DNA of 64,000 nt from Candidatus Poribacteria bacterium. Its GTDB lineage: Bacteria; Poribacteria; WGA-4E; WGA-3G. The DNA is taken from contig OZ244048.1 in assembly GCA_965215265.1 (NCBI GenBank), positions 1,952,001 to 2,016,000 on the forward strand, written 5' to 3'. How positions within the stretch are numbered: the first letter of the stretch is position 1; each line of letters opens with the position of its first letter. The translations under genes were made by a program, and so were the position numbers. The notes under the pieces are model-generated. The model did not search any database. It worked only from the letters and a program-made list of their open reading frames with translations, and was not told the origin of the DNA. This document shows positions 1 to 64,000 of the stretch, one piece after another.

Positions 1-1
1 C

Positions 2-520
2 GGGGAGATGACCACGGCCTACTTGACGATGCGGCTCTTCCAACCCGATTTTGTCACAGAGACACGTCGGTTCGATTTGATTTTGGAAGCCGTCCAGCAG
101 GGCGAGGTTGATGCCGGCCTCATCATTCACGAAGGGCAGCTGACTTACGAACGCGAAGGGTTGCATAAAATCGTTGATTTGGGCGAGTGGTGGTATCAGG
201 AAACCGGCTTACCCCTTCCCCTTGGCGCGAACGTCATTCGCCGTGACCTCGGTGAAGAGAAAATTCATCAGTTAACGCGCTTGCTAAAACAGAGCATTGA
301 ATATTCCTTAGCGCATCGTGAACGTGGACTTGAATACGCGATGACGTATGCACGGGACATGGAAACGACTCTCGCTGACCGGTTTGTCGGCATGTATGTG
401 AATGATTATACAGTAGATTACGGTGAAAAGGGTAGAGCGGCGGTGCGGGAGTTGCTCGGCCGTGGGCATCAAGCCGGGATAATCCCCCAGCGAGTTCATG
501 TTGATTTTGTGACGGTTTGA
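2..520 (+). CDS. mqnD: 1,4-dihydroxy-6-naphthoate synthase (futalosine pathway), 5'-truncated by window edge
   Basis: TTAYL, DAGLIIHEGQLTY, DLGEWWYQETGLPLPLG and MYVNDYT motifs typical of MqnD; frame open to window start. Confidence 0.9.
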   Translation, partial: GEMTTAYLTMRLFQPDFVTETRRFDLILEAVQQGEVDAGLIIHEGQLTYEREGLHKIVDLGEWWYQETGLPLPLGANVIRRDLGEEKIHQLTRLLKQSIEYSLAHRERGLEYAMTYARDMETTLADRFVGMYVNDYTVDYGEKGRAAVRELLGRGHQAGIIPQRVHVDFVTV

Positions 521-553
521 AGACTTGTTGTTGTCAGGAATTTCTGATTTTGG

Positions 554-778
554 TTGGGAGAATTAATGATGGACGGGAAACGCCGCCGAACCTTTCAATT
601 GGAATCCGCGAGCGGTGAAAAATTGGCATCCGGAGTTCTATATGATGAAGGCAATGTGCAAGTCTTGTGGCGTTCGGACATCGGGTACACGGCGGAGCAG
701 TATTCGTCACTGAGTCTGGTTTTGAATTTGATGCCGGGAATTGCGGTGCTGCGTTTATCGGAGGGATGCCCTTCCTGA
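554..778 (+). CDS. small hypothetical protein (start probably ATG 566/569)
   Basis: GGGAG SD before ATGATG; directly follows mqnD; protein-like composition. Confidence 0.55.
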   Translation: MGELMMDGKRRRTFQLESASGEKLASGVLYDEGNVQVLWRSDIGYTAEQYSSLSLVLNLMPGIAVLRLSEGCPS

Positions 779-917
779 TACTTGCTGTTTTGGGCTCGTG
801 GAATCTACCTCCTAATCGCGATGCCTGTTTCAATTATCTGTTTGTAAGGGCGAGCTCCCGATCGCGATACCGATTTTCGACACGATAAACCGGAATTTAT
901 AGGTAACAATAAGCTAC

Positions 918-1793
918 CTAACGCAGTCGCCGATCTGCTAACTTGATAATCTGCCCGGTCTCTTGTGCAATATACATATAACCGAGACCATCCAGTACAA
1001 CCCCTTCCTGCTCCTCGCCGGGTAATAGGTATTGGCTCAGAATGGTGCCGTCCGGTTTGAGCTCTACCAGAAGGTTTGTTGTGTCGCTAATCAGGACGAG
1101 GCACTCGGCGCGCGTATCGTAGGCAAGCCCGGAGATATCAATGAAATTCATCTGATGGAACCGGATAATAGTTCCTTCGGCACTACGCGTCTGTGATGAA
1201 CGCAGCGGCACAAGGACTTCACAGACAACCGACGGCTCATCCTTCGGCTTGAGACTAAACGATTGATTGCCAACCCAAAAGGTACCACCTTCTGGATGCG
1301 ATGTGTTCGGTATAAAAGCGATTGCCTCGATACCCATCCCGCCTTTTTTTAGGAGTGTTTCGCTTTCAAACTCTCGGTTGATTCTGAATTCCCTCTGAAT
1401 AGAGAGTGTATCCGGGTCTATTTCCAAGATGACTTCGTCATCTTCAACCGCGGCGTATAGCCAACCTGTATTCGGATTAATGGTGATTCCTTCCATGTCA
1501 CGTTCGTTCAACATTTTTGATTGAACAAGCATCCCATTTATGGTCCGGATTTCATGAAGACTGCCAGAATCATCAACAACAAATAGACTGCGCCGTGTTG
1601 GATGATAAGTGATACCGGAGGGTTCAGCGATGTGTGCCTTTGTGATATTACCCAGCCAGTTATAGGGGAGTTCAATAGGGCGAGAGCCTGCAGTCTTTTT
1701 TGTGACTGACTGCTCTATCTGGACAAGAGAATAGACGAGGGCGGCACTGACAGTTATTATCAAAATGATGATCAGTGTTTTATTATAGGACAT
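918..1793 (-). CDS. SdiA-regulated/YjiK-like beta-propeller protein with N-terminal membrane anchor
   Basis: EPSGITY, DMEGIT, GIEAIAF, DISGLAY, EQEGV repeats; hydrophobic N-terminus. Confidence 0.8.
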   Translation of the reverse strand: MSYNKTLIIILIITVSAALVYSLVQIEQSVTKKTAGSRPIELPYNWLGNITKAHIAEPSGITYHPTRRSLFVVDDSGSLHEIRTINGMLVQSKMLNERDMEGITINPNTGWLYAAVEDDEVILEIDPDTLSIQREFRINREFESETLLKKGGMGIEAIAFIPNTSHPEGGTFWVGNQSFSLKPKDEPSVVCEVLVPLRSSQTRSAEGTIIRFHQMNFIDISGLAYDTRAECLVLISDTTNLLVELKPDGTILSQYLLPGEEQEGVVLDGLGYMYIAQETGQIIKLADRRLR

Positions 1794-1957
1794 TGAAGCA
1801 CCTCTACATGACTTGTTATGGTAACGGTACTGTTTGTTAAGGTTTATTCCTGAGTGCTATTTCTATTTTATCATATTTTATGGAATTAGCCAAAGAAATC
1901 TTCGGCGAAAGACGTTGCTAAATGGGCTCCCTGAAGCACCGTTTTTCGTATTTTTAT

Positions 1958-1986
1958 TTGACATAGTGGTTATTAGATGGTATACT
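1958..1986 (+). promoter_or_regulatory. sigma70-type promoter
   Basis: TTGACA-N17-TATACT upstream of AGGAG SD and ATG 2010. Confidence 0.8.
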
Positions 1987-2009
1987 AATTTGAAAGAAGG
2001 AGCAGCCTT

Positions 2010-3425
2010 ATGTCGAACATGCCGAGGTTAGTCGTTGAAGTCTTTGAACATGTGAATTTTCAGGGACGGAAAGTGACGCTGATTGAGTCAATTTCAAATA
2101 CAGCGGAAATTGGGGCGCAAGATATTATCTCCTCGATCAAGATTTACAAGGGCCCGGGGTTCAATGCGTCGCCAAATTATAAAGCGATTTTTCATGAGCA
2201 TGAGAGTTATAGGGGGCGTAGGCTCGTGTTAGCACCTGGGTTCTACCCCAACATTCACGAGATTCCATACAACTTCGGGGATGCGATTACTTCGATCAGT
2301 TTCAGTCCATCTGCTCATCCGACACCACCAGAATACGGTGCTGTGCCGGTTATCATTGAAGTCTTTCACGATATTGACTACAGCGGGCAACGGAGCGTGA
2401 TCATGCGGGATGTCAGTTCAATGTTTGACATCGGTATGAACGATACGATTTCGTCTATTCGGATCCAGCGTGGGCCGAGTTTCCCGTTTAGCGGATGCCA
2501 TGTGATCTTCTATGAGCACGTAAATTTTGAAGGGCGGCGACTCAGTCTTACTTTGAGCTCGCAGGAGTTCCGCTTAGCACTCCGGAATCTGCGTTCGCTA
2601 CCGCATTCCCAATCGTTTTCAGATATTATTTCCTCTTTAAAGATTGTGCCGTTAGGTGTTTTCCGCGTTTTGATTGTCGTTGGGGATAGCATGAGCGGGG
2701 AACCTGCAGTATTGGAATCGCTAACTACGCTGGAAGGGTTGGAATTCCAATTTACCACGGTGCATATCAATGATAACCCGGACAACCGGGGCGATGCCAA
2801 CAATGCTATAAAACTTTCAAGCGTGACGTTTTCCGAGTACGATATCATTTGGTTCACATGGAATGCGCCCGGACACGATGGCGAATATTTCGTTGAAGAT
2901 GCCGATGAGGCGGTTCGCGATTTTGTTCGGAAGGGGGGTATCGTATGGGCTTCTGCTATGGATAACAATATCATACCGCCGGATGGTGTTCGTACAACAG
3001 AACCAAGTTGGCGCGGTGAGTGGCTACCCGTTGACCGGCACCCGATCCGGGTTACGAATTCTAATGACTGTAACATTACGGTAACTGAGGATGGGCAAAA
3101 AACCGGACTGTTTACCTGGCCTCATAAAATTAACGTTGATACGCTGGTTACCGATGATCATTGGGTGACGAACGACTCCAGTTATCGCAAATTAGCAGTT
3201 AGAGAGGATAATGGGGATGCTGTCAGTATTCAATTGCAGTGGGGCGAGGGCTACTACGTTACGTTTGCTGTGGATACCCGTGATGCGTACCGGACCGCGA
3301 TAGCCAAACCGCTCATTGAAAATGCCCTCTGTTACTTAGCCAATCTTGCTTGGCAGACCTCGCCACGACAACCCCTCAAAGGACGATATCGGACACAACA
3401 TAGTAGCAACACGATATTCCGTTAA
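2010..3425 (+). CDS. beta/gamma-crystallin domain protein (4 Greek-key motifs) fused to a class I glutamine-amidotransferase-like domain
   Basis: FEHVNFQG/HEHESYRG/FHDIDYSG/YEHVNFEG paired with DIISSIK/DAITSIS/DTISSIR/DIISSLK; C-terminal YDIIWF...VRDFVRKGG. Confidence 0.8.
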   Translation: MSNMPRLVVEVFEHVNFQGRKVTLIESISNTAEIGAQDIISSIKIYKGPGFNASPNYKAIFHEHESYRGRRLVLAPGFYPNIHEIPYNFGDAITSISFSPSAHPTPPEYGAVPVIIEVFHDIDYSGQRSVIMRDVSSMFDIGMNDTISSIRIQRGPSFPFSGCHVIFYEHVNFEGRRLSLTLSSQEFRLALRNLRSLPHSQSFSDIISSLKIVPLGVFRVLIVVGDSMSGEPAVLESLTTLEGLEFQFTTVHINDNPDNRGDANNAIKLSSVTFSEYDIIWFTWNAPGHDGEYFVEDADEAVRDFVRKGGIVWASAMDNNIIPPDGVRTTEPSWRGEWLPVDRHPIRVTNSNDCNITVTEDGQKTGLFTWPHKINVDTLVTDDHWVTNDSSYRKLAVREDNGDAVSIQLQWGEGYYVTFAVDTRDAYRTAIAKPLIENALCYLANLAWQTSPRQPLKGRYRTQHSSNTIFR

Positions 3426-3618
3426 CATTCATGTTCCTTCACAATGGGCTTGCTATATGTACTCGCGGGTTTCGCAAAATCGGGGCTGAAGTCATAGGAG
3501 AACGGCTTTTTTTCTCTGAGCAGCGTTTGGGGGATAGCTGCAGACAGACCTTTTGCCCAGGGGCTACATTGGTTGGTTTGCTTACGTTAACTTTAAAGTT
3601 AGTTTATGGGAGAATTCA

Positions 3619-6183
3619 ATGCGTTTTATTGCTGTTATCGTTTTTTTAATTCTGGTTGCGATTACAATCGGGTACTTCGCGTATGATAACCTGGGCAGCT
3701 TGGCGCAGACGAATCTGATTCGTTGGGTAATCGTTATTGTTTCGGTGTTGTTAGGGCTGCTGATTGCGTTCGCGGTTTCAGTCATCCGGTATCGGATACC
3801 GAAAGCGGATGTTGCGCTCGTTAGAACCGGAGGCTCCCGGGAGAAAATTCGCATCACCGGAGGGCTCTGGCTAAATACTATTCTTCATGAAATCAAGGAG
3901 GTCTCTCTCAACACGATGCGCATTGAGGTGATTCGCGAGGGCCCGGAGGCGTTAATCACCTACGACTTCAACCGTGGCGATGTGGAAGTTGTTTTTTACC
4001 TCAAAGTGGAGCCTGTGGAGGACGAGATCTTGCGTGCGGCACAAGCGCTCGGCGATAAATCAATGACTCCGGAAACTGTGCGTGAATTAATAGAACCCAA
4101 ACTGGAAGGGGCGCTGCGCAGCGTTGCTGCCGAAAGTCAAATCCAAGATCTCCTTCAAAAACGACAAGAATTCGCAGATAAAGTACAAACTGCATGCGGG
4201 GAAGACCTGGAAATACAAAATGGGTTGACGCTTGAGACTGTCTCTATTATACGCGTCGACCAGACACCGGTTGAAACGCTGGATCCGGAGAACCGGTTTG
4301 ACGCGGTCGGTATCCGGGAAATTACTGAAATTACAGCCGAGCAGGAACGCGAAAAGACACGGATTGTTCAAGAAAAAGAGGTGGCAATCGCTCAAATTGA
4401 GATGGATGCACGCGTCCGGAAACTTGAGATCGAACAGGAACAGTCCTGGGCAGAATCCGACCAGCAGAAAAATATTGCTGTTTATGCCGCCGAACGGGAG
4501 GCGGAAACTCTCAAAGTTCAATATGAGATGGAACAGAGTATCGAAGAGAGTCGATATCAGAAGGAGAGAGAGGTTGAACGTGCACGTATCGCCCAAGAAC
4601 AGGCCGTCCAAGAACGAGAAATTGAGATGAACCGAGATGTTGAAGTGGCACGCGTCCAACAAGAACAGATTGTCGCTGAACGCGAAATTGAGAAAAATCT
4701 CATCGTTGAAACACAACAGATTGAGCAATCCAAAGTTGTTCAACTCGCCGAGATTGAGCAGCATCTCACCGTGCAACTGCAGAAAATTGCGCAGGAACAG
4801 AGCATTGCTGTTCGCGATATAGAGAAGGAGTTGTTTGTAGAGAAGGCACGTATTGTGCAAGAAGAGGGCGTGATGTTGCGTGATATTGAGCGGGATTTAT
4901 TGGTCCAGACAGAGCGTTTTAGTCAAGAGCAGCAGGTTCAACAGCGTGAGATAGAGAAGAACCTGGTTGTAGAGACAGCACAAATCGATCAGATTCGACA
5001 AGTGGAGTTGGCGGAGATAGCGAAAACGCTTGCGATAGAGATAACGCGGGTTGCGCAAGAACAACAGGTAGAGACGCGTGAGATAGAGAAGGAGTTGTTT
5101 GTAGAGAAGGCACGTATTGTGCAAGAAGAGGGCGTGATGTTGCGTGATATTGAGCGGGATTTATTGGTTCAGACAGAGCGTTTTAGTCAAGAGCAACAGG
5201 TTCAACAGCGTGAGATAGAGAAGAACCTGGTTGTGGAGACAGCACAAATCGACCAGATGCGGCAAGTAGAGCTGGCAGAGATAGCGAAAACGCTTGCGAT
5301 AGAGATAACGCGGGTTGCGCAAGAACAACAGGTAGAGACGCGTGAGATAGAGAAGGAGTTGTTTGTAGAGAAGGCACGTATTGTGCAAGAAGAGGGCGTG
5401 ATGTTGCGTGATATTGAGCGGGATTTATTGGTTCAGACAGAGCGTTTTAGTCAAGAGCAACAGGTTCAACAGCGTGAGATAGAGAAGAACCTGGTTGTGG
5501 AGACAGCACAAATCGACCAGATGCGGCAAGTAGAGCTGGCAGAGATAGCCAAAATGTTAACGGTGGAACAATCCCGGATAAGCCAGGAATTGCGTGTGAC
5601 GTTGAGTGATGAAGATAGGAAAATTGACGTTGCCAATAAACAGCAGTTGACAGCACTTGCCGAGAAAGAGCAGTTGATTGCAGAGGCTGAACGAATGGGT
5701 GCCGAAGTGGACGTGACTGCAACGGAACAGCGCAAAGAGGCGGAGTGGCAGCGCGAAGTTGCAATCATCGGGGCAGAGGCACAGGCGCAGCCTATTGAAC
5801 GTCTCGCCGATGCAGTACTTGCTGAGGCGCGTGCGAAGGCACAGGGTGAGATGGCAGAGTACGAGGCGCGGAACGTTGCTGAGCAACGGGTTCTAGTACA
5901 GGAAGCCATCATGGAGCTCATTGACGAGCTCCCGGATATTGTTGAGGAAATGATGAGACCTGTTGAGAAAATCGACAGCATTAAAATTTTGGATATGGGA
6001 GGCAATGATGGACAAGGCGGTGTCAACCGCAGCAATATGGGACGTCTCGCGAATGCGTTGCTTGATACCGGGGCGATTTCACCGATGTTAAAGGAATTGT
6101 TCAACTTTGCAGATGTTGACGCGCAACAGATTACAGATAAAATCGCCGAATATCTCGCTGACTTGGTTAATCGTCCCAATTAA
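3619..6183 (+). CDS. flotillin/SPFH (YqiK-like) protein with expanded coiled coil
   Basis: two N-terminal TM helices, ALVRTG, FYLKV, LEGALRSVAA, NRFDAVG, PVEKIDSIKI; GGGAG SD before ATG 3619. Confidence 0.9.
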   Translation: MRFIAVIVFLILVAITIGYFAYDNLGSLAQTNLIRWVIVIVSVLLGLLIAFAVSVIRYRIPKADVALVRTGGSREKIRITGGLWLNTILHEIKEVSLNTMRIEVIREGPEALITYDFNRGDVEVVFYLKVEPVEDEILRAAQALGDKSMTPETVRELIEPKLEGALRSVAAESQIQDLLQKRQEFADKVQTACGEDLEIQNGLTLETVSIIRVDQTPVETLDPENRFDAVGIREITEITAEQEREKTRIVQEKEVAIAQIEMDARVRKLEIEQEQSWAESDQQKNIAVYAAEREAETLKVQYEMEQSIEESRYQKEREVERARIAQEQAVQEREIEMNRDVEVARVQQEQIVAEREIEKNLIVETQQIEQSKVVQLAEIEQHLTVQLQKIAQEQSIAVRDIEKELFVEKARIVQEEGVMLRDIERDLLVQTERFSQEQQVQQREIEKNLVVETAQIDQIRQVELAEIAKTLAIEITRVAQEQQVETREIEKELFVEKARIVQEEGVMLRDIERDLLVQTERFSQEQQVQQREIEKNLVVETAQIDQMRQVELAEIAKTLAIEITRVAQEQQVETREIEKELFVEKARIVQEEGVMLRDIERDLLVQTERFSQEQQVQQREIEKNLVVETAQIDQMRQVELAEIAKMLTVEQSRISQELRVTLSDEDRKIDVANKQQLTALAEKEQLIAEAERMGAEVDVTATEQRKEAEWQREVAIIGAEAQAQPIERLADAVLAEARAKAQGEMAEYEARNVAEQRVLVQEAIMELIDELPDIVEEMMRPVEKIDSIKILDMGGNDGQGGVNRSNMGRLANALLDTGAISPMLKELFNFADVDAQQITDKIAEYLADLVNRPN
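4819..5549 (+). repeat. intragenic tandem repeat, 264-bp (88-aa) unit, about 2.8 copies
   Basis: ATAGAGAAGGAGTTGTTTGTAG starts at 4819, 5083 and 5347; copies near-identical. Confidence 0.95.
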
Positions 6184-6284
6184 CTTGAGCGGCACGAGGA
6201 ACTCAAGACGTTGTGGGAGGAATGGGGAGCACGTTAAGAGAGACGCATTATTGAACCTTAAATTCTCTTTGGAACCATTAACCG

Positions 6285-7589
6285 ATGCGACATCAAAAAC
6301 GCCTAACCGCACGAAAACGCCCCAGACGGCAACGCTGCCGGACGTGTCGTTCTGATAACGGCAAACGCATCTGTCCGGCGCTCAACGGTATGTTAATCTG
6401 TCCTGAATGCTGTCGAGCAAAACGCGCTAAGATTCCTGGCTGCGACGAGAGGTGCCGGTACTACGCTCCGCTCATTGTCGAAAGCAAGACGCATAGCCCA
6501 TCTAATTTCCCGATGCATAGGTGTCTTGTGAGTCGCTCAGTGGATACCGGCATGTTAATCGTCGTAGGCACGCGTAAACGTCCAGATGGGAACCTGAAAG
6601 CGATGTTTCTTCTGCTTGACCTCTGGAAAAAGGGCATCCGGGACTGTTTTTTTGATGCGAAGCTCTCTGAAAAACAGTTTGAGCGCGTGGCGCAAAAAAT
6701 TGGCAAAATTTACAATTTAATGGAATATGCAGATCTGGACGACACGGACGAAAAAGAGACAGCGGCAGTGCCGGTAGATATTCGTATGCCAAAAGATACG
6801 CTTGTTATTGAAGCAGATGCTGCTGTACACCTTGACAAAGGGGTCCGGACCGTTGAGCATGAAGGTGCGTCTGGTAGAAAAGCGATTGATAGCCTGAGAG
6901 GCGCGCGTGCAATACACGAAATCTATATTCCCAAAACAGGAAGATGGTACGTCTGGTTACGCGTGTTGTTTGACGGGGGCGGAAAAGATTCGTATTGGGT
7001 CGGTATGGACGACGCGGTGCCACACCCGTGGAACCAAGAAGGGGGGCCCGGTGCCATTAAAATTTATGCAGAACCTGACGACTCAAAAAAATGGGGACGC
7101 TGGCTGTGGGATTCTGGCGTAGACAATATCCATGGTGTCAGTCCGTGTTTTTTTCAGGTAAAACGGACGGGGTACTATCAACTCTGGTCGAAGGGCAGGG
7201 AGCCCGGCTCTCGCTTAGACCAGATCTGTCTGACACGTTCTCGAAATTTTAATCCGGAAACAGCGTCGGATGGAAAACCGCTGCCAATTATGCGGGCACC
7301 GCATCCTTACGAACCAATTTCCGTTCATGAATGCCAAAAACTCATCCGCCATGCCGTTGACATTGCAACCGCTGTTAAAACCGAGTTGCCTTGGGAATTT
7401 CAATACTGGGTCCGCGATATGTGGGGGGATATCTCCGAATTTCCTAAAACGGAAGGTTCTCTCTACAAGTGCCCGAAGTGTGGTGAAGAAATTCCCAAAC
7501 AAGCAGTTGAACTGATGATACAACACGCGCAATCGGATGATATTCAATTTTACATCTTATGCCGAAAATGCGGCGGCGAATTTGATTAA
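6285..7589 (+). CDS. Cys-rich zinc-finger protein with an inserted carbohydrate-binding-like beta-sandwich
   Basis: N-terminal CRTC/CPECC/CDERC, C-terminal CPKC...CRKC; central YVWLRV, DSYWV, GREPGSRLDQICLT. Confidence 0.65.
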   Translation: MRHQKRLTARKRPRRQRCRTCRSDNGKRICPALNGMLICPECCRAKRAKIPGCDERCRYYAPLIVESKTHSPSNFPMHRCLVSRSVDTGMLIVVGTRKRPDGNLKAMFLLLDLWKKGIRDCFFDAKLSEKQFERVAQKIGKIYNLMEYADLDDTDEKETAAVPVDIRMPKDTLVIEADAAVHLDKGVRTVEHEGASGRKAIDSLRGARAIHEIYIPKTGRWYVWLRVLFDGGGKDSYWVGMDDAVPHPWNQEGGPGAIKIYAEPDDSKKWGRWLWDSGVDNIHGVSPCFFQVKRTGYYQLWSKGREPGSRLDQICLTRSRNFNPETASDGKPLPIMRAPHPYEPISVHECQKLIRHAVDIATAVKTELPWEFQYWVRDMWGDISEFPKTEGSLYKCPKCGEEIPKQAVELMIQHAQSDDIQFYILCRKCGGEFD

Positions 7590-7677
7590 AGTCAGCTAAA
7601 TTTCATGTGTACAACTTGGACTGTAGAGCGCGTCAGAGCGTTGCCTTAGTTATTTTAGTAAGGTTTTGTATATCGGT

Positions 7678-9831
7678 ATGTGTCGTACCCTCCTGATTAT
7701 AAGTCTAATCCTCTTTACGCACCTCTGCATCGCCTGCATCGCCGCGCCACCGAACCCTTACCGTTTTTTTGATGTCGATGCAGTGACAGGTAAATTGGAA
7801 CCCAAGTCTCCCGAAAGTGCGGCTAAATTCTTAGAGGCACTGGATGGCTGCTGCTTTGCCGCGCCGCAGCGCAGCTTACAGCCCGATGGTGTTGAGTATG
7901 TGCTTGCACTAAAAGTGGATTTTGTTGATATGCCCGGGCGTAGAAGTGGTGCGGAATTAACACGATACCTTTTTGATACAGAAGGTGTCTCCTTGAAAAC
8001 CTACTATTGGGAGAATTCTTATGGCCAGATGGATGTTCAATCAGGTCCGCTTGGTGGTGTTATCCCAGCAGGCAATGAGTGGATACGTGCGAAAAAACCG
8101 ATGAGTTATTATGGCGAGGGTGCTGGCGTTAACGTCATCCGCAGTCAAGAATTGGTGCGTGAGGTGTGTGAAGCCGTGGATGCAAGCGTCGATTTTTCCC
8201 AGTATGACCGCGACAAGGATGGAGTCGTCGATCACGTTTTCATCATCCATTCGGGGAATGACAATGCAGCGTCTGCTGTGCCTGAGGACATCTGGTCGGT
8301 TTTAACGCCGGGTATTAATCTGGAACTTGATGGGGTACTCATTGAGACTGCTGTTCTGGTTGCTGAGGAGCCCGATTTTGAGAAACCGCATTTGGGCATC
8401 TATTTCCACGAATTTTTTCACGATTTCGGCGCGCCAGATATTTACGGACTGAATTTCACCGATGCCCGCGACCACAAGTGGGGACTGATGGGCGCGTTCG
8501 GCCCCTATCAGGGGCCTGAGGTACTTGGATTGGGCAACGGTTTAGCCCCTAGTCATATCATGGGCTATCTTAAATGGGATTTTGATGCTCGTCCTGAGAA
8601 TGGTCGTGTCGGATGGATTGAACCTGTTACGATCACACAAAATCAGAGTATCTCTATTCCGAGTTTTGAGCTTCCTCCGAAAACCGACAAACTTTTCAAA
8701 ATTGATGTCACTAAACCCGCTGCCGGGTTTGAAAAACTGTCCTTACCCGGTGCGTCTGAATTTTTCCTCATAGAAAATCGTTACAAAGCCTCAGGCGCGA
8801 CGTTTGATACCTACTTGCCAGAATCTGGTATTCTGATATGGCATATTGATGAAACGCGTGTGCGGCCCCTTGGCAGCTTTGATGCCTCGGAACAGATTTG
8901 GCTTGAAGATCCGACAGATCCGGAACACATCGGAATCTCAGATCCCGTGACGAAGTTTATAGATATTCAGAGCATTACGAACGGTGCAGCTTACTCAGCT
9001 GACGATGGCCAGACTTCTTTTACCCCTGGAAGTTTGCCTAATAGCAACGCTAACGATGGAACTGTAACCGGCATCTCAATTACTAATATCGGGCATGAGG
9101 GGTTCACTGTTCCTCTGCGGGTGTCGTTTGGGGATACATACGAGCCCAACGATACGTTCGCAAGTGCGTTTCCGCTCAGATATGGGCAGCTGTACGAATC
9201 CTTTCTGTTTGATACAAGTGATATGCGCGATATCTACCAGTTGGAAGTTATCAAAGGTGTCACGATTCGGGTGACACTCGCTGATGTTCCATTCGGACAG
9301 GAATACCGCCTATTTCTCGTTAAAGGGGTAGGGGAAATTATACAAGAAACCTATTTAGATATTCCTGATTCTGTTCGTGCGACACCTCTCACCGATACTG
9401 TTGGACTTCAACTGATTTATCAGCCTGATGTTACAGGTACATTCTACATTGTCATAGAATCCGATAGCGGCTTCAGCAGTGTTGATTCTTACCTATTGCA
9501 GGTGGAGCAGTTAGAGGCGGGGGCTTTCGCCTTGTCGGAACTTCGGATTTATCCGAATCCGCTGCGCGTCGGTGATGGCATGATGAAGTTTGAATATCGG
9601 CTCGCTGCGTCCCAAACTGCGGATACTGTCAAACTTGAGATTTTTAGTCTCGCTGGGGATATGGTTTATAGTGAGACACATCGGGATGTCTTTTCACCTG
9701 GGACGTTCGAGTGGCAGGCCGTAACGCGGCAGGGCAGTCCGATTGCAGCGGGCATCTACATTTACCGAATCTCTGCGATACAAGCGGATATAAGCGGGCA
9801 ACAGATTGGCAAGGTGAGTATTCTCAAATAA
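7678..9831 (+). CDS. secreted M6-family (immune inhibitor A-like) metalloprotease with PPC-like and FlgD/CTD-like C-terminal domains
   Basis: signal peptide, YDRDKDGVVDH, HEFFHDFGAPDIY zinc motif, EFFLIENR, GILIWHIDE, DTYEPND, YPNP...GIYIYRI. Confidence 0.85.
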   Translation: MCRTLLIISLILFTHLCIACIAAPPNPYRFFDVDAVTGKLEPKSPESAAKFLEALDGCCFAAPQRSLQPDGVEYVLALKVDFVDMPGRRSGAELTRYLFDTEGVSLKTYYWENSYGQMDVQSGPLGGVIPAGNEWIRAKKPMSYYGEGAGVNVIRSQELVREVCEAVDASVDFSQYDRDKDGVVDHVFIIHSGNDNAASAVPEDIWSVLTPGINLELDGVLIETAVLVAEEPDFEKPHLGIYFHEFFHDFGAPDIYGLNFTDARDHKWGLMGAFGPYQGPEVLGLGNGLAPSHIMGYLKWDFDARPENGRVGWIEPVTITQNQSISIPSFELPPKTDKLFKIDVTKPAAGFEKLSLPGASEFFLIENRYKASGATFDTYLPESGILIWHIDETRVRPLGSFDASEQIWLEDPTDPEHIGISDPVTKFIDIQSITNGAAYSADDGQTSFTPGSLPNSNANDGTVTGISITNIGHEGFTVPLRVSFGDTYEPNDTFASAFPLRYGQLYESFLFDTSDMRDIYQLEVIKGVTIRVTLADVPFGQEYRLFLVKGVGEIIQETYLDIPDSVRATPLTDTVGLQLIYQPDVTGTFYIVIESDSGFSSVDSYLLQVEQLEAGAFALSELRIYPNPLRVGDGMMKFEYRLAASQTADTVKLEIFSLAGDMVYSETHRDVFSPGTFEWQAVTRQGSPIAAGIYIYRISAIQADISGQQIGKVSILK

Positions 9832-9927
9832 TGCCCCGGTAGGTACCAACGTCTTCTTGTAAAAGACATGACACGCACAAAAACTGGCGTGCTAAATCCG
9901 CTTTATTGCTTTCTGCAAGAAAAAAAA

Positions 9928-9956
9928 TTGACTAAAAACTGCAATTATGATAATTT
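9928..9956 (+). promoter_or_regulatory. probable sigma70 promoter
   Basis: TTGACT-N17-TAATTT with TG extension and upstream A-tract. Confidence 0.5.
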
Positions 9957-10068
9957 AAAGGAAAGCCGTTTGGCATACGCATTAAAAGTCGGGGCGGACG
10001 GTGCGTGTTGTGCAACTTATTGTTATATCCGCCCGAAGTGAATTATAAACAAGGAGGCAATATTATCA

Positions 10069-11151
10069 ATGAAATCGTTCAATAAATTGCAACATGGTGC
10101 TACAAAGGGCGTTCTATCGACATGGCTTAGTCTTGCCGTGCTATTTGCGTTTGCGCTCGGCCTTATAGGGTGTGGTACCTCCCTCAGCAACTTAGCTCCG
10201 ATTCAACCTGTGCAGAATATAGCAGATGCGTTGATGTTACAGAGCGAAAAACCTAACCAGGAAGTAGTTGTACCTGCTATTCCTGATGAGGACCTTGCTA
10301 AACCGATTCTGGACAAGTACGGGATGCGGACCGTTGGGTTCCGCATTGGTAAAGCGCAAGATGTGAACATGCAAGCGTTAACTTATCTTCTGGCGTTTAA
10401 CGAGTACGCGCATATGGAAGAAGAGTGGGGCCAATTTCTAAGCGAGTGGGGCGAAACCAAAACTCAGATTGAAATGGGCACGGGGGATGATAAGAAGATG
10501 GTTGATGCTATTTTGGTGTCAGATCTTCCGACACTCTTTCAGGTTCAGGCGAAACAGCCTATTCTGACCAAGACCCAAGATGGTGTTACGGTTTCGATTG
10601 TTTATTGGCGGCGCCCAGATTTAGACCGGAAGTACAACCGTGGCAACGCTTTTTCGCCTTTTTATGAGACAGAGGCACTCCACCAAGGTGACAAAACGGA
10701 TGTGTTTTACGTCAAGATTACCAACAATCGGAGTGAAAACATCCTCTTTGATGTGACAAAGTGCAAGATCGTTGACCAAGGGGAAAATGAATACTACGGT
10801 ATGAATTATGATGATTTAGAGGAACGTCTCACGCTAATTCCGCGTGCGACAGGGCTCTATGTAAAAAATGGGCTTGAAAATGCGCGGCAGATCTTGATTG
10901 AGCGGCGCATGAAGATTGTTGAAAAGCAGGTTGGTGCTCGTCGTACTGGTGTACCCCCAGGCGAGAGCGCAGAGGGTTTTTTGCCTTTTACCCAGACGAA
11001 GCTGAACGCGGTCGAACTGAACATCATTCTTCCTATTGAAAAGGCACCGCCACCGGGCGGCGCGCAGCGTTACCAAATGGTAGAGTTTAAATTTCCGTTT
11101 ACACACGACAGAGGTATTCGGCTGGCACAGCCTTCCCCGAGACGTTATTAG
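10069..11151 (+). CDS. hypothetical lipoprotein
   Basis: AAGGAGG SD; hydrophobic stretch ending in LIGC lipobox. Confidence 0.75.
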   Translation: MKSFNKLQHGATKGVLSTWLSLAVLFAFALGLIGCGTSLSNLAPIQPVQNIADALMLQSEKPNQEVVVPAIPDEDLAKPILDKYGMRTVGFRIGKAQDVNMQALTYLLAFNEYAHMEEEWGQFLSEWGETKTQIEMGTGDDKKMVDAILVSDLPTLFQVQAKQPILTKTQDGVTVSIVYWRRPDLDRKYNRGNAFSPFYETEALHQGDKTDVFYVKITNNRSENILFDVTKCKIVDQGENEYYGMNYDDLEERLTLIPRATGLYVKNGLENARQILIERRMKIVEKQVGARRTGVPPGESAEGFLPFTQTKLNAVELNIILPIEKAPPPGGAQRYQMVEFKFPFTHDRGIRLAQPSPRRY

Positions 11152-11250
11152 GCTTGCGTCGTAGGAGCCGCTTCTTCCTTGTTTCGGTTGTGTACGAGAT
11201 AGCTGTACGTCTGCACAGGAGTGCTCGGCAGCGCAATTTTTAACGTTTTC

Positions 11251-11287
11251 AAATGCTCGCTGTGGTTTCCTGCAGCGAGCATTTTTG
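11251..11287 (+). terminator. intrinsic terminator
   Basis: AAATGCTCGCTG...CAGCGAGCATTT stem followed by T-run. Confidence 0.75.
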
Positions 11288-11479
11288 TGTGTTGGATATA
11301 GTAGATTTTAGAATTATCTATATATTATCCGTTCGTGTGCGACGTTTTCAGAGGCAGCGGCACCGGTAGGAGCAAGCTCCGGAGCCAGATCGTTTTGCGC
11401 ACTACGGTACCCTACCCCGGGACTGGGAGAAGGGGTTTTCTGACTTTTCTCCTATAACTCCTAATGCAGACAAGACAAC

Positions 11480-13510
11480 TCAGCCATCCACAATTTGACA
11501 GTCTGGAAGTGAGTCCAAGAACTGTTTGCCGTAACTGCCCGTTTTAATTCGCGGATCGAGGATGACGACGATTCCTTTGTCGGTTTGTGTTCGGATGAGC
11601 CTGCCAAATCCTTGCTTGAGGCGCAGTATCGCTTCGGGTAAACTGAATTCAAAAAACTCGTTGCCGCCGCGTTCTTTAATCTGTTTGACGCGGGCTTCCA
11701 TCACGGGATGCGTTGGTACCTCAAATGGCAGCCGCGTGATAATGACATTGCTGAGGGCCTCGCCACGTACATCCACGCCTTCCCAAAAAGTGGAAGTCCC
11801 AAATAAAACAGAATTAGTATCCTCCCGGAACGCTTGGAGCATAGCGGTGCGTGAAAGTTGACCGCCCTGCTTGAACGTTTCGATTCCTATGTCTTCGAGG
11901 TAAGGCATGACAGCCTCGTAAACTTCATCCATCATTTTATAACTGGTAAACAGGACGAACGCTTTTCCGTGTGTCAATTTGAGGTAGTGTTTAATCTCTC
12001 TAATGACTGCTGATGTAAATTCTGGGCGGTTGGGATGCGGCATAGAACGCGGGATGTGAATGCGTACCTGTTGTTTAAAGTTAAAGGGAGAGTGTACGAG
12101 CAGTTCTCTACAGCCGTTAATGCCAACCCGTTTTTTAAAGTAATCAAAGTTGCGATTGGTAGAGAGTGTCGCGCTTGTCATTACGACGCTGTTTTTGGTG
12201 GTGAATAGGTTATCCTGTAACATCTGGTTGACGTTAGTAGGTGTCGCATTTAAGAGGATGCGTGGAGTGCGGCCGCGGGCTATGATTTCCGCCCAATAGA
12301 CATAATCCGGATCGGTTTGCCGGATTATCATGTCCAACTCGTCACGGAGCCGTTCACAGAGGCGGTAGTGTGCAGCTATTTCTTGTTCGTCATCATCGGT
12401 TTGTGCCTCGTCTCGGAGCTGTTTCAGGGCGTTTTCAATTTCGGCGAGGGGGCTATCTAATACATTTCTGATAAAATTGGATTTCTGGATACGTTTTGTA
12501 AGCGGAGAGTGCGCAGCTGCTCCTTGAACAGTGAGGGCGGCTGGATTAGCCGTTGATTTGCCAATTTCATCAATGATTTCCGCAAAGAGGCTGTTCGCTT
12601 GTTCGCGTGCTCCTGCCACCTGAACCTTCAGTTCTGAGATATCAAACCGCGTCGCCAGTCCCGCTTCGCTCCGTTCGTTATAGAGGGAATCGAGGAGCCA
12701 TTTAACTTGTGTATTGCTGAATTCCACACTCGTATGGTGAGTGGCTGTTGCCTCCAAATGGTGTGCTTCATCAATAATCAGGTAATCATAGTCAGGCAGA
12801 ATCCCTGCCGACGCGTTGTCTTTTCGGAGTGCTAAATCGCTGAAAAGTAGGTGGTGATTGACAATAAGCAGGTTTGCTTCTTGCATCTCTTGCCGTGCTT
12901 TAAAGTAGAAACAGGTGTCGTAGGTAGGACATCTGCGCCCGAGGCAGTTGTCCCGATCTGAGGCGACTTTATCCCATACGTTCGGGAGTGGTTGTCTCGG
13001 CAGGTCAGCTCTGCTTCCGTCCTCTGTCAGGCTGACCCATTCGACGATATCGGCTACCTCATTTACCTCTTCCTGGGTGTCAAAGAGTCCGCGTGGATAG
13101 TCAAGCAGTGTCTTGAGTCTTCTTCGGGATAAGTAATTCCTGCGCCCTTTTGCCAGCACTGCGATGAAATCGCGCGGAAGAGTACGCTGCAGAAACGGGA
13201 TGTCCTTGGTAACCAGTTGTTCTTGTAAGCTGATGGTGTTTGTTGAGATGACAACCGTTTGCCCTGCTTTGCACGCCAGTGAGATTGCAGGTATCAGATA
13301 CGCAAAACTTTTACCGATGCCGGTCCCAGCTTCGACAATAAGATGTTCGGAGGCGAGAAATGCACGTGCTACCTCATTTGCCATGTGCAGCTGCTCATGG
13401 CGAAATTCATAGCCGTCAAGTTGTTGCGAAATAAGCCCACCGGGGCTAAAGATATCTCTTAAAGTGAAGGATTTTGATGTTTGTACCATTTTTTTTCGGT
13501 GGCGCGGCAT
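11480..13510 (-). CDS. dinG: DinG/YoaA-family ATP-dependent DNA helicase
   Basis: EAGTGIGKS, KGRRNY, DEAH, SATL, FWEGVDVRG, QGFGRLIR. Confidence 0.9.
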   Translation of the reverse strand: MPRHRKKMVQTSKSFTLRDIFSPGGLISQQLDGYEFRHEQLHMANEVARAFLASEHLIVEAGTGIGKSFAYLIPAISLACKAGQTVVISTNTISLQEQLVTKDIPFLQRTLPRDFIAVLAKGRRNYLSRRRLKTLLDYPRGLFDTQEEVNEVADIVEWVSLTEDGSRADLPRQPLPNVWDKVASDRDNCLGRRCPTYDTCFYFKARQEMQEANLLIVNHHLLFSDLALRKDNASAGILPDYDYLIIDEAHHLEATATHHTSVEFSNTQVKWLLDSLYNERSEAGLATRFDISELKVQVAGAREQANSLFAEIIDEIGKSTANPAALTVQGAAAHSPLTKRIQKSNFIRNVLDSPLAEIENALKQLRDEAQTDDDEQEIAAHYRLCERLRDELDMIIRQTDPDYVYWAEIIARGRTPRILLNATPTNVNQMLQDNLFTTKNSVVMTSATLSTNRNFDYFKKRVGINGCRELLVHSPFNFKQQVRIHIPRSMPHPNRPEFTSAVIREIKHYLKLTHGKAFVLFTSYKMMDEVYEAVMPYLEDIGIETFKQGGQLSRTAMLQAFREDTNSVLFGTSTFWEGVDVRGEALSNVIITRLPFEVPTHPVMEARVKQIKERGGNEFFEFSLPEAILRLKQGFGRLIRTQTDKGIVVILDPRIKTGSYGKQFLDSLPDCQIVDG

Positions 13511-13744
13511 TTTCTATATTTTCGTCATTTTCGTCGATGGGTTCTATAGGCAGGTACCTATGCTCATCCCCTCAGAGATACTCTGGCCAGTCGTTATGGT
13601 AGATTTTAGAATGATTGAGACATGTGAAGCATCTCTGCTGCGTGGTGTGAGTTTCTATGAGCTGCCCCCTCCGTGAAGGTGCACTTTGCAAGCGCGCTCT
13701 ACCTCTTATCCACACCGGCTTCGATTTCTACTTCACGTTAATAA

Positions 13745-15112
13745 TTATTCGCTATTTTTCAACTGAAGGGTTACCTTTTCTGTGCCATAGTTACTTTTTA
13801 TCTCGAGGATGAGTTGCTGTGTATCGCGTTTGGCTTGTAGAAACGCGTCAAATTCTCGTGCGTCGCGAATTTTCTGACCGTTGATTGCAATGATAAGGGT
13901 CCCTCTCGGGATTTTTGCTTTGTTTACCTCTACCCTTTCAACGATAACGCCTTGGTCTGTATCGGTGAGGTAGGTGTATCGTTCAAAGTCGCGTTTTTCT
14001 AACTTCCGCACCGCGAGTCCGAGGGTTTTCCATGCGACAGAGTCATTTTCAAAGGTTTTTCCTGTAAATTTGATCGGCATTTCTGCGATGATTACATTGA
14101 GCGTCCGTTCCTGCCTATTCCGGAGGAATGTAATTTTAGATTCTTTCCCGACTTGCGAGTCGGCTATCCACATTTTGAATGCATTCGGATCTTGAACTGT
14201 CTGCCCGTTGTATTTGACGATGATGTCGCCCCGTTGTAACCCGCCGCGGTGTGCTGGACTATCTCGCGTGACTTTGTGGACGCGAATCCCTTGTGGTACT
14301 TCCATCATCTCAATCCCAAGAAAGCCCCGGATGACTCGGCCGTTCGCAATTAATTGATTGCTAACCTTTTTGACGAGGTTGCTTGGTATAGCGAAGCCTG
14401 CCCCTGCTCTGACGACCCTTGGAACGCGTGGATCATTCGGTGCGTTATCCGGACGGCGAATTAATGCGTTAATTCCGATGACTTCGCCGCGGATGTTCAG
14501 CAGCGGTCCTCCGCTGTTTCCTGTATTAATCCATGCGTCGGTCTGGATGAAATCTTCATATCGGATGATGCTGGTGGTGTCATGGAGGATGGTCCGCCCC
14601 TTACCGCTCACAATCCCACGCGTCACTGTGTAATCCAATCGAAACGGGTTGCCGATAGCGATGGCAAATTGGCCTACGCGAACCTTCTCTGAATCTGCTA
14701 ATGGGAGGACTGGAAGCTCTTCGTCCGCATCAATTTTCAAAACCGCAATCTCGGTGTTGAGATCGGTTCCCACCAATTGAGCATCAAGTTGGCTGCCATT
14801 TAACAACCGGATTTTGAGTTTCGCTGCATCCCGAATGACATGTTCGTTGGTTAGAATATAGCCTTCTTTCCGGACGATAAACCCGGAGCCCTCTAATTGT
14901 TGATATTGACCTGCTGCGTTCAGATGTACGGTACTGACACCTACAATTGCAGGTGTGCTTTTCGCTGCAACATTGACAAAAGCGTTTTCAATCGCGGATA
15001 GTAGTTCTACATCTGTAGGTTGTTTTGTTCCACGTCCACACGAAAACATGCTAATAGTTGTGCTGATGAGAAGAATGAATAGGAAAAAGTTGGCGTATCT
15101 GTTTTTTTTCAT
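13745..15112 (-). CDS. HtrA/DegP-family serine protease with PDZ domains, probable lipoprotein
   Basis: GSGF, TNEHVI, AIGNPF, IQTDAWINTGNSGGPL; signal ending MFSC. Confidence 0.9.
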   Translation of the reverse strand: MKKNRYANFFLFILLISTTISMFSCGRGTKQPTDVELLSAIENAFVNVAAKSTPAIVGVSTVHLNAAGQYQQLEGSGFIVRKEGYILTNEHVIRDAAKLKIRLLNGSQLDAQLVGTDLNTEIAVLKIDADEELPVLPLADSEKVRVGQFAIAIGNPFRLDYTVTRGIVSGKGRTILHDTTSIIRYEDFIQTDAWINTGNSGGPLLNIRGEVIGINALIRRPDNAPNDPRVPRVVRAGAGFAIPSNLVKKVSNQLIANGRVIRGFLGIEMMEVPQGIRVHKVTRDSPAHRGGLQRGDIIVKYNGQTVQDPNAFKMWIADSQVGKESKITFLRNRQERTLNVIIAEMPIKFTGKTFENDSVAWKTLGLAVRKLEKRDFERYTYLTDTDQGVIVERVEVNKAKIPRGTLIIAINGQKIRDAREFDAFLQAKRDTQQLILEIKSNYGTEKVTLQLKNSE

Positions 15113-15213
15113 GATGGATCTCGTTCCTCGGCGTGTGGCAAAACGGCTGCGCTGACGAAAAGCGCAGCCGCTGTTAATTAAGATTATGGAAGCGATAGCC
15201 ATTAGTTTTTAAA

Positions 15214-16983
15214 TTAATCCACTGCTTCATCCGGATCGTCAGCGGAAAGGTCGTCGCCGCGATGCAAGCGCAGTGCAAGGTTCGCTGTCTGCCGACGTGC
15301 GCGTGCGGTCGGTGCGTGTGCCGCCAAATAGCGGGCTGCAGCAACGAGTGCGATGCGCGCGCGCTTTTCATCGAGTTCATCCGCCTGTTGTAGGGCGGCT
15401 TCCAACATTTGGAAGGAGTGGAATTCAGCGTCCTCCCGTAGGAGAATATGTCCTAGCCGCTCCAACAGTGCGTCACGCGGATGCCCAAGCGACAGGTAGC
15501 GGTAGATGTACATCCCTGCCCTATCTGCTTGTGCCTGCGTATCAAGTAGCTCGACAAATTGATCTAGGAGTTCATCGGCATCGGTAGGAAGGGTGTCAGT
15601 TTCCCTGCGGTGTTGTGGGAGCCGTGCGGCGGGCATGTTGAACCATCTATCAAAATAGATGGCCATTGCACCGTGGAAGATGCCGCGTGCGAGCTCCACC
15701 GAGGGGGCGCGTTTCGCACACTGATGCAGCGCGTTGGCATACGTGTAGGTATGCAGCACCGAGATCCAATCGCCGAACTCGTTCTTGGTGTGGAATCTGG
15801 CGATGCGGAGTGCTGCAGCAGAGGCGAGCACCCGCGTTAATTCAGTTAAGGTTGCGCCATCCTTAAACGCCTGTTTCAATGCCTCGATCGTTTTCAGCGG
15901 GTCATCGGCGAGTAGTGTTTCGGTGAGTGCCTCGCTTCTGTTCCACTCCTTGCGCTTGCCGGTTTCAATAATATCCTCAAGCTCCTCAAAAATGCCTCTA
16001 AGTACGGGTACGAAATCGATAGGGCTGCGCCATCGATTCTGCTCTTCGGCACGTGAAGAGCTCGCCAGCATGCCGACAAGTGTGGGGATAACTTCATCTG
16101 CTTTGTCCCAGCCGATTCGTTCAAGTAGTTCAAATGCTTTGTTAATAAAATCGAGGGTATGTCCGCCATCACGATAAAAATGATCTGTGGCGGCAGTTAC
16201 CATCATATCGCAAATTTGCGTCGGTGTCCCGCCTTGGGCGATTGCTGTCTGGATAGTCCGCTCAGCACCATCGGCGTTCCGGACTTCAATGAAATAGCGG
16301 AACCATGTCTTCAGCTGCACCAAGGAGTGTGATTCGGTTTCAAGACGTGTGAGCGGGATCCGGGGCGCGGATGATGACGTTTCACCGGACACGTGGAGCA
16401 AGCCTTGATAGAGTGCGAGCACCTTGTCGGCATCGGTTAGTTTTTCAGCAACGTTCGCCATGCAGGTGAGAATCGTCATGGCGGGGCCCCATCCTGCGCG
16501 TCTGCCGCGTGCCCCATAGAGTGCGCCGACTTCAACGATGGCATCAGGATGCGTGTTCAGTCCCCTGAGCGCGATAACCGATTTGGCAAGGATGAGGTTA
16601 ATGCTTTGCTCTAACCCTTCGCGGAGCCGAATCTTCCAGCGCTCCCTGGCATCTGCACCATTCGGACTGACGTTGACGTAGACACTACCCTCCCGGATTT
16701 CAATCGGATAGGCTTCCACATCGTCTGCGAACGGGTGAAAGGTGCAACCGCTTGCTAAATCGAACATCGCATGGTGCCAGTGGCAAATCAGTATGCCGTC
16801 TTGCACGGATCCGCGGTTGAGTGGGTATCCCATGTGCGGGCAGCGGTTGTCGACTGCGAAAATCTTGCCGTTGCTTTTTGCCAAGGCAATCGGTTGTCCT
16901 GCTACATTTACAGCAATAACACCCTCTTCAGGAATCTCCCCAACCTCAGCACATTTGATGAATTGGGTCTGTCGTTCAGCCAT
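15214..16983 (-). CDS. Rieske [2Fe-2S] domain fused to a large helical domain
   Basis: CPHMG...CHWHH Rieske ligands; AAGGAG SD. Confidence 0.85.
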   Translation of the reverse strand: MAERQTQFIKCAEVGEIPEEGVIAVNVAGQPIALAKSNGKIFAVDNRCPHMGYPLNRGSVQDGILICHWHHAMFDLASGCTFHPFADDVEAYPIEIREGSVYVNVSPNGADARERWKIRLREGLEQSINLILAKSVIALRGLNTHPDAIVEVGALYGARGRRAGWGPAMTILTCMANVAEKLTDADKVLALYQGLLHVSGETSSSAPRIPLTRLETESHSLVQLKTWFRYFIEVRNADGAERTIQTAIAQGGTPTQICDMMVTAATDHFYRDGGHTLDFINKAFELLERIGWDKADEVIPTLVGMLASSSRAEEQNRWRSPIDFVPVLRGIFEELEDIIETGKRKEWNRSEALTETLLADDPLKTIEALKQAFKDGATLTELTRVLASAAALRIARFHTKNEFGDWISVLHTYTYANALHQCAKRAPSVELARGIFHGAMAIYFDRWFNMPAARLPQHRRETDTLPTDADELLDQFVELLDTQAQADRAGMYIYRYLSLGHPRDALLERLGHILLREDAEFHSFQMLEAALQQADELDEKRARIALVAAARYLAAHAPTARARRQTANLALRLHRGDDLSADDPDEAVD

Positions 16984-17391
16984 TTTCAATTCTCCTTTGT
17001 GATTATTAAGGTAAGCACGCCCAACGGACGCGGAGGCCCAGCAAAATGTCTTTCTTCAACACTGTTCTTATAAATTGATTTAACATATTTTAAGATAATT
17101 TTTGTGCTTTTGTCAACTGTTTTTTTTGCGTGCCAGTCTATATCATTTTTTCCGATTTTCGGCGTAGCACTTCCGCTTTGACTTCTGCTTCCCTTTGCAG
17201 CAAGTTGGCGCGGACTCTCTTTTCTTTCTCGGCGTTCTTCTGCCCTCTGACGGTAATGCAGGAAATCGAAAGTCACGTTAAATATGACAAAGAAGAGAAA
17301 GCAGGAGAGTAGCAGTCGCTTGTGGGAAATGGGTTTGGTACGAAAACAGGCAAAACCAGTCACAGGATGTAAAATTTCATAAAAATGCAAC

Positions 17392-17469
17392 AATTTTTTT
17401 CACAATTTCGGTAAAAGATACGAATTGGGGGTGTGCGGCGGGAAAAAAATCAACATTTGCTCATTTTTT
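17392..17469. repeat. dispersed A/T-tract element, copy 1
   Basis: CGAAT..TGTGCG..AAAAAAATCAACATTTGCTCATTTTTT; related copies at about 25720-25852 and 50872-50970. Confidence 0.6.
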
Positions 17470-17777
17470 CCTTAAAAAGCACTCAGCGAACGGGGCCTGG
17501 GAACCTTGTGTTTTAGGGATTTAGCAGGTATGGTGCTCTTTTATTTCGAAGAAAGGCGATCAGTCCGATGTGGCGTGCGCACCGTGTGAACTGGAGCAGT
17601 GCATCAGTTTTATCACGGCATAGGCATCAAGGAATTTCAACCGAGTGCGACATCATCGCGCAAGATGACGGCACTCTATCAGTAGTTTAGCAAGGAATCG
17701 GAGATCAGCAGGGAAAAGGCAATCGTAGTGGGAGCCACAAAGCGTGTTCTTCAGCACACGCCTTTTTATACCGAGTC

Positions 17778-18893
17778 TTACTGCTTAAGGTATCCCCATA
17801 TAGTGGTGAGTTTCCCTTCTGCTTCGACGGCCCGAAAACCGGTATCAAAGACCAGAACGTCTGGAATATCGCCGAGTTCTCTATTATATCCTCCGAAGAC
17901 ATAAATTTGTCCGTTGACCGTCGCTGCACCATACGGACTCAGAAGTGTTGGCAGTTCTGGAATATTCCGCCACGCCTCTTTGTGTGGACTATACACAGCC
18001 ACAGTCGCTAAAAAACGACCGTGAGCGAAACCGCCTATCAGATAGATGTCGTCCTTAACAACAATCGTCTCGAATCCCTCTCTGACATCTAACATATCCT
18101 TATTCCGCCGCCATCGACGGGTTCTCGGGGCATATTCCTCAATGCCCCTGAGAAGAGGACCCGCACCAACTGGTGGAAATCCACGTCCACCGATGACATA
18201 AAGACAAGTGCTGACAACTCCTACACCTCCAGGGTCGCGCCGGGTCGGCATTTTTGTACCCTTACTCCACCTATTCGTATCAGGATCATAGACATCCACC
18301 CGATCTATCCGCTGTTCATGTCCCTCACCGAAGCCTGTTGTCCCGCCGATAAGATAGACTTTGCCATCGAACACACCGAGATGAAAGTTGATACGAGAAA
18401 TCGGCATGTCCTTTTTCTGAGTCCATGTGTCGGTTTGAGGATTGTATGCCTCTGTGTGAAGAGGCAATTTCCAATTCTTAATTAATCTGTCTTTTGAACT
18501 ATACCCGCCAAAAACATAGATAGTGCCGTTGACAACAACAGCTCTCGCACCCTGGCGTGGCGTTGGCATATCTGTCAGTCGTCGCCATGTGTTGTTTTGT
18601 GGATCATACACCTCGACGGTTGAAATTCCATAGGGGCCGTCTGGATTTTTAAAGAGAGTGCCCCCGATGAGATAAATCTTATCCTCTACCACTGCAGTTG
18701 CGAAAGCCGTTCTCTTCGTCGAAATCTCAGTGATAACTTTCCATTCCTCACCGGCAAAGGATTCCATTCGCATAAGGAGAAAAATAAAAAAAACGAGAGC
18801 CATAACGGGAGCCGTTTTAGAATTGAATAGGCGTGGCATAGGGCATACTGACATGTGTTGTTCGCAGAAAAAAAGGGAAATTGGTAAATCCAT
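17778..18893 (-). CDS. secreted Kelch-repeat beta-propeller protein (copy C)
   Basis: six IYxxGG...W Kelch repeats, signal peptide, tail AVEAEGKLTTIWGYLKQ. Confidence 0.9.
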   Translation of the reverse strand: MDLPISLFFCEQHMSVCPMPRLFNSKTAPVMALVFFIFLLMRMESFAGEEWKVITEISTKRTAFATAVVEDKIYLIGGTLFKNPDGPYGISTVEVYDPQNNTWRRLTDMPTPRQGARAVVVNGTIYVFGGYSSKDRLIKNWKLPLHTEAYNPQTDTWTQKKDMPISRINFHLGVFDGKVYLIGGTTGFGEGHEQRIDRVDVYDPDTNRWSKGTKMPTRRDPGGVGVVSTCLYVIGGRGFPPVGAGPLLRGIEEYAPRTRRWRRNKDMLDVREGFETIVVKDDIYLIGGFAHGRFLATVAVYSPHKEAWRNIPELPTLLSPYGAATVNGQIYVFGGYNRELGDIPDVLVFDTGFRAVEAEGKLTTIWGYLKQ

Positions 18894-19214
18894 GTGCTCT
18901 CCTTTAGAGTTTTTCTAATGAGAAAAAAGCCTCGCCATGAACGTGACTTTTGTAGCAGTTATACGATGTGTAACGACCTTTTCGTAAAACTCAGACATCT
19001 AAAAGGCTTGTTGCCACCTAAAGCCACTCGGATATATCCGAAATTCGGCAGCGAACCGTGAGAGGTTATAGAAGCGAGAACCTATACAAAAACGACTCTA
19101 CGTAAATGGATAAACTCTCGCTTATCTTATGCGGAAGCCATTCGATCTATAAACGGCTTACTCTTCTAACAGGGTCCTGAAGTACACCAGTACACCCAAT
19201 GATGAGTGCTGACC
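18658..19214. repeat. 557-bp direct repeat, copy 1 (offset 5030 bp)
   Basis: identical by eye to 23688-24244; spans peptide 3' end, spacer and Kelch 5' end. Confidence 0.9.
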
Positions 19215-19438
19215 TGCTCAGCACAACAAGTCTGGGCGGGCACGCTACAAGTCGCGAAGCGTCCGCATTGGACCTGATCGCATGCTGCTGCATCGGGTGT
19301 GACCATCAGTGATGCGAGGATTGCACCTGTTGCGACAGTGCCAGCGACTAACGCATTCTTATGAGCGACATGCCCATCTTCTTTGACGAAGAAGTCGCTG
19401 ATGCACTGCTTCGTCAGTTTTGCTATGTGTCTCTGCAT
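19166..19438 (-). CDS. 90-aa Cys-rich precursor-like peptide (copy 2)
   Basis: AAGGAG SD; paralog at 24196-24468 with many synonymous differences; leader, hydrophobic segment, AxA site, 7-Cys core. Confidence 0.85.
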   Translation of the reverse strand: MQRHIAKLTKQCISDFFVKEDGHVAHKNALVAGTVATGAILASLMVTPDAAACDQVQCGRFATCSVPAQTCCAEQVSTHHWVYWCTSGPC

Positions 19439-19695
19439 GAGATTTTATCTCCTTGAGTTTATCGTAGAAAGGGTTTTGGTAAAATAATGATGTGATATCA
19501 GCAGGATACCCTCTGGATCGTGCTGCATCATCTTTCAACAATCAGAAGGGTAGCAACTCGGGCAACTTCTCTTTCTCAGACGTGTCTCCTCATTGAGAAC
19601 CAACTCAATGCTACCCGAGGAGACGCTCACACGTTGCCCAAAACATCAACGCCATTCCTTTTGACAAAAGGAATGCGTCAACACTCGCCGAGCGT

Positions 19696-20559
19696 TCAGT
19701 GTCCTTTGGCTTTGACGATCATCGGGGTGCCCGTCTTCGCTCCATTTTTACCCACCAGATGATGTGCATTCCCCGAGGCATCTAAGAAGGTCGCCGTGCC
19801 AGCAGGCTCATCAAAATGCCATAACGCCACTGTCTTTGCGTCATTCTTGAACTGGCCGTCTGGCATAAAACCCTTTTTCTCAACATCATAACGTGCAACC
19901 CTCGAGATGCGGACCTCATCAATATATCCCGTGAAGGAATCCCAAAACACTTTGGATGGCGGACGACCAGGCACCTCAATTATTTTTCCAAACCCTCCAA
20001 GCATGAAGTCCTTTGGACGCAAAGCACGAGGATCAAGATCATGTCCGAGGGGGTGATCTTGTTGTATTGTCTTTACGAAATCATTGACAATCATTGTTGT
20101 CTGAGGTCCATTAGACTGATAAACGATATGGTGCCATTGGTTCGGCTCCAGCGGAATCGGGAAAGGGATTCTCCAACCGAGCATTCCCTCAATATAGGCA
20201 CTCATTAGCAAGATAAAGTCTCCCTTCGGAGGCTCTATATTATGCCCATTAGCCAGATTATTTAGTAGCGGTTGATATTCATCGTTCATGATAGTCAGAC
20301 GCACCTGTTGATGGAGTATCGTCAATAACGTGTCCTTGTTGTCGGGCGGTGTGGTGGGATATATCCAGGCTTCAACGGTGAATTCGTCTGTCCCTTCCGG
20401 TAAAAGCAGCCCGAAGGTTTCAAAATCTAAAACGGCGTAGTCATCAACCCCATCGAGGGCTAAGTAGTTTCCGCCTGCGGGTGAAGGGGGCGGGAGTGCT
20501 TTGGCACTCAGCGGAAGGAATATAAGCAAGAGACATGCGAGGCGTTGCCGGTATCTCAT
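19696..20559 (-). CDS. secreted LamG/concanavalin-like domain protein (copy 2)
   Basis: ALDGVDDY, FTVEAWIYP, QWHHI, FTGYIDEVRIS, TVALWHFDE; AGGAG SD before ATG 20559. Confidence 0.9.
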   Translation of the reverse strand: MRYRQRLACLLLIFLPLSAKALPPPSPAGGNYLALDGVDDYAVLDFETFGLLLPEGTDEFTVEAWIYPTTPPDNKDTLLTILHQQVRLTIMNDEYQPLLNNLANGHNIEPPKGDFILLMSAYIEGMLGWRIPFPIPLEPNQWHHIVYQSNGPQTTMIVNDFVKTIQQDHPLGHDLDPRALRPKDFMLGGFGKIIEVPGRPPSKVFWDSFTGYIDEVRISRVARYDVEKKGFMPDGQFKNDAKTVALWHFDEPAGTATFLDASGNAHHLVGKNGAKTGTPMIVKAKGH

Positions 20560-20714
20560 TTTTTCTCTCCTTTTCGTAGATAAGTCTGTGAGTTTCATTG
20601 TAAATCTCAGTTTTCATTGCCGGATCAGCAACAGTTTCTATTCTCTCTTAGAGACCCCTTTTTTGTCAAAAAACGGGCAGAATCTGAAAAAAGTTGAAAA
20701 AAAATAGCGCACAT

Positions 20715-20999
20715 TTAAACGTCTAAAATTGTGCAATTCCAGAGAAATTCAATCGTGGCATAATCTGTCACGTCTCGCTGAAGATGCGGATGGGTCTCAC
20801 GCCATAACTTCGCCGTGCTTTTCAAAAGTTGTTTCAACTGATGTAGATAGTCCCCCAAAGATGTCGCCTGAATCTGAGCCGCGAGGTGTTTTATCTCTCT
20901 AATATGCTGTAACCGTTTGGTTTCACGCCATCGCTGATAAGCGAACGGACCTACAACAACAACCGTCAGAATCAGCGTCAGCAAGATATGTTTTTTCAC
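20715..20999 (-). CDS. small membrane-anchored protein, possibly a truncated gene
   Basis: AAGGAG SD before GTG 20999; KKH plus hydrophobic helix. Confidence 0.55.
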   Translation of the reverse strand: MKKHILLTLILTVVVVGPFAYQRWRETKRLQHIREIKHLAAQIQATSLGDYLHQLKQLLKSTAKLWRETHPHLQRDVTDYATIEFLWNCTILDV

Positions 21000-21068
21000 A
21001 ACACTCCTTTCTCCCCCATGGGAGTTGTAAACGATTGTTAACGCGAAAGGGATTTTACGATATTCCAA

Positions 21069-22169
21069 TTATGGTTTTCTTTTGAGTTTTCCCCAGCGTG
21101 TTGGCAGTTTACCTGTTGCCTCAACGGCCTGAAAACCAGTATCAAAGACGAGAACGTCTGGCAAAAATTCCAATCCTTCTCCAGCCCCGCCGAAAACATA
21201 AATCTTGCCGTTGACCGTCACTGCACCAAAAGGGCGTAGGGGCGTGGGCATCGATGGAATATCGCGCCATGTCTCTGTCCGTGGATGATACACATCCACT
21301 GTCGCTAAATACTCACGAGGTATTTGTTGCTGAGGGAAACCTCCAATCAGATAAATCTCATCTCTAACAACCGCTGTCGAGAATGAAAATCTGAGGGCTA
21401 ACATCTCCTTTTTCTTTTCCCATTGATGACTTATTGGGTCATATGCCTCAATGACCGTCAGGGCATGCCGACCCGCGCCTGCGGGTGGCCATCCGCCGAT
21501 GACATAAAGACGGTTGTTGACGACAGTCACATCTCCTGGGTCGCGGCGAGTCGGCATGTTCGGTGCTTTTCCCCACATATCCGTCGCTGGATTATAGACA
21601 TCAACCCGTGCCATCGCTACTTCATGTTCCGGACCGACACCCGTTGAACCGCCGACGAGATAGACCCTTCCCGCAACCACACCCAGATCAAAGCTGATAC
21701 GAGAAACCGGCATATCTTTTTTCTTGATCCATCTATCCGTCTTCGGATTGTATGCCTCTACGTGAACCGTAGTTTTCATATTCCAAATTTTGTTATCTTT
21801 GGCACTATACCCGCCAAAGACATAGATAATCCCGTCGACTACCGCAGCTCTCGCACCATGGCGGGGTGTTGGCATGTCTGCGCGTCGCCGCCACGTATTG
21901 GTTTGTGTATCATACTCCTCAACGGTTGAAAGTCCAAAGGGTCCGGGAGCTATTGGAGGACGTGCCTTCAGGTCTTCAAAGAGGCTGCCACCGATGAGAT
22001 AAACTTTATTATCCACAATGGCTGTGGCGAAACCCTCTTTCTCCGTCGGGAGTTGAGTGACGAGTTCCCAATCCGCTCCGGCAAAAGAGGCGATTGACAT
22101 CCATAAAAGAGTGAAAACAACGCCGCCAATAATGATACCTTTTTTGGAATTAAACACGCTTAACATCAA
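21069..22169 (-). CDS. secreted Kelch-repeat protein (copy B)
   Basis: Kelch repeats, AGGAGG SD with TTG start, tail AVEATGKLPTRWGKLKRKP. Confidence 0.9.
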   Translation of the reverse strand: MMLSVFNSKKGIIIGGVVFTLLWMSIASFAGADWELVTQLPTEKEGFATAIVDNKVYLIGGSLFEDLKARPPIAPGPFGLSTVEEYDTQTNTWRRRADMPTPRHGARAAVVDGIIYVFGGYSAKDNKIWNMKTTVHVEAYNPKTDRWIKKKDMPVSRISFDLGVVAGRVYLVGGSTGVGPEHEVAMARVDVYNPATDMWGKAPNMPTRRDPGDVTVVNNRLYVIGGWPPAGAGRHALTVIEAYDPISHQWEKKKEMLALRFSFSTAVVRDEIYLIGGFPQQQIPREYLATVDVYHPRTETWRDIPSMPTPLRPFGAVTVNGKIYVFGGAGEGLEFLPDVLVFDTGFQAVEATGKLPTRWGKLKRKP

Positions 22170-22324
22170 TTATTCCTCCTTGTTTAGTTGTTATTAAGGC
22201 CCTATTCTTAGCTTGCTATAGCTATTGGCAGGCAGTTAGTTTCTTTTATCTGCGACATCGCTTGCATCAACACAGACTTTTTGAAGCCTCACAAACTTAC
22301 CGAAAGTCGAGAACCGCCTGCGAA

Positions 22325-22740
22325 TCATTGTGCTTTGACTGTCAGTGAGGTATCAGTCTTCGCGCCATTTTTACCCGCCAGATGATAGGCACTACCCGAT
22401 GTGTCTGAGAATTCCTTTGCTCCCTCCGGTTCATCAAAATGCCACAACGCGAGGGTCTTCGCGTCATTCTTGAACTGGCCGTGCGGCGTGAAACCATCTT
22501 TCTCGACATCGTAACGAGGAATCGTTGAGATGCGGACCTCATCAATGTATCCTGCAAAAGCACCCCAAAAGTGGTTGTGACTGCTGGAACCAATCTTCTC
22601 TCCAAAGCCGCCGAGCGTAAAATCCTTTGGGCGCTCGATGCTTGAGAGATCGTCTGCAAGCATCGTTCCTTGCGGTAAGATGTGTGCGTAATCGTTAACG
22701 ATTGTTGTTGTCTGATGCCCCTTCGCTTGAAAAACGATGG
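22325..22740 (-). pseudogene. 5'-deleted LamG gene
   Basis: closely matches the 3' half of LamG 24854-25696; similarity stops at about 22740, next to the Kelch downstream sequence. Confidence 0.85.
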
Positions 22741-22792
22741 AATACTAGTTGTAAACGATTGTTAACGCGAAAAGGATTTTACGACATTCTAA

Positions 22793-23923
22793 TTATGGTT
22801 TTCTTTTGAGTTTTCCCCAGCGTGTTGGCAGTTTGCCGGTTGCTTCGACGGCGCGAAAACCGGTATCATATACCAGAACGTCTGGAAAAAACTCGAAACC
22901 TTCTTTCGCCCCTCCGAAAACATAAATCTTTCCGTTGACCATCGCTGCACCAGAAGGTGAAAGGGGCATCGGCAATGCTGGAATATCGCTCCATGCTTCT
23001 TTCTGTGGACTATACACAGCCACAGTCGCTAAAAAACGCCCGTGAGCCAAACCGCCAATCAGATAGATATCCTCCTTAACAACAACCGTCGAGAAAGCCC
23101 GTCTGATGTCTAACATTCCATTTTTCTGCCGCCAATGACGGCGCTCCGGGTCATATTCTTCAATAACCGTCAGCAACGGATCCCAACCGATTGGGGGGCC
23201 AACCGGTGGCCATCCAGATCCGCCGATGGCATAAATACGATTATTCACAACCGCTACATGGAGATACTCGCGCGCTGTTGGCATTTTTGGGGGACCCTTC
23301 GCCCATGTATCCGTGGCAGGATTATAGACATCCACCCGATCCATCCGTCTTTTATCGTCTATACGGAAACCTTCACTTCCACCGAGGAGATAGACTTTTC
23401 CAGCGACCGCACCCAGACCAAAGTAGACACGAGATATCGGCATCTCCTTTTTCCGGGTCCATATCCCTGTTGCTGGGTTGTATGCCTCTACGTGAACTGG
23501 ATATTCCCACTTTCCATCTTTCATACGGACTCCCCCGAAAACATAGATGATCCCGTTAACAACCGAGGCTTGAGCCGCCTCACGTGGCGTTGGCATATCT
23601 GTGATTCTCCGCCACGTGTGGTTCTGCGTGTCGAACACCTCAACTGTGGAAAGTCCAACGGGGCCCTTGTCAAAGTTTTCAAAGCTTGTGCCCCCGATGA
23701 GATAAATCTTATCCTCTACCACTGCAGTTGCGAAAGCCGTTCTCTTCGTCGAAATCTCAGTGATAACTTTCCATTCCTCACCGGCAAAGGATTCCATTCG
23801 CATAAGGAGAAAAATAAAAAAAACGAGAGCCATAACGGGAGCCGTTTTAGAATTGAATAGGCGTGGCATAGGGCATACTGACATGTGTTGTTCGCAGAAA
23901 AAAAGGGAAATTGGTAAATCCAT
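22793..23923 (-). CDS. secreted Kelch-repeat protein (copy A)
   Basis: Kelch repeats; N-terminus identical to copy C, C-terminal tail identical to copy B. Confidence 0.9.
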   Translation of the reverse strand: MDLPISLFFCEQHMSVCPMPRLFNSKTAPVMALVFFIFLLMRMESFAGEEWKVITEISTKRTAFATAVVEDKIYLIGGTSFENFDKGPVGLSTVEVFDTQNHTWRRITDMPTPREAAQASVVNGIIYVFGGVRMKDGKWEYPVHVEAYNPATGIWTRKKEMPISRVYFGLGAVAGKVYLLGGSEGFRIDDKRRMDRVDVYNPATDTWAKGPPKMPTAREYLHVAVVNNRIYAIGGSGWPPVGPPIGWDPLLTVIEEYDPERRHWRQKNGMLDIRRAFSTVVVKEDIYLIGGLAHGRFLATVAVYSPQKEAWSDIPALPMPLSPSGAAMVNGKIYVFGGAKEGFEFFPDVLVYDTGFRAVEATGKLPTRWGKLKRKP

Positions 23924-24244
23924 GTGCTCTCCTTTAGAGTTTTTCTAATGAGAAAAAAGCCTCGCCATGAACGTGACTTTTGTAGCAGTTATACGATGTG
24001 TAACGACCTTTTCGTAAAACTCAGACATCTAAAAGGCTTGTTGCCACCTAAAGCCACTCGGATATATCCGAAATTCGGCAGCGAACCGTGAGAGGTTATA
24101 GAAGCGAGAACCTATACAAAAACGACTCTACGTAAATGGATAAACTCTCGCTTATCTTATGCGGAAGCCATTCGATCTATAAACGGCTTACTCTTCTAAC
24201 AGGGTCCTGAAGTACACCAGTACACCCAATGATGAGTGCTGACC
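23688..24244. repeat. 557-bp direct repeat, copy 2
   Basis: identical by eye to 18658-19214. Confidence 0.9.
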
Positions 24245-24468
24245 CGCTCAGCACAACAAGTATCTCCCCACGAACACTGATTGCTTAAGTCAGGACAAGG
24301 TGTCCGTGGACACGCGTCTGCATCGGGTGTGATCATCAGAGACGCAAGGATTGCGCCTGTTGCGACAGCCCCAGCGACTAAGGCGTTCTTATGCGCAACA
24401 TGCCCATCTTCTTTGACAAAGAAATCGCTGAGACGCTGTTTCGTCAGTTGTGCTACGTGAGTTTGCAT
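24196..24468 (-). CDS. 90-aa Cys-rich precursor-like peptide (copy 1)
   Basis: AAGGAG SD; same leader and Cys frame as copy 2. Confidence 0.85.
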   Translation of the reverse strand: MQTHVAQLTKQRLSDFFVKEDGHVAHKNALVAGAVATGAILASLMITPDADACPRTPCPDLSNQCSWGDTCCAERVSTHHWVYWCTSGPC

Positions 24469-24853
24469 GAGATTTTATCTCCTTCATTTTGTAGTAGAAA
24501 CGGTAATGTTTTAACCAGAGATGCACAAAACATCTCAAATGTAGCAAACAACACCGCTTCTTAGAATTAGAGGGTTTTCGGTAAAATAATGATGAGATAG
24601 AGTGCCCTCATAACACTCTTTTCCCAGACTCGTCCGACATTACCCCGACAGTCCCACAGGCTGGTAAACCGTTGGTGCCGTGGGTAGCTTTCGACGAGGC
24701 GACAATTCTGTTTGTGTTGCTGTTAGGTGTGCGTCATCAATAGTTCGTCCGCTTTCAGCAACTGTGTCGTTTCGATACGAGATTTGAACCTTGGCGCGGC
24801 TATGGTTCTTGATATCGTATCGAAGCCATCTAATAGAACTTTTCTTAGAGGTA

Positions 24854-25696
24854 TCATTGTGTTTTGACTGCAAGCGGGATGCCGATCTTTGCACCATTTT
24901 TACCCGTCAGATGGTGAGCATTCCCCGATGCATCCGAGAATGTCGGCGTTCCGCCTGGCTCATCAAAATGCCACAACGCCACTGTCTTTGCGTCATTCTT
25001 GAACTTGCTGTGCGGCGTGAAACCAGTTTTATCGACATCGTAACGAGGAATCGTTGAGATGCGGACCTCATCGATATATCCCGCAAAAGCACCCCAAAAG
25101 TGATCGTGACTCCTGGAACCGATTTTCTCTCCAAAACCCCCAAGCGTAAAATCCTTTGGACGCTCTAAGTTTGAGAGATCGTCCGCTAGCGGTGTATTTT
25201 GAGGTAAGATGTATGCGTAATCGTTAACGATGGTTGTTGTCTGATGCCCATTCGACTGAAAAGCGATGTGATGCCATTGATTCGGCGAAAGTGTTCTCGC
25301 GTGGTGCGGGGTCTCAGCAACCCCTCCCCTCACCATAAAATGTGCTTGAATTCTGAGGAATAAATCTCCTTTCTGCCAATCGAGGGTATCCCTTGCTCCC
25401 TCCCATCCGGCGTGAACATCGTTGACAACATCCATCCGCACCTGCTGGCTGAGAATCATTGCGTGTATCTCATCAGCAGGCGGTGTGGTGGGATATATCC
25501 ACGCTTCAACGGTAAATTCGTCTGTCCCTTCCGGTAACAGCAGCCCGAACGTTTCAAAATCTAAAACGGCATAGTCATCAACTCCGTCAAGGGCTAAATA
25601 GTTTCCGCCTGCGGGTGACGGGGGTGGGAGTGCTTTGGCACTCAGCGGCATGAAAACAAGCAAAAAGAGACAGGTAAGGATGTGTCGGTGTCTCAT
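24854..25696 (-). CDS. secreted LamG/concanavalin-like domain protein (copy 1)
   Basis: signal peptide; ALDGVDDY, FTVEAWIYP, QWHHIAF, YIDEVRIS, ALWHFDE. Confidence 0.9.
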   Translation of the reverse strand: MRHRHILTCLFLLVFMPLSAKALPPPSPAGGNYLALDGVDDYAVLDFETFGLLLPEGTDEFTVEAWIYPTTPPADEIHAMILSQQVRMDVVNDVHAGWEGARDTLDWQKGDLFLRIQAHFMVRGGVAETPHHARTLSPNQWHHIAFQSNGHQTTTIVNDYAYILPQNTPLADDLSNLERPKDFTLGGFGEKIGSRSHDHFWGAFAGYIDEVRISTIPRYDVDKTGFTPHSKFKNDAKTVALWHFDEPGGTPTFSDASGNAHHLTGKNGAKIGIPLAVKTQ

Positions 25697-25719
25697 TGAA
25701 AAGTCCTTATGAATTAGGT

Positions 25720-25852
25720 TTTGTCAAATTTAAAATTAGAAAAAAAGACTTTTTTTTCGGAGAAATCCTCATTTTTCAACATTTTCTGCTAAAAAAATGC
25801 GAATAAAGGTTGTGCGAGTGCAAAAAAAAGTCAACGTTTGCTCATTTTTTTT
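25720..25852. repeat. dispersed A/T-tract element, copy 2
   Basis: TTGTCAAATT...ATTTTTCAACATTTTCT...AAAAAAAAGTCAACGTTTGCTCATTTTTT. Confidence 0.6.
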
Positions 25853-25956
25853 AGGTACTTTTTTGAATTATATCATTATTTTTCGTCAGCGGCATCAGTA
25901 TGCGTGTTTATACTAGATGTGCTGCATTCCGGCACTCCACAATCCGTTTTTTGGGG

Positions 25957-28020
25957 TTATTGCAGCATCGCTACGAGCGTATCCACTTCAGTGGTGGGTA
26001 CTTGGCAGGCATAATTTTCGCATACATAAGCGGTTGCTCTGTTATCAATCTGAGTTTTGTCTGCGAGAATTGGCAAAGTGGATTCTCTTGTGGGTTCAAT
26101 CAAAGCGACAATTTTGTTAGGCAGATACTGCCCATGTAATGCCGCTAACATTGCGTTGGTCGCTGTGTCTGCTTTTTGTCCGACAATCGCGATTTCCTTA
26201 GGTGTTGACAGCAGGAAAGCGAGTTCACAGAGGAGTTGTCCGGAGCCTGAGGGCATCGCCTCCATTTGATGGTAGTAGAGTTTCAACGTCTCAACCGCTC
26301 GATCGTGGAATTCCGGATTGTCAAGGTATTTGGCAAGCCTTAGGAGACTATGGATCGCCATGGAAGCGCCAGAGGGGGTTGCGCCGTCGTATGCAGATTT
26401 GGAGTGGACGATAAGGGGTTCGTGTGCTTTGCCTATGAAAAAAAAGCCTCCGCTGGTTTCGTCTGCGAATTGTTCAATCATGATATGTGCGAGTCTTTCC
26501 GCCTCCGTGAGCCAGCGTGGTTCAAAGCTCGCTTCGTAAAGCGCGATTAAGCCTGCGATAAAGTAGGAATAGTCTTCAAGGTAGGCGTTGAGGTGGCTTT
26601 TACCGGTGCGATGGGTGCGCCAGAGGAGTCCATTCTCTTGTGAAAGCGTAGTTAAGATAAACTCGGCAGATTTTTGGCATGCTTTAAGGTATTCAGGCTT
26701 GCCTGTCAATTGGTATCCCATCGCCATACCGCGGAGCATGAGGCCGTTCCAGCTCGTTAAGATTTTGTCGTCTAGTCCGGGTTTAATCCGTTTTTCACGT
26801 GCTGCGAACAACTTCTGTTTTCCGTCTGCGAGGATTGCTTCGAGTTCACTTAATTCCATCTGCAGTTTTCGGGCAAAGATGTCCGGTGGCGTTTGGACGT
26901 GGAGGATGTTTTCACCCTCAAAATTCCCGTGCGGTGTGATATCGTAAAATTCACAGAAGATTTCGGCATTTTTCTCGTGGGTGATGTCTTCTACTTCCGT
27001 GGGTTCCCAGACAAAAAACTTGCCTTCCACCCCTTCGCTATCGGCATCTTGCGTGGAATAAAAGCCGCCGTTCTCTGTGTCGTACATCTCACGGAGTACA
27101 TAGTCCAGCGTCTCCGTTGCGATGTGGCGATAGAAAAGTTTTTTGGTAGCTTGGTATGCCTCAAAATAGGCGATGACGAGCTGTGCGTTGTCATACAACA
27201 TTTTTTCAAAGTGTGGCACGAGCCAGTGTGCATCGGTAGAGTATCTGTGGAAGCCCCCTCCGAGCTGATCGTATATACCCCCCCGTGCCATTTTTTCCAA
27301 GGTCAATTCAACCATTTCCAAGGCGTTGGGGTTGCTGCTATGGTGCCAATAGCGGAGGAGAAAAGGCAGTCCCATACTGGGTGGAAATTTGGGGGCGGTT
27401 CCGAAGCCGCCGTATTGGGGGTCGAATTGAGAGCGGTAATGTTGAAAGGCATTCTCCATTAGCTCCTCAGTGAGTTGCTGCTCGTGCGAATCAACGATTT
27501 GACTCATCTGGTTCAGATGTGTTGTAATCTGGTTGGCTTGTTCGAGTACCTTTTGATTTTGTTCGCGGTACGCCTCAGCAACGGCGTGCATCACCTTGGG
27601 GAAGCCGGGTCTTCCGTACCGGTCTGTAGGTGGATAGTAGGTACCGCCGTAAAAAGGCTGGAGCTCAGGTGTGAGGAAAACAGTCATCGGCCAGCCGCCG
27701 CTGCGTGTCATGACTTGAACAGCGGTCATGTAGATTTCATCTAAGTCTGGTCGTTCCTCCCGATCGACTTTAATGTTGACGAAGAGTTCGTTCATAACTT
27801 GTGCGATCTCTTCATTTTCAAAGGATTCGCGTTCCATAACGTGGCACCAGTGGCATGCGGAGTAGCCGATGCTCAGGAGTATGGGCTTGTCCTCTTGCTT
27901 GGCGTGCGCTAACGCCTCTTCGCCCCACGGGTACCAGTCAACCGGATTGTGTGCGTGCTGGAGGAGGTATGGGCTTGTTTCGTGAATAAGTCTATTGGTG
28001 TATTTGGCGGTATCGTTCAT
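25957..28020 (-). CDS. YyaL/SSP411-family thioredoxin-domain protein (DUF255)
   Basis: [42 protein letters not shown]. Confidence 0.95.
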
Positions 28021-28089
28021 CTTTTTTCTCCAGCTTTGTGATGTGAATGGGCGGATCTGGAAGTCCGCCCGACGAAAAGCGTAGTGAAA

Positions 28090-28163
28090 GGTAGCGCTAC
28101 GGGGATTCGAACCCCGGTTTGATGGCTGAGAACCATCTGTCCTGACCCCTAGACGATAGCGCC
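28090..28163 (-). tRNA. tRNA-Glu(CTC), CCA incompletely encoded
   Basis: GGCGCTA/TAGCGCT acceptor stem, GATGG-TTCTCAG-CCATC anticodon arm, GGTTCGAATCC T-arm. Confidence 0.95.
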
Positions 28164-28175
28164 TTAGTGAAGCAG

Positions 28176-28249
28176 TGGCTGCCCGGGAAGGACTCGAACC
28201 TTCACTACATGGTCCAGAGCCATGCGTCCTACCATTAGACGACCGGGCA
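28176..28249 (-). tRNA. tRNA-Gln(CTG)
   Basis: TGCCCGG/CCGGGCA acceptor stem, CATGG-CTCTGGA-CCATG, GGTTCGAGTCC, encoded CCA. Confidence 0.95.
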
Positions 28250-28264
28250 TTGCCTATAGTATTA

Positions 28265-28293
28265 AGTATACCCTAATTACTGCGATTTGTCAA
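28265..28293 (-). promoter_or_regulatory. tRNA operon promoter
   Basis: TTGACA-N17-TATACT on the minus strand. Confidence 0.85.
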
Positions 28294-28495
28294 TTTTTTT
28301 ATGAAGGCGATGCTTCTAAATTGAAATGACAACTATGGCTGCCGGAACAACAGCCCATTAAAATAGACTCTCGATCCATGTAAGATAACCCATCCGTTAA
28401 CCTATACCGATTACGAGAAATACGCGTAATATGAAGGCAATGATCGGGAATGGACTGGAGGTGATTAATTCAAGCATAGTTTTCCGTTGCTTACG

Positions 28496-29965
28496 CTACT
28501 GCAGCGTGATGTTCGAGAAGGTATAGAAAATATTCACAAACCCGATGAAAAGCGTTGGCACGACAAAGACGCTCAATAGGGCAAAGGTGCCTGTAGAGAA
28601 GGCAACATCCTCCGTCTCCTCTGCGGTTTCAAGATACATCGCCTTCACAATGCGTGCGTAGTAATAGAGAGAGACGACGCTGTTCACCAATCCAACAAAG
28701 GCGAGCCAGTACAAGCCTTTGTCGATGACGGCGGCGAACAGTAACCATTTTCCAAAGAAGCCGGCGAACGGGGGGATGCCAGTGAGTGAGAAGAGGAAAA
28801 TCGCCATTGCCCCGGCGACTAACGGGGCACGTGCCGAGAGCCCGCGATACCCATCAATCATTTCGCTTCCGACTTCGTTGGCGATGAGGACGACAACGTA
28901 GAATGCCCCTAAGTTCATAAATAGATAGACGACGAGGTAGAAGAGAATGGCACCGATTCCCTCAGACGTGAGCAACACACCACCCATGAGGAGGTAACCG
29001 CCGTGCGCGATGCTTGAGTAGGCAAGCAGACGTTTGACATTCTGCTGGGGGAGCGCAGCGAGATTACCGACAGTCATCGTGAGTGCAGAGACAACCGCTA
29101 ACATCAACGTCCAGTCAACGGATTGCATGACGGCTGAATTGCTAAAACCGGAATAGAAGAAACGAATGAATAGGGCGAACCCAGCCGACTTTGAGGCGAC
29201 AGATAAGAACGCTGTTATCGGAATCGGCGCGCCCTCATAAACATCAGGTGACCACATATGGAAAGGCACCGAGGCAATCTTATAGCCTACACCCGCCAGG
29301 ATAAACGTGATTGAAATTAGCACGGCAAGCGGATAGACCTCGCCGGAACTGAACATTTCGGTCAGACGTTGACTGATTTGTCCAAGGTCGCCGGTGCCAG
29401 TCATGCCAAATATGAGAGAGAGCCCGAATAGCATTGTTCCAGACGCAACAGCGCCATACGTAATGTATTTGAACGCTGCTTCACTTGAACGCGGGCTGTG
29501 TGTCAAGAATCCAGCGAGGATATAAGAGGTTAGACTGACTGTTTCCAAGGAGATAAATATCATCAATAGGTTCGTTGATGATGCCATGAGGAACATGCCG
29601 AGTGTTACAGCTAATAAGAGGGCATAGTATTCGCCTTTGAGTCGGGCATCGAGTTCTTCAGAGCATAGGGAAAAGAGGATTGTCGCCGCTGTTGCAAGAA
29701 GAAGGATAATTTTGAAGAAGGTAGCGAACCCATCGAGGCGAATCATTCCCAGGAATAGGGATACGGATTCGTTTGTTCCGAGAGATACATGCGTGATGAG
29801 GACAGCCCCTAGGACACAACCAACCCCTATTAACGAGAGGTATGCAACAGCACTACTCTCACTATTTCTTACCACCAAATCGAGGATGATAACGGCGGCG
29901 GCGAATACGACCAAAAGTATTTCCGGGCTAAAATAGAGTAGGCTATCAATGTTATTTAATTGCAC
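28496..29965 (-). CDS. nuoN: NADH-quinone oxidoreductase subunit N
   Basis: EAAFKY, KIASVPFHMWSPDVYEGAP, KRLLAYSSIAH. Confidence 0.95.
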   Translation of the reverse strand: MQLNNIDSLLYFSPEILLVVFAAAVIILDLVVRNSESSAVAYLSLIGVGCVLGAVLITHVSLGTNESVSLFLGMIRLDGFATFFKIILLLATAATILFSLCSEELDARLKGEYYALLLAVTLGMFLMASSTNLLMIFISLETVSLTSYILAGFLTHSPRSSEAAFKYITYGAVASGTMLFGLSLIFGMTGTGDLGQISQRLTEMFSSGEVYPLAVLISITFILAGVGYKIASVPFHMWSPDVYEGAPIPITAFLSVASKSAGFALFIRFFYSGFSNSAVMQSVDWTLMLAVVSALTMTVGNLAALPQQNVKRLLAYSSIAHGGYLLMGGVLLTSEGIGAILFYLVVYLFMNLGAFYVVVLIANEVGSEMIDGYRGLSARAPLVAGAMAIFLFSLTGIPPFAGFFGKWLLFAAVIDKGLYWLAFVGLVNSVVSLYYYARIVKAMYLETAEETEDVAFSTGTFALLSVFVVPTLFIGFVNIFYTFSNITLQ

Positions 29966-29974
29966 ACCGTCCTC

Positions 29975-31495
29975 CTATAGGTTCGCCAATTTCTCAACAG
30001 CCCCGACCAGCTCCTCAACATATTTGTTGAACATATCAATGGCGAAGTTGGGCCAAACGCCGAGGACGATGGTTAAGATTCCGAGCGGCAGGAGTGTTAG
30101 AATTTCGCGTGGGTTGATTTCTGACAGGGATTCATATTTTGGATTGAGTTGTCCTAAGAAAACGCGTTGGAGTGTCCAGAGGAAGTATGCTGCGCCGACA
30201 ACGATGCCGATGGTTGACAAGACAGTCAACATCTTAAATTTGTCGTAAGCGCCGAGGAGGGAGAGCGCCTCACCAACGAATCCACTCAGACCGGGCAGTC
30301 CTAAAGATGCCATAAAGGCGAGCGTTGTGATGCCGGTATAGATGGGGACTCGGCTGCCTAATCCACCGAACCCATTAATTTCGCGGTGGTGTGCTCTATC
30401 GTAGAGGACACCGACGAGCAGGAAGAGCATTGCACTGATCACACCGTGGTTAAACATCTGAAGAATGGCACCTGTCACGCCGCTCTCATTTCGTGCTGCT
30501 AACCCCAAGATAACGAAACCCATGTGCCCGATACTAGAATACGCGACGAGTTTCTTAAAATCGGTTTGCGCTAATGCACAGAAAGAGCCGTAGACGATAT
30601 TAATGAATCCCAGGAGTGCCAAACTGTTGCCCCAAGTGCCTTGTCCGTTACAGAAAAAGTCCATGCCTTGCGGGAACATTTCCATGTTAACGCGGACGAG
30701 CCCGTAGGTTCCCATCTTCAAGAGGATGCCGGCAAGGATGACGCTGATGGCTGTAGGTGCCTCAACGTGTGCATCGGGTAGCCAAGTATGAAAGGGGAAA
30801 ATTGGCACTTTGACAGCAAACCCAATAAAAAAACCAATGAACACCCAGATCTGGAAACTCAAATCGGCGAGGGCGTGTCCGGGAGTGGCTGCCAATGTAA
30901 TGAGCGTTGGGATGTCGAACGTACGTGCCCCTGGTGCACCACTCTTAAGGTATACTGCTATCATTGCAACCAGCATCAACACACTGCCGAAGAGGGTATA
31001 GAGGAAGAATTTGATGGCGGCGTATTCGCGGCGCGGACCGCCCCACACGCCGATGAGAAAATACATGGGCAGCAGTGTCAGTTCAAAGAATACATAAAAC
31101 AAGAAGAGATCTAAGGAGGCGAAAAAGCCTAACATTCCGGTTTCCAATAGGAGAAAGAGGGCCATATACGCCTTAATGCCTTTTTCTATGTTTCGCCATG
31201 ATGCTAGGACACAAATTGGACCTAAGAGCGCAGTGAGGAGCAGCAGCGTTACGCTGAGCCCGTCAATGCCGACGTGATAACGGATGTTAAATGCCTGGAT
31301 CCAAGGGGCATCCATCTCGTACTGTGTTCCCGACATGCCGCGGTCGTAGTCTATAAATAGAAATACAGCGATGAAGAGCGGAACGAGTGTAAACATCAGC
31401 GTCACCCGTTTTACCAACTCATCCGACCCTCGTGGAAGAAGTAGAACAGCGAGCATCCCGAGCAACGGGACAAAAATCATTAGGGACAATAACAT
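29975..31495 (-). CDS. nuoM: NADH-quinone oxidoreductase subunit M
   Basis: DLFLFYVFFE, PFHTWLPDAHVEAPT, LLKMGTYG. Confidence 0.95.
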   Translation of the reverse strand: MLLSLMIFVPLLGMLAVLLLPRGSDELVKRVTLMFTLVPLFIAVFLFIDYDRGMSGTQYEMDAPWIQAFNIRYHVGIDGLSVTLLLLTALLGPICVLASWRNIEKGIKAYMALFLLLETGMLGFFASLDLFLFYVFFELTLLPMYFLIGVWGGPRREYAAIKFFLYTLFGSVLMLVAMIAVYLKSGAPGARTFDIPTLITLAATPGHALADLSFQIWVFIGFFIGFAVKVPIFPFHTWLPDAHVEAPTAISVILAGILLKMGTYGLVRVNMEMFPQGMDFFCNGQGTWGNSLALLGFINIVYGSFCALAQTDFKKLVAYSSIGHMGFVILGLAARNESGVTGAILQMFNHGVISAMLFLLVGVLYDRAHHREINGFGGLGSRVPIYTGITTLAFMASLGLPGLSGFVGEALSLLGAYDKFKMLTVLSTIGIVVGAAYFLWTLQRVFLGQLNPKYESLSEINPREILTLLPLGILTIVLGVWPNFAIDMFNKYVEELVGAVEKLANL

Positions 31496-31610
31496 TTTTT
31501 TTGTCTTTCCTTTCGGTTAAACAAAGGAGATTTGGAGTTTAATATTCCGTTTTTAAAGTCATTTGCCGGTTTGGCAAGTTTTAGTTTCGTCAAAAACCGT
31601 GGTAAAACTC

Positions 31611-33845
31611 TTACAGCGCCCGAAAGACTAAAATTAACACAACAATACCAGCGAGGACAACGATTAGATAGGTTTGAATCGCCCCGGTCTGGATGCGTCG
31701 AATTCTGCCTCCGACTGCCCAGGTGACTTGTGCGATACGATTGACGATGCCATCAACGACGCGGTTGTCAAAAAAGCCGGTGAAGGCAGCGAGGATATCA
31801 CGCGTGACAAGCCCAACGCCGTTAACGATGCCATCAACAATACTTCCATCAAATTGTGCAAAGAGCCGTGACTTCCATACTGTCAGGGCGACGAGTACGC
31901 CGTCATAAAATTCGTCAAAGTAGTATTTATTCCAGAATAGGTTGTAGACGGGGCGGAAGGTGTTCGCCACCGTCTCAGCGGAAAGCCGTTGTTTCTGATA
32001 AAATAGCCACGACAGGAATATGCCTAACGCAGCAACACAGATAGAGAGTACCATCGCGATAGTGTGTGCAGGACTATGTCCGTGATGTGCGTTGTCTGCG
32101 TGTGTGTCATGCGCGCCTTCTTCCTCAGCTGCAACGGCTTCAGAGATACCGAAGAACGCGAATGTTCCTTTGGTATTATTTTCATGAGTCGGGATTCGGT
32201 GTAAGTGCGCATGAGCAGGCTGATGCAGATGCGGCTGCGGCGGTACTTTCACATAATCGGCGTTAAACCATAATGTATTGACAACAGGAAAACTGAGCAA
32301 CGCTAAGACGATAAGCGGTACGGTCATCGTCTTTGGGGATTCATGCGCCATATCGTGCATTTGTTGATTGCGTGGCTCCCCGAAAAATGTCATAAAGATC
32401 AGGCGAAACATATAGAAGGCAGTAATACCCGCTGCAAAAAGTGCGATACCGAATAGAATATAGTGATGGACAGAGTTCCATGCCATCGCGCGGTCCAGTA
32501 CCCCACCTAAGATTGCGTCCTTGCTCCAAAACCCGGAGAAGAGAAACGGCACCCCAGAGATAGACAGTGTAGCGATGAGCATTGTGACGAAAGTAATCGG
32601 CATTTTATGCCGAAGTCCCCCCATATTACGCATATCTTGATCTGGTGGGATGTCGGCACCGTGTTCATAGGCGAGTTCATGGTTGTTGTGCTCGTGCGTA
32701 TCCCGGTGTTCGTGTGCTGACTCGTTGTGTGCATGTTCATGTTCATGATTATGGTTGTGGGCGTGCATCGCGTGGAAGGCATGAATGACGCTACCGGAAC
32801 CGAGGAACAACAGTGCCTTGAAAAACGCGTGCGTTGTGAGGTGGAATAGCCCAGCTACATAACTTCCTACGCCAATTCCGAGCATCATGTACCCGAGTTG
32901 GCTAATAGTAGAATATGCCAAGACCCGCTTAATGTCAAAACGGACGATGGCGATAGTCGCTGCGATGAGTGCTGTAATGCCACCTATATAAGCAATCACA
33001 AGAGACGATGTTTCTGTTAAAATCGGGAACATCCGTGCGGTGAGGTATACCCCCGCTGCTACCATCGTTGCGGCATGAATGAGGGCACTTACCGGTGTGG
33101 GACCCTCCATTGCATCAGGGAGCCAGGTGTGCAGTGGTACCTGGGCAGATTTCCCGATTGCGCCACAAAAAATTAGCACGCCTGCGATTGAAAGCCACAC
33201 CATATCTGCAGTGGTTAGTTGAGTCGCCGCGAGTCCGAAAATCCCGTTATCGCCATGGAGTGCAAGCGTGTTGAATTTGGTAAACAGCATCATCATGCCG
33301 ATGAACATGCCGATGTCCCCTACGCGCGTAGTCAAGAACGCTTTTTTACATGCATTCGCTGCAGAGTCTTTCTCAAACCAGAAACCGATGAGCAGATATG
33401 AACAGAGCCCGACTAACTCCCAACCGATATAGATGCCGAGCAGGTTGTCAGAAACGACTAAAAAGAGCATCGAAAACGAGAAGAGAGAGAGATAAGCGAA
33501 AAATCGTGGGTATCTCGGATCACCGTGCATATAGCCCATTGAGAAAATATGCACGAGACTACTCACGAGCGTCACAACAATCAACATGATTGCCGTGACA
33601 CTGTCAAAATAGAATCCCATAGAAAAGTTAACCTGCCCGATGGAAATCCATTCGACGGTGTGCGCTTCAGGTTCCGGAATTACCTGTTGCCAAAGTAGTA
33701 GTGAACAGACAAGCGCGATGAGCATTGCTGCTGTAGAGATATAGTCTTGTCGAGGTACACGCCGTTTTGCGAGTGACATGAGTCCGAAGATAGCAAAAGC
33801 GGCGAGTGGACAGAGTAAGAGAATGCTAATTAGCGGGACAGTCAT
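31611..33845 (-). CDS. nuoL: NADH-quinone oxidoreductase subunit L with His-rich loops
   Basis: GKSAQVPLHTWLPDAMEGPTPVSALIHAATMV, HAFFKALLFL. Confidence 0.95.
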   Translation of the reverse strand: MTVPLISILLLCPLAAFAIFGLMSLAKRRVPRQDYISTAAMLIALVCSLLLWQQVIPEPEAHTVEWISIGQVNFSMGFYFDSVTAIMLIVVTLVSSLVHIFSMGYMHGDPRYPRFFAYLSLFSFSMLFLVVSDNLLGIYIGWELVGLCSYLLIGFWFEKDSAANACKKAFLTTRVGDIGMFIGMMMLFTKFNTLALHGDNGIFGLAATQLTTADMVWLSIAGVLIFCGAIGKSAQVPLHTWLPDAMEGPTPVSALIHAATMVAAGVYLTARMFPILTETSSLVIAYIGGITALIAATIAIVRFDIKRVLAYSTISQLGYMMLGIGVGSYVAGLFHLTTHAFFKALLFLGSGSVIHAFHAMHAHNHNHEHEHAHNESAHEHRDTHEHNNHELAYEHGADIPPDQDMRNMGGLRHKMPITFVTMLIATLSISGVPFLFSGFWSKDAILGGVLDRAMAWNSVHHYILFGIALFAAGITAFYMFRLIFMTFFGEPRNQQMHDMAHESPKTMTVPLIVLALLSFPVVNTLWFNADYVKVPPQPHLHQPAHAHLHRIPTHENNTKGTFAFFGISEAVAAEEEGAHDTHADNAHHGHSPAHTIAMVLSICVAALGIFLSWLFYQKQRLSAETVANTFRPVYNLFWNKYYFDEFYDGVLVALTVWKSRLFAQFDGSIVDGIVNGVGLVTRDILAAFTGFFDNRVVDGIVNRIAQVTWAVGGRIRRIQTGAIQTYLIVVLAGIVVLILVFRAL

Positions 33846-33861
33846 AACGTTCCTTTAACCT

Positions 33862-34170
33862 TTAACCTTTTAAGGTATCCACTTCATCAGGGCGAATGCT
33901 ACCGAATTCGCGATAGATAGCGAGAATAATCGCGAGGAAGACCGCGGCTTCTGCGGCGGCGAGAACAATACCGAAAATAGCGATTATCTGTCCATCAATG
34001 TTTTCAGGCGGCGTAGCAAAGCGCGAAAACGCAGCAAAGTTAAGATTACACGAATTGAGAATGAGCTCGATGCCCATCAAAATGCTGATGGCGTTCCGGC
34101 GCGTCAGCACAGCGAAAATGCCGAGCGTAAACAGAATCGCACTGATTACCAAATAGTGTTGTAGAGTCAT
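33862..34170 (-). CDS. nuoK: NADH-quinone oxidoreductase subunit K
   Basis: RRNAISILMGIELILN, AAAEAAV. Confidence 0.95.
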   Translation of the reverse strand: MTLQHYLVISAILFTLGIFAVLTRRNAISILMGIELILNSCNLNFAAFSRFATPPENIDGQIIAIFGIVLAAAEAAVFLAIILAIYREFGSIRPDEVDTLKG

Positions 34171-34231
34171 TTTTTTTTCGTATGGTTCCGTGTCTTTTTA
34201 CCGTGGCCTTTGCCTCTGTAGGGTTGCCGAA

Positions 34232-34753
34232 CTACTCGTCCCGCACCTCTTTTCTCGAAATCAGGGCTGCGCCAATTAAAGCCACTAACAGCAGTACTGA
34301 TACCACTTCAAAGGGGAGCAGGAACTGCCCATTCAAAATTGATTCACCGATGCGTTCGGTTGTCGGTTCAAGTTGGGTCCCGTCGTCAGCGAGGTTCTTC
34401 CATTGCGGGGTTTTGGCAATGATAGTCAGGAGCAGCATGAGCAGTGCTAAAGCGACGCCGGCCCCTAACCAGAGTTGTCCACGTTCAATGTGGATGCGCA
34501 TCTCTAAGCGGCCACTCGTCATCATCACCCCGAATAGGATAAGGACAAGAATGCCGCCGACGTAGACAATCACCTGCGTTGCCGCGAGGAAATCTGCTTG
34601 TAAAAAGACGTAAAGCCCGGCGACACCAAAAAGCGTCACCATCAACGAAAACGCTGCGTGGACGATGTTCCGCACCGTTACCACAACGAGTGCCGATGCA
34701 ATAGTTAACAGCGCGAAACCGTAAAAAATCAACGTTTTAAGTGTAAATTCCAT
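34232..34753 (-). CDS. nuoJ: NADH-quinone oxidoreductase subunit J
   Basis: QVIVYVGGILVL, LPFEVVSVLLLVALIGA. Confidence 0.95.
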   Translation of the reverse strand: MEFTLKTLIFYGFALLTIASALVVVTVRNIVHAAFSLMVTLFGVAGLYVFLQADFLAATQVIVYVGGILVLILFGVMMTSGRLEMRIHIERGQLWLGAGVALALLMLLLTIIAKTPQWKNLADDGTQLEPTTERIGESILNGQFLLPFEVVSVLLLVALIGAALISRKEVRDE

Positions 34754-34895
34754 CTATCAAACTAACCTTTTGTCATTCTAATCCTTGGATGACAGAAAAC
34801 AAATTTTCGGTATAACCGGCCGGAGTGTTTCTGGCGAGAGGGCACTTAGGACTTCACCGCCAATTCGTCTAATCGCTTTAAGCACCAAATTTCCT

Positions 34896-35612
34896 CTAAC
34901 CTGCTGCTGCTGTGTCTGCTCCATTGTCCTTATCGTACATCTCTTGCTTGGCAAACTGAAAGATTAAATCTGACCGGTCAAATTTAGAGTACTCAATACC
35001 TTCGAGAGAATCCTTCATGGTGAGGCACTCTGTCGGGCAAACCTCTGTGCAGAGGCCACAATACATGCAGAGGGACATGTCGATATCAAACTGATCGAGG
35101 TAGAAAACGACAGGATTCCTTCTGACAAGCCGTGTGACTTCTTCGCTTGGAACCGTCTGTGTACGGTTATCATCCGGCGATGTCTCAAACCGGTCTGCCA
35201 CAATTTGCAATCCGTGGCGAGAGGTGACGTTTGTCACCGTTAAAGGCTGCCCCGGGATGACTTTTTCATCTCCTTCAACAATCCCGATGATTTCACGTCC
35301 GTCCTTTAGGTGCACGACGTTCAGACTATCCCACAAGCGCTGACCTTTGGGGAGTTTGGTGCCGGTAATGGTAATGCAATCGACGGGACAGATCATCTCG
35401 CATTTTTTACAGCCGATGCAATCTTCTATTCTATTGTAGAGCTGCCCGCGGTATCCTTTAGGAATTTCTCGGACGTTCTGCTTTTTTTCATAGTCGTGTT
35501 CGTACGGGTATTGATGCGTGACGTTCGGTTCAAAGAATTGCCGGATTGTCACCCGCATCCCGACGAGCACCGTCCAAACGCCTCTGTAGATGTTGCGTAA
35601 ATATTTATCCAT
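34896..35612 (-). CDS. nuoI: NADH-quinone oxidoreductase subunit I with an internal insertion
   Basis: CIGCKKCEMICP and CMYCGLCTEVCP 2x[4Fe-4S] motifs; lies between nuoH and nuoJ. Confidence 0.9.
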   Translation of the reverse strand: MDKYLRNIYRGVWTVLVGMRVTIRQFFEPNVTHQYPYEHDYEKKQNVREIPKGYRGQLYNRIEDCIGCKKCEMICPVDCITITGTKLPKGQRLWDSLNVVHLKDGREIIGIVEGDEKVIPGQPLTVTNVTSRHGLQIVADRFETSPDDNRTQTVPSEEVTRLVRRNPVVFYLDQFDIDMSLCMYCGLCTEVCPTECLTMKDSLEGIEYSKFDRSDLIFQFAKQEMYDKDNGADTAAAG

Positions 35613-35629
35613 GTCGTATTTTCCTCCTT

Positions 35630-36877
35630 TTAAACGGGACTCGTTTGCGGTTTCGGTGCGAGAATTTTCCCTATAATTACGTACGCTTGGACGAGCCCAA
35701 CTGCTATAATCGCGATACTGATGCCGGTGCTGAGTGGTGTATCCTTTTCAAAGATGAGTCCCCAGATGCCGGTGCCTAAGATGTTAAAGAAAGCGAGGGG
35801 GATGAAGTATTTCCAACACAGATTCATCAGTTGATCTACGCGGAGGCGCGGGAGTGTCCATCGCAGCCACATCATGAGGAAGACTAGCCCTAACGTTTTG
35901 ATGACAAAGCCGGGCAATCCGCCAAGCAGATTGAATCCGCTGCCAAGCAGGGCGAATTCTGGCAAGACACCTTCCCAACCACCGAGGAAGAGGGTTACAG
36001 CGATTGCACTCACGGCGAACATGTTGGCGTATTCAGCGATGAAGAAAAGCGCAAATCGCATGCCGCTGTATTCGGTGTGAAACCCGGCGACGATTTCGGA
36101 TTCCGCTTCCGGTAAATCAAAAGGGGTTCGGTTGACTTCAGCGATCGAGGAAATAAAGAAGATAAAGAATGCGATAAACGTGAAAGGTGTACGGAAGATG
36201 AGCCAATCCGAGATGCCCCCGGATTGGTTTGCTACAATTTCCTGCATATTCAAACTTTCAACGAGCATGACGACGGTAAGGATAGAGAGTCCGAGTGGAA
36301 TTTCATAACTGACGATTTGCGCTGCCGAACGTAAAGAACCTAAAAGCGACCATTTGCTGTTAGAAGACCAGCCTGCCATGATAACGCCCATAACAATCAC
36401 GGAGGATATCGCCATGATATAGAAGATACCGATATTAAATTCGCTGACGAGGATGTTTTCTCCAAACGGAATCGCTGCAAAAACTGCAAAGGAACAGGCG
36501 AAAATGATATAAGGTGCAAGCAGAAAGAGGAGTTTATCGCCTTGGGGCGGAATATAATCCTCTTTGAAGAGGAGTTTCACGCCATCTGCCAACGTTTGGA
36601 GGAGCCCCCAGGGTCCGACTCGCATCGGTCCGGTTCTGTTCTGAAATCGAGCAGCGACTTTCCGCTCTGCAAGGACTAAAACCAGTGGCAGCAGCGGCAC
36701 AATCGCGACGAAAATACCGGCACACCCAAACATAACGAGTACTGAACCGAGTTCCCCAGAAAAAAGTTCGGCGGCCCCCGGCAGTAAGGGAACTATGACA
36801 TTCTGGATAAACCTTTCCGCCCAGTTTCCACTGGTGGGTTCCTGTACAAAGAAACTATTGGGGAAAATATCTGGCAT
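35630..36877 (-). CDS. nuoH: NADH-quinone oxidoreductase subunit H
   Basis: ERKVAARFQNRTGP, NRTPFDLPEAESE, RWTLPRLRVDQLM. Confidence 0.95.
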   Translation of the reverse strand: MPDIFPNSFFVQEPTSGNWAERFIQNVIVPLLPGAAELFSGELGSVLVMFGCAGIFVAIVPLLPLVLVLAERKVAARFQNRTGPMRVGPWGLLQTLADGVKLLFKEDYIPPQGDKLLFLLAPYIIFACSFAVFAAIPFGENILVSEFNIGIFYIMAISSVIVMGVIMAGWSSNSKWSLLGSLRSAAQIVSYEIPLGLSILTVVMLVESLNMQEIVANQSGGISDWLIFRTPFTFIAFFIFFISSIAEVNRTPFDLPEAESEIVAGFHTEYSGMRFALFFIAEYANMFAVSAIAVTLFLGGWEGVLPEFALLGSGFNLLGGLPGFVIKTLGLVFLMMWLRWTLPRLRVDQLMNLCWKYFIPLAFFNILGTGIWGLIFEKDTPLSTGISIAIIAVGLVQAYVIIGKILAPKPQTSPV

Positions 36878-36946
36878 CTAATCTCCTTATCATTTTGTCT
36901 ACATTCATGAGACCTGTCAAGGCAGTAACAAGCGAGCTCTACTAAC

Positions 36947-38152
36947 TTACCGGTCAACTTCTCCCATTACAATATCAATACTGCCAATAATTGCAATAAT
37001 GTCTGCCACCATAAGCCCGTGGCTCAGTTCTCGTAGTGCACTCAAAGCACTGAAGCAGGGCGAACGTCCTTTGACGCGGACCGGCTTGGGGGTTCCATCA
37101 CTAATAATATAGAAGCCGAGTTCTCCACGTGGTGCTTCACTACGGAAATAGATTTCGCCTTTCGGCGGCCGTACAGCCTTTAAATTTGCCATGACTGGGC
37201 CGTCAGGGAGTCCTTCTGCCAAAATCTGCCGGACAATCCGTACCGACTCTTTCATCTCGTCCATCCGGATCTTGTAACGGCTCCAACAATCCCCTACCGT
37301 AGCCCCCAATTCCGGGATATCCTTTGCGACCGGGACATCAAATTCAAACCGGTCGTAGATGGAGTAAGGTTCATCTCGCCGTAAGTCCCAATCAACGCCT
37401 GAGCCACGAAGATTCGGTCCGGTTGCCCCGTAGCTGAGTGCCATTTCAGCAGACATAACAGCTACGCCTGTTGTACGTTGACTGAAGATGCTATTTTTGG
37501 TTAGGAGCTCGTTGTACTCGTCAATCATCGGTTCGAAATAGTCAAGAAAACGTTCGATCTCGTCTAAAAAGTTCTGTTCGAAGAGTGAGCCGGGTTCCAT
37601 GGGAATGATTTCGGAGACACCGCCGATCCGGATGTAGTTATAGGTGAGGCGTGCGCCGCACACTTTTTCAAAAAGGAGAAGCAACCGTTCCCTGTCACGG
37701 AAGGCGTAGAGAAAGGGGGTAAAAGCGCCAATATCCATGCCGTATGTCCCGAATGAAAGGAGGTGACTGGCGATGCGATTCAACTCACAGATCAGTACCC
37801 GGAGGTATTCTGCGCGCTCCGGTATTCTGAAATTCTTGCTGGAGTCTGCTTGCAACAGTTTCTCGACAGCGAGGCAGAACCCCCAATTCTGGTTCATCGC
37901 CGCGACGTAATCCATCCGGTCAGTGAAAGGAATAATTTGTGGGTAGGAGAGGTTCTCCGAATGTTTCTCAAAACAGCGGTGGAGGTATCCGATGTGCGGA
38001 ATGGCCTCACGCACCACTTCGCCTTCCAATTTCAACTCAAGGCGCAAAACACCGTGCGTGCTTGGGTGCTGAGGGCCCATGTTCACCACCATCTCATCGG
38101 CGAACGGTTTGAGTTCAATAATCTTGCTTTCTGTTCCGTTTGTGGTTTCCAT
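36947..38152 (-). CDS. nuoD: NADH-quinone oxidoreductase subunit D
   Basis: NMGPQHPSTHGVLRL, GYLHR, DIVMGEVDR. Confidence 0.95.
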   Translation of the reverse strand: METTNGTESKIIELKPFADEMVVNMGPQHPSTHGVLRLELKLEGEVVREAIPHIGYLHRCFEKHSENLSYPQIIPFTDRMDYVAAMNQNWGFCLAVEKLLQADSSKNFRIPERAEYLRVLICELNRIASHLLSFGTYGMDIGAFTPFLYAFRDRERLLLLFEKVCGARLTYNYIRIGGVSEIIPMEPGSLFEQNFLDEIERFLDYFEPMIDEYNELLTKNSIFSQRTTGVAVMSAEMALSYGATGPNLRGSGVDWDLRRDEPYSIYDRFEFDVPVAKDIPELGATVGDCWSRYKIRMDEMKESVRIVRQILAEGLPDGPVMANLKAVRPPKGEIYFRSEAPRGELGFYIISDGTPKPVRVKGRSPCFSALSALRELSHGLMVADIIAIIGSIDIVMGEVDR

Positions 38153-38208
38153 AGTATCGCGCTGAGTACTCGTTCCTAATTATTAACGCGGGTATATCTG
38201 ATATAATT

Positions 38209-38237
38209 ATGATACCATTTTTGCAAGCAGATGTCAA
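38209..38237 (-). promoter_or_regulatory. nuoD-N operon promoter
   Basis: TTGACA-N17-TATCAT with TG extension. Confidence 0.75.
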
Positions 38238-38362
38238 ATTTTAAGCACTTTTCCTCGGTAAACGGCGTGAAAACAGTATGTCTTTTAAGATAGGTACATA
38301 GGTCCGAATAACAAAACCAGGACAGCAGAGCGGATAGCTCGATTTCCTCATATCAAAAAATA

Positions 38363-38605
38363 CTACATTAACGCGTCTTCGACAACTTCAGGGAGCTCCA
38401 CGGTACTCGGGTCGACATCAATAGGGTATTCAGTCCCATAAGCCTCAACGAGTTCATCAAAAGTGACGTTATCTACGCGCTCCAGATCGTCACCGGGGTA
38501 GACAAGCCAGGCACCATAACAGCCATCACAACTGACAAGGTCGGCGTTGTCTTGTTAGATCGGGAACTGCGTGAGCGGGTTATTGCAATCTGGACAAGGT
38601 AACAT
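38363..38605 (-). pseudogene. acidic zinc-ribbon protein (81 codons) interrupted by in-frame TAA at 38555-38557
   Basis: AAGGAG SD; MLPCPDCNNPLTQFPI*QDNADLVSCDGCYGAWLV...EVVEDALM; both CxxC pairs in one frame across the stop. Confidence 0.7.
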
Positions 38606-38622
38606 TATAGATTCTCCTTTAG

Positions 38623-39810
38623 TTAACCAGCAGCCGGTGCGAAGGTTTCAGGATTCTCAGCGGCTGCATCGTAATCGTCAATCAATTTCGTAATGCTCGG
38701 ATTTTCGCCACAGAGTGGGCAATTTTTGTCGCGCTGAGTTTGCACCTCACGGTACGTCATACTGAGAGCTTCGTACAGTATCAATCTACCGATGAGCGGT
38801 TCGCCGATGCCGATAATATACTTAATGGCTTCGGTTGCCATCATGACACCAATTACGCCTGGGAGCACGCCCAGTACACCTGCTTCACTTCAGCTAGGTA
38901 CCATACCCGGCGGTGGCGGGGTGGGGAACATGCACCGGTAGCAGGGCCCCTCGTGCGGTTTAAAGAGAGAGACTTGCCCCTCAAATTGGAAGATACTGCC
39001 GTGGACGATGGGCTTATTCATCAATACCGCTGCGTCGTTGACGAGATAGCGCGTAGCGAAATTATCACAGCCGTCAACAATTAGGTCGTACTCTGCAAAA
39101 ATCTCCTCTACGTTATCTGCTGTTAGCCGGAGGTTATACGGTTTAATGTCTACATCCGGGTTGAGGGATTTGATAGTGGTTGTTGCGGACTGTACCTTCG
39201 GTGTCCCGACTGCCTCGGTGCGGTGGAGGATCTGGCGTTGCAGGTTACTCAGCTCGACAACATCAGAGTCAATGACACCGAGGTGCCCCACGCCCGCTGC
39301 CCCAAGGTAAACACCGGCTGGCGAACCTAAGCCGCCTGCACCCACGAGCAACACTTTGGCATCAAGTAGTTTGGATTGCCCTCTTTCGCCGACTTCAGTC
39401 AACATAAAGTGCCGGCTGTACCGGTCGAGTTGTTCGTTACTCATCGGTTTGTCTTGTGCTGTTGGGTACCCGGCGGCCATCCAGTCTCTATAGCCACCTG
39501 CCATTGAGACGGTGTCGGTATATCCCATTTCACGCAGTGCCTTTGCGGCAAGAAGAGAGCGCAGGCCTGCGGCGCAATAGACAACGACTTTCTGCTCCCG
39601 GTCTGGAATATAGTTCTCAACAGAAAATTCGAGCATGCCGCGGGTGACGTGGACGGCCTCAGGGATATATCCGGCACGATATTCATCTTCATCACGGACA
39701 TCCAGCAGCACGAAATCGCCACCGGCATCCTGATCCGATTTCACGTCAGCGACGGACACTTCTGGGATTTCTGTTTTTGCCTCTTCAACGATTTGCCTAT
39801 AGGACTTCAT
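38623..39810 (-). CDS. moeB: rhodanese-MoeB/ThiF fusion (MoeZ-like), probable selenoprotein with UGA at 38890-38892
   Basis: YCAAGLRS rhodanese loop; RYSRH, GAGGLG, SNLQRQ, CYRC, CPLC; PPPGMVPS-TGA-SEAGVLGVLPGVIG continues in frame. Confidence 0.85.
38859..38874 (-). promoter_or_regulatory. candidate bacterial SECIS hairpin
   Basis: CTGGG-CGTGCT-CCCAG starting 16 nt after the UGA, with G at loop position 2. Confidence 0.55.
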
Positions 39811-39930
39811 AATATCTTCTCCAAAGTGTCAGGGTTATCACAATTTTTCGTCGATGGGAGTGCTCAGGACTATCTAGCATGAACGTTCTGGTTCATATCT
39901 CGTTCAATTTCTTTTTGCATTTCCTTTAAA

Positions 39931-39959
39931 ATTATATCACAAGTTGGTGTTATTGTCAA
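39931..39959 (-). promoter_or_regulatory. consensus sigma70 promoter for moeB
   Basis: TTGACA-N17-TATAAT. Confidence 0.85.
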
Positions 39960-40228
39960 CCGTTTTTTTTTAGGCGCGGTTTGCAGGTTTACCTAATTAT
40001 GGTGAAAGAGATAATGATTCGGACACTTCTTACCGCTTTGTTGACAAGTTGATGAAATAACTCTGAATGTGTTGACAATGTGTTTGTGAATGTGGTAAAC
40101 TTTGATTAAGATAGGCTTGCAGGTTATGCCTAAAGCGGGTAAAAGTTGTACTGCCATTCATGACAAGCATAGCAACCGTCGCCTCGCAAATCATGTGAAA
40201 AAATCCTCAAGAAATAAGGAACTTAGCA

Positions 40229-41104
40229 ATGTTAACTATAAATCCTTTTCACCAATCAGGTCAGTGGTATCGTGGGAACACGCATGCACATAGCACGGAG
40301 TCGGATGGCAAACTTTCTGTCGCGGATCGGTTTGCGGCGTATCGTGATGAGGGGTACGATTTCCTAGTGCTGACAGATCACCGGAAGGTGAACGATGTCC
40401 ATAGGTACAGTACCTCGGATTTTTTGGCAATATCAGGCAGCGAAGTGCATCCGTCAAATCCGTATGGTGGTGCGACGTACCACATTGTGGCGATTAATAT
40501 CCATGAGCCCGTCAATTGTGGGAAGATGCACCCGAACGCCGTGCTTGACGATATTAAGGGACAAGGCGGCGAAGCCGTATTATGCCATCCGTACTGGTGT
40601 GGGCATACAATTACAGATTATCTACCTTTGCAAGGCTATTTCGCTGTTGAGGTTTACAACGATACATGTATGGGGATTGGAAAGGGCTTCTCTGAGCAAG
40701 CGTGGGATGACCTTTTAGATAGAGGAGGTCCGGTGTTCGGTATCGCTTCTGACGATGCACACGGTGTAGAACATGACTGCTTCCACGGTTGGATTATGGT
40801 GAAAGCGAGGTCCCTTACGCTTGAGAGTATTATGGCAGCGTTGCGTTCGGGTGCTTTTTATTCGACGCTGGGTCCAGAAATCAAGGATATAAGCGTTGCT
40901 GGAAATGAGGTAAATGTTAAATGCTCTCCTGCGCAATCAATTGTTTTCAAGGCGGAGTGCAGCCGGGGCAGGCGCATTCTCGCTCCCGAAGGGGAGCTGT
41001 TGACAGGAGCCGCTTATCAGGTTCCTGAAAACACAAAATACGTTCGCATTGAAGTGACGGATGAGGCCGGTAAAAAGGCGTGGTCGAATCCGTTCTTTTT
41101 TTAA
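40229..41104 (+). CDS. PHP-domain (CehA/McbA-like) metallohydrolase
   Basis: GNTHAHSTESDG, LTDH, CHP, SDDAH, AWSNP. Confidence 0.85.
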   Translation: MLTINPFHQSGQWYRGNTHAHSTESDGKLSVADRFAAYRDEGYDFLVLTDHRKVNDVHRYSTSDFLAISGSEVHPSNPYGGATYHIVAINIHEPVNCGKMHPNAVLDDIKGQGGEAVLCHPYWCGHTITDYLPLQGYFAVEVYNDTCMGIGKGFSEQAWDDLLDRGGPVFGIASDDAHGVEHDCFHGWIMVKARSLTLESIMAALRSGAFYSTLGPEIKDISVAGNEVNVKCSPAQSIVFKAECSRGRRILAPEGELLTGAAYQVPENTKYVRIEVTDEAGKKAWSNPFFF

Positions 41105-41132
41105 GATATTCAGTGGATGCCCGACGGAAAAG

Positions 41133-42233
41133 ATGAAAAAAATTTTCGTATGTCAAACAGGCGGGTGGATAGGCGACATGGTGCTGCTGACCCCGGCGTT
41201 GCGTGCCTTGAAAGAGGCATATCCGGCATCACACGTGACACTGTGGTTACGCCCTCGTGTGGCAGATTTGATGAAAGCGCATCCCTACATTGACGCGTGC
41301 CTTGTTGATACCAAAACCGAGGATGGCGGTGGCCAGAAATCTTCTTTTTCAATGCTGCAATTGGTGAGGCAGGTTCGCGAACAGGCGTTTGAGCTTGCCG
41401 TTGTGTTGCATCCCACTTCACTCCGGAATGCGCTAGTCCCTTTTCTCGCTCGCGTACCAGTACGCGTTGGGACTAACGTCAACTGGCGCGGTCCCTTCTT
41501 AACTGCCTCTTGTGTTGATAACACCGATGTGCATGAGGTCCACCGATACCTGCGAGTAGTCCGGTTACTCGGGATAGATACGTCTCCGATAATAGGGGCC
41601 CCCGGTCCTGTGGATATGGGTTTACAGTTTTGGCATACAGATGCGGATAAGCAATCGGTTCAACAACTCCTACAAGCAGAAGGCGTTTCCTCTCGTCAGC
41701 CGCTTATCGGTATCAATCTAGGTACAACATGGAAAACGAAGCAGTGGCCCATAGAGAATTTCGCGGTAGTTATCCAACAGATTGTACAGCTTGAGCCTCA
41801 TATAAGAATTGTTCTAACCGGTGCGTCGGCAGAACGTGAAATGGCAAAGGCATTGTATCGCGTGGTTTGTCAAGATAGCTCTCAGTCTGTTAGAAAAGCG
41901 TATTCACCTGGCACCTCGAGAATAATTGATCTTGTGGGGCAAACGACAATACTACAATTGGGTGCGCTGATTGAACGTTTCGCTGTATACGTGACGTGTG
42001 ACAGCGGCCCGATGCACATTGCGGCGGCAGTTGCTACTCCGACGGTGTCGCTGTTCGGTCCCACGTCCCCGACACGCCACAGCCCCTTCGGTAATGGGCA
42101 TACTGTTCTGGAGAAACCGCTTGCTTGCCGTCCATGCTACAAACGAGCGTGTCGTCGTCAAGATTCACCGTATATGTGCATGACAGCGATTGAACCAAAA
42201 GAAGTACTCACAGCACTTCAGACAAATAGATGA
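41133..42233 (+). CDS. GT9 lipopolysaccharide heptosyltransferase family protein
   Basis: IGDMVL, KQWP, DSGPMHIAAA, LFGPT, CRPC. Confidence 0.9.
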   Translation: MKKIFVCQTGGWIGDMVLLTPALRALKEAYPASHVTLWLRPRVADLMKAHPYIDACLVDTKTEDGGGQKSSFSMLQLVRQVREQAFELAVVLHPTSLRNALVPFLARVPVRVGTNVNWRGPFLTASCVDNTDVHEVHRYLRVVRLLGIDTSPIIGAPGPVDMGLQFWHTDADKQSVQQLLQAEGVSSRQPLIGINLGTTWKTKQWPIENFAVVIQQIVQLEPHIRIVLTGASAEREMAKALYRVVCQDSSQSVRKAYSPGTSRIIDLVGQTTILQLGALIERFAVYVTCDSGPMHIAAAVATPTVSLFGPTSPTRHSPFGNGHTVLEKPLACRPCYKRACRRQDSPYMCMTAIEPKEVLTALQTNR

Positions 42234-42326
42234 AGTAGTTGGCGAAAATGTCTTTGACGAGTTGGCCTCGATAACGTCCATGCTACATTCGCCTTATCAC
42301 TTTCTACGAGAAAATAGGGAGGAGCG

Positions 42327-43076
42327 ATGAAAAACATCCGCGCGCTGATATTTGATTTCGGTGGGACTTTAGATGGAAACGGTATCCACTGGCTGGAACG
42401 AACGTATGGATTTATCCATCAACGGCATCCTGAGATTACGCGAGCGGCGTTTGAAAAAGCGGATAAAGCCGCCGTGACAGCATTTGCGTTAGACGGCGTT
42501 TCAGCGGTTAACCCGAAGTACCAAAGCGGTTCCATGGTGCCTGTTGGGGTAGCCAAGGACGGTGCTGCTGCGCGTTGTACGTTAAGAGAGACATCGGACG
42601 CGATTTCGACGGGGATTTATCAACGACTGGAATTGAGTCAGCAATTGAAAGATGAATATGTTGAATGGTTCTGTCAAGACGTTGCTGCGAATCTTGAGAA
42701 AAATCGGCGGTGGCTGGAAGAACTCCATGGCATGTATCAGCTGGCTGTCATCAGCAATAATTTTGGAAATACACGTGGTTGGTGTGATGAATATGGCCTG
42801 TCGCCCTTACTTGATGTGATTGTCGATTCCACCGTCTTCGGTGTTGCGAAACCCGATGTTCGTATCTTTCAGTTTGCTTTGTCGGAATTAGGTATTTCAC
42901 CGGCAGAGGCGGTGTATGTGGGCGATAGTTACGGTCCGGATATGGTGGGTGGCAAGGGAGCAGGTATGTGGACAGCGTGGCTTGTTGGTAATGAGATAAA
43001 GGCGTGTCCGGACCCAAATATCGTGGATGTACGGTTGCACTATCTGCACGAATTGATGGAATATGTCAATTCGTAG
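42327..43076 (+). CDS. HAD-family hydrolase
   Basis: FDFGGTLD, ISN, KPDVRIF, YVGDS. Confidence 0.9.
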   Translation: MKNIRALIFDFGGTLDGNGIHWLERTYGFIHQRHPEITRAAFEKADKAAVTAFALDGVSAVNPKYQSGSMVPVGVAKDGAAARCTLRETSDAISTGIYQRLELSQQLKDEYVEWFCQDVAANLEKNRRWLEELHGMYQLAVISNNFGNTRGWCDEYGLSPLLDVIVDSTVFGVAKPDVRIFQFALSELGISPAEAVYVGDSYGPDMVGGKGAGMWTAWLVGNEIKACPDPNIVDVRLHYLHELMEYVNS

Positions 43077-43214
43077 ATGTAGCTGCCCCCATTGATTTCC
43101 GTTTATGTTTTTGTGTTAAGGTAAAGTGGGGCACGGGCGAATCTGTGTACGCCTTCGCACCCCACTGTAAGGCGGATCTGCGGATCCGCTTGTAATACGG
43201 GTTACGCGAGAAAA

Positions 43215-43808
43215 TCACATTTCACGATGGAGCCCGACGACTTTGCCGATTATTTGGATATCACTTATATTAACGATGCTCGGTTCATGTGAAGGATTCT
43301 CGGGTACCAGCCGGATTTGTTCGCCGTCGACGAAGAAACGTTTAACGGTTGCTTCATCTTCAATCAGTGCGACGATAATATCCCCCGGGTCTGCGTCAGC
43401 CTGTTTTTTGACGATAACAAAGTCGCCCTCGAGAATGCCCACGCCGATCATGCTGTTACCGATAATGCGGAGAGCGAAGCAATCCTTGTTATTTACCATG
43501 TCTGCTGGAACAGGAAGGGTGCCTTCAAGATTTTCGGAGGCGAGGAGGGGCGTGCCAGCCGCGACGCGCCCAACGATCGGAACCTCTTTAATAGCCCGTC
43601 CCGGCACCGTAATTGCACGCGGTTTACCGGGTGCACGCTTAATATACTTTTTCTTCTCTAGCGCACTGAGATGGTCATGCGCCGCTTTCTCTGAAAAATT
43701 GAACTCGGCACCAATTTCGCGTACCGTCGGCGGGTAGCCATCTTCATTGATGCGGCTCTTAATGTAGCTAAGAACCTGATCTTGCCGTGCTGTCAATTTT
43801 TTTGACAT
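43215..43808 (-). CDS. lexA: SOS repressor LexA
   Basis: GYPPTVREI, VAAG cleavage site, GNSM, ATVKRF. Confidence 0.95.
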   Translation of the reverse strand: MSKKLTARQDQVLSYIKSRINEDGYPPTVREIGAEFNFSEKAAHDHLSALEKKKYIKRAPGKPRAITVPGRAIKEVPIVGRVAAGTPLLASENLEGTLPVPADMVNNKDCFALRIIGNSMIGVGILEGDFVIVKKQADADPGDIIVALIEDEATVKRFFVDGEQIRLVPENPSHEPSIVNISDIQIIGKVVGLHREM

Positions 43809-43840
43809 GATGGAATCTCCTTTCGTAAAAATTAAATGAT

Positions 43841-43866
43841 ACTTATATATTATGCTATATGTAGGT
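43841..43866. promoter_or_regulatory. imperfect palindrome over the lexA -10 box (candidate operator)
   Basis: ACTTATATAT-N6-ATATGTAGGT (8/10 symmetric) within a minus-strand TTGCAT-N17-CATAAT promoter. Confidence 0.5.
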
Positions 43867-43957
43867 TAAGAATGCAAGGAAAAAACAACTTTTTTTGCAG
43901 CAGGATTGCAACCACATCCTCTTTTTAACGTCTTAATTGAATACGGAGAATTTGAAA

Positions 43958-44593
43958 ATGCCTAAACTGTTAACTTTTGTTCGTAATATAATCCTAATCG
44001 GGGTGTTAATTGTCGTATCTACAGTCAACGTAACCAGCAAAGATGAAACGGATACGGTGAAACTTGATGCCGTTATAGAGGATTTTAAACTCAAGGATGC
44101 AGCGGGCACTCCGTACTCTTTGGAGCAATTGAGCGAGGAGAAAACGGCTATCGTTGTGCTATTTCTCGCGACACAATGCCCAATAGCAACGGACTACGCT
44201 GAGCGCATCGTCTATTTGGTTAACACATACAGCGAAAAGCAGGTACAATTTATCGGCATCAATTCAAACAAGCAAGAGACGGTTGAGGAGATTGCTAAGT
44301 ACAGTGAAGAACACGGTTTTAAATTTCCGGTGCTAAAGGACCCAAAAAATAAAATCGCAGACTATTTCGGCGCACGAAGAACACCGGAAGCATTTCTACT
44401 TGATAGCGAACGCATCCTCCGCTACAGAGGGGCTATTGACGATAAGCGGGCGCAGCCAACTAAACACTATCTCCAAACCGCCTTGGACTTTGTAGTTAAA
44501 GGACAGAATATCCCGAAAGAACTGAAAAAGACCCGAGCAATTGGATGTACGATTAAACGAGTTCGGAAAGCAAAGGTAACTCGGACACCCTAA
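43958..44593 (+). CDS. exported AhpC/TSA-redoxin family protein
   Basis: signal peptide, ATQCP, GINSN, FGARRTPEAF, YRGAIDD, AIGCTIK. Confidence 0.85.
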   Translation: MPKLLTFVRNIILIGVLIVVSTVNVTSKDETDTVKLDAVIEDFKLKDAAGTPYSLEQLSEEKTAIVVLFLATQCPIATDYAERIVYLVNTYSEKQVQFIGINSNKQETVEEIAKYSEEHGFKFPVLKDPKNKIADYFGARRTPEAFLLDSERILRYRGAIDDKRAQPTKHYLQTALDFVVKGQNIPKELKKTRAIGCTIKRVRKAKVTRTP

Positions 44594-44762
44594 ATTGGAC
44601 GGCGTTCTACGTAGGAGATTACACTCTCGTCTTACCAAGATGCCCAGAGTGTCTTTGAGGAAATGGGTATGCGAGGTTTCGCACTAGCGGGATCCCAGCC
44701 GTACATTCTATCTTAATTCGCTACCCTTAGCGCTTAAGTCGATAAAAAAATTGGAGTCTAAA

Positions 44763-47234
44763 ATGCGTCAATTTTTACATGCCTTTTTCCAAGGTGTGCT
44801 TGCACTGATTTTTGGAATATGCATCCTCGGGTTTATGTCTGTTTTTGTAGGTATTGGGTTTGCCGGCGGCTTTATGCTCGCGTGCTGGGAGGATGTGCGT
44901 AATATTGAATTCGATCAGTTAGAGTACGTCGATGTACAAATATGGCAGCAACACTTAGAGGTCTATTCTTCAGTTTGCAAGGTACAAGAGAGCGATAACA
45001 TTGATTTTTTGCTAGAGAAATTGGAGCGGCTGGACTATGAAAAGGTTGAACAGGTAATTCCGAAAATAACCGGGCCAGGGACATATTCTCAGGAATTAGA
45101 CGAAGAAAAAGAAAACGGCACGGTTCGCATCCATCTGCGGGAGTTTAAATATCCATATCTCAGCGTAGAAGCAGGACACGTGCGGATTTCCGTAAAATCC
45201 GGGAAAATTGCATCTATATACAACATGAAAGATGCCAGAAGACAGAGTTTTTACCTGGAACCGGAATTGATAGACGAAGTCACTGACAAAGATACAGGCG
45301 CGACGCGACGCCTGATCCCGCTGATAGAGATGCCCGACAAGCTGATTGGTGCGTTTATTGCCATTGAAGATAGGCGATTTTACAATCATTGGGGTATTGA
45401 CATCATCCGCCTCACGGGCGCTATCGGCAGAACGTTATTGCAAGGCAGACGCTTGAGCGGGACGAGTACGTTCACACAACAGTTAGCACGAAATATCTAC
45501 CTCGGGCGTGAAAGAGAGTACGTCCGTAAAATGAGAGAAATGCTCCTTGCTGTTAAAATCGAGAAATCTTTTTCCAAAGATGAGATTTTTGAACGGTATC
45601 TCAACTACGTCGACTTAGGGACGCATCGCGGGAAAACGGCGCACGGTGTTCAACAAGCCGCAATGGCATATTTTGGAAAAGAGGTCTCGGAACTCGAATT
45701 CCATGAATGTGCAGTATTGGCGGCACTACCCAAGGGACCCAGTGATTATTCTCCAATTTACAATCCAGAGGCATCAAAACAGCGGCGCAATCTCGTCTTG
45801 GATAGCATGTTAAAGGAGGGATTTATTACCGATGCTGAATATCTCACCAGCATCAATGCCCCCTTGATAGAAAAAAAAGTGCGCAGAAGCGGTACCAGAA
45901 AAGTATGGAAGGAAGCTGGACATTTTCTTGATTACGTGAGAGAAGAACTCGATAAGCTGCCGGAACTGAAAGCTCAGCTGTATAGCGGCGGATTAAAAGT
46001 TTACACCACTATAGATATGTCAATGCAAACGGTTGCCGAAACCGCTGTGACAGATCATCTGCGATATATGGATGTAAATTATAGGAGTGGTTTACCGGAT
46101 TACGATATAAATAAAAGAGACCTCCAAGGTATTGACCCGATTAACAGTTATTTGCAAGCTGCGTTGATTGCATTTGAACCGAAGACGGGACACATTAAAG
46201 CGATGGTAGGAGGACGGGATTACAACATCACGGAATCCAAGATTAATTTCTACAACCGTGCTGTTGTTGACGATCCTAGAGCCAGGCGGCAACCCGGTTC
46301 CGCGTTTAAACCGATTGTTTTCGCTGCACTCCTAGAGAGACCGGAACCGATTTTAACCCCTTCAACGCCGATTATGGATGAAAGATGGGGAATTGTCCCT
46401 GCCCCCGGGCAGCCAAAGTGGTATCCCCGCAACTATAGTAGATTTAGAGGAACAGCTGTTAACGTACGAGATATCCTTGTCAGTTCTATTAACGTGCCAA
46501 CGGCAAGGGCGGTACTGGAGACATCCATAGCGGAAAATGGGCTATGGGCCGGGATAAATCGAATCGTGGATATGACAAAACGGATGGGGATTAAGAGTTA
46601 CATGGATCCAAAGCCAGCTCTTACGCTCGGGGCATCAGGGATGACTGTCCTTGAGTTAACATCGGCGTATGGTATCTTCGCGAACGGCGGCATTAAAACA
46701 AAACCAGTTCATATTCAGTATGTGTTAAACTCAGATGGACAGATTATTTATCCCCCGAAGGACTACCAACCCGATCGGACTCGCGTCTTAGATGAAGGCG
46801 TAGCTTATCAAATAACGTCGTTTTTGCAGAGTGTAATGACGGATGGAACTGGTAGACGCGCCGGACGGATGGGACTGACGCGGCCGGCGGCAGGCAAAAC
46901 CGGCACGACGAATAACTACGTCGATGCCTGGTTTGTCGGTTATACTACAGACCTTGTTGTCGGCGTGTGGGTTGGATTTGATGAAAAACGTCGAAATCGC
47001 CGCAACTATAATCAGCAGGGCGCGTGGGCAGCACTACCTATCTGGGCGACCTTTATGATTGAGGCATCAAGGGGCCCCGAAAGAGAATTCCCGGTGCCGG
47101 ATAGTATTGTTTTCCGAGAAATTGATAAAAAAACAGGCGGTTTGAAGCGGCCCAAATGCCCATCGAAAAACATCAGCAACGAACCGTTCATCAAGGGACA
47201 GGAACCTGAGCATCTCTGTCCGCTGCACCGTTAA
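44763..47234 (+). CDS. class A penicillin-binding protein (transglycosylase/transpeptidase, PBP1B-like)
   Basis: EDRRFYNHWG, STFTQQL, RQPGSAFKP, SIN, GKTGTT. Confidence 0.9.
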   Translation: MRQFLHAFFQGVLALIFGICILGFMSVFVGIGFAGGFMLACWEDVRNIEFDQLEYVDVQIWQQHLEVYSSVCKVQESDNIDFLLEKLERLDYEKVEQVIPKITGPGTYSQELDEEKENGTVRIHLREFKYPYLSVEAGHVRISVKSGKIASIYNMKDARRQSFYLEPELIDEVTDKDTGATRRLIPLIEMPDKLIGAFIAIEDRRFYNHWGIDIIRLTGAIGRTLLQGRRLSGTSTFTQQLARNIYLGREREYVRKMREMLLAVKIEKSFSKDEIFERYLNYVDLGTHRGKTAHGVQQAAMAYFGKEVSELEFHECAVLAALPKGPSDYSPIYNPEASKQRRNLVLDSMLKEGFITDAEYLTSINAPLIEKKVRRSGTRKVWKEAGHFLDYVREELDKLPELKAQLYSGGLKVYTTIDMSMQTVAETAVTDHLRYMDVNYRSGLPDYDINKRDLQGIDPINSYLQAALIAFEPKTGHIKAMVGGRDYNITESKINFYNRAVVDDPRARRQPGSAFKPIVFAALLERPEPILTPSTPIMDERWGIVPAPGQPKWYPRNYSRFRGTAVNVRDILVSSINVPTARAVLETSIAENGLWAGINRIVDMTKRMGIKSYMDPKPALTLGASGMTVLELTSAYGIFANGGIKTKPVHIQYVLNSDGQIIYPPKDYQPDRTRVLDEGVAYQITSFLQSVMTDGTGRRAGRMGLTRPAAGKTGTTNNYVDAWFVGYTTDLVVGVWVGFDEKRRNRRNYNQQGAWAALPIWATFMIEASRGPEREFPVPDSIVFREIDKKTGGLKRPKCPSKNISNEPFIKGQEPEHLCPLHR

Positions 47235-47446
47235 TTACCGTAATCGGAATCTAACAACTTTTTTTATATCGCGGTTGCGTGGATGGCATCTCCGTATCAA
47301 CAGACGGAACCTTCTCTGAATCTACGCCCTTCTCAGCAAATCCGAGATTTGCCAGGGGACATTTTCTCAATTTTAAAACCGGACTTACCTTATACTAAAT
47401 GCAGCGTTTCTAACCGGTTTCCATATTAAACAGATTAGATACCCAG

Positions 47447-48166
47447 ATGCACATTAAAGCACTTAATTATCCTTTAACGCATATTCCTGCTGGTGAATTC
47501 ACAATGGGAACTATCCCAACACAATTTCGCAAGACAGATCCGGAGGAACCGCAGCGAACTGTTACGCTTGATGCTTATGCCATCGGTACCTATCACGTAA
47601 CGAATACGCAGTACGCAGCATTTGTTGACGACACCGGCTGCGCCGCCCCACAGTTTTGGCAAGATGAACGTTTTAACGCCGCAGATGTGCCTGTCGTTGG
47701 GGTCAGTTGGTATGATGCAATGAATTTTTTAGAATGGCTGCGTATACAGACAGGGGAGTCCTATCGTTTACCGACAGAAGCAGAATGGGAAAAAGCGGCG
47801 CGCGGAACGGACGGACGCGAATATCCATGGGGGAACGCTTGGGAACTCGGTAAGGCAAACACCTCAGAAGCACAGTTCAAACGCTTAGTACCGGTTGGCA
47901 ATTATCCAGAGGGCGTTAGCCCATACGGTTGCTACGATATGGCAGGAAATGCCTATTGTTGGTGTAACGACTGGTTTCATCCGGAAACCTACCGTTATTC
48001 TCCAATAGATAATCCACAAGGTCCCATTGAAGGGCGGCGTAAGGTTATCCGAGGCGGTTCTTGGGTGGCGCGTGGTGAATTTGCCGCCCGCTGTGCTAAC
48101 CGCGCCGCTTATGAACCCATCCGAACTGTTCACAACGTTAGCTTCCGCATCGCACTTGACGTATGA
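47447..48166 (+). CDS. formylglycine-generating enzyme (SUMF1/FGE-sulfatase) domain protein
   Basis: PVVGVSWYDA, RLPTEAEWEKAARG, YDMAGN, RGGSW. Confidence 0.9.
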   Translation: MHIKALNYPLTHIPAGEFTMGTIPTQFRKTDPEEPQRTVTLDAYAIGTYHVTNTQYAAFVDDTGCAAPQFWQDERFNAADVPVVGVSWYDAMNFLEWLRIQTGESYRLPTEAEWEKAARGTDGREYPWGNAWELGKANTSEAQFKRLVPVGNYPEGVSPYGCYDMAGNAYCWCNDWFHPETYRYSPIDNPQGPIEGRRKVIRGGSWVARGEFAARCANRAAYEPIRTVHNVSFRIALDV

Positions 48167-49299
48167 GACAAAAAGATTATCCTCACTTCCAGAGTTCGCT
48201 ATTGGATTGGTTTAAAACTTACCAGCGCGCAATGCCGTGGCGTAACACGCGAGATGCTTATCGCATCTGGGTTTCTGAAGTAATGCTTCAACAGACACAG
48301 GTCAAAAAAGTTTTAGAATACTATTCCAAATTCATTGACCGGTTTCCGGCAGTCCACCAGTTGGCAGCAGCAGAACTACAAGATGTACTAAAAACGTGGG
48401 AGGGATTGGGGTATTATGCGAGAGCGCGTAACCTTCACAAAGCAGCACAAATTATTGTCAAAGAGCTCGATGGACAAATACCGCACAACTATGACATCTT
48501 TCGAAAATTGCCGGGGGTTGGGGCTTACAGTGCTGCGGCAGTGCAAAGCATCGCCTTTAATGCGCCTTATGCAGCTGTAGACGGCAACGTCAAACGGGTC
48601 TTGGCCCGTCTGTTTCTTATAGAAATACCTATTAATGATTCTGTGTCTACGAAGCAATTTCAACAGCAAGCAGATAAGCTTCTAGACCGGGGGAACCCTG
48701 GAATCTTCAACCAAGCGATGATGGAATTGGGCGCAACCATCTGCCGTCCACAATCTCCTACCTGTATCGTATGCCCGGTGCATACCTTCTGTAAAGCCTT
48801 CCAGACCGCACGGCAAAATGAAGTGCCAGTGCGGCGGAAGGCAAAGCCGATTCCGGAATATCCTATCGCCGTCGGCGTTATTCAGAAAATCCGTCCAGAA
48901 ATCATACCATCTCAGGGCTTCGTGGCAGAGTCGGGCTCCGAGGTATCTCCGCCCGCCTCAGAAATTTTGATAACCCAGCGACCCCTGGACGGGTTGCTCG
49001 GTGGACTCTGGGAGTTTCCGGGGGGTCGGATTGCGGAAGGTGAGACACCCGAAGAAGCCTGCATCCGCCACATTGCCGAAGCTGTCAATCTGTCTGTCAC
49101 TAATCTGCGATACCTCACTCAAGTCAAACATGCTTACACCCATTTTAAGATTGTGGTTGATGTATTCCAATGCGATTATCAAGCGGGTGAGCTCGCGTTG
49201 AATGGTCCGATAGATGCCAAATGGATTCCGGTTGAGGAAATTGCCCAATACCCGTTTCCACGTGCCAATCATAAGTTTATTCCGCTTTTAGTTCGCTGA
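48163..49299 (+). CDS. mutY: A/G-specific adenine glycosylase
   Basis: WVSEVMLQQT, GLGYYARARN, LPGVG, VDGNV, CRPQSPTCIVCP, NUDIX-like C-terminus. Confidence 0.95.
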   Translation: MRQKDYPHFQSSLLDWFKTYQRAMPWRNTRDAYRIWVSEVMLQQTQVKKVLEYYSKFIDRFPAVHQLAAAELQDVLKTWEGLGYYARARNLHKAAQIIVKELDGQIPHNYDIFRKLPGVGAYSAAAVQSIAFNAPYAAVDGNVKRVLARLFLIEIPINDSVSTKQFQQQADKLLDRGNPGIFNQAMMELGATICRPQSPTCIVCPVHTFCKAFQTARQNEVPVRRKAKPIPEYPIAVGVIQKIRPEIIPSQGFVAESGSEVSPPASEILITQRPLDGLLGGLWEFPGGRIAEGETPEEACIRHIAEAVNLSVTNLRYLTQVKHAYTHFKIVVDVFQCDYQAGELALNGPIDAKWIPVEEIAQYPFPRANHKFIPLLVR

Positions 49300-49399
49300 A
49301 CTGGAACCCAGGCAAGGAGTTTTGTCACTTCCTACGCCGAAGAACCGATGAAACAAATTCCAGCACGATACGGCCCCCTTCCTATTTTTCGCAGATCGA

Positions 49400-49419
49400 G
49401 AAAGCAGGCTACGCCTGCT
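49400..49419 (-). terminator. probable terminator
   Basis: AGCAGGC-GTA-GCCTGCT followed by TTCT on the minus strand. Confidence 0.45.
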
Positions 49420-49474
49420 AAAACTATCTCCGCGGACAGCATCCAGACACGGCTAAAGCAAGTTGCCGCAAGAA

Positions 49475-50296
49475 CTACTTGTTTTGTATAAGCGGTTTAT
49501 ATGAACGTGCGATGGCACGTTTGACCTCTTCACGCATTGAAAGATCCTTTTCGCTTTCCTGCAGCAGAAACTGTTCAAGCTCCGCAGTGCGATTCGGGCT
49601 GACCGCTCTCAGGGTCCGGAACCCTTCCTCCGGACGTTTTCCCTCAAAGAACGGAATGACATCTGCGAAACGTTCATCTTTCGGGGTATCTACAAACGGC
49701 ATGATTTTATCAATCTCGTAAGAGCGAGCGGCATAGAGTTGGGTAAGAGTTCTTTGCGTTGTTGGATTCGGAAACAACTTGTTGCTCGCTTCCGCACGCT
49801 CAATTTTTTCCTGAAGCGTTGTAGGAGCGCCTGTCAACGCTTTTAACCGGCCATCTACATAAATGTGAACTTCCGGAATATCCCCAAACTGCTTTATTAA
49901 TTTCTGCCGAACGATTTCGTTCATCGCCGGGTCGCGCGGATCGAAGAACTCTCCCTCTGAATCAGTTTGTATTTTCTCCACTTCATCCATTGGGGTATCC
50001 TGTGTCCACGGATTATCAGTATGTGTGCGGTCATCGATACCTTGTGCAGCGTCGTTCGACCAAGCAGGTGCTGCGACGTTTTCGGATTGTGAATCAGAAT
50101 CAGTTGTGTGGGTTACAGAGTTGTGTTGAGGCAAACTTTCAACACTCGGTGTAGCAGTTGGAAGTTGTTTTGTCGTTTCCGTTTGTGGGGTTTTTTGAAG
50201 ATTTTCAGAAAACCGTTTCGTATCCAGATACAAGTATAGACTTCCAATACCGCTAAGAAGGACAATGCCGATACAAATCAGGTAAAAAAGGCGCAT
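49475..50296 (-). CDS. hypothetical membrane-anchored protein with a low-complexity T/Q/S linker
   Basis: GAGGA SD before ATG 50296; N-terminal TM helix. Confidence 0.75.
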   Translation of the reverse strand: MRLFYLICIGIVLLSGIGSLYLYLDTKRFSENLQKTPQTETTKQLPTATPSVESLPQHNSVTHTTDSDSQSENVAAPAWSNDAAQGIDDRTHTDNPWTQDTPMDEVEKIQTDSEGEFFDPRDPAMNEIVRQKLIKQFGDIPEVHIYVDGRLKALTGAPTTLQEKIERAEASNKLFPNPTTQRTLTQLYAARSYEIDKIMPFVDTPKDERFADVIPFFEGKRPEEGFRTLRAVSPNRTAELEQFLLQESEKDLSMREEVKRAIARSYKPLIQNK

Positions 50297-50850
50297 TTGT
50301 TTATCCTCTCTGTTAGTGTGGCACACCGCCGTGCGGGGCTAGATTGGTGGTAAGGATCGAAGGTGTAAGCAGAGGGATAGACAAAGTCCATGCCTTGGCT
50401 TTGCTTGTCCTAGCTAAGGTTATTCTAAAAACTACATTCAGAAAACGTGACTTGACTCGCCTATTGAAGTGACTCTTTGTAGCCTCTGAAGAAACGGAGT
50501 ACGTTCGGACGCGGGTTTCCCTGTGTCATACGAGAAACTGCACCGAAAACAGTCTGAAATAGACTTAACGCATGATAATCGAAGGGTGGGGGTGAACTGA
50601 GGCTTGAGAACATAGGTGCAGACGGCAGTCTCTCAAGAAGGACTAGGTTTCCAATAACGCTCGCAGCAGATGCCCAGGAAACTACTATCTGGCTTGATGA
50701 TGCACGACGAATCAAAATGTTGACATGACGACATCTATTCATTGTTCTCATGACCTCTTACCAGACTCGCTAGGGAAAAGTCAAGGGCAACGTGAGACAT
50801 ATTTGCCATTGAAATCTGAAAATCGCCCTTTTGAAATCAAATTCTTTATA

Positions 50851-50879
50851 ATTGTACACCGTAAATCAGTTTTTGTCAA
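50851..50879 (-). promoter_or_regulatory. sigma70 promoter
   Basis: TTGACA-N17-TACAAT. Confidence 0.7.
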
Positions 50880-50970
50880 ATTAAAAAGGCAAAAAAAGCC
50901 TAATTTTTTGGGAAAATGCTTATTTTTCAACATTTTCTTGGAAAAAAATCAACTTTTGCTCATTTTTTTT
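50872..50970. repeat. dispersed A/T-tract element, copy 3
   Basis: TTGTCAAATT...ATTTTTCAACATTTTCT..AAAAAAATCAACTTTTGCTCATTTTTT. Confidence 0.6.
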
Positions 50971-51066
50971 CTGTAATAGAATCAGGGCGTAGTTTTTCGA
51001 AAGGAGCACGAGCCCGAAGGCGATACTTGAAAGACGAGATAACGGTGGCACTGCCGATTTTGACTC

Positions 51067-51225
51067 TCAAGGCGACCTGTGTCTGCTGACAGCGGCGTGG
51101 CACGCTGGCACATGATTTTCATACCGTATCAGTTTTTCTGAGTCACGTTGTGTCTCTTGAAGGGTTTCCAACTATCGGCTGAAAGTGTCAAGTGTGTTGC
51201 GTTGATACTGCTTTAATTCCATCAT
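51067..51225 (-). pseudogene. type III Res (restriction helicase) N-terminal stub with a TAG
   Basis: MMELKQYQRNTLDTFSR*LETL directly after mod; the paralog at 54230 has TGG at this codon. Confidence 0.7.
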
Positions 51226-51237
51226 ATCGTTGCCTCT

Positions 51238-52881
51238 CTATCTTTCGTGCAGGGCATCTGGCAGTTGGCAAAATGTAATACCGAACTTTGTGAGTTCGCG
51301 TTGCCCGATGTAAGTGCCCGCTCCATACACAACCGCCCGCCTATTCTTATCACGGCTGGCATCGTGGATTTGGCGCGCCCGCTCTAAGGTGAGCATAGCC
51401 GCATCGCTCTGCAGGTAGTCGAGAGCCGGTTTGTAGAGGAGATAGTAGTCCGTTGTGTCGTCGCTATGAAAAAGTCCGTTCTCATTTTTCGCGGAGAGTG
51501 CATCAGTTGGGACGGCAACACCGGATGCAGTATAGAGGAGGTTTGCGGCGAGTGTTGCATACGGGGGTAAGGCTTCTCCTGTGAGCATTGTGTCGGCTGC
51601 GATGGGTTCGCCGAGGGTGCAGTAGGTAAAGGAGCCGCCTAATCCGTCCCGGAGCGGTGCGTTGCGTGCTGTGGGGATGCCGTTGATGACGCGTCTGACA
51701 CGTTCAGCGGTGATGGTTTGGGCATAATCTTCGCATTCAATGAGGATGAACTTTCGGTTGCCGTTATCTGCTTTGTTGAGGGCGAGGACAGCATGGGCGG
51801 TGGTACCGCTCCCTGCGAAAGAGTCTAGAACAATAGCGTTTTCATCGCTAGCGGTTGCATAATTGATAATTCGTTTTAGTAAATCCGTACGTTTTGGATT
51901 TGGAAACTCAATACCTAATGCCTTCATTAAAGAGGAAGATTCATTAATAATCAGATCCGTCCAAAGGGAACTCACTATTCGTTTATCTGATGGCGGGACG
52001 AAATGTTCTGGCCGATTTGTCTTTGACATTCGTAGCAAATCGGGTTTCTGGGGTGATTGCGCAAACCACCATTCATCAATTTCGGCTTGCCTAGGCGTGC
52101 GTCCACATTCATCAAGCAAACGTGCATAATTTTTTATAGCGTTCAGGCTCCTTTGTTTTTCCCATCTCCATTGACCTGTTTCCGGGGTTATTCCCATCAA
52201 CTCATACCTCATTGTCGGTCTATCGGTGCTGCGCCAATGATTGTTCCAACTTCCGACCTTGTCCTCATCAACATCGACGGTCAAATGCCAAAATTTCATC
52301 TCAGGGGATTTACTGAAGAATAGTATATATTCTGAACCAACATTGAGTCTATCTACATATTCAAATTGGGCTTGAACATTTTTGACACCGCGGCGAACAC
52401 TGATTATATTTCTAAAATTTCCCTCTTTAAAAACCTCATCCATTAGCATTCTTAGATGATGCACTTCATTATCATCAATAGAAATAAAAATGATACCATC
52501 TTCGGCAAGCAGTTCTTTGAGCAGATGCAATCTCGGCCACATCATACACAACCATTTATCGTGCCGTTCTAAGTCTTCACCGTCAACAGGCTGGTTAGCC
52601 ATAAGCCAGCCTTTCATCAGCGGACTGTTGACGTTGTCGTTGTAAACCCACCCTTCATTGCCGGTGTTGTAGGGCGGATCTATATAGATGCACTTGATAC
52701 GGTTGGCATACCGGGGCAGCAATGCTTTGAGTGCATGCAGGTTATCGCCGTGGATGATGAGATTATCGTCTGCTTGGGCAGGGTTACAGGAACGGTTAGT
52801 GTCCTGTTCCAGGGGGCGGTATGGGACGGTGAGGTGGTGTGCATAGATATGCTGTTTGCCTTTAAACTCAAGTGTGGGCAT
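51238..52881 (-). CDS. mod: type III R-M adenine methyltransferase Mod (copy A)
   Basis: IIHGDNL, IYIDPPYNTG, DSFAGSGTT, RKFILIE; AT-rich central TRD. Confidence 0.9.
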   Translation of the reverse strand: MPTLEFKGKQHIYAHHLTVPYRPLEQDTNRSCNPAQADDNLIIHGDNLHALKALLPRYANRIKCIYIDPPYNTGNEGWVYNDNVNSPLMKGWLMANQPVDGEDLERHDKWLCMMWPRLHLLKELLAEDGIIFISIDDNEVHHLRMLMDEVFKEGNFRNIISVRRGVKNVQAQFEYVDRLNVGSEYILFFSKSPEMKFWHLTVDVDEDKVGSWNNHWRSTDRPTMRYELMGITPETGQWRWEKQRSLNAIKNYARLLDECGRTPRQAEIDEWWFAQSPQKPDLLRMSKTNRPEHFVPPSDKRIVSSLWTDLIINESSSLMKALGIEFPNPKRTDLLKRIINYATASDENAIVLDSFAGSGTTAHAVLALNKADNGNRKFILIECEDYAQTITAERVRRVINGIPTARNAPLRDGLGGSFTYCTLGEPIAADTMLTGEALPPYATLAANLLYTASGVAVPTDALSAKNENGLFHSDDTTDYYLLYKPALDYLQSDAAMLTLERARQIHDASRDKNRRAVVYGAGTYIGQRELTKFGITFCQLPDALHER

Positions 52882-52894
52882 TGGACAACTCCAG

Positions 52895-53071
52895 TCAGTA
52901 TGATTTGAAAATGTTATTTAGTGTTCCTCTGCGGACATCTTCGTTGGGTTTCCCAGCAATCGTCACGACACCGGGTTTGGTTGGATGTTTATACTGTTTA
53001 TGACTGCCTCGCGTTGGGTCGAGATACCATCTATCATCTTCAATCATTTTGATGACCTGTCTAAACTTCAT
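52895..53071 (-). CDS. hicA: HicA-family toxin, 58 aa, C-terminus clipped by the mod repeat, no hicB (possible pseudogene)
   Basis: MKFRQVIKMIEDDRWYLDPTRGSHKQYKHPTKPGVVTIAGKPNEDVRRGTLNNIFKSY; GSH and GTL motifs. Confidence 0.8.
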   Translation of the reverse strand: MKFRQVIKMIEDDRWYLDPTRGSHKQYKHPTKPGVVTIAGKPNEDVRRGTLNNIFKSY

Positions 53072-53274
53072 AAGAGGTGTCTATCGGATGAAGGTAAGAG
53101 AGATCCGGCATGTACCAGAAATTATTTCGGGCCACTTGGACCTTGATTTATATAAGGGTTAACAGATTTGCTAGAGGACAATTTTCTATCATTCTGAAGT
53201 TGTGTCGAAAGAATCAGCACAAACCGCGACAGACTTTTGGGGGCGTTTTGCGATTCCGACACCCAGTGCCTAAG

Positions 53275-53724
53275 TTAGACCTTTGTCATTAGAGAGGCGA
53301 TGCCCACTCCAAGTGCGACTTTCGCCAATGCCGCATCCAACGTTGCAAGCGGCAAACCCCGCCGCATCGCGAGTTCAAGATAGCTTGCATCATAGGTCGT
53401 CAAGGTATACTTCTCTGCCAATTCACAAACCGCCAGCATCGTGCTTCCTTGCGTAGCCGCGGCAGTATCCACGATAATAGGCAACCTCGCAATCACTTCC
53501 AGATATTCCCAAAAACGTTCTCGGTGAATCCTGTTGCGCCGGTAAGCCATAAGAAGTGCATTGCTGATTTCCTGATAAAATAACGAAGGTACCACAGCGG
53601 CTGCGCGCCCGTCTTGCAATTCCACCAAAAGTTGTCGCGCTTCTGCTTCCACTTCATCGGGGAGAAACCCAGCGATCAGAGTAGAACAATCTACGACAAT
53701 TAACTGCGCCCTTGGTTCTTCCAA
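53275..53724 (-). CDS. vapC: PIN-domain VapC toxin (start uncertain)
   Basis: IVVDCS, EISNAL, LTTYDASYLELA, LATLD. Confidence 0.9.
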   Translation of the reverse strand: MEEPRAQLIVVDCSTLIAGFLPDEVEAEARQLLVELQDGRAAAVVPSLFYQEISNALLMAYRRNRIHRERFWEYLEVIARLPIIVDTAAATQGSTMLAVCELAEKYTLTTYDASYLELAMRRGLPLATLDAALAKVALGVGIASLMTKV

Positions 53725-53942
53725 TGGGTTACCTCACAAACCGTGCCGACCGGTGCTTTGGCACGCAACGCTAGCAATTGTCCATACGCCTGATTCGCTT
53801 GGATTTGCGCGACATCTCCAGGGGGCATCATGACCGCTACCACTTTCCCGCGGTTGGTAATCGAAAAATGCTCCCCGTTCTCAACACGCTTGAGAAGCCT
53901 TGATAAATGTGTCTTTGTCTCGTGAATACCGATCTCTGTCAT
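53700..53942 (-). CDS. Phd/YefM-family antitoxin
   Basis: IGIHETKTHLSRLLKRVENGEHFSITNRGKVVA; overlaps vapC. Confidence 0.9.
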   Translation of the reverse strand: MTEIGIHETKTHLSRLLKRVENGEHFSITNRGKVVAVMMPPGDVAQIQANQAYGQLLALRAKAPVGTVCEVTHWKNQGRS

Positions 53943-53959
53943 GTGAAACTCCTTTCTAA

Positions 53960-53983
53960 CTAGCTTATCAACCTAGCTTATCA
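53960..53983. promoter_or_regulatory. candidate TA autoregulatory operator
   Basis: CTAGCTTATCA repeated at 53960 and 53973, just upstream of the antitoxin SD. Confidence 0.45.
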
Positions 53984-53993
53984 CATCTCCATC

Positions 53994-54230
53994 TCAAAAG
54001 CAAATTATAAACGCGTGGAGGAGATAGGCATCTAAAAACGGAGCAGATTGAAGGGTTCTTTTGTTGCTCAGATTGAATTTTGCTTTCGATAGTATCGCGT
54101 ATCTCAAGGCGACCTGTGTCTGCTGACAGCGGCGTGGCACGCTGGTGCACGATTTATACCGTATCAGGGTTTCCAACCATCGGCTGAAAGTGTCAAGTGC
54201 GTTGCGTTGATACTGCTTTAATTCCATCAT
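53994..54230 (-). pseudogene. type III Res N-terminal stub (copy B)
   Basis: MMELKQYQRNALDTFSRWLETL, then a deletion/frameshift relative to copy A; no helicase motifs. Confidence 0.7.
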
Positions 54231-54242
54231 ATCTTTGCCTCT

Positions 54243-55856
54243 CTATCTTTCGTGCAGGGCATCCGGCAGTTGGCAAAATGTAATGCCCAAGTTTGTGAGT
54301 TCGCGTTGCCCGATGTAAGTGCCTGCTCCATACACAACCGCCCGCCTATTCTTATCACGGCTGGCATCGTGGATTTGGCGCGCCCGCTCTAAGGTGAGCA
54401 TAGCCGCATCGCTTTGCAGGTAGTCGAGGACCGGTTTGTAGAGGAGATAGTAGTCCGTTGTGTCGTCGCTATGAAAAAGCCCGTTCTCATTTTTCGCGGC
54501 GAGTGCATCAGTTGGGACGGCAACACCGGATGCAGTATAGAGCAAGTTTGCGGCGAGTGTTGCATACAGGGGTAAGGCTTCTCCTGTGAGCATTGTGTCG
54601 GCTGCGATGGGTTCGCCGAGGGTGCAGTAGGTAAAGGAGCCTCCGAGGCCTTGACGCACCGTTTTGTCTTTGGCAGTCTCAACGCCGTTGATGACGCGTC
54701 TGACGCGTTCAGCGGTGATGGTTTGGGCATAATCTTCGCATTCAATGAGGATGAACTTTCGGTTGCCGTTATCTGCTTTGTTGAGGGCGAGCACGGCGTG
54801 CGCAGTCGTGCCTGAACCGGCAAAGGAATCTAAAATAATATCCGCATCTTGGGTGTAAAGAGATATAATTTCCTTTATTAGCAATGATGGTTTAGGATAG
54901 GAGAATTTGTCAGGACCTAAAATGTCCTTCAACTCAAGACTGCCATGTGCGGTTGTTTTAACAATTTTGGAATCAAGCAGAGATGAATATGCTGTATAGG
55001 TTTCAGTACCAGCAGGTATGATTTTATATGCCTCAATGCGCCCGTCTGATTGCTTCTTAAAGACAACTCGGTTGTTATCAATGAGGTCTTTCATTGTAGA
55101 TTTGCCAACCCTCCACCGACCCGCTGTGCCATCTGATTTTATAGGATAGATGTCGCCAAATTCATTAGAATGAACGGGATAGTACATTGTTGGTGCATCT
55201 TCCCGCCTATCAAACTGGCCCCATTGTCGTAATCTCTCTGTTGATTCGATTTTCCTAACTCGCTTGTCTGCTCTGAATTTTACAAAGGCCTTATGTTTGG
55301 CATACGTAACGATATACTCATGTAATGTGGCAATATTTTTTGTAGTACCCCCGCGGCCCAGCCTTGAACGCCAGATTAAAGATGCAACAAAATTCTCCGC
55401 ACCAAAAATCTCATCCATCAACAGTCGCAAATGAGGCTGTTCGTTGTCATCTATAGAGATAAAAATCGCGCCATCTTCGGAGAGCAATTCACGCAGTAAA
55501 TGCAGCCGGGGCCACATCATACATAACCATTTATCGTGCCGTTCCAAGTCTTCACCGTCAACAGGCTGGTTAGCCATAAGCCAGCCTTTCATCAGCGGAC
55601 TGTTGACGTTGTCGTTGTAAACCCACCCTTCATTGCCGGTGTTGTAGGGCGGATCGATATAGATACACTTAATACGGTTGGCATACCGGGGCAGCAATGC
55701 TTTGAGTGCATGCAGGTTATCGCCGTGGATGATGAGATTATCATCTGCTTGGGCAGGGTTACAGGAACGGTTATCGTCTCGTTCCAGGGGGCGGTATGGG
55801 ACGGTGAGGTGGTGTGCATAGATATGCTGTTTGCCTTTGAACTCAAGTGTGGGCAT
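54243..55856 (-). CDS. mod: type III R-M adenine methyltransferase Mod (copy B)
   Basis: N- and C-termini near-identical to copy A with a different TRD; DPPY, FAGSGTT. Confidence 0.9.
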   Translation of the reverse strand: MPTLEFKGKQHIYAHHLTVPYRPLERDDNRSCNPAQADDNLIIHGDNLHALKALLPRYANRIKCIYIDPPYNTGNEGWVYNDNVNSPLMKGWLMANQPVDGEDLERHDKWLCMMWPRLHLLRELLSEDGAIFISIDDNEQPHLRLLMDEIFGAENFVASLIWRSRLGRGGTTKNIATLHEYIVTYAKHKAFVKFRADKRVRKIESTERLRQWGQFDRREDAPTMYYPVHSNEFGDIYPIKSDGTAGRWRVGKSTMKDLIDNNRVVFKKQSDGRIEAYKIIPAGTETYTAYSSLLDSKIVKTTAHGSLELKDILGPDKFSYPKPSLLIKEIISLYTQDADIILDSFAGSGTTAHAVLALNKADNGNRKFILIECEDYAQTITAERVRRVINGVETAKDKTVRQGLGGSFTYCTLGEPIAADTMLTGEALPLYATLAANLLYTASGVAVPTDALAAKNENGLFHSDDTTDYYLLYKPVLDYLQSDAAMLTLERARQIHDASRDKNRRAVVYGAGTYIGQRELTNLGITFCQLPDALHER

Positions 55857-55908
55857 TGTACAACTCCAGTCAGTATGATTTGAAAAACTCATTTACCTTA
55901 GTTAGCTT

Positions 55909-55937
55909 AGCATATTACATATCAAGTGGAAAGTCAA
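55909..55937 (-). promoter_or_regulatory. mod promoter
   Basis: TTGACT-N17-TATGCT. Confidence 0.6.
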
Positions 55938-55977
55938 GAGAATATTCAATCTTTTAGGAGGATATTTGGTTTGAGTA

Positions 55978-56145
55978 TTACCTTGCGTACCCCTGCCAAT
56001 CATCGGTGTAATAGCCCTTCACCTGCCACTTTTCTAAGCGGTGGATGAGTTTTTCAAGGTTGCTCCCGATGACCACATTCCCAGGCGATGAGTTCTCCGG
56101 TATCACGACACAAAACTTTCCATATCCAGAGTTTGTTTTTTTGAC
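55978..56145 (-). mobile_element. IS1-family transposase (InsB-like) remnant, frameshifted
   Basis: QKNKLWIWKVLCRDTGELIAWECGHR / LEKLIHRLEKWQVKGYYTDDWQGYAR*. Confidence 0.75.
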
Positions 56146-56169
56146 AGGAACATGTCTGCTAATGGATAG

Positions 56170-56198
56170 TTGACATCTCCTCCCTAAAATGGTAAAAT
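56170..56198 (+). promoter_or_regulatory. sigma70 promoter
   Basis: TTGACA-N17-TAAAAT with TG extension. Confidence 0.75.
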
Positions 56199-56214
56199 AT
56201 CCGTTGAAGGAGGA

Positions 56215-57963
56215 TTGGACGTGAAATTGTTACGCTTTATACTTATTTTTGTTTTTGCAATTGGAAATTATGCCGCTGTGGCGGAGGATGGCACCCCGCC
56301 GTGGAAACCCACTGGAAGATATACACACCCGCCTATCCGAGAAAGCTCCGGTATTGTTGCCAGTCGGCAGTTTGACGGAGTCTATTGGACGCTCAATGAC
56401 TCTGGCAATCCGGCGACGCTTTACGCTACCAAGCGTGATGGTGAGTTGATTCAGGAAATTACGGTAAATGGTGCTCGAAACATTGACTGGGAGGCACTCG
56501 GCATTGACGACAAAGGGCAACTCTGGATTGGCGAAATCGGTAATAACAGTCGGCTGCGAATAGATCTGAAGGTTGTTGTTGTTGTTGAACCGAACCCCTA
56601 CACAGAGACAGAAGCAGAAGTCGTCGGGAGTTATCCGTATCGATATCCGGAAGAGAATGTCGATGCAGAAGGACTGTTTATTACCGGTGGGCTGCCTTAC
56701 ATTGTCTCAAAAGAACGTGAGCGTGCTGTGCTATACCGTCTCCCTTCACTTCAAGCGGATGAGAAACAGACCTTGGTATATGTGGGCGAATTCACCGGTG
56801 CAAAATGGATTACGGGTGCAGGGTTGTCAACTGATGGCACGCGGCTTGCCGTTTGCACCTACGACGCGTTATGGGTATATCACGAAAACGAGCACGGCGA
56901 TTCTACGCAAAACCTCGCGAAACTCATCCAGACAGAACCGTGGGTACTGCCGCACGATTTTCGTGGAGAAGCTGTCTGCTTTGATGGCTATGATCTGGTT
57001 TTGACGAACGAAGCACGTGACATCTACGCCCTACCGCAATTGTGGTACGAGAAAGGTTGGGAATTGCCGCCAAATGACACGGTGCCTGTGACGGACGGAA
57101 CGCTACAAGTAGAGAGTTACAGAGATGCTGGCATTGATATTGATGGACAACATGTCATTTTGCAGCCTACCACAGCCACAGATGGCCTCGCTTTTTCTGT
57201 TGAAGCCGCATACAAAAACGTTTATCAAATCAGCACTGTTTTGACCCGAGGTCCAGAATACGGCACCGTTAAATTATCTATTAATGACGTTGTCGTCGGG
57301 CAGCCCTACAATTGCTATCACCCAACGCCCGTCGCCGGAACGTTCGTGACGTTTGGCACAGCCCCGTTGAACGCCGGTGTCAATCGGTTGGTGCTAAAAA
57401 ATGTTATGAAGTCAAAAAAGGCTGACGGCATCCCTAAAATTGGAGTGGATTCGTATCAACTGCGCCACCGTTCTACTTTTGCAAGGCAGTATCTCGTTTT
57501 AGGTCCCTTTCCACGGGTGAGCCTTGAAAACATTGATGCCCCTCTTCCTCCGGAAAGTGAATTAAACCTTGATGGGACTGTTGACGGCATTGACAGCAAA
57601 ACCGTTCGCTGGCAGGAAACCTCTGCTGAAAGTGATGGCATGCTGGATTTGCGCAAAAATATCGGTAGCGCCCCGGTTGCAGTGGCGTACGCGTTGTGCT
57701 ACGTCTATGCACCAAAATTGATGGACGTTACGCTATTACTTGGCAGTGATGATGAGGTTGCGGTGTGGTTAAACGGCACGGAAATCCACCGCGTGAATCT
57801 CAAGCGCCCTGCCGTTGCTGATGAAGATGGGATTCCGTGCCAGCTGAACGCGGGATGGAACAAGGTTTTGTGCAAAATCGGCCAGAGCGGTTGGACGTGG
57901 GGGTTGTATCTGCGGTTTACGGATGCCGAGGGGGTTCTTAAATATGGGACGGCCCCTGAGTAG
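56215..57963 (+). CDS. secreted protein: beta-propeller plus galactose-binding/PA14-like beta-sandwich domains
   Basis: signal peptide; ESSG, WTLNDSGN, DWEAL, IGNN, DAEGL; VLGPFP, GSDDEVAVWLNG, LNAGWNKVLCK. Confidence 0.7.
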   Translation: MDVKLLRFILIFVFAIGNYAAVAEDGTPPWKPTGRYTHPPIRESSGIVASRQFDGVYWTLNDSGNPATLYATKRDGELIQEITVNGARNIDWEALGIDDKGQLWIGEIGNNSRLRIDLKVVVVVEPNPYTETEAEVVGSYPYRYPEENVDAEGLFITGGLPYIVSKERERAVLYRLPSLQADEKQTLVYVGEFTGAKWITGAGLSTDGTRLAVCTYDALWVYHENEHGDSTQNLAKLIQTEPWVLPHDFRGEAVCFDGYDLVLTNEARDIYALPQLWYEKGWELPPNDTVPVTDGTLQVESYRDAGIDIDGQHVILQPTTATDGLAFSVEAAYKNVYQISTVLTRGPEYGTVKLSINDVVVGQPYNCYHPTPVAGTFVTFGTAPLNAGVNRLVLKNVMKSKKADGIPKIGVDSYQLRHRSTFARQYLVLGPFPRVSLENIDAPLPPESELNLDGTVDGIDSKTVRWQETSAESDGMLDLRKNIGSAPVAVAYALCYVYAPKLMDVTLLLGSDDEVAVWLNGTEIHRVNLKRPAVADEDGIPCQLNAGWNKVLCKIGQSGWTWGLYLRFTDAEGVLKYGTAPE

Positions 57964-58032
57964 GCTGTGCGCGTCATCGCCCGCACGGGGAATGGTAGAG
58001 GAACCGTGGCGCGTTCTTTTTTTGCTGCTACC

Positions 58033-61000
58033 TTATGAAATGCGTTCAACACCCAGCGTTGCCTGTTCGCCATTCAAGTTTTGTGCGAGTACAAAGGTGT
58101 TCGGTGTCGGCACCTCAATAACGTCGGTGGTGAGTGTTTCACTGAGAATGTAGTCACGATGTACCGCGAACGCTTCCTTTACAATCTCGGACGTAGATTG
58201 CAAGCTCAGTTTTATCCGGTCGGAGACGTTAAAATCTGCCTCCTTCCGCATATTCTGGATTTTGTTGACGAGTTCTCGTGCCAATCCTTCCAAAGTAAGT
58301 TCGTGCGTCAGTTCTGTTGACAACGCCACGAATTTCTGTGCATCGGTTTCCACGAAGAACCCTTCTCGGTTCTGTGTCTGCACGTCAACTTCCGATGGCA
58401 ATAAGGTGTACGTTTCCCCGCTCCCTTCAATCTGTAAGTTCCCGGTTGCCTCAAGTTCTGCGTTCAAGCACGGTGCATCGCCTGCTGCCAGAATCTTCGC
58501 AATCGTTTGCACTCCCTTGCCGTATTTCGGTCCTAATACCTTAAAGTTGGGCTTGAGCGTGACCTGTGCGAAGGCGTTCATATCCTGCGTGAAGACAATA
58601 GATTTGACGTTAAGTTCACCGTGAACCAATTCTGCTAAGCGCGTAACGGTTGCTTGCTGTGCGTCAGAAAGCCCACCGATTGTGAGTTCAGAGAGGGGTT
58701 GACGTGTTTTTATACCGGACCGATTTCGGGCTGCGTGTCCCATGCTGATAGTTTCTCTAGCAAATTCCATGTCTCCCTCTAACCCCGTATCTTGGAGCGT
58801 TTCATCCACCGTTGGGTATGCTGTAAGGTGAACACTCAAGGGGGCATCGCTGTTAAGCGAACGGACTAGGTTTAGGTAGATTTCATCTGCCAAAAATGGG
58901 ACGAAAGGTGCAGCGAGTTTTGCGATGGTGACCAGTACCTCATAAAGCGTCGCGTAGGCAGCCTGTTTGTCCTTGCCTGCTTCTGTGCCCCAGAACCGGT
59001 CGCGGCAGCGTCGGACGTACCAATTGCTCAGGTCGTCCACAAGTGCCTCAATTGCGCGAGGTGCATTGGTGAGATGATAGTTTTCCATCTCGTTGCGAAC
59101 TGTGGCAATCGTGGTGTGGAGCCGTGATAGAATCCACCGATCCATGAGCGAAAGTTCGGCAGGAGCCGGGGGCCCTTGCAAGACCTCGGGCCCTTCAATA
59201 TTGGCATACATGACAAAGAAACTGTAAACGTTATGGAGTGTTCCCATAAATTTCTTCAAAGTTTCGTCAATGCTGTCAACGTTGAAAGCGCGCTGTGCCC
59301 ACGGTGGACAGGCAGTGAACATATACCACCGCATGGCATCTGCGCCCTGTTTATCAAGGATTGTCCACGGATCTACGGTGTTGCCGCGGCTCTTGCTCAT
59401 CTTTTGGCCGTCGGGGGCCATAACGAGTTCGAGACAGAGGCAATTTTTATAGGCCGGCTTTTCATATAACAGGGTCCCGGTTGCTAGGAGGCTATAGAAC
59501 CAACCACGTGTCTGGTCAATAGCTTCGGAGATGAAATCCGCCGGATAGGATTTCTCAAACAACTCCTTGTTTTCAAAAGGGTAGTGCCACTGTGCTGTAT
59601 GTGCGCAGCCTGAATCGAACCAACAATCGATAACATCCGGTACGCGGTGCATGGTGCCATCACACTCTTCGCAAGTCAGTTTTATTGCGTCTACATAAGG
59701 CCGGTGGAGTTCAATATCATCTGGCACGCTCGTGCAGTGTTGTTTCAGTTCGGCGATACTGCCGATGCAACGTTGATTTCCGCATCTCTCACATGTCCAA
59801 ACGGGGAGTGGCGTTCCCCAGTAACGTTCCCGGCTTAACCCCCAGTCGATGTTGTTTTCTAACCAGTTGCCGAACCGTCCATCTTTGATATGCTCTGGGT
59901 ACCAGTTGATTTGCTGATTGTGCTGGAGCATCTGTTCTCGGATAGCGGTTGTACGGATGAACCATGATTCGCGTGCGTAATAGAGAAGTGGGGTATCACA
60001 TCGCCAACAGAAGGGGTAGTCGTGCTGATACTCGTCTTTCTTGAGTAACAGGCCACGCTGATCAAGTGCTTCAATAATTTTCGGGTCAGTTTCTTTAACG
60101 GATTCGCCTGCCCATGGGCCGACTTCTGGTACAAATTGCCCGTTAGCGTCTACCAACTGGACCAAGGGCAGGTTATGCTGCTGCCCGATGTTATAGTCAT
60201 CTTGCCCGAAAGCCGGGGCGATATGTACCAAGCCGCTGCCGTCTTCGAGCGTTACAAAATCGCCTGCGACAACGTAGTGCGCTCTTTGATTGTGTTGCGC
60301 GAAATCGAAAAGCGGTTCGTAGTCCCAGTTGAGCAGCTCATGTCCTTTGTAGTTCGCCGTGACGTGCGGTTGTTGTTCTCCAAATACCTTGGGTAAAAGT
60401 TCCTTTGCAAGGATGAGGTTCTGCCCGTTGTGTTCAACACAGACGTAGTCGTAATTTTCACCGACGGCAACGGCGACGTTAGATGGCAACGTCCACGGTG
60501 TCGTTGTCCAGACAAGGAGGTGAGTATTCTCTCTATTTTTGAGTGGAAATTGCACGTAGATAGAGGGGTCAGAAATGTTTTTGTAGCCGAGTGAAACCTC
60601 GTGGCTTGCAAGGGTTGTGCCGCACCGGCAGCAATACGGCTGCACTTTATGCCCTTGATACAGCAGTTTCTTCTCCCACGCTTGCTGTAGAATCCACCAG
60701 ATGCTTTCAATGTAATCGTTTGATAACGTGATGTACGCGTCATCCAAATCGACCCAGAATCCGATCCGTTCTGTCATCTGCCGCCATTCTTGTTCGTATT
60801 GGAACACGTTCTCTTTGCACTTTTCAATGAAGTTCTGAACGCCGTAAGCTTCAAGTTCCGCCTTGTTGGTAATATTAAGTTGCTTTTCGACCTGATATTC
60901 AACTGGCAATCCGTGCGTGTCCCAACCTGCTTTTCGGTGCACGTAGTGCCCAGTCATCGCCTTATAGCGACAGACGGCATCTTTCATGACGCGTGCTAGG

Positions 61001-61176
61001 ACATGATGTACCCCAGGCGGCGCATTGGCAAACGGCGGACCTTCAAGGAAAACAAAGGGCGGCTCGGCTTTGTGCACCGTCATGCTTTTTTTGAAGATGT
61101 CATTGTCACGCCAGAAATCTAAAGTCGCTTTCTCTTTCTCGGCGAATGTAAATTGGGGAGATACCTCTTCAAACAT
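58033..61176 (-). CDS. ileS: isoleucyl-tRNA synthetase, type 2
   Basis: EGPPFAN..GVHH, GWDTHGLPVE, WTTTPWTLPSN, DQTRGWFY, KMSKS, EGLARELVNKIQ C-terminus. Confidence 0.95.
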   Translation of the reverse strand: MFEEVSPQFTFAEKEKATLDFWRDNDIFKKSMTVHKAEPPFVFLEGPPFANAPPGVHHVLARVMKDAVCRYKAMTGHYVHRKAGWDTHGLPVEYQVEKQLNITNKAELEAYGVQNFIEKCKENVFQYEQEWRQMTERIGFWVDLDDAYITLSNDYIESIWWILQQAWEKKLLYQGHKVQPYCCRCGTTLASHEVSLGYKNISDPSIYVQFPLKNRENTHLLVWTTTPWTLPSNVAVAVGENYDYVCVEHNGQNLILAKELLPKVFGEQQPHVTANYKGHELLNWDYEPLFDFAQHNQRAHYVVAGDFVTLEDGSGLVHIAPAFGQDDYNIGQQHNLPLVQLVDANGQFVPEVGPWAGESVKETDPKIIEALDQRGLLLKKDEYQHDYPFCWRCDTPLLYYARESWFIRTTAIREQMLQHNQQINWYPEHIKDGRFGNWLENNIDWGLSRERYWGTPLPVWTCERCGNQRCIGSIAELKQHCTSVPDDIELHRPYVDAIKLTCEECDGTMHRVPDVIDCWFDSGCAHTAQWHYPFENKELFEKSYPADFISEAIDQTRGWFYSLLATGTLLYEKPAYKNCLCLELVMAPDGQKMSKSRGNTVDPWTILDKQGADAMRWYMFTACPPWAQRAFNVDSIDETLKKFMGTLHNVYSFFVMYANIEGPEVLQGPPAPAELSLMDRWILSRLHTTIATVRNEMENYHLTNAPRAIEALVDDLSNWYVRRCRDRFWGTEAGKDKQAAYATLYEVLVTIAKLAAPFVPFLADEIYLNLVRSLNSDAPLSVHLTAYPTVDETLQDTGLEGDMEFARETISMGHAARNRSGIKTRQPLSELTIGGLSDAQQATVTRLAELVHGELNVKSIVFTQDMNAFAQVTLKPNFKVLGPKYGKGVQTIAKILAAGDAPCLNAELEATGNLQIEGSGETYTLLPSEVDVQTQNREGFFVETDAQKFVALSTELTHELTLEGLARELVNKIQNMRKEADFNVSDRIKLSLQSTSEIVKEAFAVHRDYILSETLTTDVIEVPTPNTFVLAQNLNGEQATLGVERIS

Positions 61177-61193
61177 GCAAAATTCCTCTTGCT

Positions 61194-61294
61194 AAAAAAG
61201 AAACACCCACACTCCAATCGCTACTATCAGCATATTAGCGGAAGTGATGGGCGTTCTATGATTTATGTTATCTGCGTCGTGTCAACCCACCACT
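61194..61294 (-). terminator. ileS attenuator (terminator plus antiterminator)
   Basis: ACGCCCATCACTTC-CGCTA...TAGCG-ATT-GGAGTG-TGGGTGT-TTCTTTTTT; alternative pairing of AGTGGTGGGT with GCCCATCACT. Confidence 0.7.
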
Positions 61295-61419
61295 GCATTA
61301 AAAACAGCACTAATAATCCAAATTCCGCCATTGCTTGTAAAAGCGTGGTAGGATTTCTCAGTATCTGCGGCGGGTATGCTTGTTCCCGCTATCTGTGTAG
61401 TGAGCGAGCGATAGAACAT
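61282..61419 (-). CDS. candidate ileS leader peptide (45 aa; start uncertain)
   Basis: ends GGIWIISAVFNAVVG*; ATT-TGG-ATT-ATT at 61312-61323; stop abuts the antiterminator arm. Confidence 0.6.
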   Translation of the reverse strand: MFYRSLTTQIAGTSIPAADTEKSYHAFTSNGGIWIISAVFNAVVG

Positions 61420-61459
61420 CGGGTTTTTCTCGACAAATTGGAATATATACCTCATAACT

Positions 61460-61488
61460 ATGATACCACACTTTATGCAGAAAGTCAA
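61460..61488 (-). promoter_or_regulatory. ileS leader promoter
   Basis: TTGACT-N17-TATCAT with TG extension. Confidence 0.7.
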
Positions 61489-61653
61489 ATTTTTTGCTTC
61501 AACTGTCTGTGTATAGTTACCGATACATATTATCTATCGGACAATTTTCGTGAGAAGTCCGTTCACCAAAGAGTGGATGGGGAAAAGCAGCAACAGGTCA
61601 CTGTATTTTTAATTGACTATAGCGATGTTTCTTCTCGTGAAGGAACAAAACGT

Positions 61654-61682
61654 TTTACATTCCCTGAAATTTAGAGTATAAT
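61654..61682 (+). promoter_or_regulatory. promoter of the structured RNA / purB leader
   Basis: TTTACA-N17-TATAAT. Confidence 0.7.
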
Positions 61683-61689
61683 TAACCCA

Positions 61690-61947
61690 AGTTGCCTTTT
61701 ATGCAAAGAGCATTTTGATGTCGGTTGCTATATGGAGATGCTTTTAACCTGCACACATCGCGGACGTGACCGGGCATCAAAAAGGGTTCGACGAGATGCC
61801 CGGCCCCGGTGGCCTCAGAATGGCGTGCGGCAATCAGGGCGTTCGACCTGACATCGGCCTCAGACATTTTGCCTGAGGCTGAGCGTGAGATGCTCGTGAC
61901 AAAGTGTGTAAAAGGCTACCTTGGTAAAGTACCTAGGGGCTTCTTTT
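61690..61947 (+). ncRNA. unassigned structured RNA (about 225 nt) plus a terminator-like hairpin
   Basis: nested helices 61694-705/61905-916, 61708-716/61887-895, 61717-724/61848-855; hairpins 61770-61803 and 61856-61880; G-U pairs favour the + strand. Confidence 0.6.
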
Positions 61948-62043
61948 GAGATTTTGGCGAAGTCAACGCTAAAGGCTATTCCGCTGGATTTGTAAGTAGC
62001 AACTTAGGTTATAATTAAAAAAAATGGAGAATATATTCATATT

Positions 62044-63450
62044 ATGGAACTTTACGAAGCCGTCAGTCCACTGGATTTTAGATACTACGGTGGCGATGAG
62101 GCGTTTATGAAACGTCTCTTGCCTTACGTCTCCGAAGCCGGGTATGTCAGGTATCAAGCCAAGGTGGAGGCGGCATTGGTCCGAACGTTGGCAAACTATG
62201 GCATCTGTTCGTCAGACATCGCCGATGAAGTTGAACAAGCAGTAGATACAGTCACCGCGGAGGAAGTCTACGAGGAACAGAGACGCATAAGACACAACAT
62301 CCGCTCGCTCGTTAATGTGATTCGGCAGAAAATCAGCCCTGGAGCACGCTCCTACGTTCACCTATTTGCCACCTCCGCGGACATCCTTGATACCGCCACG
62401 GCACTGCGGTTCAAAGCACTGACAGAAAACGTCATCATTCCAGACCTTATTGCGTTGGAGCAGCAGCTCATCGCGTTGGCACGGGAGCATGCAGAAACGG
62501 TGCAAATCGGACGAACGCACGGACAACACGCCGAACCCACGACGTTCGGATATGCGCTAGCGCTCTACGTCAGTCGCCTCGGAACCCGAATTGAGAAGAT
62601 TCACGAAGCAGGACAGAACCTCCGCGGGCAATTTTCAGGCGCAGTCGGCGCGTTTAACGGACTGTCCCTGATTGATGAGAACCCAGAGCAGATTGAGGCG
62701 GATTTTCTCGCCTTGCTCGGTTTGAAGCCATCCGACACACACACATCAACGCAGTGCGTCGAGCCCGAGTTTATCTCCGATCTGGCGTATTACGTCACGG
62801 CGGCTTACACTGTCCTTGCCAATTTCGCTGACGATATGCGCCACCTTTACCGCACGGAAATCGCTGAGGTCGGCAGAAAGTATAACCCACAGCTGGTCGG
62901 CTCATCGACGATGCCGCACAAGGTAAATCCAGAGACGTATGAGAATATCAAAAGTTTGTGGAAGGCTTATGTACCGCGCATGCAAACCGTTTTTATGGAT
63001 AGCATCCTCGAACATCAGCGCGACCTGACCAATTCTGCTTCTGGTCGCTTCCTGACAGAGCTCTTCACAGCGTTTGATTACGCGATCTATCGACTTCGCC
63101 GCGACTTGGACGAGATGGATGTCAGGAAGGATAACATGCAGCGGAACCTTGCCTTGAGCGCCGAGGATACGATCGCGGAGCCTATCTATCTCTTGATGGC
63201 GTACTATGGATTCCCGGATGCCTACGACCATACGCGTAAACTAATCGGGCAAGTGCATCAGACCGGTAAAAGCCTCACCGCATTGTTGTGGGAAGATGAG
63301 ACGTTAAGACCGTTTCTTGATAAATTGACGCAACCGCAGCGTGAGGCGCTCCGCGCCCCAATGAATTATATTGGGGCGGCTGTGCGGCGGACTTATGCTA
63401 CGTGTGACGAATGGGAAAAACGGATAGCAACTGTGGAAGCGATTTCCTAA
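62044..63450 (+). CDS. purB: adenylosuccinate lyase
   Basis: SPLDFRY, ATSADI, GRTHGQHAEPTTFG, SGAVG, GSSTMPHKVNP, HQRDLTNS. Confidence 0.95.
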   Translation: MELYEAVSPLDFRYYGGDEAFMKRLLPYVSEAGYVRYQAKVEAALVRTLANYGICSSDIADEVEQAVDTVTAEEVYEEQRRIRHNIRSLVNVIRQKISPGARSYVHLFATSADILDTATALRFKALTENVIIPDLIALEQQLIALAREHAETVQIGRTHGQHAEPTTFGYALALYVSRLGTRIEKIHEAGQNLRGQFSGAVGAFNGLSLIDENPEQIEADFLALLGLKPSDTHTSTQCVEPEFISDLAYYVTAAYTVLANFADDMRHLYRTEIAEVGRKYNPQLVGSSTMPHKVNPETYENIKSLWKAYVPRMQTVFMDSILEHQRDLTNSASGRFLTELFTAFDYAIYRLRRDLDEMDVRKDNMQRNLALSAEDTIAEPIYLLMAYYGFPDAYDHTRKLIGQVHQTGKSLTALLWEDETLRPFLDKLTQPQREALRAPMNYIGAAVRRTYATCDEWEKRIATVEAIS

Positions 63451-63657
63451 TCGCCATGCAGCGAAAAAAGTTGGAGCCGGGCGATTTATCGCCTGTCAAC
63501 CGTTTATAGAGACGTGCAATAAATTACGAGCCCTTGCTGTTTTCAGAGACTCAACAACTTTAGCAGACTTTAGCACACTCTCTGTGAGTGAGAACAATCT
63601 GCTCATCTTGATGCCTCTGTTTTGGGAACTTACTCCTATAGGAAGGATCGTGCAAGC

Positions 63658-64000
63658 ATGTTTGATATCACCTATTTAGGACGGAGATGGTTCCGTTTCA
63701 TCAAACGCTACCCGCGTACGAGGATAACCGTTGGGTTTCTGTTCATATTTTTTTTCGGTATCTGGGTAGGTAGAACCGTGCAATTCGGTAAAATCGCCGA
63801 TTATGTCCGTTCTTTTTTTGATACAGAACAGAGTGATGTGACGCGATTGGTTAGACGTGGAATTGTGCATCGGCAGATAAAGCAGAAAGGCATGCTGACA
63901 AATATTCTGGCAGTCTCTCCGAATGCGGCTGACATCCGGCCGTATCGCGCGTTAAATGCCGGCATCGGCACAGAATCGTTAGTTTCCTTAGCTAGACGGC
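63658..64000 (+). CDS. membrane-anchored protein, probably phosphodiester glycosidase (NAGPA) family; runs off the window
   Basis: open frame MFDITYLGRR...TM helix...IRPYRALNAGIGTESLVSLARR, absent from the ORF track. Confidence 0.6.
   Translation, partial: MFDITYLGRRWFRFIKRYPRTRITVGFLFIFFFGIWVGRTVQFGKIADYVRSFFDTEQSDVTRLVRRGIVHRQIKQKGMLTNILAVSPNAADIRPYRALNAGIGTESLVSLARR

Follow-up and report, generated by a model that had tools for sequence, protein, structure and literature searches.

The window, that is, the whole 64,000-nucleotide stretch of a Candidatus Poribacteria contig that was analysed, carries an array of genes for LamG proteins, Kelch proteins and small Cys-rich peptides. An earlier note had described nine open reading frames (ORFs) here, and all nine are present in the ORF list of the window, on the minus strand and in the arrangement claimed:

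24854-25696, minus strand: LamG1, 280 aa, secreted protein of LamG/ConA-like lectin fold, Pfam Laminin_G_3 (E=3e-9), signal-like N-terminus
24196-24468, minus strand: pep1, ORF for a 90-aa precursor, no Pfam or NCBIfam match
24090-24198, minus strand: conserved non-coding element 1, directly 3' of the pep1 stop
22793-23923, minus strand: KelchA, six Kelch_1 repeats (E=2e-57), secreted, paired with pep1
22325-22745, minus strand: truncated LamG pseudogene; its ORF (22325-22663) holds the last 112 residues only
21069-22169, minus strand: KelchB, six Kelch_1 repeats (E=4e-58), secreted, without a precursor in front
20715-21068, minus strand: 117-aa transmembrane (TM) ORF, a deletion scar; in-frame fusion found by tblastn with L004 proteins
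19696-20598, minus strand: LamG2, Laminin_G_3 (E=2e-8), secreted
19166-19438, minus strand: pep2, 90-aa precursor with a pep1-type leader
19060-19168, minus strand: conserved non-coding element 2, directly 3' of the pep2 stop
17778-18893, minus strand: KelchC, six Kelch_1 repeats (E=9e-61), secreted, paired with pep2

Orthologue comparison places the probable start of KelchA and of KelchC at Met19 (23869 and 18839, respectively) and that of LamG2 at Met14 (20559).

Duplication and variation within the array

The proposal that the cassette is duplicated is confirmed by direct-repeat families in the window, with pairwise identities of 73% for pep1/pep2, 63% for LamG1/LamG2, 71% for KelchA/KelchC and 60% for KelchA/KelchB. 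The copies are old: dS between the window paralogues is 0.5-0.8 (0.82 for LamG2-LamG1) outside a tract of ~300 nt at the 5' ends of KelchA and KelchC, which is 99% identical; the first ~60 codons of KelchC are identical to those of KelchA (pS=0). Between the window copies the overall dN/dS is 0.3-0.4, and the leader alone gives 0.08.

The export signals attributed to all intact members were also recovered, as a hydrophobic N-terminal stretch in every one of them; the truncated LamG has neither this stretch nor a signal peptide. The same note had placed the variation of each family in one part, and this was confirmed with one extension. In LamG, pN is 0-0.08 over residues 18-77 and 0.48-0.50 over residues 78-133, in the middle of the protein. 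The peptides differ in the first half of the core (residues 54-70) and are the same over residues 71-90 save one residue. In an alignment of 33 Kelch sequences the variable columns follow the GG doublets, as claimed, and also the P..R motif of each blade, giving two variable loops per blade.

The deletion scar and the complete cluster

The 117-aa TM ORF, which had been taken as a cassette member, is a deletion scar and no gene family of its own. In tblastn with L004 proteins, residues 10-75 of CytDsb, a 672-aa membrane haem/thioredoxin protein, match 21002-20805, and residues 67-101 of s102, a 102-aa ABM-like protein, match 20825-20721; the ORF thus joins the N-terminus (TM anchor) of the first to the C-terminus of the second, with a junction that can be seen in the orthologue comparison, and we rejected it as a separate gene. 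In 12/25 loci of relatives, four genes separate the counterparts of the two scar ends, which stand ~6.6-6.9 kb apart; the segment of ~6.6 kb between them codes for two GT4-type proteins as well as an A24 aspartic peptidase. The claim that the island has no modifying enzyme or transporter therefore holds within the window, because the ~6.6 kb core has been deleted there, and does not extend to the relatives that keep this core. Besides the lost enzyme core, the window copy has one truncated LamG and has lost one precursor; its other genes are intact: measured against orthologues, both precursors, LamG1 and LamG2 and all three Kelch genes keep their full length. Scars of CytDsb, GTb or A24 also lie inside the Kelch arrays of L006, L014, L015, L019 and L022.

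The complete cluster encodes two GT4-type proteins with RRE domains (GTa and GTb), the A24 (prepilin-type) peptidase, the haem/thioredoxin protein and the small ABM-like protein, and is flanked by LamG lectin-fold proteins. The N-terminal profile of GTa/GTb matches residues 4-95 of CteB (5wgg) with E=1.1e-15 (4.8e-6 for a single sequence); the account of CteB in PMC6231123 identifies this region as an RRE that binds the CteA leader as an added beta-strand. The E-x7-E motif is kept in GTa and absent in GTb, by which the first GT4 is predicted to be catalytically intact and the second degenerate. GTa scores 24.1 bits against a cut-off of 26 for the 'GT4 in conflict systems' family, which is treated in PMC8195603 and is listed for most orthologues. 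Both catalytic Asp residues of the A24 peptidase are invariant in 18/18 sequences, and the membrane-anchored haem/thioredoxin protein, with a thioredoxin fold and four haem c sites, has a PCGC motif and four CxxCH sites in 13/13. The annotated L004 and L017 stretches contain no radical SAM gene and no gene for an assembly ATPase or platform protein.

The LamGs found upstream of the precursor in 8 loci share 74-81% identity with LamG1, which clusters in the tree with those of L003 and L004, in an orthogroup that stands directly upstream of the precursor gene. LamG2 clusters with the LamGs that come after s102 in L008, L011 and L016, an orthogroup located at the operon end, behind the ABM-like gene. 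The truncated LamG, 155 bp from KelchB, is 79% identical to the C-terminus of LamG1, and at the nucleotide level it resembles the LamG genes from other loci as far as 22739-22745.

Linkage and distribution

With the peptide profile we found 25 loci, in which 33 precursor ORFs and 35 Kelch genes were counted. All 25 belong to Candidatus Poribacteria, to which the gene-cluster family is confined so far. A same-strand Kelch gene follows the precursor at 93-392 bp in 23 of the 33 cases, the haem/thioredoxin gene follows directly in five, and five precursors are without any Kelch; a LamG lies within 800 bp upstream of 10/33. Hence the LamG-peptide-Kelch triad proposed earlier does recur in related genomes, and its linkage, found again across the 25 loci, is not that of a one-off segmental duplication. 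Twelve of the 35 Kelch genes, like KelchB, have no precursor directly upstream.

All five core genes are present in 12/25 loci and at least one full-length core gene in 17/25; eight loci have none within 10 kb. In L002, from another species, a lone peptide-Kelch pair orthologous to pep2-KelchC (91% identity for the precursor, 70% for the Kelch) stands amid unrelated genes, and these cases together indicate that the pair can persist away from the enzymes. The pair lies within the operon, between GTb and A24, in L007, L009, L010, L012 and L014; in L018 a Kelch alone occupies this place.

The precursor peptides

Precursors of the family are ~90 aa long. A 22-residue leader is followed by a hydrophobic export segment rich in Gly and Ala, then by an AxA site and a variable core of 30-50 residues with 4-7 Cys. 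In pep1, the hydrophilic leader ends at an invariant Gly, the hydrophobic segment spans residues 30-46, and the core comprises 38 residues; pep1 and pep2 have seven Cys each. For pep1, 204 relatives were found. The precursor leader is nearly invariant (dN/dS 0.049 at dS ~1, 406 pairs); F16, E20, G22 and V24 are invariant in all four peptide families, and the AxA site is conserved in all four. A polar HVAHKN stretch comes after the leader Gly, the hydrophobic tract begins seven residues past Gly22, and position +5 is Lys/Arg rather than Glu. Next to families 2 and 3 stand paralogous GT and/or A24 genes, and a paralogous A24 gene is found near family 4; in a paralogous module the peptide is followed by a fusion of an ECF sigma factor, a TM segment and a BNR propeller.

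The peptides were correctly described as previously undescribed: no protein-family library names them, and our literature search found no paper on the peptide-Kelch system. They are Cys-rich and exported, as had been said. In relatives, however, the peptide-Kelch pairs stand beside or inside the operon of RRE-GT4, A24 and haem/thioredoxin genes, so the peptides are probably modified under the guidance of their leader and not simply of the 'disulfide-type'.

A ribosome-binding site is conserved before the precursor ATG. The element after the stop (24090-24198) has two hairpins, one within a 55-nt near-palindrome; it is identical to the element at 19060-19168 and conserved in nine further loci, with no compensatory pair changes and no Rfam family.

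The Kelch propellers

Each window Kelch has six Kelch_1 repeats (Pfam E 1e-57 to 1e-61). The closest natural solved relatives of KelchA, which has a signal-like N-terminus, are IVNS1ABP (3e-39) and KEAP1 (2e-35), and the domains are nearer to animal KLHL/KEAP1 than to bacterial mutarotases, for which NCBIfam scores are far under the cut-off. Co-phylogeny with the peptides was seen in part: peptide-core distance tracks Kelch distance (r=0.65, 0/2000 permutations), also with scaffold distance removed (partial r=0.41, 0/2000 permutations), whereas nearest neighbours agree in 8/22 pairs only. The variable Kelch columns co-vary with the peptide core, which fits a ligand/binder pair. Such co-variation is also expected from the co-inheritance of neighbours, and variable columns carry more signal anyway.

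Discussion

With moderate confidence, we propose that these genes belong to a new kind of RiPP-like system, in which exported peptides, rich in disulfides and probably glycosylated, each have a Kelch of their own as cognate partner. The RRE domains would grip the leader in the cytoplasm, where the active GT4 may glycosylate the core, and the hydrophobic segment is predicted to carry the peptide into or across the membrane. The leader could be removed at Gly22 by the A24 peptidase, at AxA by signal peptidase, or by the two together, and the haem/thioredoxin protein would make the disulfides outside the cytoplasm. Each mature, knot-like peptide may then be bound by its own Kelch on the diversifying loop face. 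Such a ligand/binding-protein pair is more likely to serve recognition or signalling than killing. Several points weigh against this proposal: the hydrophobic segment and AxA form an ordinary Sec-type signal that is enough for export, some precursors and Kelch genes stand without the partner (5/33 without a Kelch; 12/35 without a precursor directly upstream), eight loci and the lone L002 pair show it apart from the enzymes, the surroundings of Gly22 are unlike those of class III signals, and GT4 enzymes mostly make envelope glycans, so the operon could have another substrate.

Known systems share parts of this design. As in CteB/CteA (SCIFF/sactipeptide, PDB 5WGG), a conserved leader precedes a Cys-rich core, and both GT4-type proteins begin with ~90 residues homologous to the CteB RRE; the catalytic domain is GT4 here and radical SAM/SPASM in CteB, and the Poribacteria precursors add an export segment. 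Active GT4 enzymes beside degenerate GT4-like paralogues also occur as the GtfA/GtfB pair, which glycosylates serine-rich repeat adhesins ahead of export and whose substrate likewise combines a Gly-rich hydrophobic core with a conserved signal N-region of unusual length. Here, in contrast, there are no accessory Sec genes, both GT proteins bear an RRE, and the substrates are 90-aa Cys-rich peptides rather than giant adhesins. In conotoxin/knottin superfamilies, a near-invariant pre-region precedes a highly variable mature part with a fixed Cys framework. The Poribacteria precursors share this plan; however, they are bacterial, their pre-region contains a cytoplasmic stretch of 22-29 aa that is tied to RRE enzymes, and the likeness of their cores to knottins is not significant. 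The propellers resemble KEAP1/KLHL proteins (six blades, best natural PDB matches E=1e-35 to 1e-39), and they vary most in the loops that follow GG and P..R, which in KEAP1 form the peptide-binding face. Unlike KEAP1/KLHL, they have no BTB/BACK, are secreted via a signal peptide, and each adjoins a candidate ligand gene.

Glycocin (sublancin-type) clusters combine a disulfide-rich peptide with a dedicated glycosyltransferase and thiol-disulfide oxidoreductases, and the Poribacteria cluster likewise pairs a Cys-rich ribosomal peptide with a glycosyltransferase and a thiol-redox protein. In sublancin one free Cys is S-glycosylated, and the seven Cys of pep1 and pep2 would also leave one free. 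For glycocins, export and leader removal at a double-Gly site fall to an ABC transporter that bears a C39 peptidase, and the transferases are GT2 enzymes without a known RRE; the Poribacteria cluster instead joins an RRE to GT4 and has a Sec-like segment, an A24 peptidase and a thioredoxin-fold protein linked to haem. The RRE-Finder paper (PMC12710340) reports RRE-glycosyltransferase fusions for PF00535 only.

Another possibility, which we consider improbable, is that the peptides are glycocin-like bacteriocins acting on neighbouring bacteria, with the periplasmic Kelch as cognate immunity and lone Kelch genes as orphan immunity. It would account for the close one-to-one adjacency of the genes, the presence of several diverged pairs in a genome and the surplus Kelch genes of some arrays, as well as for the Kelch genes without a precursor directly upstream; GTa falls just below the conflict-system cut-off, and the cores have a weak, non-significant likeness to knottin toxins (2h1z, E=0.069; Toxin_23, E=0.0026, in 1/17 members). 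However, no known toxin, immunity or defence family was matched in Pfam, NCBIfam or PADLOC, a propeller of 37 kDa would be unusual as immunity to a peptide of 4 kDa, and five of the 33 precursors are without any Kelch. The propeller fused to an ECF sigma factor in the paralogous module suggests sensing over protection.

We give a smaller chance still to pilin-like products, with class III signals cut by A24 at Gly22, helix-anchored or assembled, and glycosylated by GT4 as pilins are, with no RiPP logic. The leader (within the 6-26 aa range), the invariant Gly and the following hydrophobic tract fit class III signals (type IV pilins, Flp/TadV) as defined in PMC4471445, and an A24 peptidase with both catalytic Asp is encoded alongside. 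The Gly22 spacing and the Lys/Arg at +5, in place of Glu5, nevertheless differ from the class III signals described there, the polar HVAHKN follows the Gly, and among the eleven L004 ORFs scanned (5.3-20.1 kb) there is no assembly ATPase or platform protein, both named in that source among conserved pilus parts. The AxA site, followed by a soluble Cys-rich domain, points to release by signal peptidase, the GTs bear RRE domains, and no pilin family, including Pfam Flp_Fap in 17/17 peptides scanned, was matched. The invariant Phe (-7), Glu (-3) and Gly (-1) presumably resemble Flp prepilin leaders, which speaks for pilin-like products.

Equally doubtful is that Kelch and LamG are 'eukaryote-like' secreted proteins whose targets are sponge proteins or the matrix, with the peptide ORF as an unrelated or accessory neighbour. 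Most Poribacteria are known as sponge symbionts, and the animal-like Kelch domains, the export signals on all members and the restriction of the peptide family to Poribacteria are compatible with such a role. Against it, the constant element is the precursor rather than Kelch or LamG; its neighbours are RRE-GT, A24 and thiol-redox genes, very strong constraint acts on its leader, and Kelch divergence tracks peptide divergence. Moreover, no secretion system for host-cell delivery was found in the 25 loci among the gene families mapped.

That the window copy is a decaying remnant without present function is likewise doubtful: the lost enzyme core with its scar ORF, the truncated LamG, the missing precursor and the similar scars in other Kelch arrays agree with decay, but the full-length genes that remain, the dN/dS of the paralogues, above all in the leader, the conserved ribosome-binding site and post-stop element, and the pep2-KelchC orthologues kept in L002 do not. 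Our best reading is that the window holds a satellite array of the cluster family that has lost its enzymes, and that a complete cluster in another part of the genome may supply them in trans to the remaining genes. Two paralogues, P0054 of the precursor and P0371 of LamG, are candidate copies in the same genome and were counted toward supply in trans.

The window cassette

The nine minus-strand ORFs of the cassette (17778..25696) were all recovered where the earlier note had placed them, and direct-repeat families and pairwise alignment agree with its view that the cassette is duplicated. Identity between paralogues is 73% for the Cys-rich precursors pep1 and pep2, 63% for LamG1/LamG2, 71% for KelchA/C and 60% for KelchA/B. 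Both full LamG proteins are assigned to Laminin_G_3 by Pfam (scores of 37.6 and 35.1 bits, cut-off 27.6), and each of the three Kelch proteins has six Kelch_1 repeats (E=1e-57 to 1e-61). With dS values of 0.82 for LamG1/LamG2, 0.58 for pep1/pep2 and 0.49-0.78 for the Kelch pairs, the paralogues are old. The window contains two intact triads, one Kelch gene behind a truncated LamG gene, and a deletion scar.

Each family had been described as keeping a scaffold and varying one part. This holds for LamG, in which pN is ~0.5 in aa 78-133 versus 0-0.08 in aa 18-77, and for the peptides, in which the pep1/pep2 differences lie at residues 54-70, within the core. Kelch variation had been placed mainly in the loops after the GG doublets; across 33 Kelch sequences these loops do vary, and the stretch after each blade's P..R motif varies as well. 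The predicted export signals were borne out by a hydrophobic N-terminal segment in every intact member; the truncated LamG lacks one. A tree built from 18 LamG proteins groups LamG1 with LamGs that precede a precursor gene and LamG2 with LamGs located after the last operon gene (L008, L011 and L016). Two features recur in both copies of the cassette:

18646-18945 and 23676-23975: 5' ends of KelchA and KelchC with upstream DNA, 300 nt, 99% identical
19060-19168 and 24090-24198, minus strand: element 3' of the precursor stop codon, found also in L001-L005, L007, L008, L011 and L016

Over the first ~60 codons of KelchA and KelchC pS is 0, and the identity extends ~50 nt upstream, whereas the rest of the genes has a pS of 0.3-0.7; this pattern indicates recent gene conversion between old paralogues. 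A 241-aa ORF lies antisense to KelchA (23135-23860, plus strand), and similar antisense ORFs overlap the other Kelch genes; it is most likely spurious.

The second feature comprises the ~105 nt past the stop codon of LamG-linked precursors, which are more conserved than the preceding coding core, with 30 invariant columns among 11 sequences; a hairpin and a near-palindrome of 55 nt lie within them. In other precursor subclasses the conserved hairpins are different ones. Compensatory changes were not found, Rfam at the gathering threshold gave no match in window 16500-26500, and promoter and terminator scans returned sites no commoner than in shuffles. Lying between precursor and Kelch, the element may be an attenuator, a stability element or an operator.

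A deletion scar and the missing operon

One member of the cassette was not the gene it had been taken for. The 'small TM ORF' of 117 aa (20715-21068, minus strand) matches residues 10-75 of a 672-aa protein encoded directly after Kelch in other loci, and also residues 67-101 of a 102-aa protein encoded 6.6-6.9 kb further on. Because one ORF matches parts of two separate proteins, it is an in-frame deletion scar. The genes between and including these two form, in the L004 operon, a set of five core genes:

Gene i, 672 aa: haem/thioredoxin protein with a TM anchor, Cytochrome_C554 and DsbA/GILT-type thioredoxin domains
Gene ii, GTa, 581 aa: GT4 glycosyltransferase
Gene iii, GTb, 556 aa: paralogue of GTa, 25% identical
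Gene iv, A24, 377 aa: Peptidase_A24 with Arc_PepC domain
Gene v, 102 aa: ABM-like (Pfam E=0.002; ABM/TIGR03792-like clusters in the ESM Atlas, 0.95)

Gene i scores 224 bits against the NCBIfam model 'UshA-like (seleno)protein PCGU', below its cut-off of 275, and a PCGC motif with four CxxCH sites is present in 13 of 13 orthologues. The A24 protein matches Peptidase_A24 (E=1.6e-7) and Arc_PepC (3.9e-6), and its catalytic Asp residues (D23, and D83 of the GD motif) are invariant in all 18 sequences, distant paralogues included.

Among the 25 Poribacteria loci, all five core genes are full length in 12 and at least one is in 17; GTa and GTb are both full length in 13 in the fetched DNA, and in eight no core gene is full length within 10 kb. 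Since the 64-kb window has no other copies of the five genes, the earlier statement that the island lacks a modifying enzyme stands for the window; it fails for the relatives, in which RRE-bearing GT4 and A24 genes adjoin the precursors. Fragments of haem/thioredoxin, GTb and A24 genes lie within Kelch arrays at L006:8426-8587, L019:9319-9480, L014:7673-9855, L015:11536-11769 and L022:12703-14802. As such short fragments are scattered through the Kelch arrays of other genomes, deletion scars like that of the window are recurrent.

The window genes themselves are full length and constrained, judged against orthologues and by paralogue dN/dS. The genome probably holds more family members, namely a precursor (P0054) and a LamG protein (P0371), and in alignment the core of P0054 resembles the precursors located directly before the haem/thioredoxin gene in L008, L011 and L016. 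From the intact, constrained genes and these probable further members, we infer that the window array may be a satellite served in trans. The cassette is flanked by housekeeping genes (DinG-type helicase, HtrA, Rieske protein, DUF255 thioredoxin protein and NuoN), and no synteny of these flanks with the 25 loci was found.

A conserved leader and a variable core

Neither pep1 nor pep2 matched a Pfam or NCBIfam model. A word-seeded search (E<=0.01, clustered at 90% identity) gave 204 clusters of relatives, and the three named rows among them are all Candidatus Poribacteria hypothetical proteins. In alignments of 53 and of 33 members the first ~50 residues are almost invariant: a leader of 22 hydrophilic residues ends in an invariant Gly and is followed by a short polar stretch with Lys at +5 and by a Gly/Ala-rich, hydrophobic export segment with Pro-x-x-A-x-A at its end. 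The core of 30-50 residues has hardly anything fixed except four Cys columns. The combination of conserved leader and variable core expected of a RiPP precursor is thus found in both alignments, and the leader is conserved at the protein level, with a dN/dS of 0.049 for residues 1-29 versus 0.15 for residues 30-47 at a pS of 0.56 (406 pairs, 29 genes). A strong ribosome-binding site precedes the precursor ATG in six of six aligned upstream regions.

When searched against 1.84 billion representative proteins, the leader profile defined a wider family of 122 clusters at 50% identity (E<=1e-3), 64 of them at E<=1e-10; of ten distant relatives looked up, two clusters are named, both Poribacteria. 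The ESM Atlas placed the peptide with unnamed Poribacteria clusters (0.93 and 0.89) and with a third unnamed cluster (0.76) below the tool's 0.9 line. DUF4342 matched three of 17 peptides weakly (best E=0.004), and comparison of the core with solved structures gave non-significant matches only (EPC3, 0.035; hybrid atracotoxin, 0.069).

RRE domains on the GT4 proteins

Residues 26-100 of GTa matched residues 6-80 of CteB (PDB 5wgg) from the single sequence (E=4.8e-6), and an N-terminal profile of 31 GTa, GTb and paralogous proteins matched CteB residues 4-95 at E=1.1e-15, the next match being at 0.0036. Weaker matches to the SCIFF-maturase N-terminus and PqqD in NCBIfam and Pfam point in the same direction. 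According to PMC6231123, CteB has a typical RRE here, the beta-sheet of which is extended by the bound CteA leader. An RRE-bearing enzyme encoded with the precursor, as expected of a RiPP system, is therefore found in the relatives and is lacking in the window.

GTa matches Glycos_transf_1 (E=4e-19) and gave no GT2 match. It keeps the GT4 E-x7-E motif. In GTb and its paralogues the first Glu is missing and two residues are deleted at this point; on this basis GTa and GTb look like an active enzyme and a degenerate partner. GTa falls just under the cut-off of the Pfam family 'GT4 in conflict systems', described in PMC8195603. In the portion of the RRE survey PMC12710340 at hand, glycosyltransferase fusions with RRE are reported for PF00535 only.

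Sister modules with their own peptides

A motif scan revealed three more families of small proteins whose leaders follow this pattern. Across the four families F16, E20, G22 and V24 are invariant, position +5 is basic and there is an AxA end, past which families 2 and 3 have a Cys-rich tail. Family 2, the core of which is conserved, lies between paralogous GTa', GTb' and A24' genes and a gene for a 986-aa protein composed of an ECF sigma factor, a TM segment and a BNR/sortilin-type propeller. This sister module was found at:

L017:5458-8901
L004:24-3359
L011:1291-4654
L016:3273-6635
L025:4467-7914

Family 3 adjoins GTa' in L017, and in L014 family 4 is close to a third paralogue of A24. With families 2-4 beside or near paralogous GT/A24 genes, each enzyme module has its own peptide family, which we regard as the strongest argument that the peptides may be substrates of the modules.

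Precursor, Kelch and LamG across Poribacteria

The 25 loci were obtained by scanning species-representative genomes once with the peptide profile; the window and L004 operon proteins were then mapped onto them, and all 25 carry Poribacteria titles. Gene order was as follows:

Precursor followed by a same-strand Kelch gene at 93-392 bp: 23 of 33 precursor ORFs
Haem/thioredoxin gene directly after the precursor: 5 of 33
LamG, whole or as a fragment, after the precursor: 2 of 33
Precursor at a contig end: 2 of 33
Precursor truncated to a pseudogene, nothing following: 1 of 33
Full-length Kelch gene with a precursor before it: 23 of 35
Full LamG gene at most 800 bp upstream of a precursor: 10 of 33
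Upstream LamG on the strand opposite to the precursor: 4 of 10

The L003 precursor is scored as a contig end, its following Kelch gene being cut by that end, and two 5'-cut precursors (L022 and L023), dropped by the ORF finder, stand outside the 33; both are followed by Kelch. The precursor-Kelch linkage recurs over the 25 loci and is not a one-off segmental duplication, which was one part of the outcome that the earlier note had named as refuting its proposal. In L007, L009, L010, L012 and L014 the pair lies inside the operon, between GTb and A24, and in L018 a Kelch gene without a precursor occupies this place. L002 contains a lone precursor-Kelch pair (10001-11699) that is 91% identical to pep2 and 70% to KelchC; no LamG or enzyme gene was found within 10 kb of it, its neighbours being ORFs of 449 and 136 aa.

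Among natural proteins of solved structure, IVNS1ABP (3e-39) and KEAP1 (2e-35) are closest to the Kelch proteins, and designed Kelch proteins score higher still. A NanM/YjhT mutarotase assignment fails in NCBIfam (70 bits versus a cut-off of 416, and 65 versus 256); in Pfam, NANM at 77-88 lies above its cut-off of 45 but far below the Kelch_1 score. Over 22 precursor-Kelch pairs, Kelch distance correlates with the distance between peptide cores (r=0.65, 0/2000 permutations) and between leaders (r=0.32, 11/2000). With scaffold distance removed, core and variable Kelch columns keep a partial r of 0.41 (0/2000), the converse being weak at 0.17 (121/2000). This co-variation is as co-adaptation predicts, yet co-inheritance of neighbours gives much of it too, and nearest neighbours agree in only eight of the 22 pairs.

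LamG relatives number 849 at E<=1e-5, and the two named among 120 listed matches are both Poribacteria; sequence search found no solved relative. The most conserved part is the C-terminal ~65 residues (window 24854-25050 and 19696-19890), outside the Pfam-matched aa 54-215, and it is kept even in the truncated copy. Mature LamG1, LamG2, KelchA and KelchB are free of Cys, which makes disulfide bonds between them and the 7-Cys peptides unlikely. At the same position, LamG is on the opposite strand in L001, L004, L005 and L025, as against L003, L008, L011, L016 and the window; flanking inverted repeats were not found, and the idea of LamG as an invertible element, raised by the four of ten LamGs on the opposite strand, was rejected. 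In L004 a DDE transposase gene (7458-8735) directly adjoins LamG.

Discussion

Leader-guided tailoring followed by export is our best overall reading of these sequences. The leader would be held by the RRE domains while GTa would glycosylate the core; the hydrophobic segment, judged from its sequence, takes the peptide into the membrane. Either A24, cutting at Gly22, or signal peptidase, cutting at AxA, might remove the leader, or both might act. The haem/thioredoxin protein would oxidise the Cys residues, and the Kelch propeller would bind the product of the neighbouring precursor.

Real points weigh against a RiPP system. A Sec-type signal alone would export the peptide, eight of the 25 loci are without a full-length core gene within 10 kb, and the L002 pair stands alone among unrelated genes. 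Glycocins have a GT2 S/O-glycosyltransferase of the SunS type and a double-Gly leader with an ABC transporter/C39 peptidase, whereas the enzyme here is GT4, the leader end is without a GG site, and no ABC transporter is encoded among the L004 operon genes. The precursor leader presumably resembles Flp leaders; none of 17 peptides matched Flp_Fap or any pilin model (E up to 10), and by these models Flp/pilin membership was rejected. Type IV pilin and Flp systems have an assembly ATPase and a platform protein, neither of which is among the eleven scanned L004 ORFs. A class III signal, as PMC4471445 has it, is a hydrophilic leader ending in Gly followed by ~21 hydrophobic residues with Glu5; the precursors share the leader length and the terminal invariant Gly22, but have Lys/Arg in place of Glu5 at +5, and +1 to +6 are polar, with no immediate hydrophobic tract. 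A methylamine-dehydrogenase-like quinoprotein, suggested by analogy (propeller, small Cys-rich protein, haem protein and thioredoxin), was rejected because the core of the small subunit is not conserved.

The enzyme set is unusual, and we found no paper combining an RRE-GT4 fusion, an A24 candidate leader peptidase and tetrahaem/thioredoxin oxidative folding. Searches for Poribacteria together with Kelch found no paper with both in the library searched; those for Poribacteria RiPPs found srp azol(in)e RiPPs, with nothing on a peptide-Kelch system in the text available; and those for Poribacteria with eukaryote-like or laminin proteins, or for RiPPs with glycosyltransferase and prepilin peptidase, gave nothing on the system. 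A wider proposal, which we think rather unlikely to be right as a whole, is that Poribacteria have a private repertoire of glycosylated knot-like peptides made by an undescribed RiPP route (RRE-GT4 pair, prepilin-type leader peptidase, haem-driven disulfides). Each peptide would have its own secreted Kelch propeller as reader, a part taken in the sister module by the ECF sigma-propeller fusion. The outcome would be a diversifying recognition code by which kin or strains are sensed within the sponge; the symbionts' 'eukaryote-like' Kelch proteins would then be receptors for their own peptides and not host mimics. If the reading of leader-guided tailoring holds, the peptides would define a new class of ribosomal peptide natural product from a sponge-symbiont phylum that is abundant and uncultured, and bacterial Kelch and LamG 'eukaryote-like' proteins would gain a testable role as partners of self-made peptides. 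As a source of disulfide-rich scaffolds the family would form a natural library, with 204 clusters at 90% identity and, in the wider leader family, 122 at 50%. For annotation, the case shows that a 'small TM ORF' gene may prove to be the scar of a deletion and that peptide-Kelch arrays spread apart from their enzymes.

A PADLOC scan of nine proteins for known anti-phage defence gave zero families. Elsewhere in the window, the plus strand at 7666-9831 encodes a protein of 721 aa that combines an immune-inhibitor-A (M6) peptidase domain with a FlgD Ig-like domain and bears no relation to the cassette.

Follow-up and report, generated by a model that had tools for sequence, protein, structure and literature searches.

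Cysteine-rich precursor peptides with an HxsA-type leader in Poribacteria, probably orphaned from a leader-guided maturation system

Two 90-residue peptides encoded on the reverse strand of the window, the 64-kb stretch of DNA from a sponge-symbiont Poribacteria genome that was analysed here, are best explained, with moderate confidence, as precursors orphaned from a new maturation system that is guided by the leader and is probably glycosylating. The genes for peptide A (19166..19438, stop codon included) and peptide B (24196..24468, stop codon included) are both in the open reading frame list; in BLASTP the two peptides share 66 of 90 residues (73%, E 8e-49). Both frames are real, and their sequences agree exactly with those quoted in an earlier note on this DNA. 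In peptide A the leader comprises residues 1-52 (19283-19438) and the core residues 53-90, with seven cysteines; the leader of peptide B lies at 24313-24468 and is likewise followed by a seven-cysteine core. They do look like precursors of RiPP type, as that note proposed: the leader is invariant and the core varies.

In the leader codons, 16 synonymous and 9 non-synonymous differences separate the two copies (dS 0.635, dN 0.08, dN/dS ~0.13), so that purifying selection on the protein maintains the leader. The last 20 codons show no synonymous and a single non-synonymous change, their nucleotides being almost identical, and repeat D4, downstream of the precursor genes, is 99% identical between 23676-23975 and 18646-18945; together, these comparisons indicate that the 3' part has recently undergone gene conversion or been duplicated. 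An AAGGAG stands 10 nt 5' of the ATG in both genes, and there are exactly two copies of TATTTTACC(N)AAAACCCT in the window (expected 0.01), one per precursor gene and on the same strand, at 19469..19486 (31 nt 5' of the ATG of peptide A) and 24571..24588 (103 nt 5' of that of peptide B), so that the common upstream motif and Shine-Dalgarno sequence reported earlier hold. Comparison with related loci revealed a common ancestral upstream region with an indel of ~72 nt; common descent therefore accounts for the motif, which by itself is no evidence of a regulatory site.

The leader, near-invariant across the family, consists of two parts. Its N-terminal segment, K-x-R-[LI]-S-D-F-F-x-K-E-[DE]-G, is homologous to the leaders of HxsA3 and HxsA4 and is a putative recognition segment, while the second part combines a 19-residue hydrophobic stretch (mean hydropathy 1.9-2.0 over residues 29-47), a proline (P48) and A-x-A, and resembles a Sec signal together with its cleavage site for signal peptidase I. 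E20, G22 and P48 are invariant across leader subfamilies, G22 lying 6 residues ahead of the hydrophobic stretch. The NCBIfam HxsA3 model matches the window peptides only weakly (15-17 bits, cut-off 65; 17 bits over residues 10-53). A leader-only profile, the search that had been proposed earlier, was run against 1.8 billion representatives and retrieved His-x-Ser-rich proteins among its matches; relatives of one of these exceed the HxsA4 cut-off and adjoin HxsB (464-555 bits, cut-off 370) and HxsD. The suggested likeness to HxsA therefore stands for the leader, where [KR]-x-[IV]-S-x-F-x-x-x-E-[DE]-G, the hydrophobic stretch and a small-x-small site are common to both, and fails for the other Hxs features: the Poribacteria core is a cysteine scaffold instead of HxS repeats, HxsB, HxsC and HxsD are missing from the window's genome, and the partner enzymes are GT4 proteins bearing a RiPP recognition element (RRE), an A24 peptidase and a cytochrome c/thioredoxin-fold fusion rather than HxsB/HxsC radical SAM enzymes with HxsD. 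According to PMC13128918, an HxsA of E. coli matures in the cytoplasm, undergoes N-terminal cleavage and works in the periplasm.

The core comprises ~38 variable residues on a C-C-CC-C-C scaffold, to which both window copies add a cysteine directly after A-x-A (A-A-A or A-D-A). This C-C-CC-C-C spacing is that of the knottin or inhibitor cystine knot framework, and six of the seven cysteines of the window peptides follow it. The knottin-like frame proposed earlier came from this spacing only and found no structural backing, as the AF2 model of the peptide A core (pLDDT 68-89, leader about 50) is predicted to form four short strands and two fold searches of the PDB with it gave no convincing match. 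In 98 of 121 family members the CC pair is followed by Ser or Thr, a possible candidate for a modification site; Ala follows in only 3 of the 121, both window copies among them. Ala is found at this position in L010, the closest relative, as well, and its genome (G105, 95% complete) carries neither an RRE-GT4 nor a cluster A24.

The peptide family is, on sequence grounds, Poribacteria-wide, multi-copy, cysteine-rich and predicted to be secreted. The search yielded 193 proteins of 79-103 aa at E<=1, and among the matches listed (120 of 193) the near-invariant leader and the variable cysteine core are common to all. All 25 related genome loci come from records labelled Poribacteria, and the leader profile matches 72 of 151 sampled Poribacteria genomes, with up to 21 matches per genome. 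Three intact paralogues in the window's genome keep the start codon, Shine-Dalgarno sequence, leader and all scaffold cysteines; leader-only pseudogene fragments are present elsewhere in it, and a radical SAM gene 7 kb from one leader remnant is AhbD/NirJ-like. Invariant leaders with hypervariable cores are known from prochlorosins and conotoxin-type gene families, and the large number of copies dispersed through a genome, some of them distant from the enzymes, resembles these, although leader family and enzymes differ and each Poribacteria copy is paired with its own propeller gene.

In most relatives the peptide gene stands first in an operon with a recurrent order on one strand, namely peptide, Kelch (or PD40) propeller, CytC fusion (a UshA-like/tetrahaem cytochrome c/thioredoxin-fold protein anchored in the membrane), two cytoplasmic GT4 glycosyltransferases, an A24 (prepilin-peptidase-type) aspartyl peptidase, p102 (a 102-aa protein) and a GHMP sugar kinase, with enzyme identities taken from Pfam and NCBIfam. 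GT4, A24 and Kelch genes are each present in 16 of the 25 related loci (fragments counted), and a propeller gene lies directly 3' of 18 of 30 peptide ORFs on the same strand (17 Kelch, 1 PD40). At their N-termini, the GT4 proteins align with the initial ~78 residues of radical SAM maturases of the ScfB-related and SCIFF kinds, at E 1.2e-9 and 2.4e-6 for the second GT4 and E 1e-4 for the first; a match to PqqD reached E 0.027. The AF2 model of the second N-terminus shows three strands followed by three helices (pLDDT at least 84 over residues 1-80), and Foldseek placed CteB (5wgg/5why, E 2e-4, probability 1.0) at the top, together with TbiB1 (5v1u/5v1v) and 6jx3, lasso-peptide proteins whose structures include the bound leader peptide, and McbB, ThcOx, LynD and PqqD lower in the list. 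Both GT4 proteins are thus predicted to start with an RRE, the fold being modelled on the second, to which the first aligns; compared by hhalign, this RRE showed no likeness to the N-terminus of an HxsB (probability 0.4). The A24 enzyme has an archaeal-type C-terminal domain (Pfam Arc_PepC), and D48 and G107-D108, which include both catalytic Asp residues, do not vary among 16 sequences. The thioredoxin-fold domain carries CPFG instead of CxxC, making its role in disulfide formation uncertain.

In a hand count of 151 genomes, raw per genome and with kinship ignored, peptide and A24 are both present in 60, peptide alone in 12, A24 alone in 2 and neither in 77, the corresponding figures for peptide and RRE-GT4 being 56, 16, 1 and 78; G105 is among the peptide-positive genomes without these enzymes. 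Clusters of genus g2 hold the peptide with propeller, A24 and CytC fusion and no GT4, indicating that glycosylation would not be a universal step; the leader stays conserved there with no RRE enzyme seen nearby.

Several known systems share parts of this arrangement. Redox genes, for instance, are present in the sublancin cluster. Glycocins such as sublancin, glycocin F and thermoglycocin are likewise small disulfide-rich ribosomal peptides, with sugars on Ser or Cys and in many cases an odd number of cysteines, according to PMC12457901. Their transferases are SunS-like, with no RRE in the description given there, in contrast to the Poribacteria GT4 with its N-terminal RRE. C39-peptidase ABC transporters cut off the glycocin leaders, whereas the Poribacteria operon has an A24 peptidase. 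Glycocin producers are Firmicutes, and glycosylation in Poribacteria is only inferred. A 2023 review of RiPP leader proteases mentions no A24 peptidase (0 occurrences of 'A24' or 'aspartic').

Beside the window peptides, the enzyme block is lost by a deletion which left a chimeric 117-aa ORF (20715..21068, reverse strand). In BLASTP against the proteins of related locus L014, residues 23-88 of this ORF are 67% identical to the N-terminal residues 2-67 of a 664-aa UshA-like/cytochrome c/thioredoxin-fold protein (E 1e-27), and residues 82-117 are 61% identical to the C-terminal residues 67-102 of a 102-aa protein (E 5e-14); these two proteins are mutually unrelated (E 8.7). The same scar is found at a paralogous locus of the genome at 797 kb. 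A diverged paralogous operon at 3.15 Mb, 1.17 Mb away, holds the same parts and its own precursor. The earlier expectation that a maturase, if there is one, could act only in trans is correct for this genome, the reason being the deletion of the local enzyme block.

Under the preferred reading of a leader-guided system, the RRE would bind the leader and the GT4 domains would glycosylate the core in the cytoplasm, after which the precursor would insert into or cross the membrane. Removal of the leader would fall to the A24 enzyme, to cleavage at A-x-A or to both, disulfides would form in the periplasm, and the resulting small disulfide-rich (glyco)peptide may work together with the adjacent propeller protein. 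The orphan window copies could be served in trans by the diverged 3.15 Mb operon or exported unmodified. Sec export of a glycosylated core would be unusual, which counts against this explanation, as do the g2 clusters without GT4, the peptide-positive genomes that lack A24 or RRE-GT4, the CPFG of the thioredoxin-fold domain, the spacing of G22 from the hydrophobic stretch and the negative hhalign comparison with HxsB.

It is less probable, though a serious competitor, that the peptides are plain secreted or periplasmic disulfide-rich mini-proteins, with the leader as an extended Sec signal peptide cut at A-x-A, the unmodified core binding the adjacent Kelch or PD40 protein, and GT4, kinase and A24 serving, e.g., the propeller or the envelope. 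The classical h-region with its invariant Pro and A-x-A, a core predicted to fold alone, clusters without a glycosyltransferase, orphan peptide-Kelch pairs intact in G105 and in the window, and the peptide-propeller pair as the tightest unit (direct in those 18 of 30 ORFs) all agree with it. However, an n-region of 28 residues held invariant at such a dN/dS is not expected of a mere signal peptide, HxsA3/A4 proteins, which are radical-SAM-modified, have a leader homologous to this region, and the operon offers the two RRE-bearing GT4 proteins no other obvious peptide substrate. The peptide and its A24 enzyme invite comparison with class III signal systems (PilD, TadV, FlaK), given the A24 with both catalytic Asp and an Arc_PepC domain and a candidate substrate with charged N-terminus, invariant Gly and hydrophobic helix. 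That A24 cuts after Gly22 and the helix is kept as a membrane anchor or assembly helix displaying a variable Cys-rich knob is unlikely: 60 of 62 A24-positive genomes carry the peptide, A24 is present even in clusters without a glycosyltransferase, E20 and G22 never vary, and F-x-x-E-[DE]-G presumably resembles Flp prepilin leaders, yet no Pfam pilin or Flp family matches at E<=0.1, no assembly ATPase, platform, secretin or other pilus or archaellum assembly gene recurs near the peptides, a conserved A-x-A follows the helix, and RRE enzymes share the operon. Moreover, the 6-residue distance from G22 to the hydrophobic stretch is, to our knowledge, unlike known A24 substrates, and HxsA3/A4 keep E-[DE]-G with no A24 family in the two longest annotated Hxs loci.

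More doubtful still is that the window copies are decaying relics, no longer functional after loss of their cognate enzymes. The deletion, the leader-only fragments and the Ala replacing the usual Ser/Thr in both copies are in line with decay, which is opposed by the three intact paralogues, by leader constraint between copies well diverged at synonymous sites and by intact adjacent Kelch genes. Very improbable, finally, is maturation in trans as an Hxs-like radical SAM substrate, or acylation as a lipoprotein on the Cys after A-x-A. The former draws on the leader homology and the latter on that Cys being present in 73 of 121 family members; against them, 48 of the 121 lack it and A-A-A or A-D-A precedes it in the window instead of the lipobox L-[AS]-[GA], while the HxsB and HxsC models reach only 100 bits (cut-off 370) and 44 bits (cut-off 268) in the window's genome, the window cores hold no HxS repeats, and the nearest of its 16 radical SAM genes to any intact peptide gene is 105 kb off, the one near a leader remnant being of another kind. 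The radical SAM processing proposed earlier is not borne out: no radical SAM family recurs in the 25 loci, and the enzymes that recur there are RRE-fused GT4 glycosyltransferases and an A24 peptidase.

The remaining neighbours of the window peptides, all on the reverse strand, are propeller and LamG genes. A Kelch beta-propeller of 371 aa with an N-terminal hydrophobic segment (17778..18893, Kelch_1 E 8.5e-61) lies directly 3' of peptide A, one of 376 aa whose 5' end falls inside repeat D4 (22793..23923, E 1.7e-57) lies directly 3' of peptide B, and a third of 366 aa is found at 21069..22169 (E 3.7e-58). Secreted LamG/concanavalin-like proteins of 300 aa (19696..20598, Laminin_G_3 E 1.8e-8) and 280 aa (24854..25696, E 3.1e-9) are encoded upstream of peptides A and B, respectively. 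A truncated LamG fragment of repeat family D1 (22325..22663), with no Pfam hit, retains the C-terminal part only, matching residues 144-280 of a 282-aa LamG protein in tblastn, and LamG genes are present in 10 of the 25 related loci.

Peptides A (19166-19438, minus strand) and B (24196-24468, minus strand) are most likely precursors orphaned from a maturation system that is guided by their leader. Both open reading frames are present as the earlier note described them, each 90 aa long with the quoted leader (residues 1-52) and a core with seven cysteines; they are 73% identical to each other and, being short ORFs in which the leader is conserved and the core varies, they have the make-up of RiPP precursors. 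The strong Shine-Dalgarno sequence was likewise borne out, with AAGGAG located 10 nt 5' of the ATG in both genes. A family search of 5.8 billion proteins returned 193 matches of 79-103 aa, and all 25 related loci belong to Candidatus Poribacteria, while a leader-only profile was positive in 72 of the 151 sampled genomes of this phylum, with up to 21 matches per genome. Alignment of 121 members shows hardly any variation at leader positions 8-33; the core retains only C58, C64 and C71, in most cases C72 and C85, and a patch of aromatic residues.

Judged on sequence features, the leader also carries the n-region, h-region, helix breaker and small residues at -3/-1 of a Sec signal: residues 1-28 contain four to five K/R, residues 29-47 have a mean hydropathy of 1.9-2.0, P48 is found in 118 of 121 members, and Ala is the commonest residue at positions 50 (82/121) and 52 (83/121), with other small residues among the remainder. 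A cysteine directly follows the A-x-A motif in 73 of the 121 members, 72 of which possess seven cysteines, and the other 48 contain three to seven, mostly four to six. The bacterial lipobox reads L-[AS]-[GA]-C; peptides A and B show A-A-A-C and A-D-A-C at this point and the cysteine is missing in 48/121 members, so that a lipoprotein was rejected. The cysteine spacing is compatible with a knottin, and the core is confidently predicted to adopt a small beta structure (pLDDT 68-89), for which no match was found in the PDB with Foldseek at E<=0.001 and no convincing one in a wide VIA search (best Z 2.6).

The system to which such precursors would belong is visible in relatives, where the ORFs of the 25 related loci were clustered and then annotated. 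A recurrent order on one strand consists of the peptide, a Kelch propeller, a protein of ~665 aa, two GT4 glycosyltransferases (~581 and ~546 aa), an A24 peptidase (~378 aa), a 102-aa protein and a GHMP sugar kinase, with optional extra peptide-Kelch pairs between the second GT4 and A24. The propeller gene directly follows the peptide ORF in 18 of 30 cases, and GT4, A24 and Kelch are each represented in 16 of the 25 loci when fragments are counted. Pfam at E<=0.1 assigned peptides A and B to no family, hence to no pilin or Flp family, and pilus assembly genes are absent from the recurrent neighbour families, in which A24 is found at the frequency just given. Both catalytic Asp positions of the A24 protein (D48, G107-D108) are present in 16/16 sequences; against solved structures its sequence gave only a chance match. 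The ~665-aa protein (11685-13679 in L014, a relative with a complete operon) comprises an N-terminal anchor, a UshA-like part, four CxxCH motifs and a thioredoxin-fold domain with CPFG rather than CxxC, and this joining of a monothiol thioredoxin fold to a phosphoesterase-like part and four haems, shared by its relatives, is an unusual fusion. It scored 212.7 bits against the NCBIfam model 'UshA-like (seleno)protein' (cut-off 275).

Genes of this GT4 family are found in 16/25 related loci and have gone from the window, where the enzyme block is deleted. Both GT4s start with ~85 residues that resemble the N-terminal ~78 of radical SAM maturases of the ScfB-related and SCIFF types, and weakly PqqD. 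The AF2 model of the N-terminus of the second GT4 predicts a strand-strand-strand-helix-helix-helix order with pLDDT of at least 84 over residues 1-80, and the corresponding region of the first GT4 aligns with it. The best PDB matches of this putative RiPP recognition element (RRE) are CteB, followed by two lasso-peptide proteins whose structures include the bound leader peptide (TbiB1 and 6jx3) and, more weakly, by McbB, ThcOx, LynD and PqqD; these being leader-binding domains, the operon is RiPP-like. When the RRE region was used in a word-based search, only close GT4 orthologues were recovered, labelled 'glycosyltransferase' or 'hypothetical'. RREs fused to glycosyltransferases of another family, Pfam PF00535, are reported in PMC12710340. 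Glycocins (PMC12457901) rely on a SunS-type transferase and a C39-peptidase transporter, whereas the transferases here belong to Pfam Glycos_transf_1 (GT4) and no ABC or C39 family was found among the recurrent neighbours in related loci. PADLOC assigned none of 11 proteins of the system to a defence family. Upstream of the peptide, a 200-aa DUF7119/ParB-HTH-like protein (L013 3412-4023) occurs in 6/25 loci and a ~970-aa ORF with ECF sigma regions 2 and 4 and Sortilin/BNR-like repeats in 20/25; either may act as a dedicated regulator.

Across the same 151 genomes, a hand count found peptide and A24 together in 60, peptide alone in 12, A24 alone in 2 and neither in 77, the corresponding figures for peptide and RRE-GT4 being 56, 16, 1 and 78; related genomes are not independent and these counts are therefore descriptive. 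In the 38 genomes of genus g2, the peptide is present in 11, A24 in 10, both in 9 and RRE-GT4 in only 1. Two g2 loci, L047 (G019) and L048 (G035), contain a minimal cluster of peptide, PD40 propeller, A24 and the ~665-aa cytochrome fusion that retains A24 without any GT4, so that A24 accompanies the leader more constantly than GT4 does. In genus g9, three genomes have a single in-frame TAG in their cluster-type A24 gene (G047:C1:1068505-1069620, G058:C1:2742736-2743851 and G093:C2:765886-767007), perhaps owing to a pseudogene common to them, to recoding or to an artefact of assembly.

The genome that includes the window is complete (4.83 Mb) and holds four other elements of the family, namely an intact third paralogue at 797 kb with a seven-cysteine core unlike those in the window, a distant paralogue at 3.15 Mb and two leader-only pseudogene fragments (G000:C1:3335506-3335670 and 3149516-3149620). 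The minus-strand order in the window is LamG, peptide B, Kelch, LamG fragment, Kelch, a 117-aa ORF, LamG, peptide A and Kelch, and the loss of the enzyme block beside the peptides has left a scar in the 117-aa ORF (20715-21068): its 5' part matches residues 1-67 of the cytochrome fusion at 67% identity and its 3' part the C-terminal 36 residues of the 102-aa protein at 61%, two proteins that are otherwise unrelated. The 797-kb locus carries the same scar, indicating that the deletion is older than the duplication from which this locus arose.

When the L014 operon proteins were used in tblastn, a single, diverged set (32-39% identity) was found in this genome, at 3.145-3.153 Mb. Its order is ECF sigma, RRE-GT4 (L035 11708-13426), split GT4, the gene of a 95-aa precursor (L035 9692-9979, minus strand), the PD40 propeller where Kelch stands elsewhere, a pair of small ORFs, A24, the cytochrome fusion, an ORF of 150 aa and a nucleotidyl transferase. 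This locus, L035 (G000:C1:3140001-3158000), is a diverged 'type-2' operon and the only complete copy of the system in the genome. One of its GT4 genes is apparently split into ORFs of 144 and 380 aa, and a Type ISP restriction-modification gene (15120-17924) adjoins it. Peptides A and B may be either matured in trans by this second operon or exported unmodified. The residue directly after the CC pair is Ser/Thr in 98/121 members and Ala in both window peptides as well as in L010, the closest relative (91% identity), whose genome lacks RRE-GT4 and the cluster A24; these three related sequences faintly hint that the Ser after CC may be a modification site that has become dispensable.

The earlier note likened the leader to HxsA-type precursors of the His-Xaa-Ser (Hxs) system, which are processed by radical SAM enzymes, and a search with the leader alone followed by inspection of the neighbours had been proposed. 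NCBIfam HxsA3 scored peptides A and B at 17.0 and 15.4 bits, under its cut-off of 65. A profile built from 11 leaders and searched against 1.84 billion representatives (E<=0.001) matched 155 proteins, 148 of them new: 68 with at least four core cysteines, 7 rich in His-x-Ser, 66 short or otherwise different and 7 long. Metagenome relatives of one HxS-rich match exceed the HxsA4 cut-off (70.9 bits versus 55) and adjoin genes for HxsB (464-555 bits, cut-off 370), HxsD and HxsC-like radical SAM enzymes; the likeness is therefore right for the leader. An E. coli HxsA is reported to mature in the cytoplasm, to be cleaved at its N-terminal side and to work in the periplasm (PMC13128918). The rest of the resemblance did not hold: the HxS repeats and the association with HxsB, HxsC and HxsD have no counterpart here. 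The cores of peptides A and B contain no HxS repeat array, HxsB and HxsC reach at best 100 bits (cut-off 370) and 43.9 bits (cut-off 267.9) in this genome, with none near the peptides, and the closest of 16 radical SAM genes is separated by 105 kb from any intact gene for the peptide, which speaks against radical SAM processing. One such gene lies 7 kb from a leader remnant; it is AhbD/NirJ-like, with unrelated genes in between, and was rejected. Comparison of the GT4 RRE alignment with one HxsB N-terminus by hhalign gave a probability of 0.4. A cluster look-up for 10 distant leader-family proteins returned almost no names. Some long proteins, P0122 (5185 aa), P0249 (410 aa) and P0262 (341 aa), contain many tandem stretches matching leader positions 5-24 or 13-24 (e.g. 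...LAKEDGRVGN...) and look unrelated.

It is conceivable, although we consider it less likely than not, that the family represents a new class of sponge-symbiont RiPPs in which an HxsA-type leader forming part of an export signal's n-region would recruit RRE-GT4s, A24 would serve as leader peptidase and the haem-coupled thioredoxin-fold protein would help to fold the knottin-like core, the result being multi-copy core libraries, each core with its own secreted beta-propeller, in pairs possibly of ligand and receptor or toxin and immunity in symbiont-host or symbiont-symbiont interaction. If this maturation is correct, it would combine three features not found in our literature search: GT4 glycosyltransferases with an RRE, a RiPP-like operon that includes an A24 intramembrane protease, and one leader family common to a phage-defence radical SAM system (Hxs) and a glycosyltransferase system. 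Our search found no paper on a prepilin peptidase with RiPP leader peptides, and a term search of a review on RiPP leader proteases (PMC10885120) showed no mention of A24 or of aspartic proteases. Among the papers on Poribacteria and RiPPs, bioRxiv 10.1101/2023.06.09.544420 describes srp proteusins, which are unrelated to peptides A and B. Uncultured sponge symbionts would then own a large, hypervariable set of secreted Cys-rich peptides paired with eukaryote-like Kelch proteins, through which their long-suspected role in host interaction would become testable. The window would then offer an example of a biosynthetic operon reduced to orphan precursor-propeller pairs.

The peptide A and B genes are mosaics: their leader codons differ by 16 synonymous and 9 non-synonymous changes (dS 0.635, dN 0.08), codons 53-70 are saturated, and the final 20 codons are nearly identical. 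Some 220 nt downstream of the peptide genes, a repeat (18646-18945 versus 23676-23975) with 99% identity includes the Kelch gene's 5' end. The shared upstream motif is indeed present, with two occurrences in the window against 0.01 expected, 31 nt and 103 nt before the respective genes. As a regulatory site it was rejected, its spacing differing by ~72 nt; since the related loci share a single ancestral upstream region with a ~72-nt indel, the motif reflects common descent.

Directly upstream of the peptide array lies a gene for a 687-aa DUF255/thioredoxin-DsbH-like protein (25957-28020), followed by a run of NADH:quinone oxidoreductase (nuo) genes (28496-38152); both appear unrelated to the peptides. 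Elsewhere in the window are a beta/gamma-crystallin-domain protein (2010-3425), a long flotillin/SPFH protein (3553-6183) and an M6 peptidase (7666-9831) with C-terminal FlgD-Ig and CHU_C (type IX secretion) domains.

Follow-up and report, generated by a model that had tools for sequence, protein, structure and literature searches.

We have identified in Candidatus Poribacteria a gene with one in-frame UGA, located on the minus strand of a 64-kb stretch of DNA (the window, that is, the whole stretch analysed), and comparative sequence analysis confirmed it as a real selenoprotein gene. It adds a well-supported member to a selenoprotein family already known from prediction (Sec-MoeB) and does not represent a new kind. 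The gene combines a ThiF/MoeB domain, a UGA at the position of a conserved Cys, conservation of this UGA together with its flanks, a predicted SECIS element and a genome carrying the Sec machinery. These sequence features supported the original prediction that the gene probably encodes a selenoenzyme.

Gene structure and domain composition

Translation of the minus strand bore out that the two ORFs initially listed at window positions 38623-39810 belong to a single 396-codon frame, with codon 307 (38890-38892) as its sole internal TGA and a closing TAA at 38623-38625. The peptide surrounding the UGA (...PPPPGMVPS-U-SEAGVLGVLPG...) was also the one originally given. Gene calling with table 11 breaks the frame into a 306-aa ORF (38890..39810) and an 81-aa ORF with a GTG start (38623..38868). 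The features of the gene are as follows:

38623..39810, minus strand: complete gene of 395 residues closed by a TAA stop and carrying a single in-frame UGA (Sec307), predicted to encode a rhodanese-ThiF/MoeB type sulfur-carrier adenylyltransferase/sulfurtransferase (translation, NCBIfam NF006444, orthologues in 153/176 genomes)
39475..39747, minus strand: rhodanese domain, residues 22-112 (Pfam PF00581, E = 9e-19)
39574-39576, minus strand: Cys79 codon of the rhodanese active-site loop C79-AAGLR-S (C79, R84 and S85 at least 90% conserved in alignment A1)
38716..39420, minus strand: ThiF/MoeB adenylation domain, residues 131-365 (Pfam PF00899, E = 4.6e-85)
39325-39342, minus strand: nucleotide-binding GAGGLG, residues 157-162 (G157-G162 invariant in alignment A1)
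38890..38892, minus strand: UGA codon 307, putatively read as Sec, in the crossover loop and aligned with the catalytic-loop Cys of Cys-type relatives (53/53 loci; 13/13 Cys-type relatives)

The zinc cysteines C290/C293 and C364/C367, as well as D249, are invariant in alignment A1. Among the family profiles, NCBIfam NF006444 (PRK08762) matched with 536.6 bits against a cut-off of 449, with residues 5-384 covering profile positions 4-383 of 387. The MoeZ model NF005902 scored 395.6 bits, below its cut-off of 647, and the rhodanese domain of the Sec-MoeB gene is N-terminal, an architecture that is not that of MoeZ and Uba4/MOCS3. Scores were also below the cut-offs for the E. coli-type MoeB equivalog TIGR02355 (220.7 vs. 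376.55) and the ThiF equivalog TIGR02356 (251.5 vs. 275.25). Based on frame, domains and alignment, the locus is very probably one intact gene, in which Sec encoded by UGA replaces the catalytic-loop Cys.

Automated annotation splits this gene, as had been anticipated: among the best 120 database matches, 29 are ORFs of 306-307 aa that end at the UGA, one of them named 'ThiF family adenylyltransferase [Candidatus Poribacteria bacterium]'. Because such database ORFs stop at the UGA, this systematic mis-annotation would cause pathway reconstructions for Poribacteria and many uncultured phyla to lose the enzyme or to assign it a wrong size.

Conservation of the UGA and presence of the Sec machinery

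The TGA occupies the identical column in all 53 orthologue loci, and a single TGA was likewise counted in 60/61 related genomes. An orthologue was present in 153 of the 176 genomes of Candidatus Poribacteria, down to 58% identity, and all 150 matches listed, out of the 153 matching genomes, carried one TGA. Within one order, nearly all genomes have the Sec form (153/159). Column 307 is occupied by Cys in 13/13 Cys-type relatives, which comprise 12/12 full-length homologues and the genome's own Cys paralogue; hence the UGA does lie at the Cys of the conserved PSCxEAGV motif, as the original prediction held. The loop cysteines of Uba4 (6YUB) and E. coli ThiF (1ZFN) fall opposite the UGA as well. 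The 88 codons located 3' of the TGA remain conserved, including those of the invariant C364/C367.

The genome carries a tRNA-Sec (80 bits, anticodon TCA) located 49 nt after selB, a selA, and a selD that has its own in-frame TGA, with tRNA-Sec, SelB, SelA and SelD all scoring above the family cut-offs. At the level of the phylum, selB was above cut-off in 167/176 genomes. TGA is a normal stop codon in this genome, since 472 of the 2157 stop-to-stop frames with 300 codons or more end in it, and selA, selB and the other genes searched (selD apart) have no internal stops. Two findings had been named as fatal to the selenoenzyme reading, namely a genome lacking Sec machinery and close orthologues carrying TGC/TGT; selA, selB, selD and tRNA-Sec were all present and the orthologues keep TGA. 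Taken together, the conserved column in orthologues, the Cys in Cys-type relatives and the Sec machinery argue that the TGA is not a nonsense mutation.

A read-through filter applied to the 64-kb window returned four candidates, the Sec-MoeB gene and three others. Translation discarded two of the latter: 48160-49488 consists of an apparent gene end (by eye, of a MutY-type gene) followed by non-coding sequence, and 9832-11148 of upstream junk plus a gene. The remaining candidate lies at 48685-49287 on the minus strand.

The predicted SECIS hairpin and competing readings of the UGA

Decoding of UGA307 as Sec would require that SelB, together with tRNA-Sec, binds a small hairpin located 16-36 nt downstream, inside the codons for V-L-G-V-L-P-G:

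38857..38877, minus strand: predicted SECIS hairpin, codons 312-318 (sequence; RNAalifold consensus; codon freezing at 314-316)

With the T of the TGA numbered 1, the stem is formed by C19-G23 and C30-G34, and the loop C24-U29 reads CGUGCU (38864-38869). At the base there are a G16:C36 pair, a bulged U17 and an A18.G35 mismatch, which is C-G in most relatives. The loop thus begins 21 nt past the UGA (20 nt between them) and has G at its second position, followed by U; this is the hairpin with bacterial SECIS geometry that had been described at the outset, and RNAalifold independently recovered it. The bSECISearch-model constraints, in the form quoted in PMC13188914, comprise an apical loop of 3-9 nt, an upper stem of 4-16 bp, a G at loop position 1 or 2 with U after it, a distance of 16-37 nt from the UGA, and an MFE of -7.5 or lower. 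The Poribacteria hairpin lies within all of them (6-nt loop, 5-6-bp stem, 20-nt spacing, MFE of -7.6 kcal/mol). Compared with the bacterial SECIS consensus, it has the particularity of overlapping a highly conserved peptide, the codons of which are themselves prone to form a hairpin. The hairpin in the window itself is the weak version, with a stem of just 5 bp (6 in most relatives), A at position 18 where 44/53 orthologues have C, and an MFE that is barely below the -7.5 limit, against a mean of -10.0 kcal/mol in the 53 orthologues.

The best support for the hairpin is given by frozen synonymous sites, on which we relied together with the 16-nt hairpin core. Among the 89 invariant columns that are at least four-fold degenerate, where the mean codon entropy is 1.66 bits, only the three at codons 314-316 use a single codon in 53/53 orthologues. 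At the same positions, 4-5 codons are used by 41 Cys paralogues of the same genomes, and 4-8 when Cys paralogues and Cys forms are considered together. The 16-nt core was found in 53/53 Poribacteria Sec forms and 25/60 Sec forms of other phyla, and in 0/118 metagenomic Cys forms that have the same peptide. Pairing is kept in 97.5% of the stem cells of the orthologue alignment; within the order, the changes in the stem were single and wobble-compatible, and none was a compensatory double change.

Other measures were not retained as evidence. All 500 shuffles gave the observed covariation value within the order, so that this count speaks neither for nor against the hairpin. Folding the 76 nt after the UGA as a single sequence gave an MFE of -18.7, no better than that of shuffles (z = +0.6), in a structure that omits the hairpin. 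The mean hairpin MFE differs between Sec orthologues (-10.0) and Cys paralogues (-5.2 kcal/mol), but it was dropped as a Sec/Cys discriminator because the 118 metagenomic Cys forms with an identical LGVLPG peptide fold equally well (mean of -9.6 kcal/mol, with 79/118 at -7.5 or lower). For the same reason, the fold energy and the loop "GU," which corresponds to the first two bases of a Val codon, are in part by-products of coding.

These data bear on four other ways of reading the UGA. The codon could be read through without selenium, either by Cys carried on tRNA-Sec under selenium scarcity or by a near-cognate tRNA inserting Cys or Trp. Cys forms are clearly functional elsewhere, but the Sec pathway is complete, including selD and selA, the hairpin is under selection at synonymous sites, and TGA is kept across 153 genomes although a Cys codon (TGC or TGT) is only one substitution away. 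We therefore consider this reading very unlikely. About as unlikely is that the UGA terminates translation, producing a 306-residue protein made of rhodanese and a truncated ThiF, with or without a separate 81-residue C-terminal piece (a split gene). These are exactly the two ORFs obtained with table 11, and the 306-aa form exists in databases; however, such a protein would break off within the ThiF domain (residues 131-365) and lack the second zinc CxxC, the 88 downstream codons are in frame, conserved and abutting the TGA in every one of the orthologue loci, and both parts form one protein in the Cys relatives.

The probability is negligible for the two remaining readings, both of which the data refuted. 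That lesions or errors occur in this assembly is indicated by a neighbouring small ORF with a private TAA; nevertheless, a nonsense mutation, pseudogene or sequencing error is contradicted by the occurrence of the same TGA among relatives and across the phylum, as counted above, and at no fewer than 80 loci of other phyla. A genome-wide reassignment of TGA, for example to Trp or Gly, without a Sec-specific mechanism is incompatible with the share of long frames that TGA ends, with the uninterrupted selA, selB and other genes searched, and with just four read-through candidates in the 64-kb window. Decoding of UGA307 as Sec, which we consider highly probable, is hence the reading that we have retained below.

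Relation to known enzymes, proposed chemistry and genomic context

The Sec-MoeB family goes back to a 2005 prediction from ocean metagenomes by Zhang, Fomenko and Gladyshev (11 sequences, PMC1088965), and the 2008 GOS analysis counted 19 Sec-MoeB sequences (PMC2398784); catalogue entries appear in PMC9312934 and PMC13188914, the catalogued representative being MBT7809913.1. A 2026 review places MoeB under "Predicted with high confidence" and not under "Experimentally verified". These sources, as far as their accessible parts go, agree with the original statement that Sec-MoeB has been predicted from metagenomes and has no characterised example. They describe a family that, like the Poribacteria gene, has a ThiF/MoeB domain, a single UGA in frame, a stem-loop downstream of it and Cys homologues that are widespread, and that rests on comparative genomics only. 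The same parts of these descriptions give "-" in the motif column for the Sec position and no domain order, with 0 occurrences of Poribacteria. The Sec position and the architecture of the Poribacteria gene would be those of the published family. Selenoprotein specialists would not be surprised by the present gene, given that the catalogues have included MoeB since 2005.

Our pattern scan placed the Sec form in more than ten phyla, with at least 80 loci outside Poribacteria carrying the same TGA. Sec forms with the order E1-like plus C-terminal rhodanese were found in Verrucomicrobia, SAR324 and others (6/6 tested). In a FastTree of the ThiF core (180 rows), the Sec forms were interleaved with Cys forms, which is to be taken as a rough indication, the Cys forms being only the top matches to the Sec-MoeB query and several supports being low.

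The Cys-type members of NF006444/PRK08762 have the same domain order and length as the Poribacteria gene, and the Cys forms of 396 aa (Binatia, Deltaproteobacteria and metagenomes) are 56-65% identical to it. They differ in having Cys at column 307, where the Poribacteria gene has UGA/Sec and a predicted SECIS. Uba4/MOCS3/MoeZ share both domains, with a persulfide held on the rhodanese Cys, whereas their rhodanese domain is C-terminal, the reverse of the order found here, and where the Poribacteria protein has Sec307 their crossover loop has the Cys engaged in the thioester with Urm1. The adenylation domains of E. coli ThiF (1ZFN/1ZUD) and MoeB (1JW9) align over residues 123-369 (E about 1e-56); both proteins are devoid of a rhodanese domain.

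By homology with these enzymes, the ThiF domain would adenylate a sulfur carrier of the ThiS/MoaD type at its C-terminal glycine. From its place on the flexible crossover loop, Sec307 would then attack the acyl-adenylate to yield an acyl-selenoester, the putative counterpart of the Uba4 Cys225/Cys202 thioester. Finally, a persulfide on the rhodanese Cys79 would take the acyl group, and the carrier would be released as thiocarboxylate. Sec would surpass Cys both as a nucleophile and as a leaving group, and would be less easily lost to irreversible oxidation.

The catalytic role of residue 307 is suggested by its alignment to the Uba4 loop Cys, read together with two reports on Uba4, in which Cys225 forms a thioester (PMC6007339) and Cys202 lies in the crossover loop (PMC7527816). 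Residue 307 also appears to be equivalent to the loop Cys of E. coli ThiF, which is at chain position 186 in a construct two residues longer and would by count be the native Cys184. We take this ThiF Cys184 to have an acyl-disulfide role, and Cys187 of E. coli MoeB, at the equivalent position, to be dispensable. If so, not every member of the family uses this position in catalysis. A strict Cys79-Sec307 relay is also hard to reconcile with a Latescibacterota Sec form that lacks the rhodanese Cys. Since Sec here occupies the E1-like catalytic-loop position at which Uba4 forms its thioester, a Sec/Cys comparison could probe the thioester step, and the coexistence of the Sec form and a Cys paralogue in one order offers a clean natural comparison.

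The L-G-V-L-P-G codons give a GG/CC hairpin that has G-U in its loop and is suitably spaced from the catalytic Cys codon. A speculative and rather doubtful proposal is that the code for the MoeB crossover loop is pre-adapted as a SECIS and that the Poribacteria Sec enzyme is a specialised, oxidation-resistant acyl-selenoester E1, kept beside the Cys paralogue for a different carrier, e.g., a CysO-like one. Such pre-adaptation would account for the existence of Sec forms with either domain order, for their spread over more than ten phyla and for their interleaving with Cys forms in the rough tree. If true, this would be the first natural selenoester E1.

The genome encodes two E1-like genes, the second MoeB being of Cys type and without a rhodanese domain, and four ThiS/MoaD-type carriers: a MoaD adjoining MoaE (1.8 Mb from the Sec-MoeB gene), a ThiS adjoining ThiG, a CysO-like carrier with a PLP enzyme, a PAPS reductase and a JAB protease as neighbours, and a fourth next to a molybdopterin dehydrogenase. 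No carrier gene was found among the neighbours of the Sec-MoeB gene, so that the gene neighbourhood was set aside as a clue to the substrate. Upstream, on the opposite strand, an unassigned ORF is accompanied by genes for a GT9 glycosyltransferase and a HAD hydrolase. The 3' neighbours are a zinc-ribbon ORF and then nuoD-H-I-J-K-L-M:

38363..38605, minus strand: conserved zinc-ribbon ORF of 80 codons, 17 nt downstream of the Sec-MoeB gene (PF13453 match)

This ORF is probably co-transcribed with the Sec-MoeB gene. It is broken here by a TAA at codon 17 (38555-38557) and is intact, with Glu at codon 17, in 31 of the 52 relatives' loci searched with tblastn.

A single reading frame across UGA307

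The genome is one 4.83-Mb contig (G+C 48%) in which TGA is an ordinary stop, closing 472 of the 2157 frames that reach 300 codons or more. The original prediction joined two ORFs of this contig into one gene, and translation bears this out: table 11 splits the frame into 306 and 81 aa at its sole internal TGA.

Window 38623-39810, minus strand: Sec-MoeB gene, a single 396-codon frame (start MKSYRQ..., stop TAA)
Window 38890-38892, minus strand: codon 307, the sole internal TGA
Read-through protein, residues 22-112: rhodanese domain (E = 9e-19)
Read-through protein, residues 131-365: ThiF/MoeB adenylation domain (E = 4.6e-85)

The read-through protein matched the rhodanese-MoeB family NF006444 (PRK08762) with 536.6 bits (cut-off 449), and scored under the respective cut-offs of the MoeZ, E. 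coli-type MoeB and ThiF models. Its nucleotide-binding GAGGLG is intact in the alignment, the rhodanese loop reads C79-AAGLR-S, and both zinc CxxC pairs (C290/C293 and C364/C367) are kept. The second pair lies within the 88 codons 3' of the TGA, which are in frame and conserved.

We have examined 61 related genomes from 13 genera in four families of one order. In 60 of them a full-length orthologue was present that carried a single TGA (58-92% identity), the exception, G055, giving the paralogue only. The TGA column was identical in all 53 orthologue loci read at the DNA level, within the peptide PPPPG[ML]VP[SG]-U-[SN]EAGVLGVLPG. At E <= 1e-120, Sec-MoeB was matched in 153 of the phylum's 176 genomes, and among the matches listed (150 of the 153) every orthologue carried one TGA. 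The remaining seven families yielded no orthologue at this threshold (0/17 genomes).

Genomes with a Sec-MoeB orthologue in four Poribacteria families (E <= 1e-120)
f1: 108/111, plus the window's genome
f2: 9/11
f3: 28/29
f4: 7/7

The claim that UGA replaces a conserved loop Cys also held. Column 307 is Cys in 12/12 full-length homologues (56-65% identity, ~396 aa) and in the genome's own short paralogue (C1:1028867-1029637; 63% identity), from which the rhodanese domain is absent.

The search for selA, selB, selD and tRNA-Sec recovered all four in the genome, the tRNA-Sec (80 bits, anticodon TCA) being located 49 nt downstream of selB. At the phylum level, selB scored above the family cut-off in 167/176 genomes, and the four genomes with a TGA orthologue and no selB match are just 80-81% complete. 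Conservation, the Sec/Cys pair, the machinery, the genetic code and the downstream sequence thus form five lines arguing that TGA307 is a real codon, and on this sequence evidence the gene is a genuine selenoprotein gene. The reading as a probable selenoenzyme is accordingly supported, and the observation behind it confirmed.

The selD gene (L019, G000:C1:4044300-4045226, plus strand; TIGR00476, 359.6 bits) has one in-frame TGA itself, and the genome's SelD is probably a selenoprotein too. Sec-containing SelD is common.

The hairpin downstream of UGA307

The hairpin with bacterial SECIS geometry that had been noted 3' of UGA307 is real, with the following elements (T of TGA = 1).

C19-G23 / C30-G34: stem
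24-29: apical loop CGUGCU, with G at loop position 2
G16:C36: extra pair below the stem, across bulged U17

RNAalifold recovered the same helix from 53 orthologue sequences, and the hairpin satisfies the limits of the published bacterial SECIS model as quoted in PMC13188914.

Hairpin of the window copy against the model limits quoted in PMC13188914
Apical loop, 3-9 nt: 6 nt
Upper stem, 4-16 bp: 5 bp (most relatives 6 bp)
G at loop position 1-2, then G/U: G at 2, then U
Spacing from UGA, 16-37 nt: 20 nt
MFE <= -7.5 kcal/mol: -7.6 (30-nt segment)

The mean MFE over the 53 orthologues was -10.0 kcal/mol. However, fold energy is not evidence for a SECIS here, since Cys forms encoding this peptide match the Sec forms in hairpin stability (mean of the Cys forms, -9.6 kcal/mol), 79 of 118 metagenomic Cys forms being at <= -7.5 kcal/mol. 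The codons for Gly-Gly and for Pro-Gly complement each other by nature, and the loop "GU" is simply how the Val codon begins, so that codons of the LGVLPG peptide mimic a SECIS hairpin on their own. In addition, the region 3' of the UGA showed no folding advantage over shuffled sequence (z = +0.6), and no compensatory double changes were found in the stem within the order, where the shuffle control was flat.

The evidence for the SECIS is instead codon freezing, and selection at synonymous sites is the strongest we have. Only three of the 89 invariant, at least four-fold-degenerate columns have the same codon throughout the 53 orthologues: Gly314 GGC, Val315 GTG and Leu316 CTC, which make the stem top and loop (mean codon entropy over the 89 columns, 1.66 bits). 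The rare stem changes are wobble-compatible (C->U facing G, A->G facing U). As controls, each of positions 314-316 is filled by 4-5 codons among 41 Cys paralogues of these genomes, and the 118 metagenomic Cys forms with the identical LGVLPG peptide have a codon entropy of 1.6-2.3 bits at every one of the six codons. The 16-nt core CTGGGCGTGCTCCC[AG]G was present in 53/53 Poribacteria Sec forms and in none of these 118 Cys forms.

Spread of the Sec form and earlier predictions

One-genome-per-species contigs were scanned with a degenerate TGA-motif pattern, which matched at least 120 stretches, 80 of which were examined. The TGA was in frame with the motif in all 80, with at least 188 open codons 5' of it in 79 (just 16 in L170). 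The Sec forms came from Poribacteria, Rokubacteria/Methylomirabilota, Latescibacterota, Entotheonella/Tectomicrobia, Syntrophaceae and other Thermodesulfobacteriota, Verrucomicrobia, Planctomycetota, Actinomycetota, Chloroflexi, Nitrospinota and SAR324. Assigned by length, 63/80 have the rhodanese-ThiF order (Pfam agreeing in 3/3 tested) and 12/80 are ThiF with a long C-terminus, for which Pfam gave ThiF followed by a C-terminal rhodanese in 6/6 tested; the other five are partial.

A hairpin with its loop starting at position 24-26 was found in 78/80 Sec forms, and in some clades the helix is preserved while its sequence differs (e.g., GUGCUGGG...CCCGGCAC in Latescibacterota). Among loci L126-L205, 25 of the 60 Sec forms that are not from Poribacteria also have the 16-nt core (positions 19-34 after the TGA), including Rokubacteria, Actinomycetota, Verrucomicrobia and SAR324. 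Lateral spread of the Sec allele could account for such sharing, as could convergent constraints from SelB. In a rough FastTree of the ThiF core, the Poribacteria Sec forms are a single clade (support 0.99) and Sec and Cys clades are interleaved, a hint of repeated Cys/Sec switches.

Two loci depart from the common form. The rhodanese loop of a Latescibacterota Sec-type rhodanese-MoeB (L133:389-1564, plus strand) is VYGAQGQG, without the catalytic Cys, so Sec in that lineage cannot use a same-chain rhodanese-Cys persulfide. The called ORF of a Planctomycetia Sec-type MoeB (L160:638-1549, plus strand) is the ThiF domain alone; its first ~30 residues resemble a rhodanese end, hence an N-terminal part may be lost to a stop or frameshift.

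That Sec-MoeB had been predicted from metagenomes, with no characterised example, agrees with the literature as far as its text goes. "Molybdopterin biosynthesis MoeB protein" was a new selenoprotein family of 11 sequences in Sargasso Sea data (PMC1088965), 19 sequences were reported from GOS data (PMC2398784), and the family was counted as not detected in Olavius symbionts (PMC1976440). Reviews of 2022 and 2026 catalogue it (PMC9312934, PMC13188914), the latter under "Predicted with high confidence", after its "Experimentally verified" block. Literature searches on Sec-MoeB and Sec-ThiF gave no experimental study, and no paper on this gene was found among titles and abstracts on Poribacteria selenocysteine. 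The position of Sec and the domain architecture may be shown in figures and supplements of the family papers. The gene therefore adds a well-documented member to a family that had been predicted and catalogued before. Our analysis contributes its near-universal presence in one Poribacteria order alongside a Cys paralogue, a SECIS backed by codon freezing, Sec forms in both domain orders, and a caution that codons of this peptide by themselves imitate a SECIS hairpin.

Predicted function and gene neighbourhood

Judging from its domains and alignments, Sec-MoeB is probably an E1-like enzyme that activates a ThiS/MoaD-type sulfur carrier and has a sulfurtransferase domain of its own. In the alignment, Sec307 shares its column with the SCGEAG loop Cys of Chaetomium Uba4 (6YUB) and the loop Cys of E. 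coli ThiF (1ZFN), by count Cys184 (chain position 186, the construct being two residues longer than native). The Uba4 Cys forms a thioester with the Urm1 C-terminus and is then displaced by the rhodanese persulfide (PMC6007339, PMC7527816). By analogy with this chemistry, Sec-MoeB would adenylate the carrier, an acyl-selenoester would form on Sec307, the Cys79 persulfide would attack it and the carrier thiocarboxylate would be released.

The genome has two E1-like genes and four ThiS/MoaD-type carriers, and no carrier gene adjoins the Sec-MoeB gene.

MoaD: adjoins MoaE
ThiS: adjoins a DAO-type oxidase and ThiG
CysO-like carrier: in a PLP-enzyme / PAPS-reductase / JAB-protease cluster (L119, G000:C1:3334327-3337587)
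ThiS/MoaD-family carrier: directly 3' of a molybdopterin-binding dehydrogenase large subunit (MoCoBD_1/2; L121, G000:C1:2296730-2299981)

The L119 cluster encodes a PLP-dependent enzyme, a PAPS-reductase-family protein, a ThiS-family carrier and a Prok-JAB protease, and resembles the CysO/CysM/Mec+ type of cysteine-synthesis arrangement. Its carrier is a candidate substrate of the rhodanese-containing E1.

The Sec-MoeB gene heads a cluster in which a small zinc-ribbon ORF is followed by complex I genes on the same strand.

Window 38363-38605, minus strand: zinc-ribbon ORF (PF13453), 80 codons, starting 17 nt past the Sec-MoeB stop
Window 29975-38152, minus strand: nuoD-H-I-J-K-L-M, 3' of the Sec-MoeB and zinc-ribbon genes

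No nuoA, nuoB or nuoC lies immediately upstream of nuoD, and thus the nuo genes appear split over several loci. In the window copy of the zinc-ribbon ORF, codon 17 is an in-frame TAA; of the 52 relatives' loci searched (families f1-f3), 31 encode Glu at this codon and keep the ORF intact. The ORF is a conserved neighbour of Sec-MoeB, broken or mis-sequenced in this genome.
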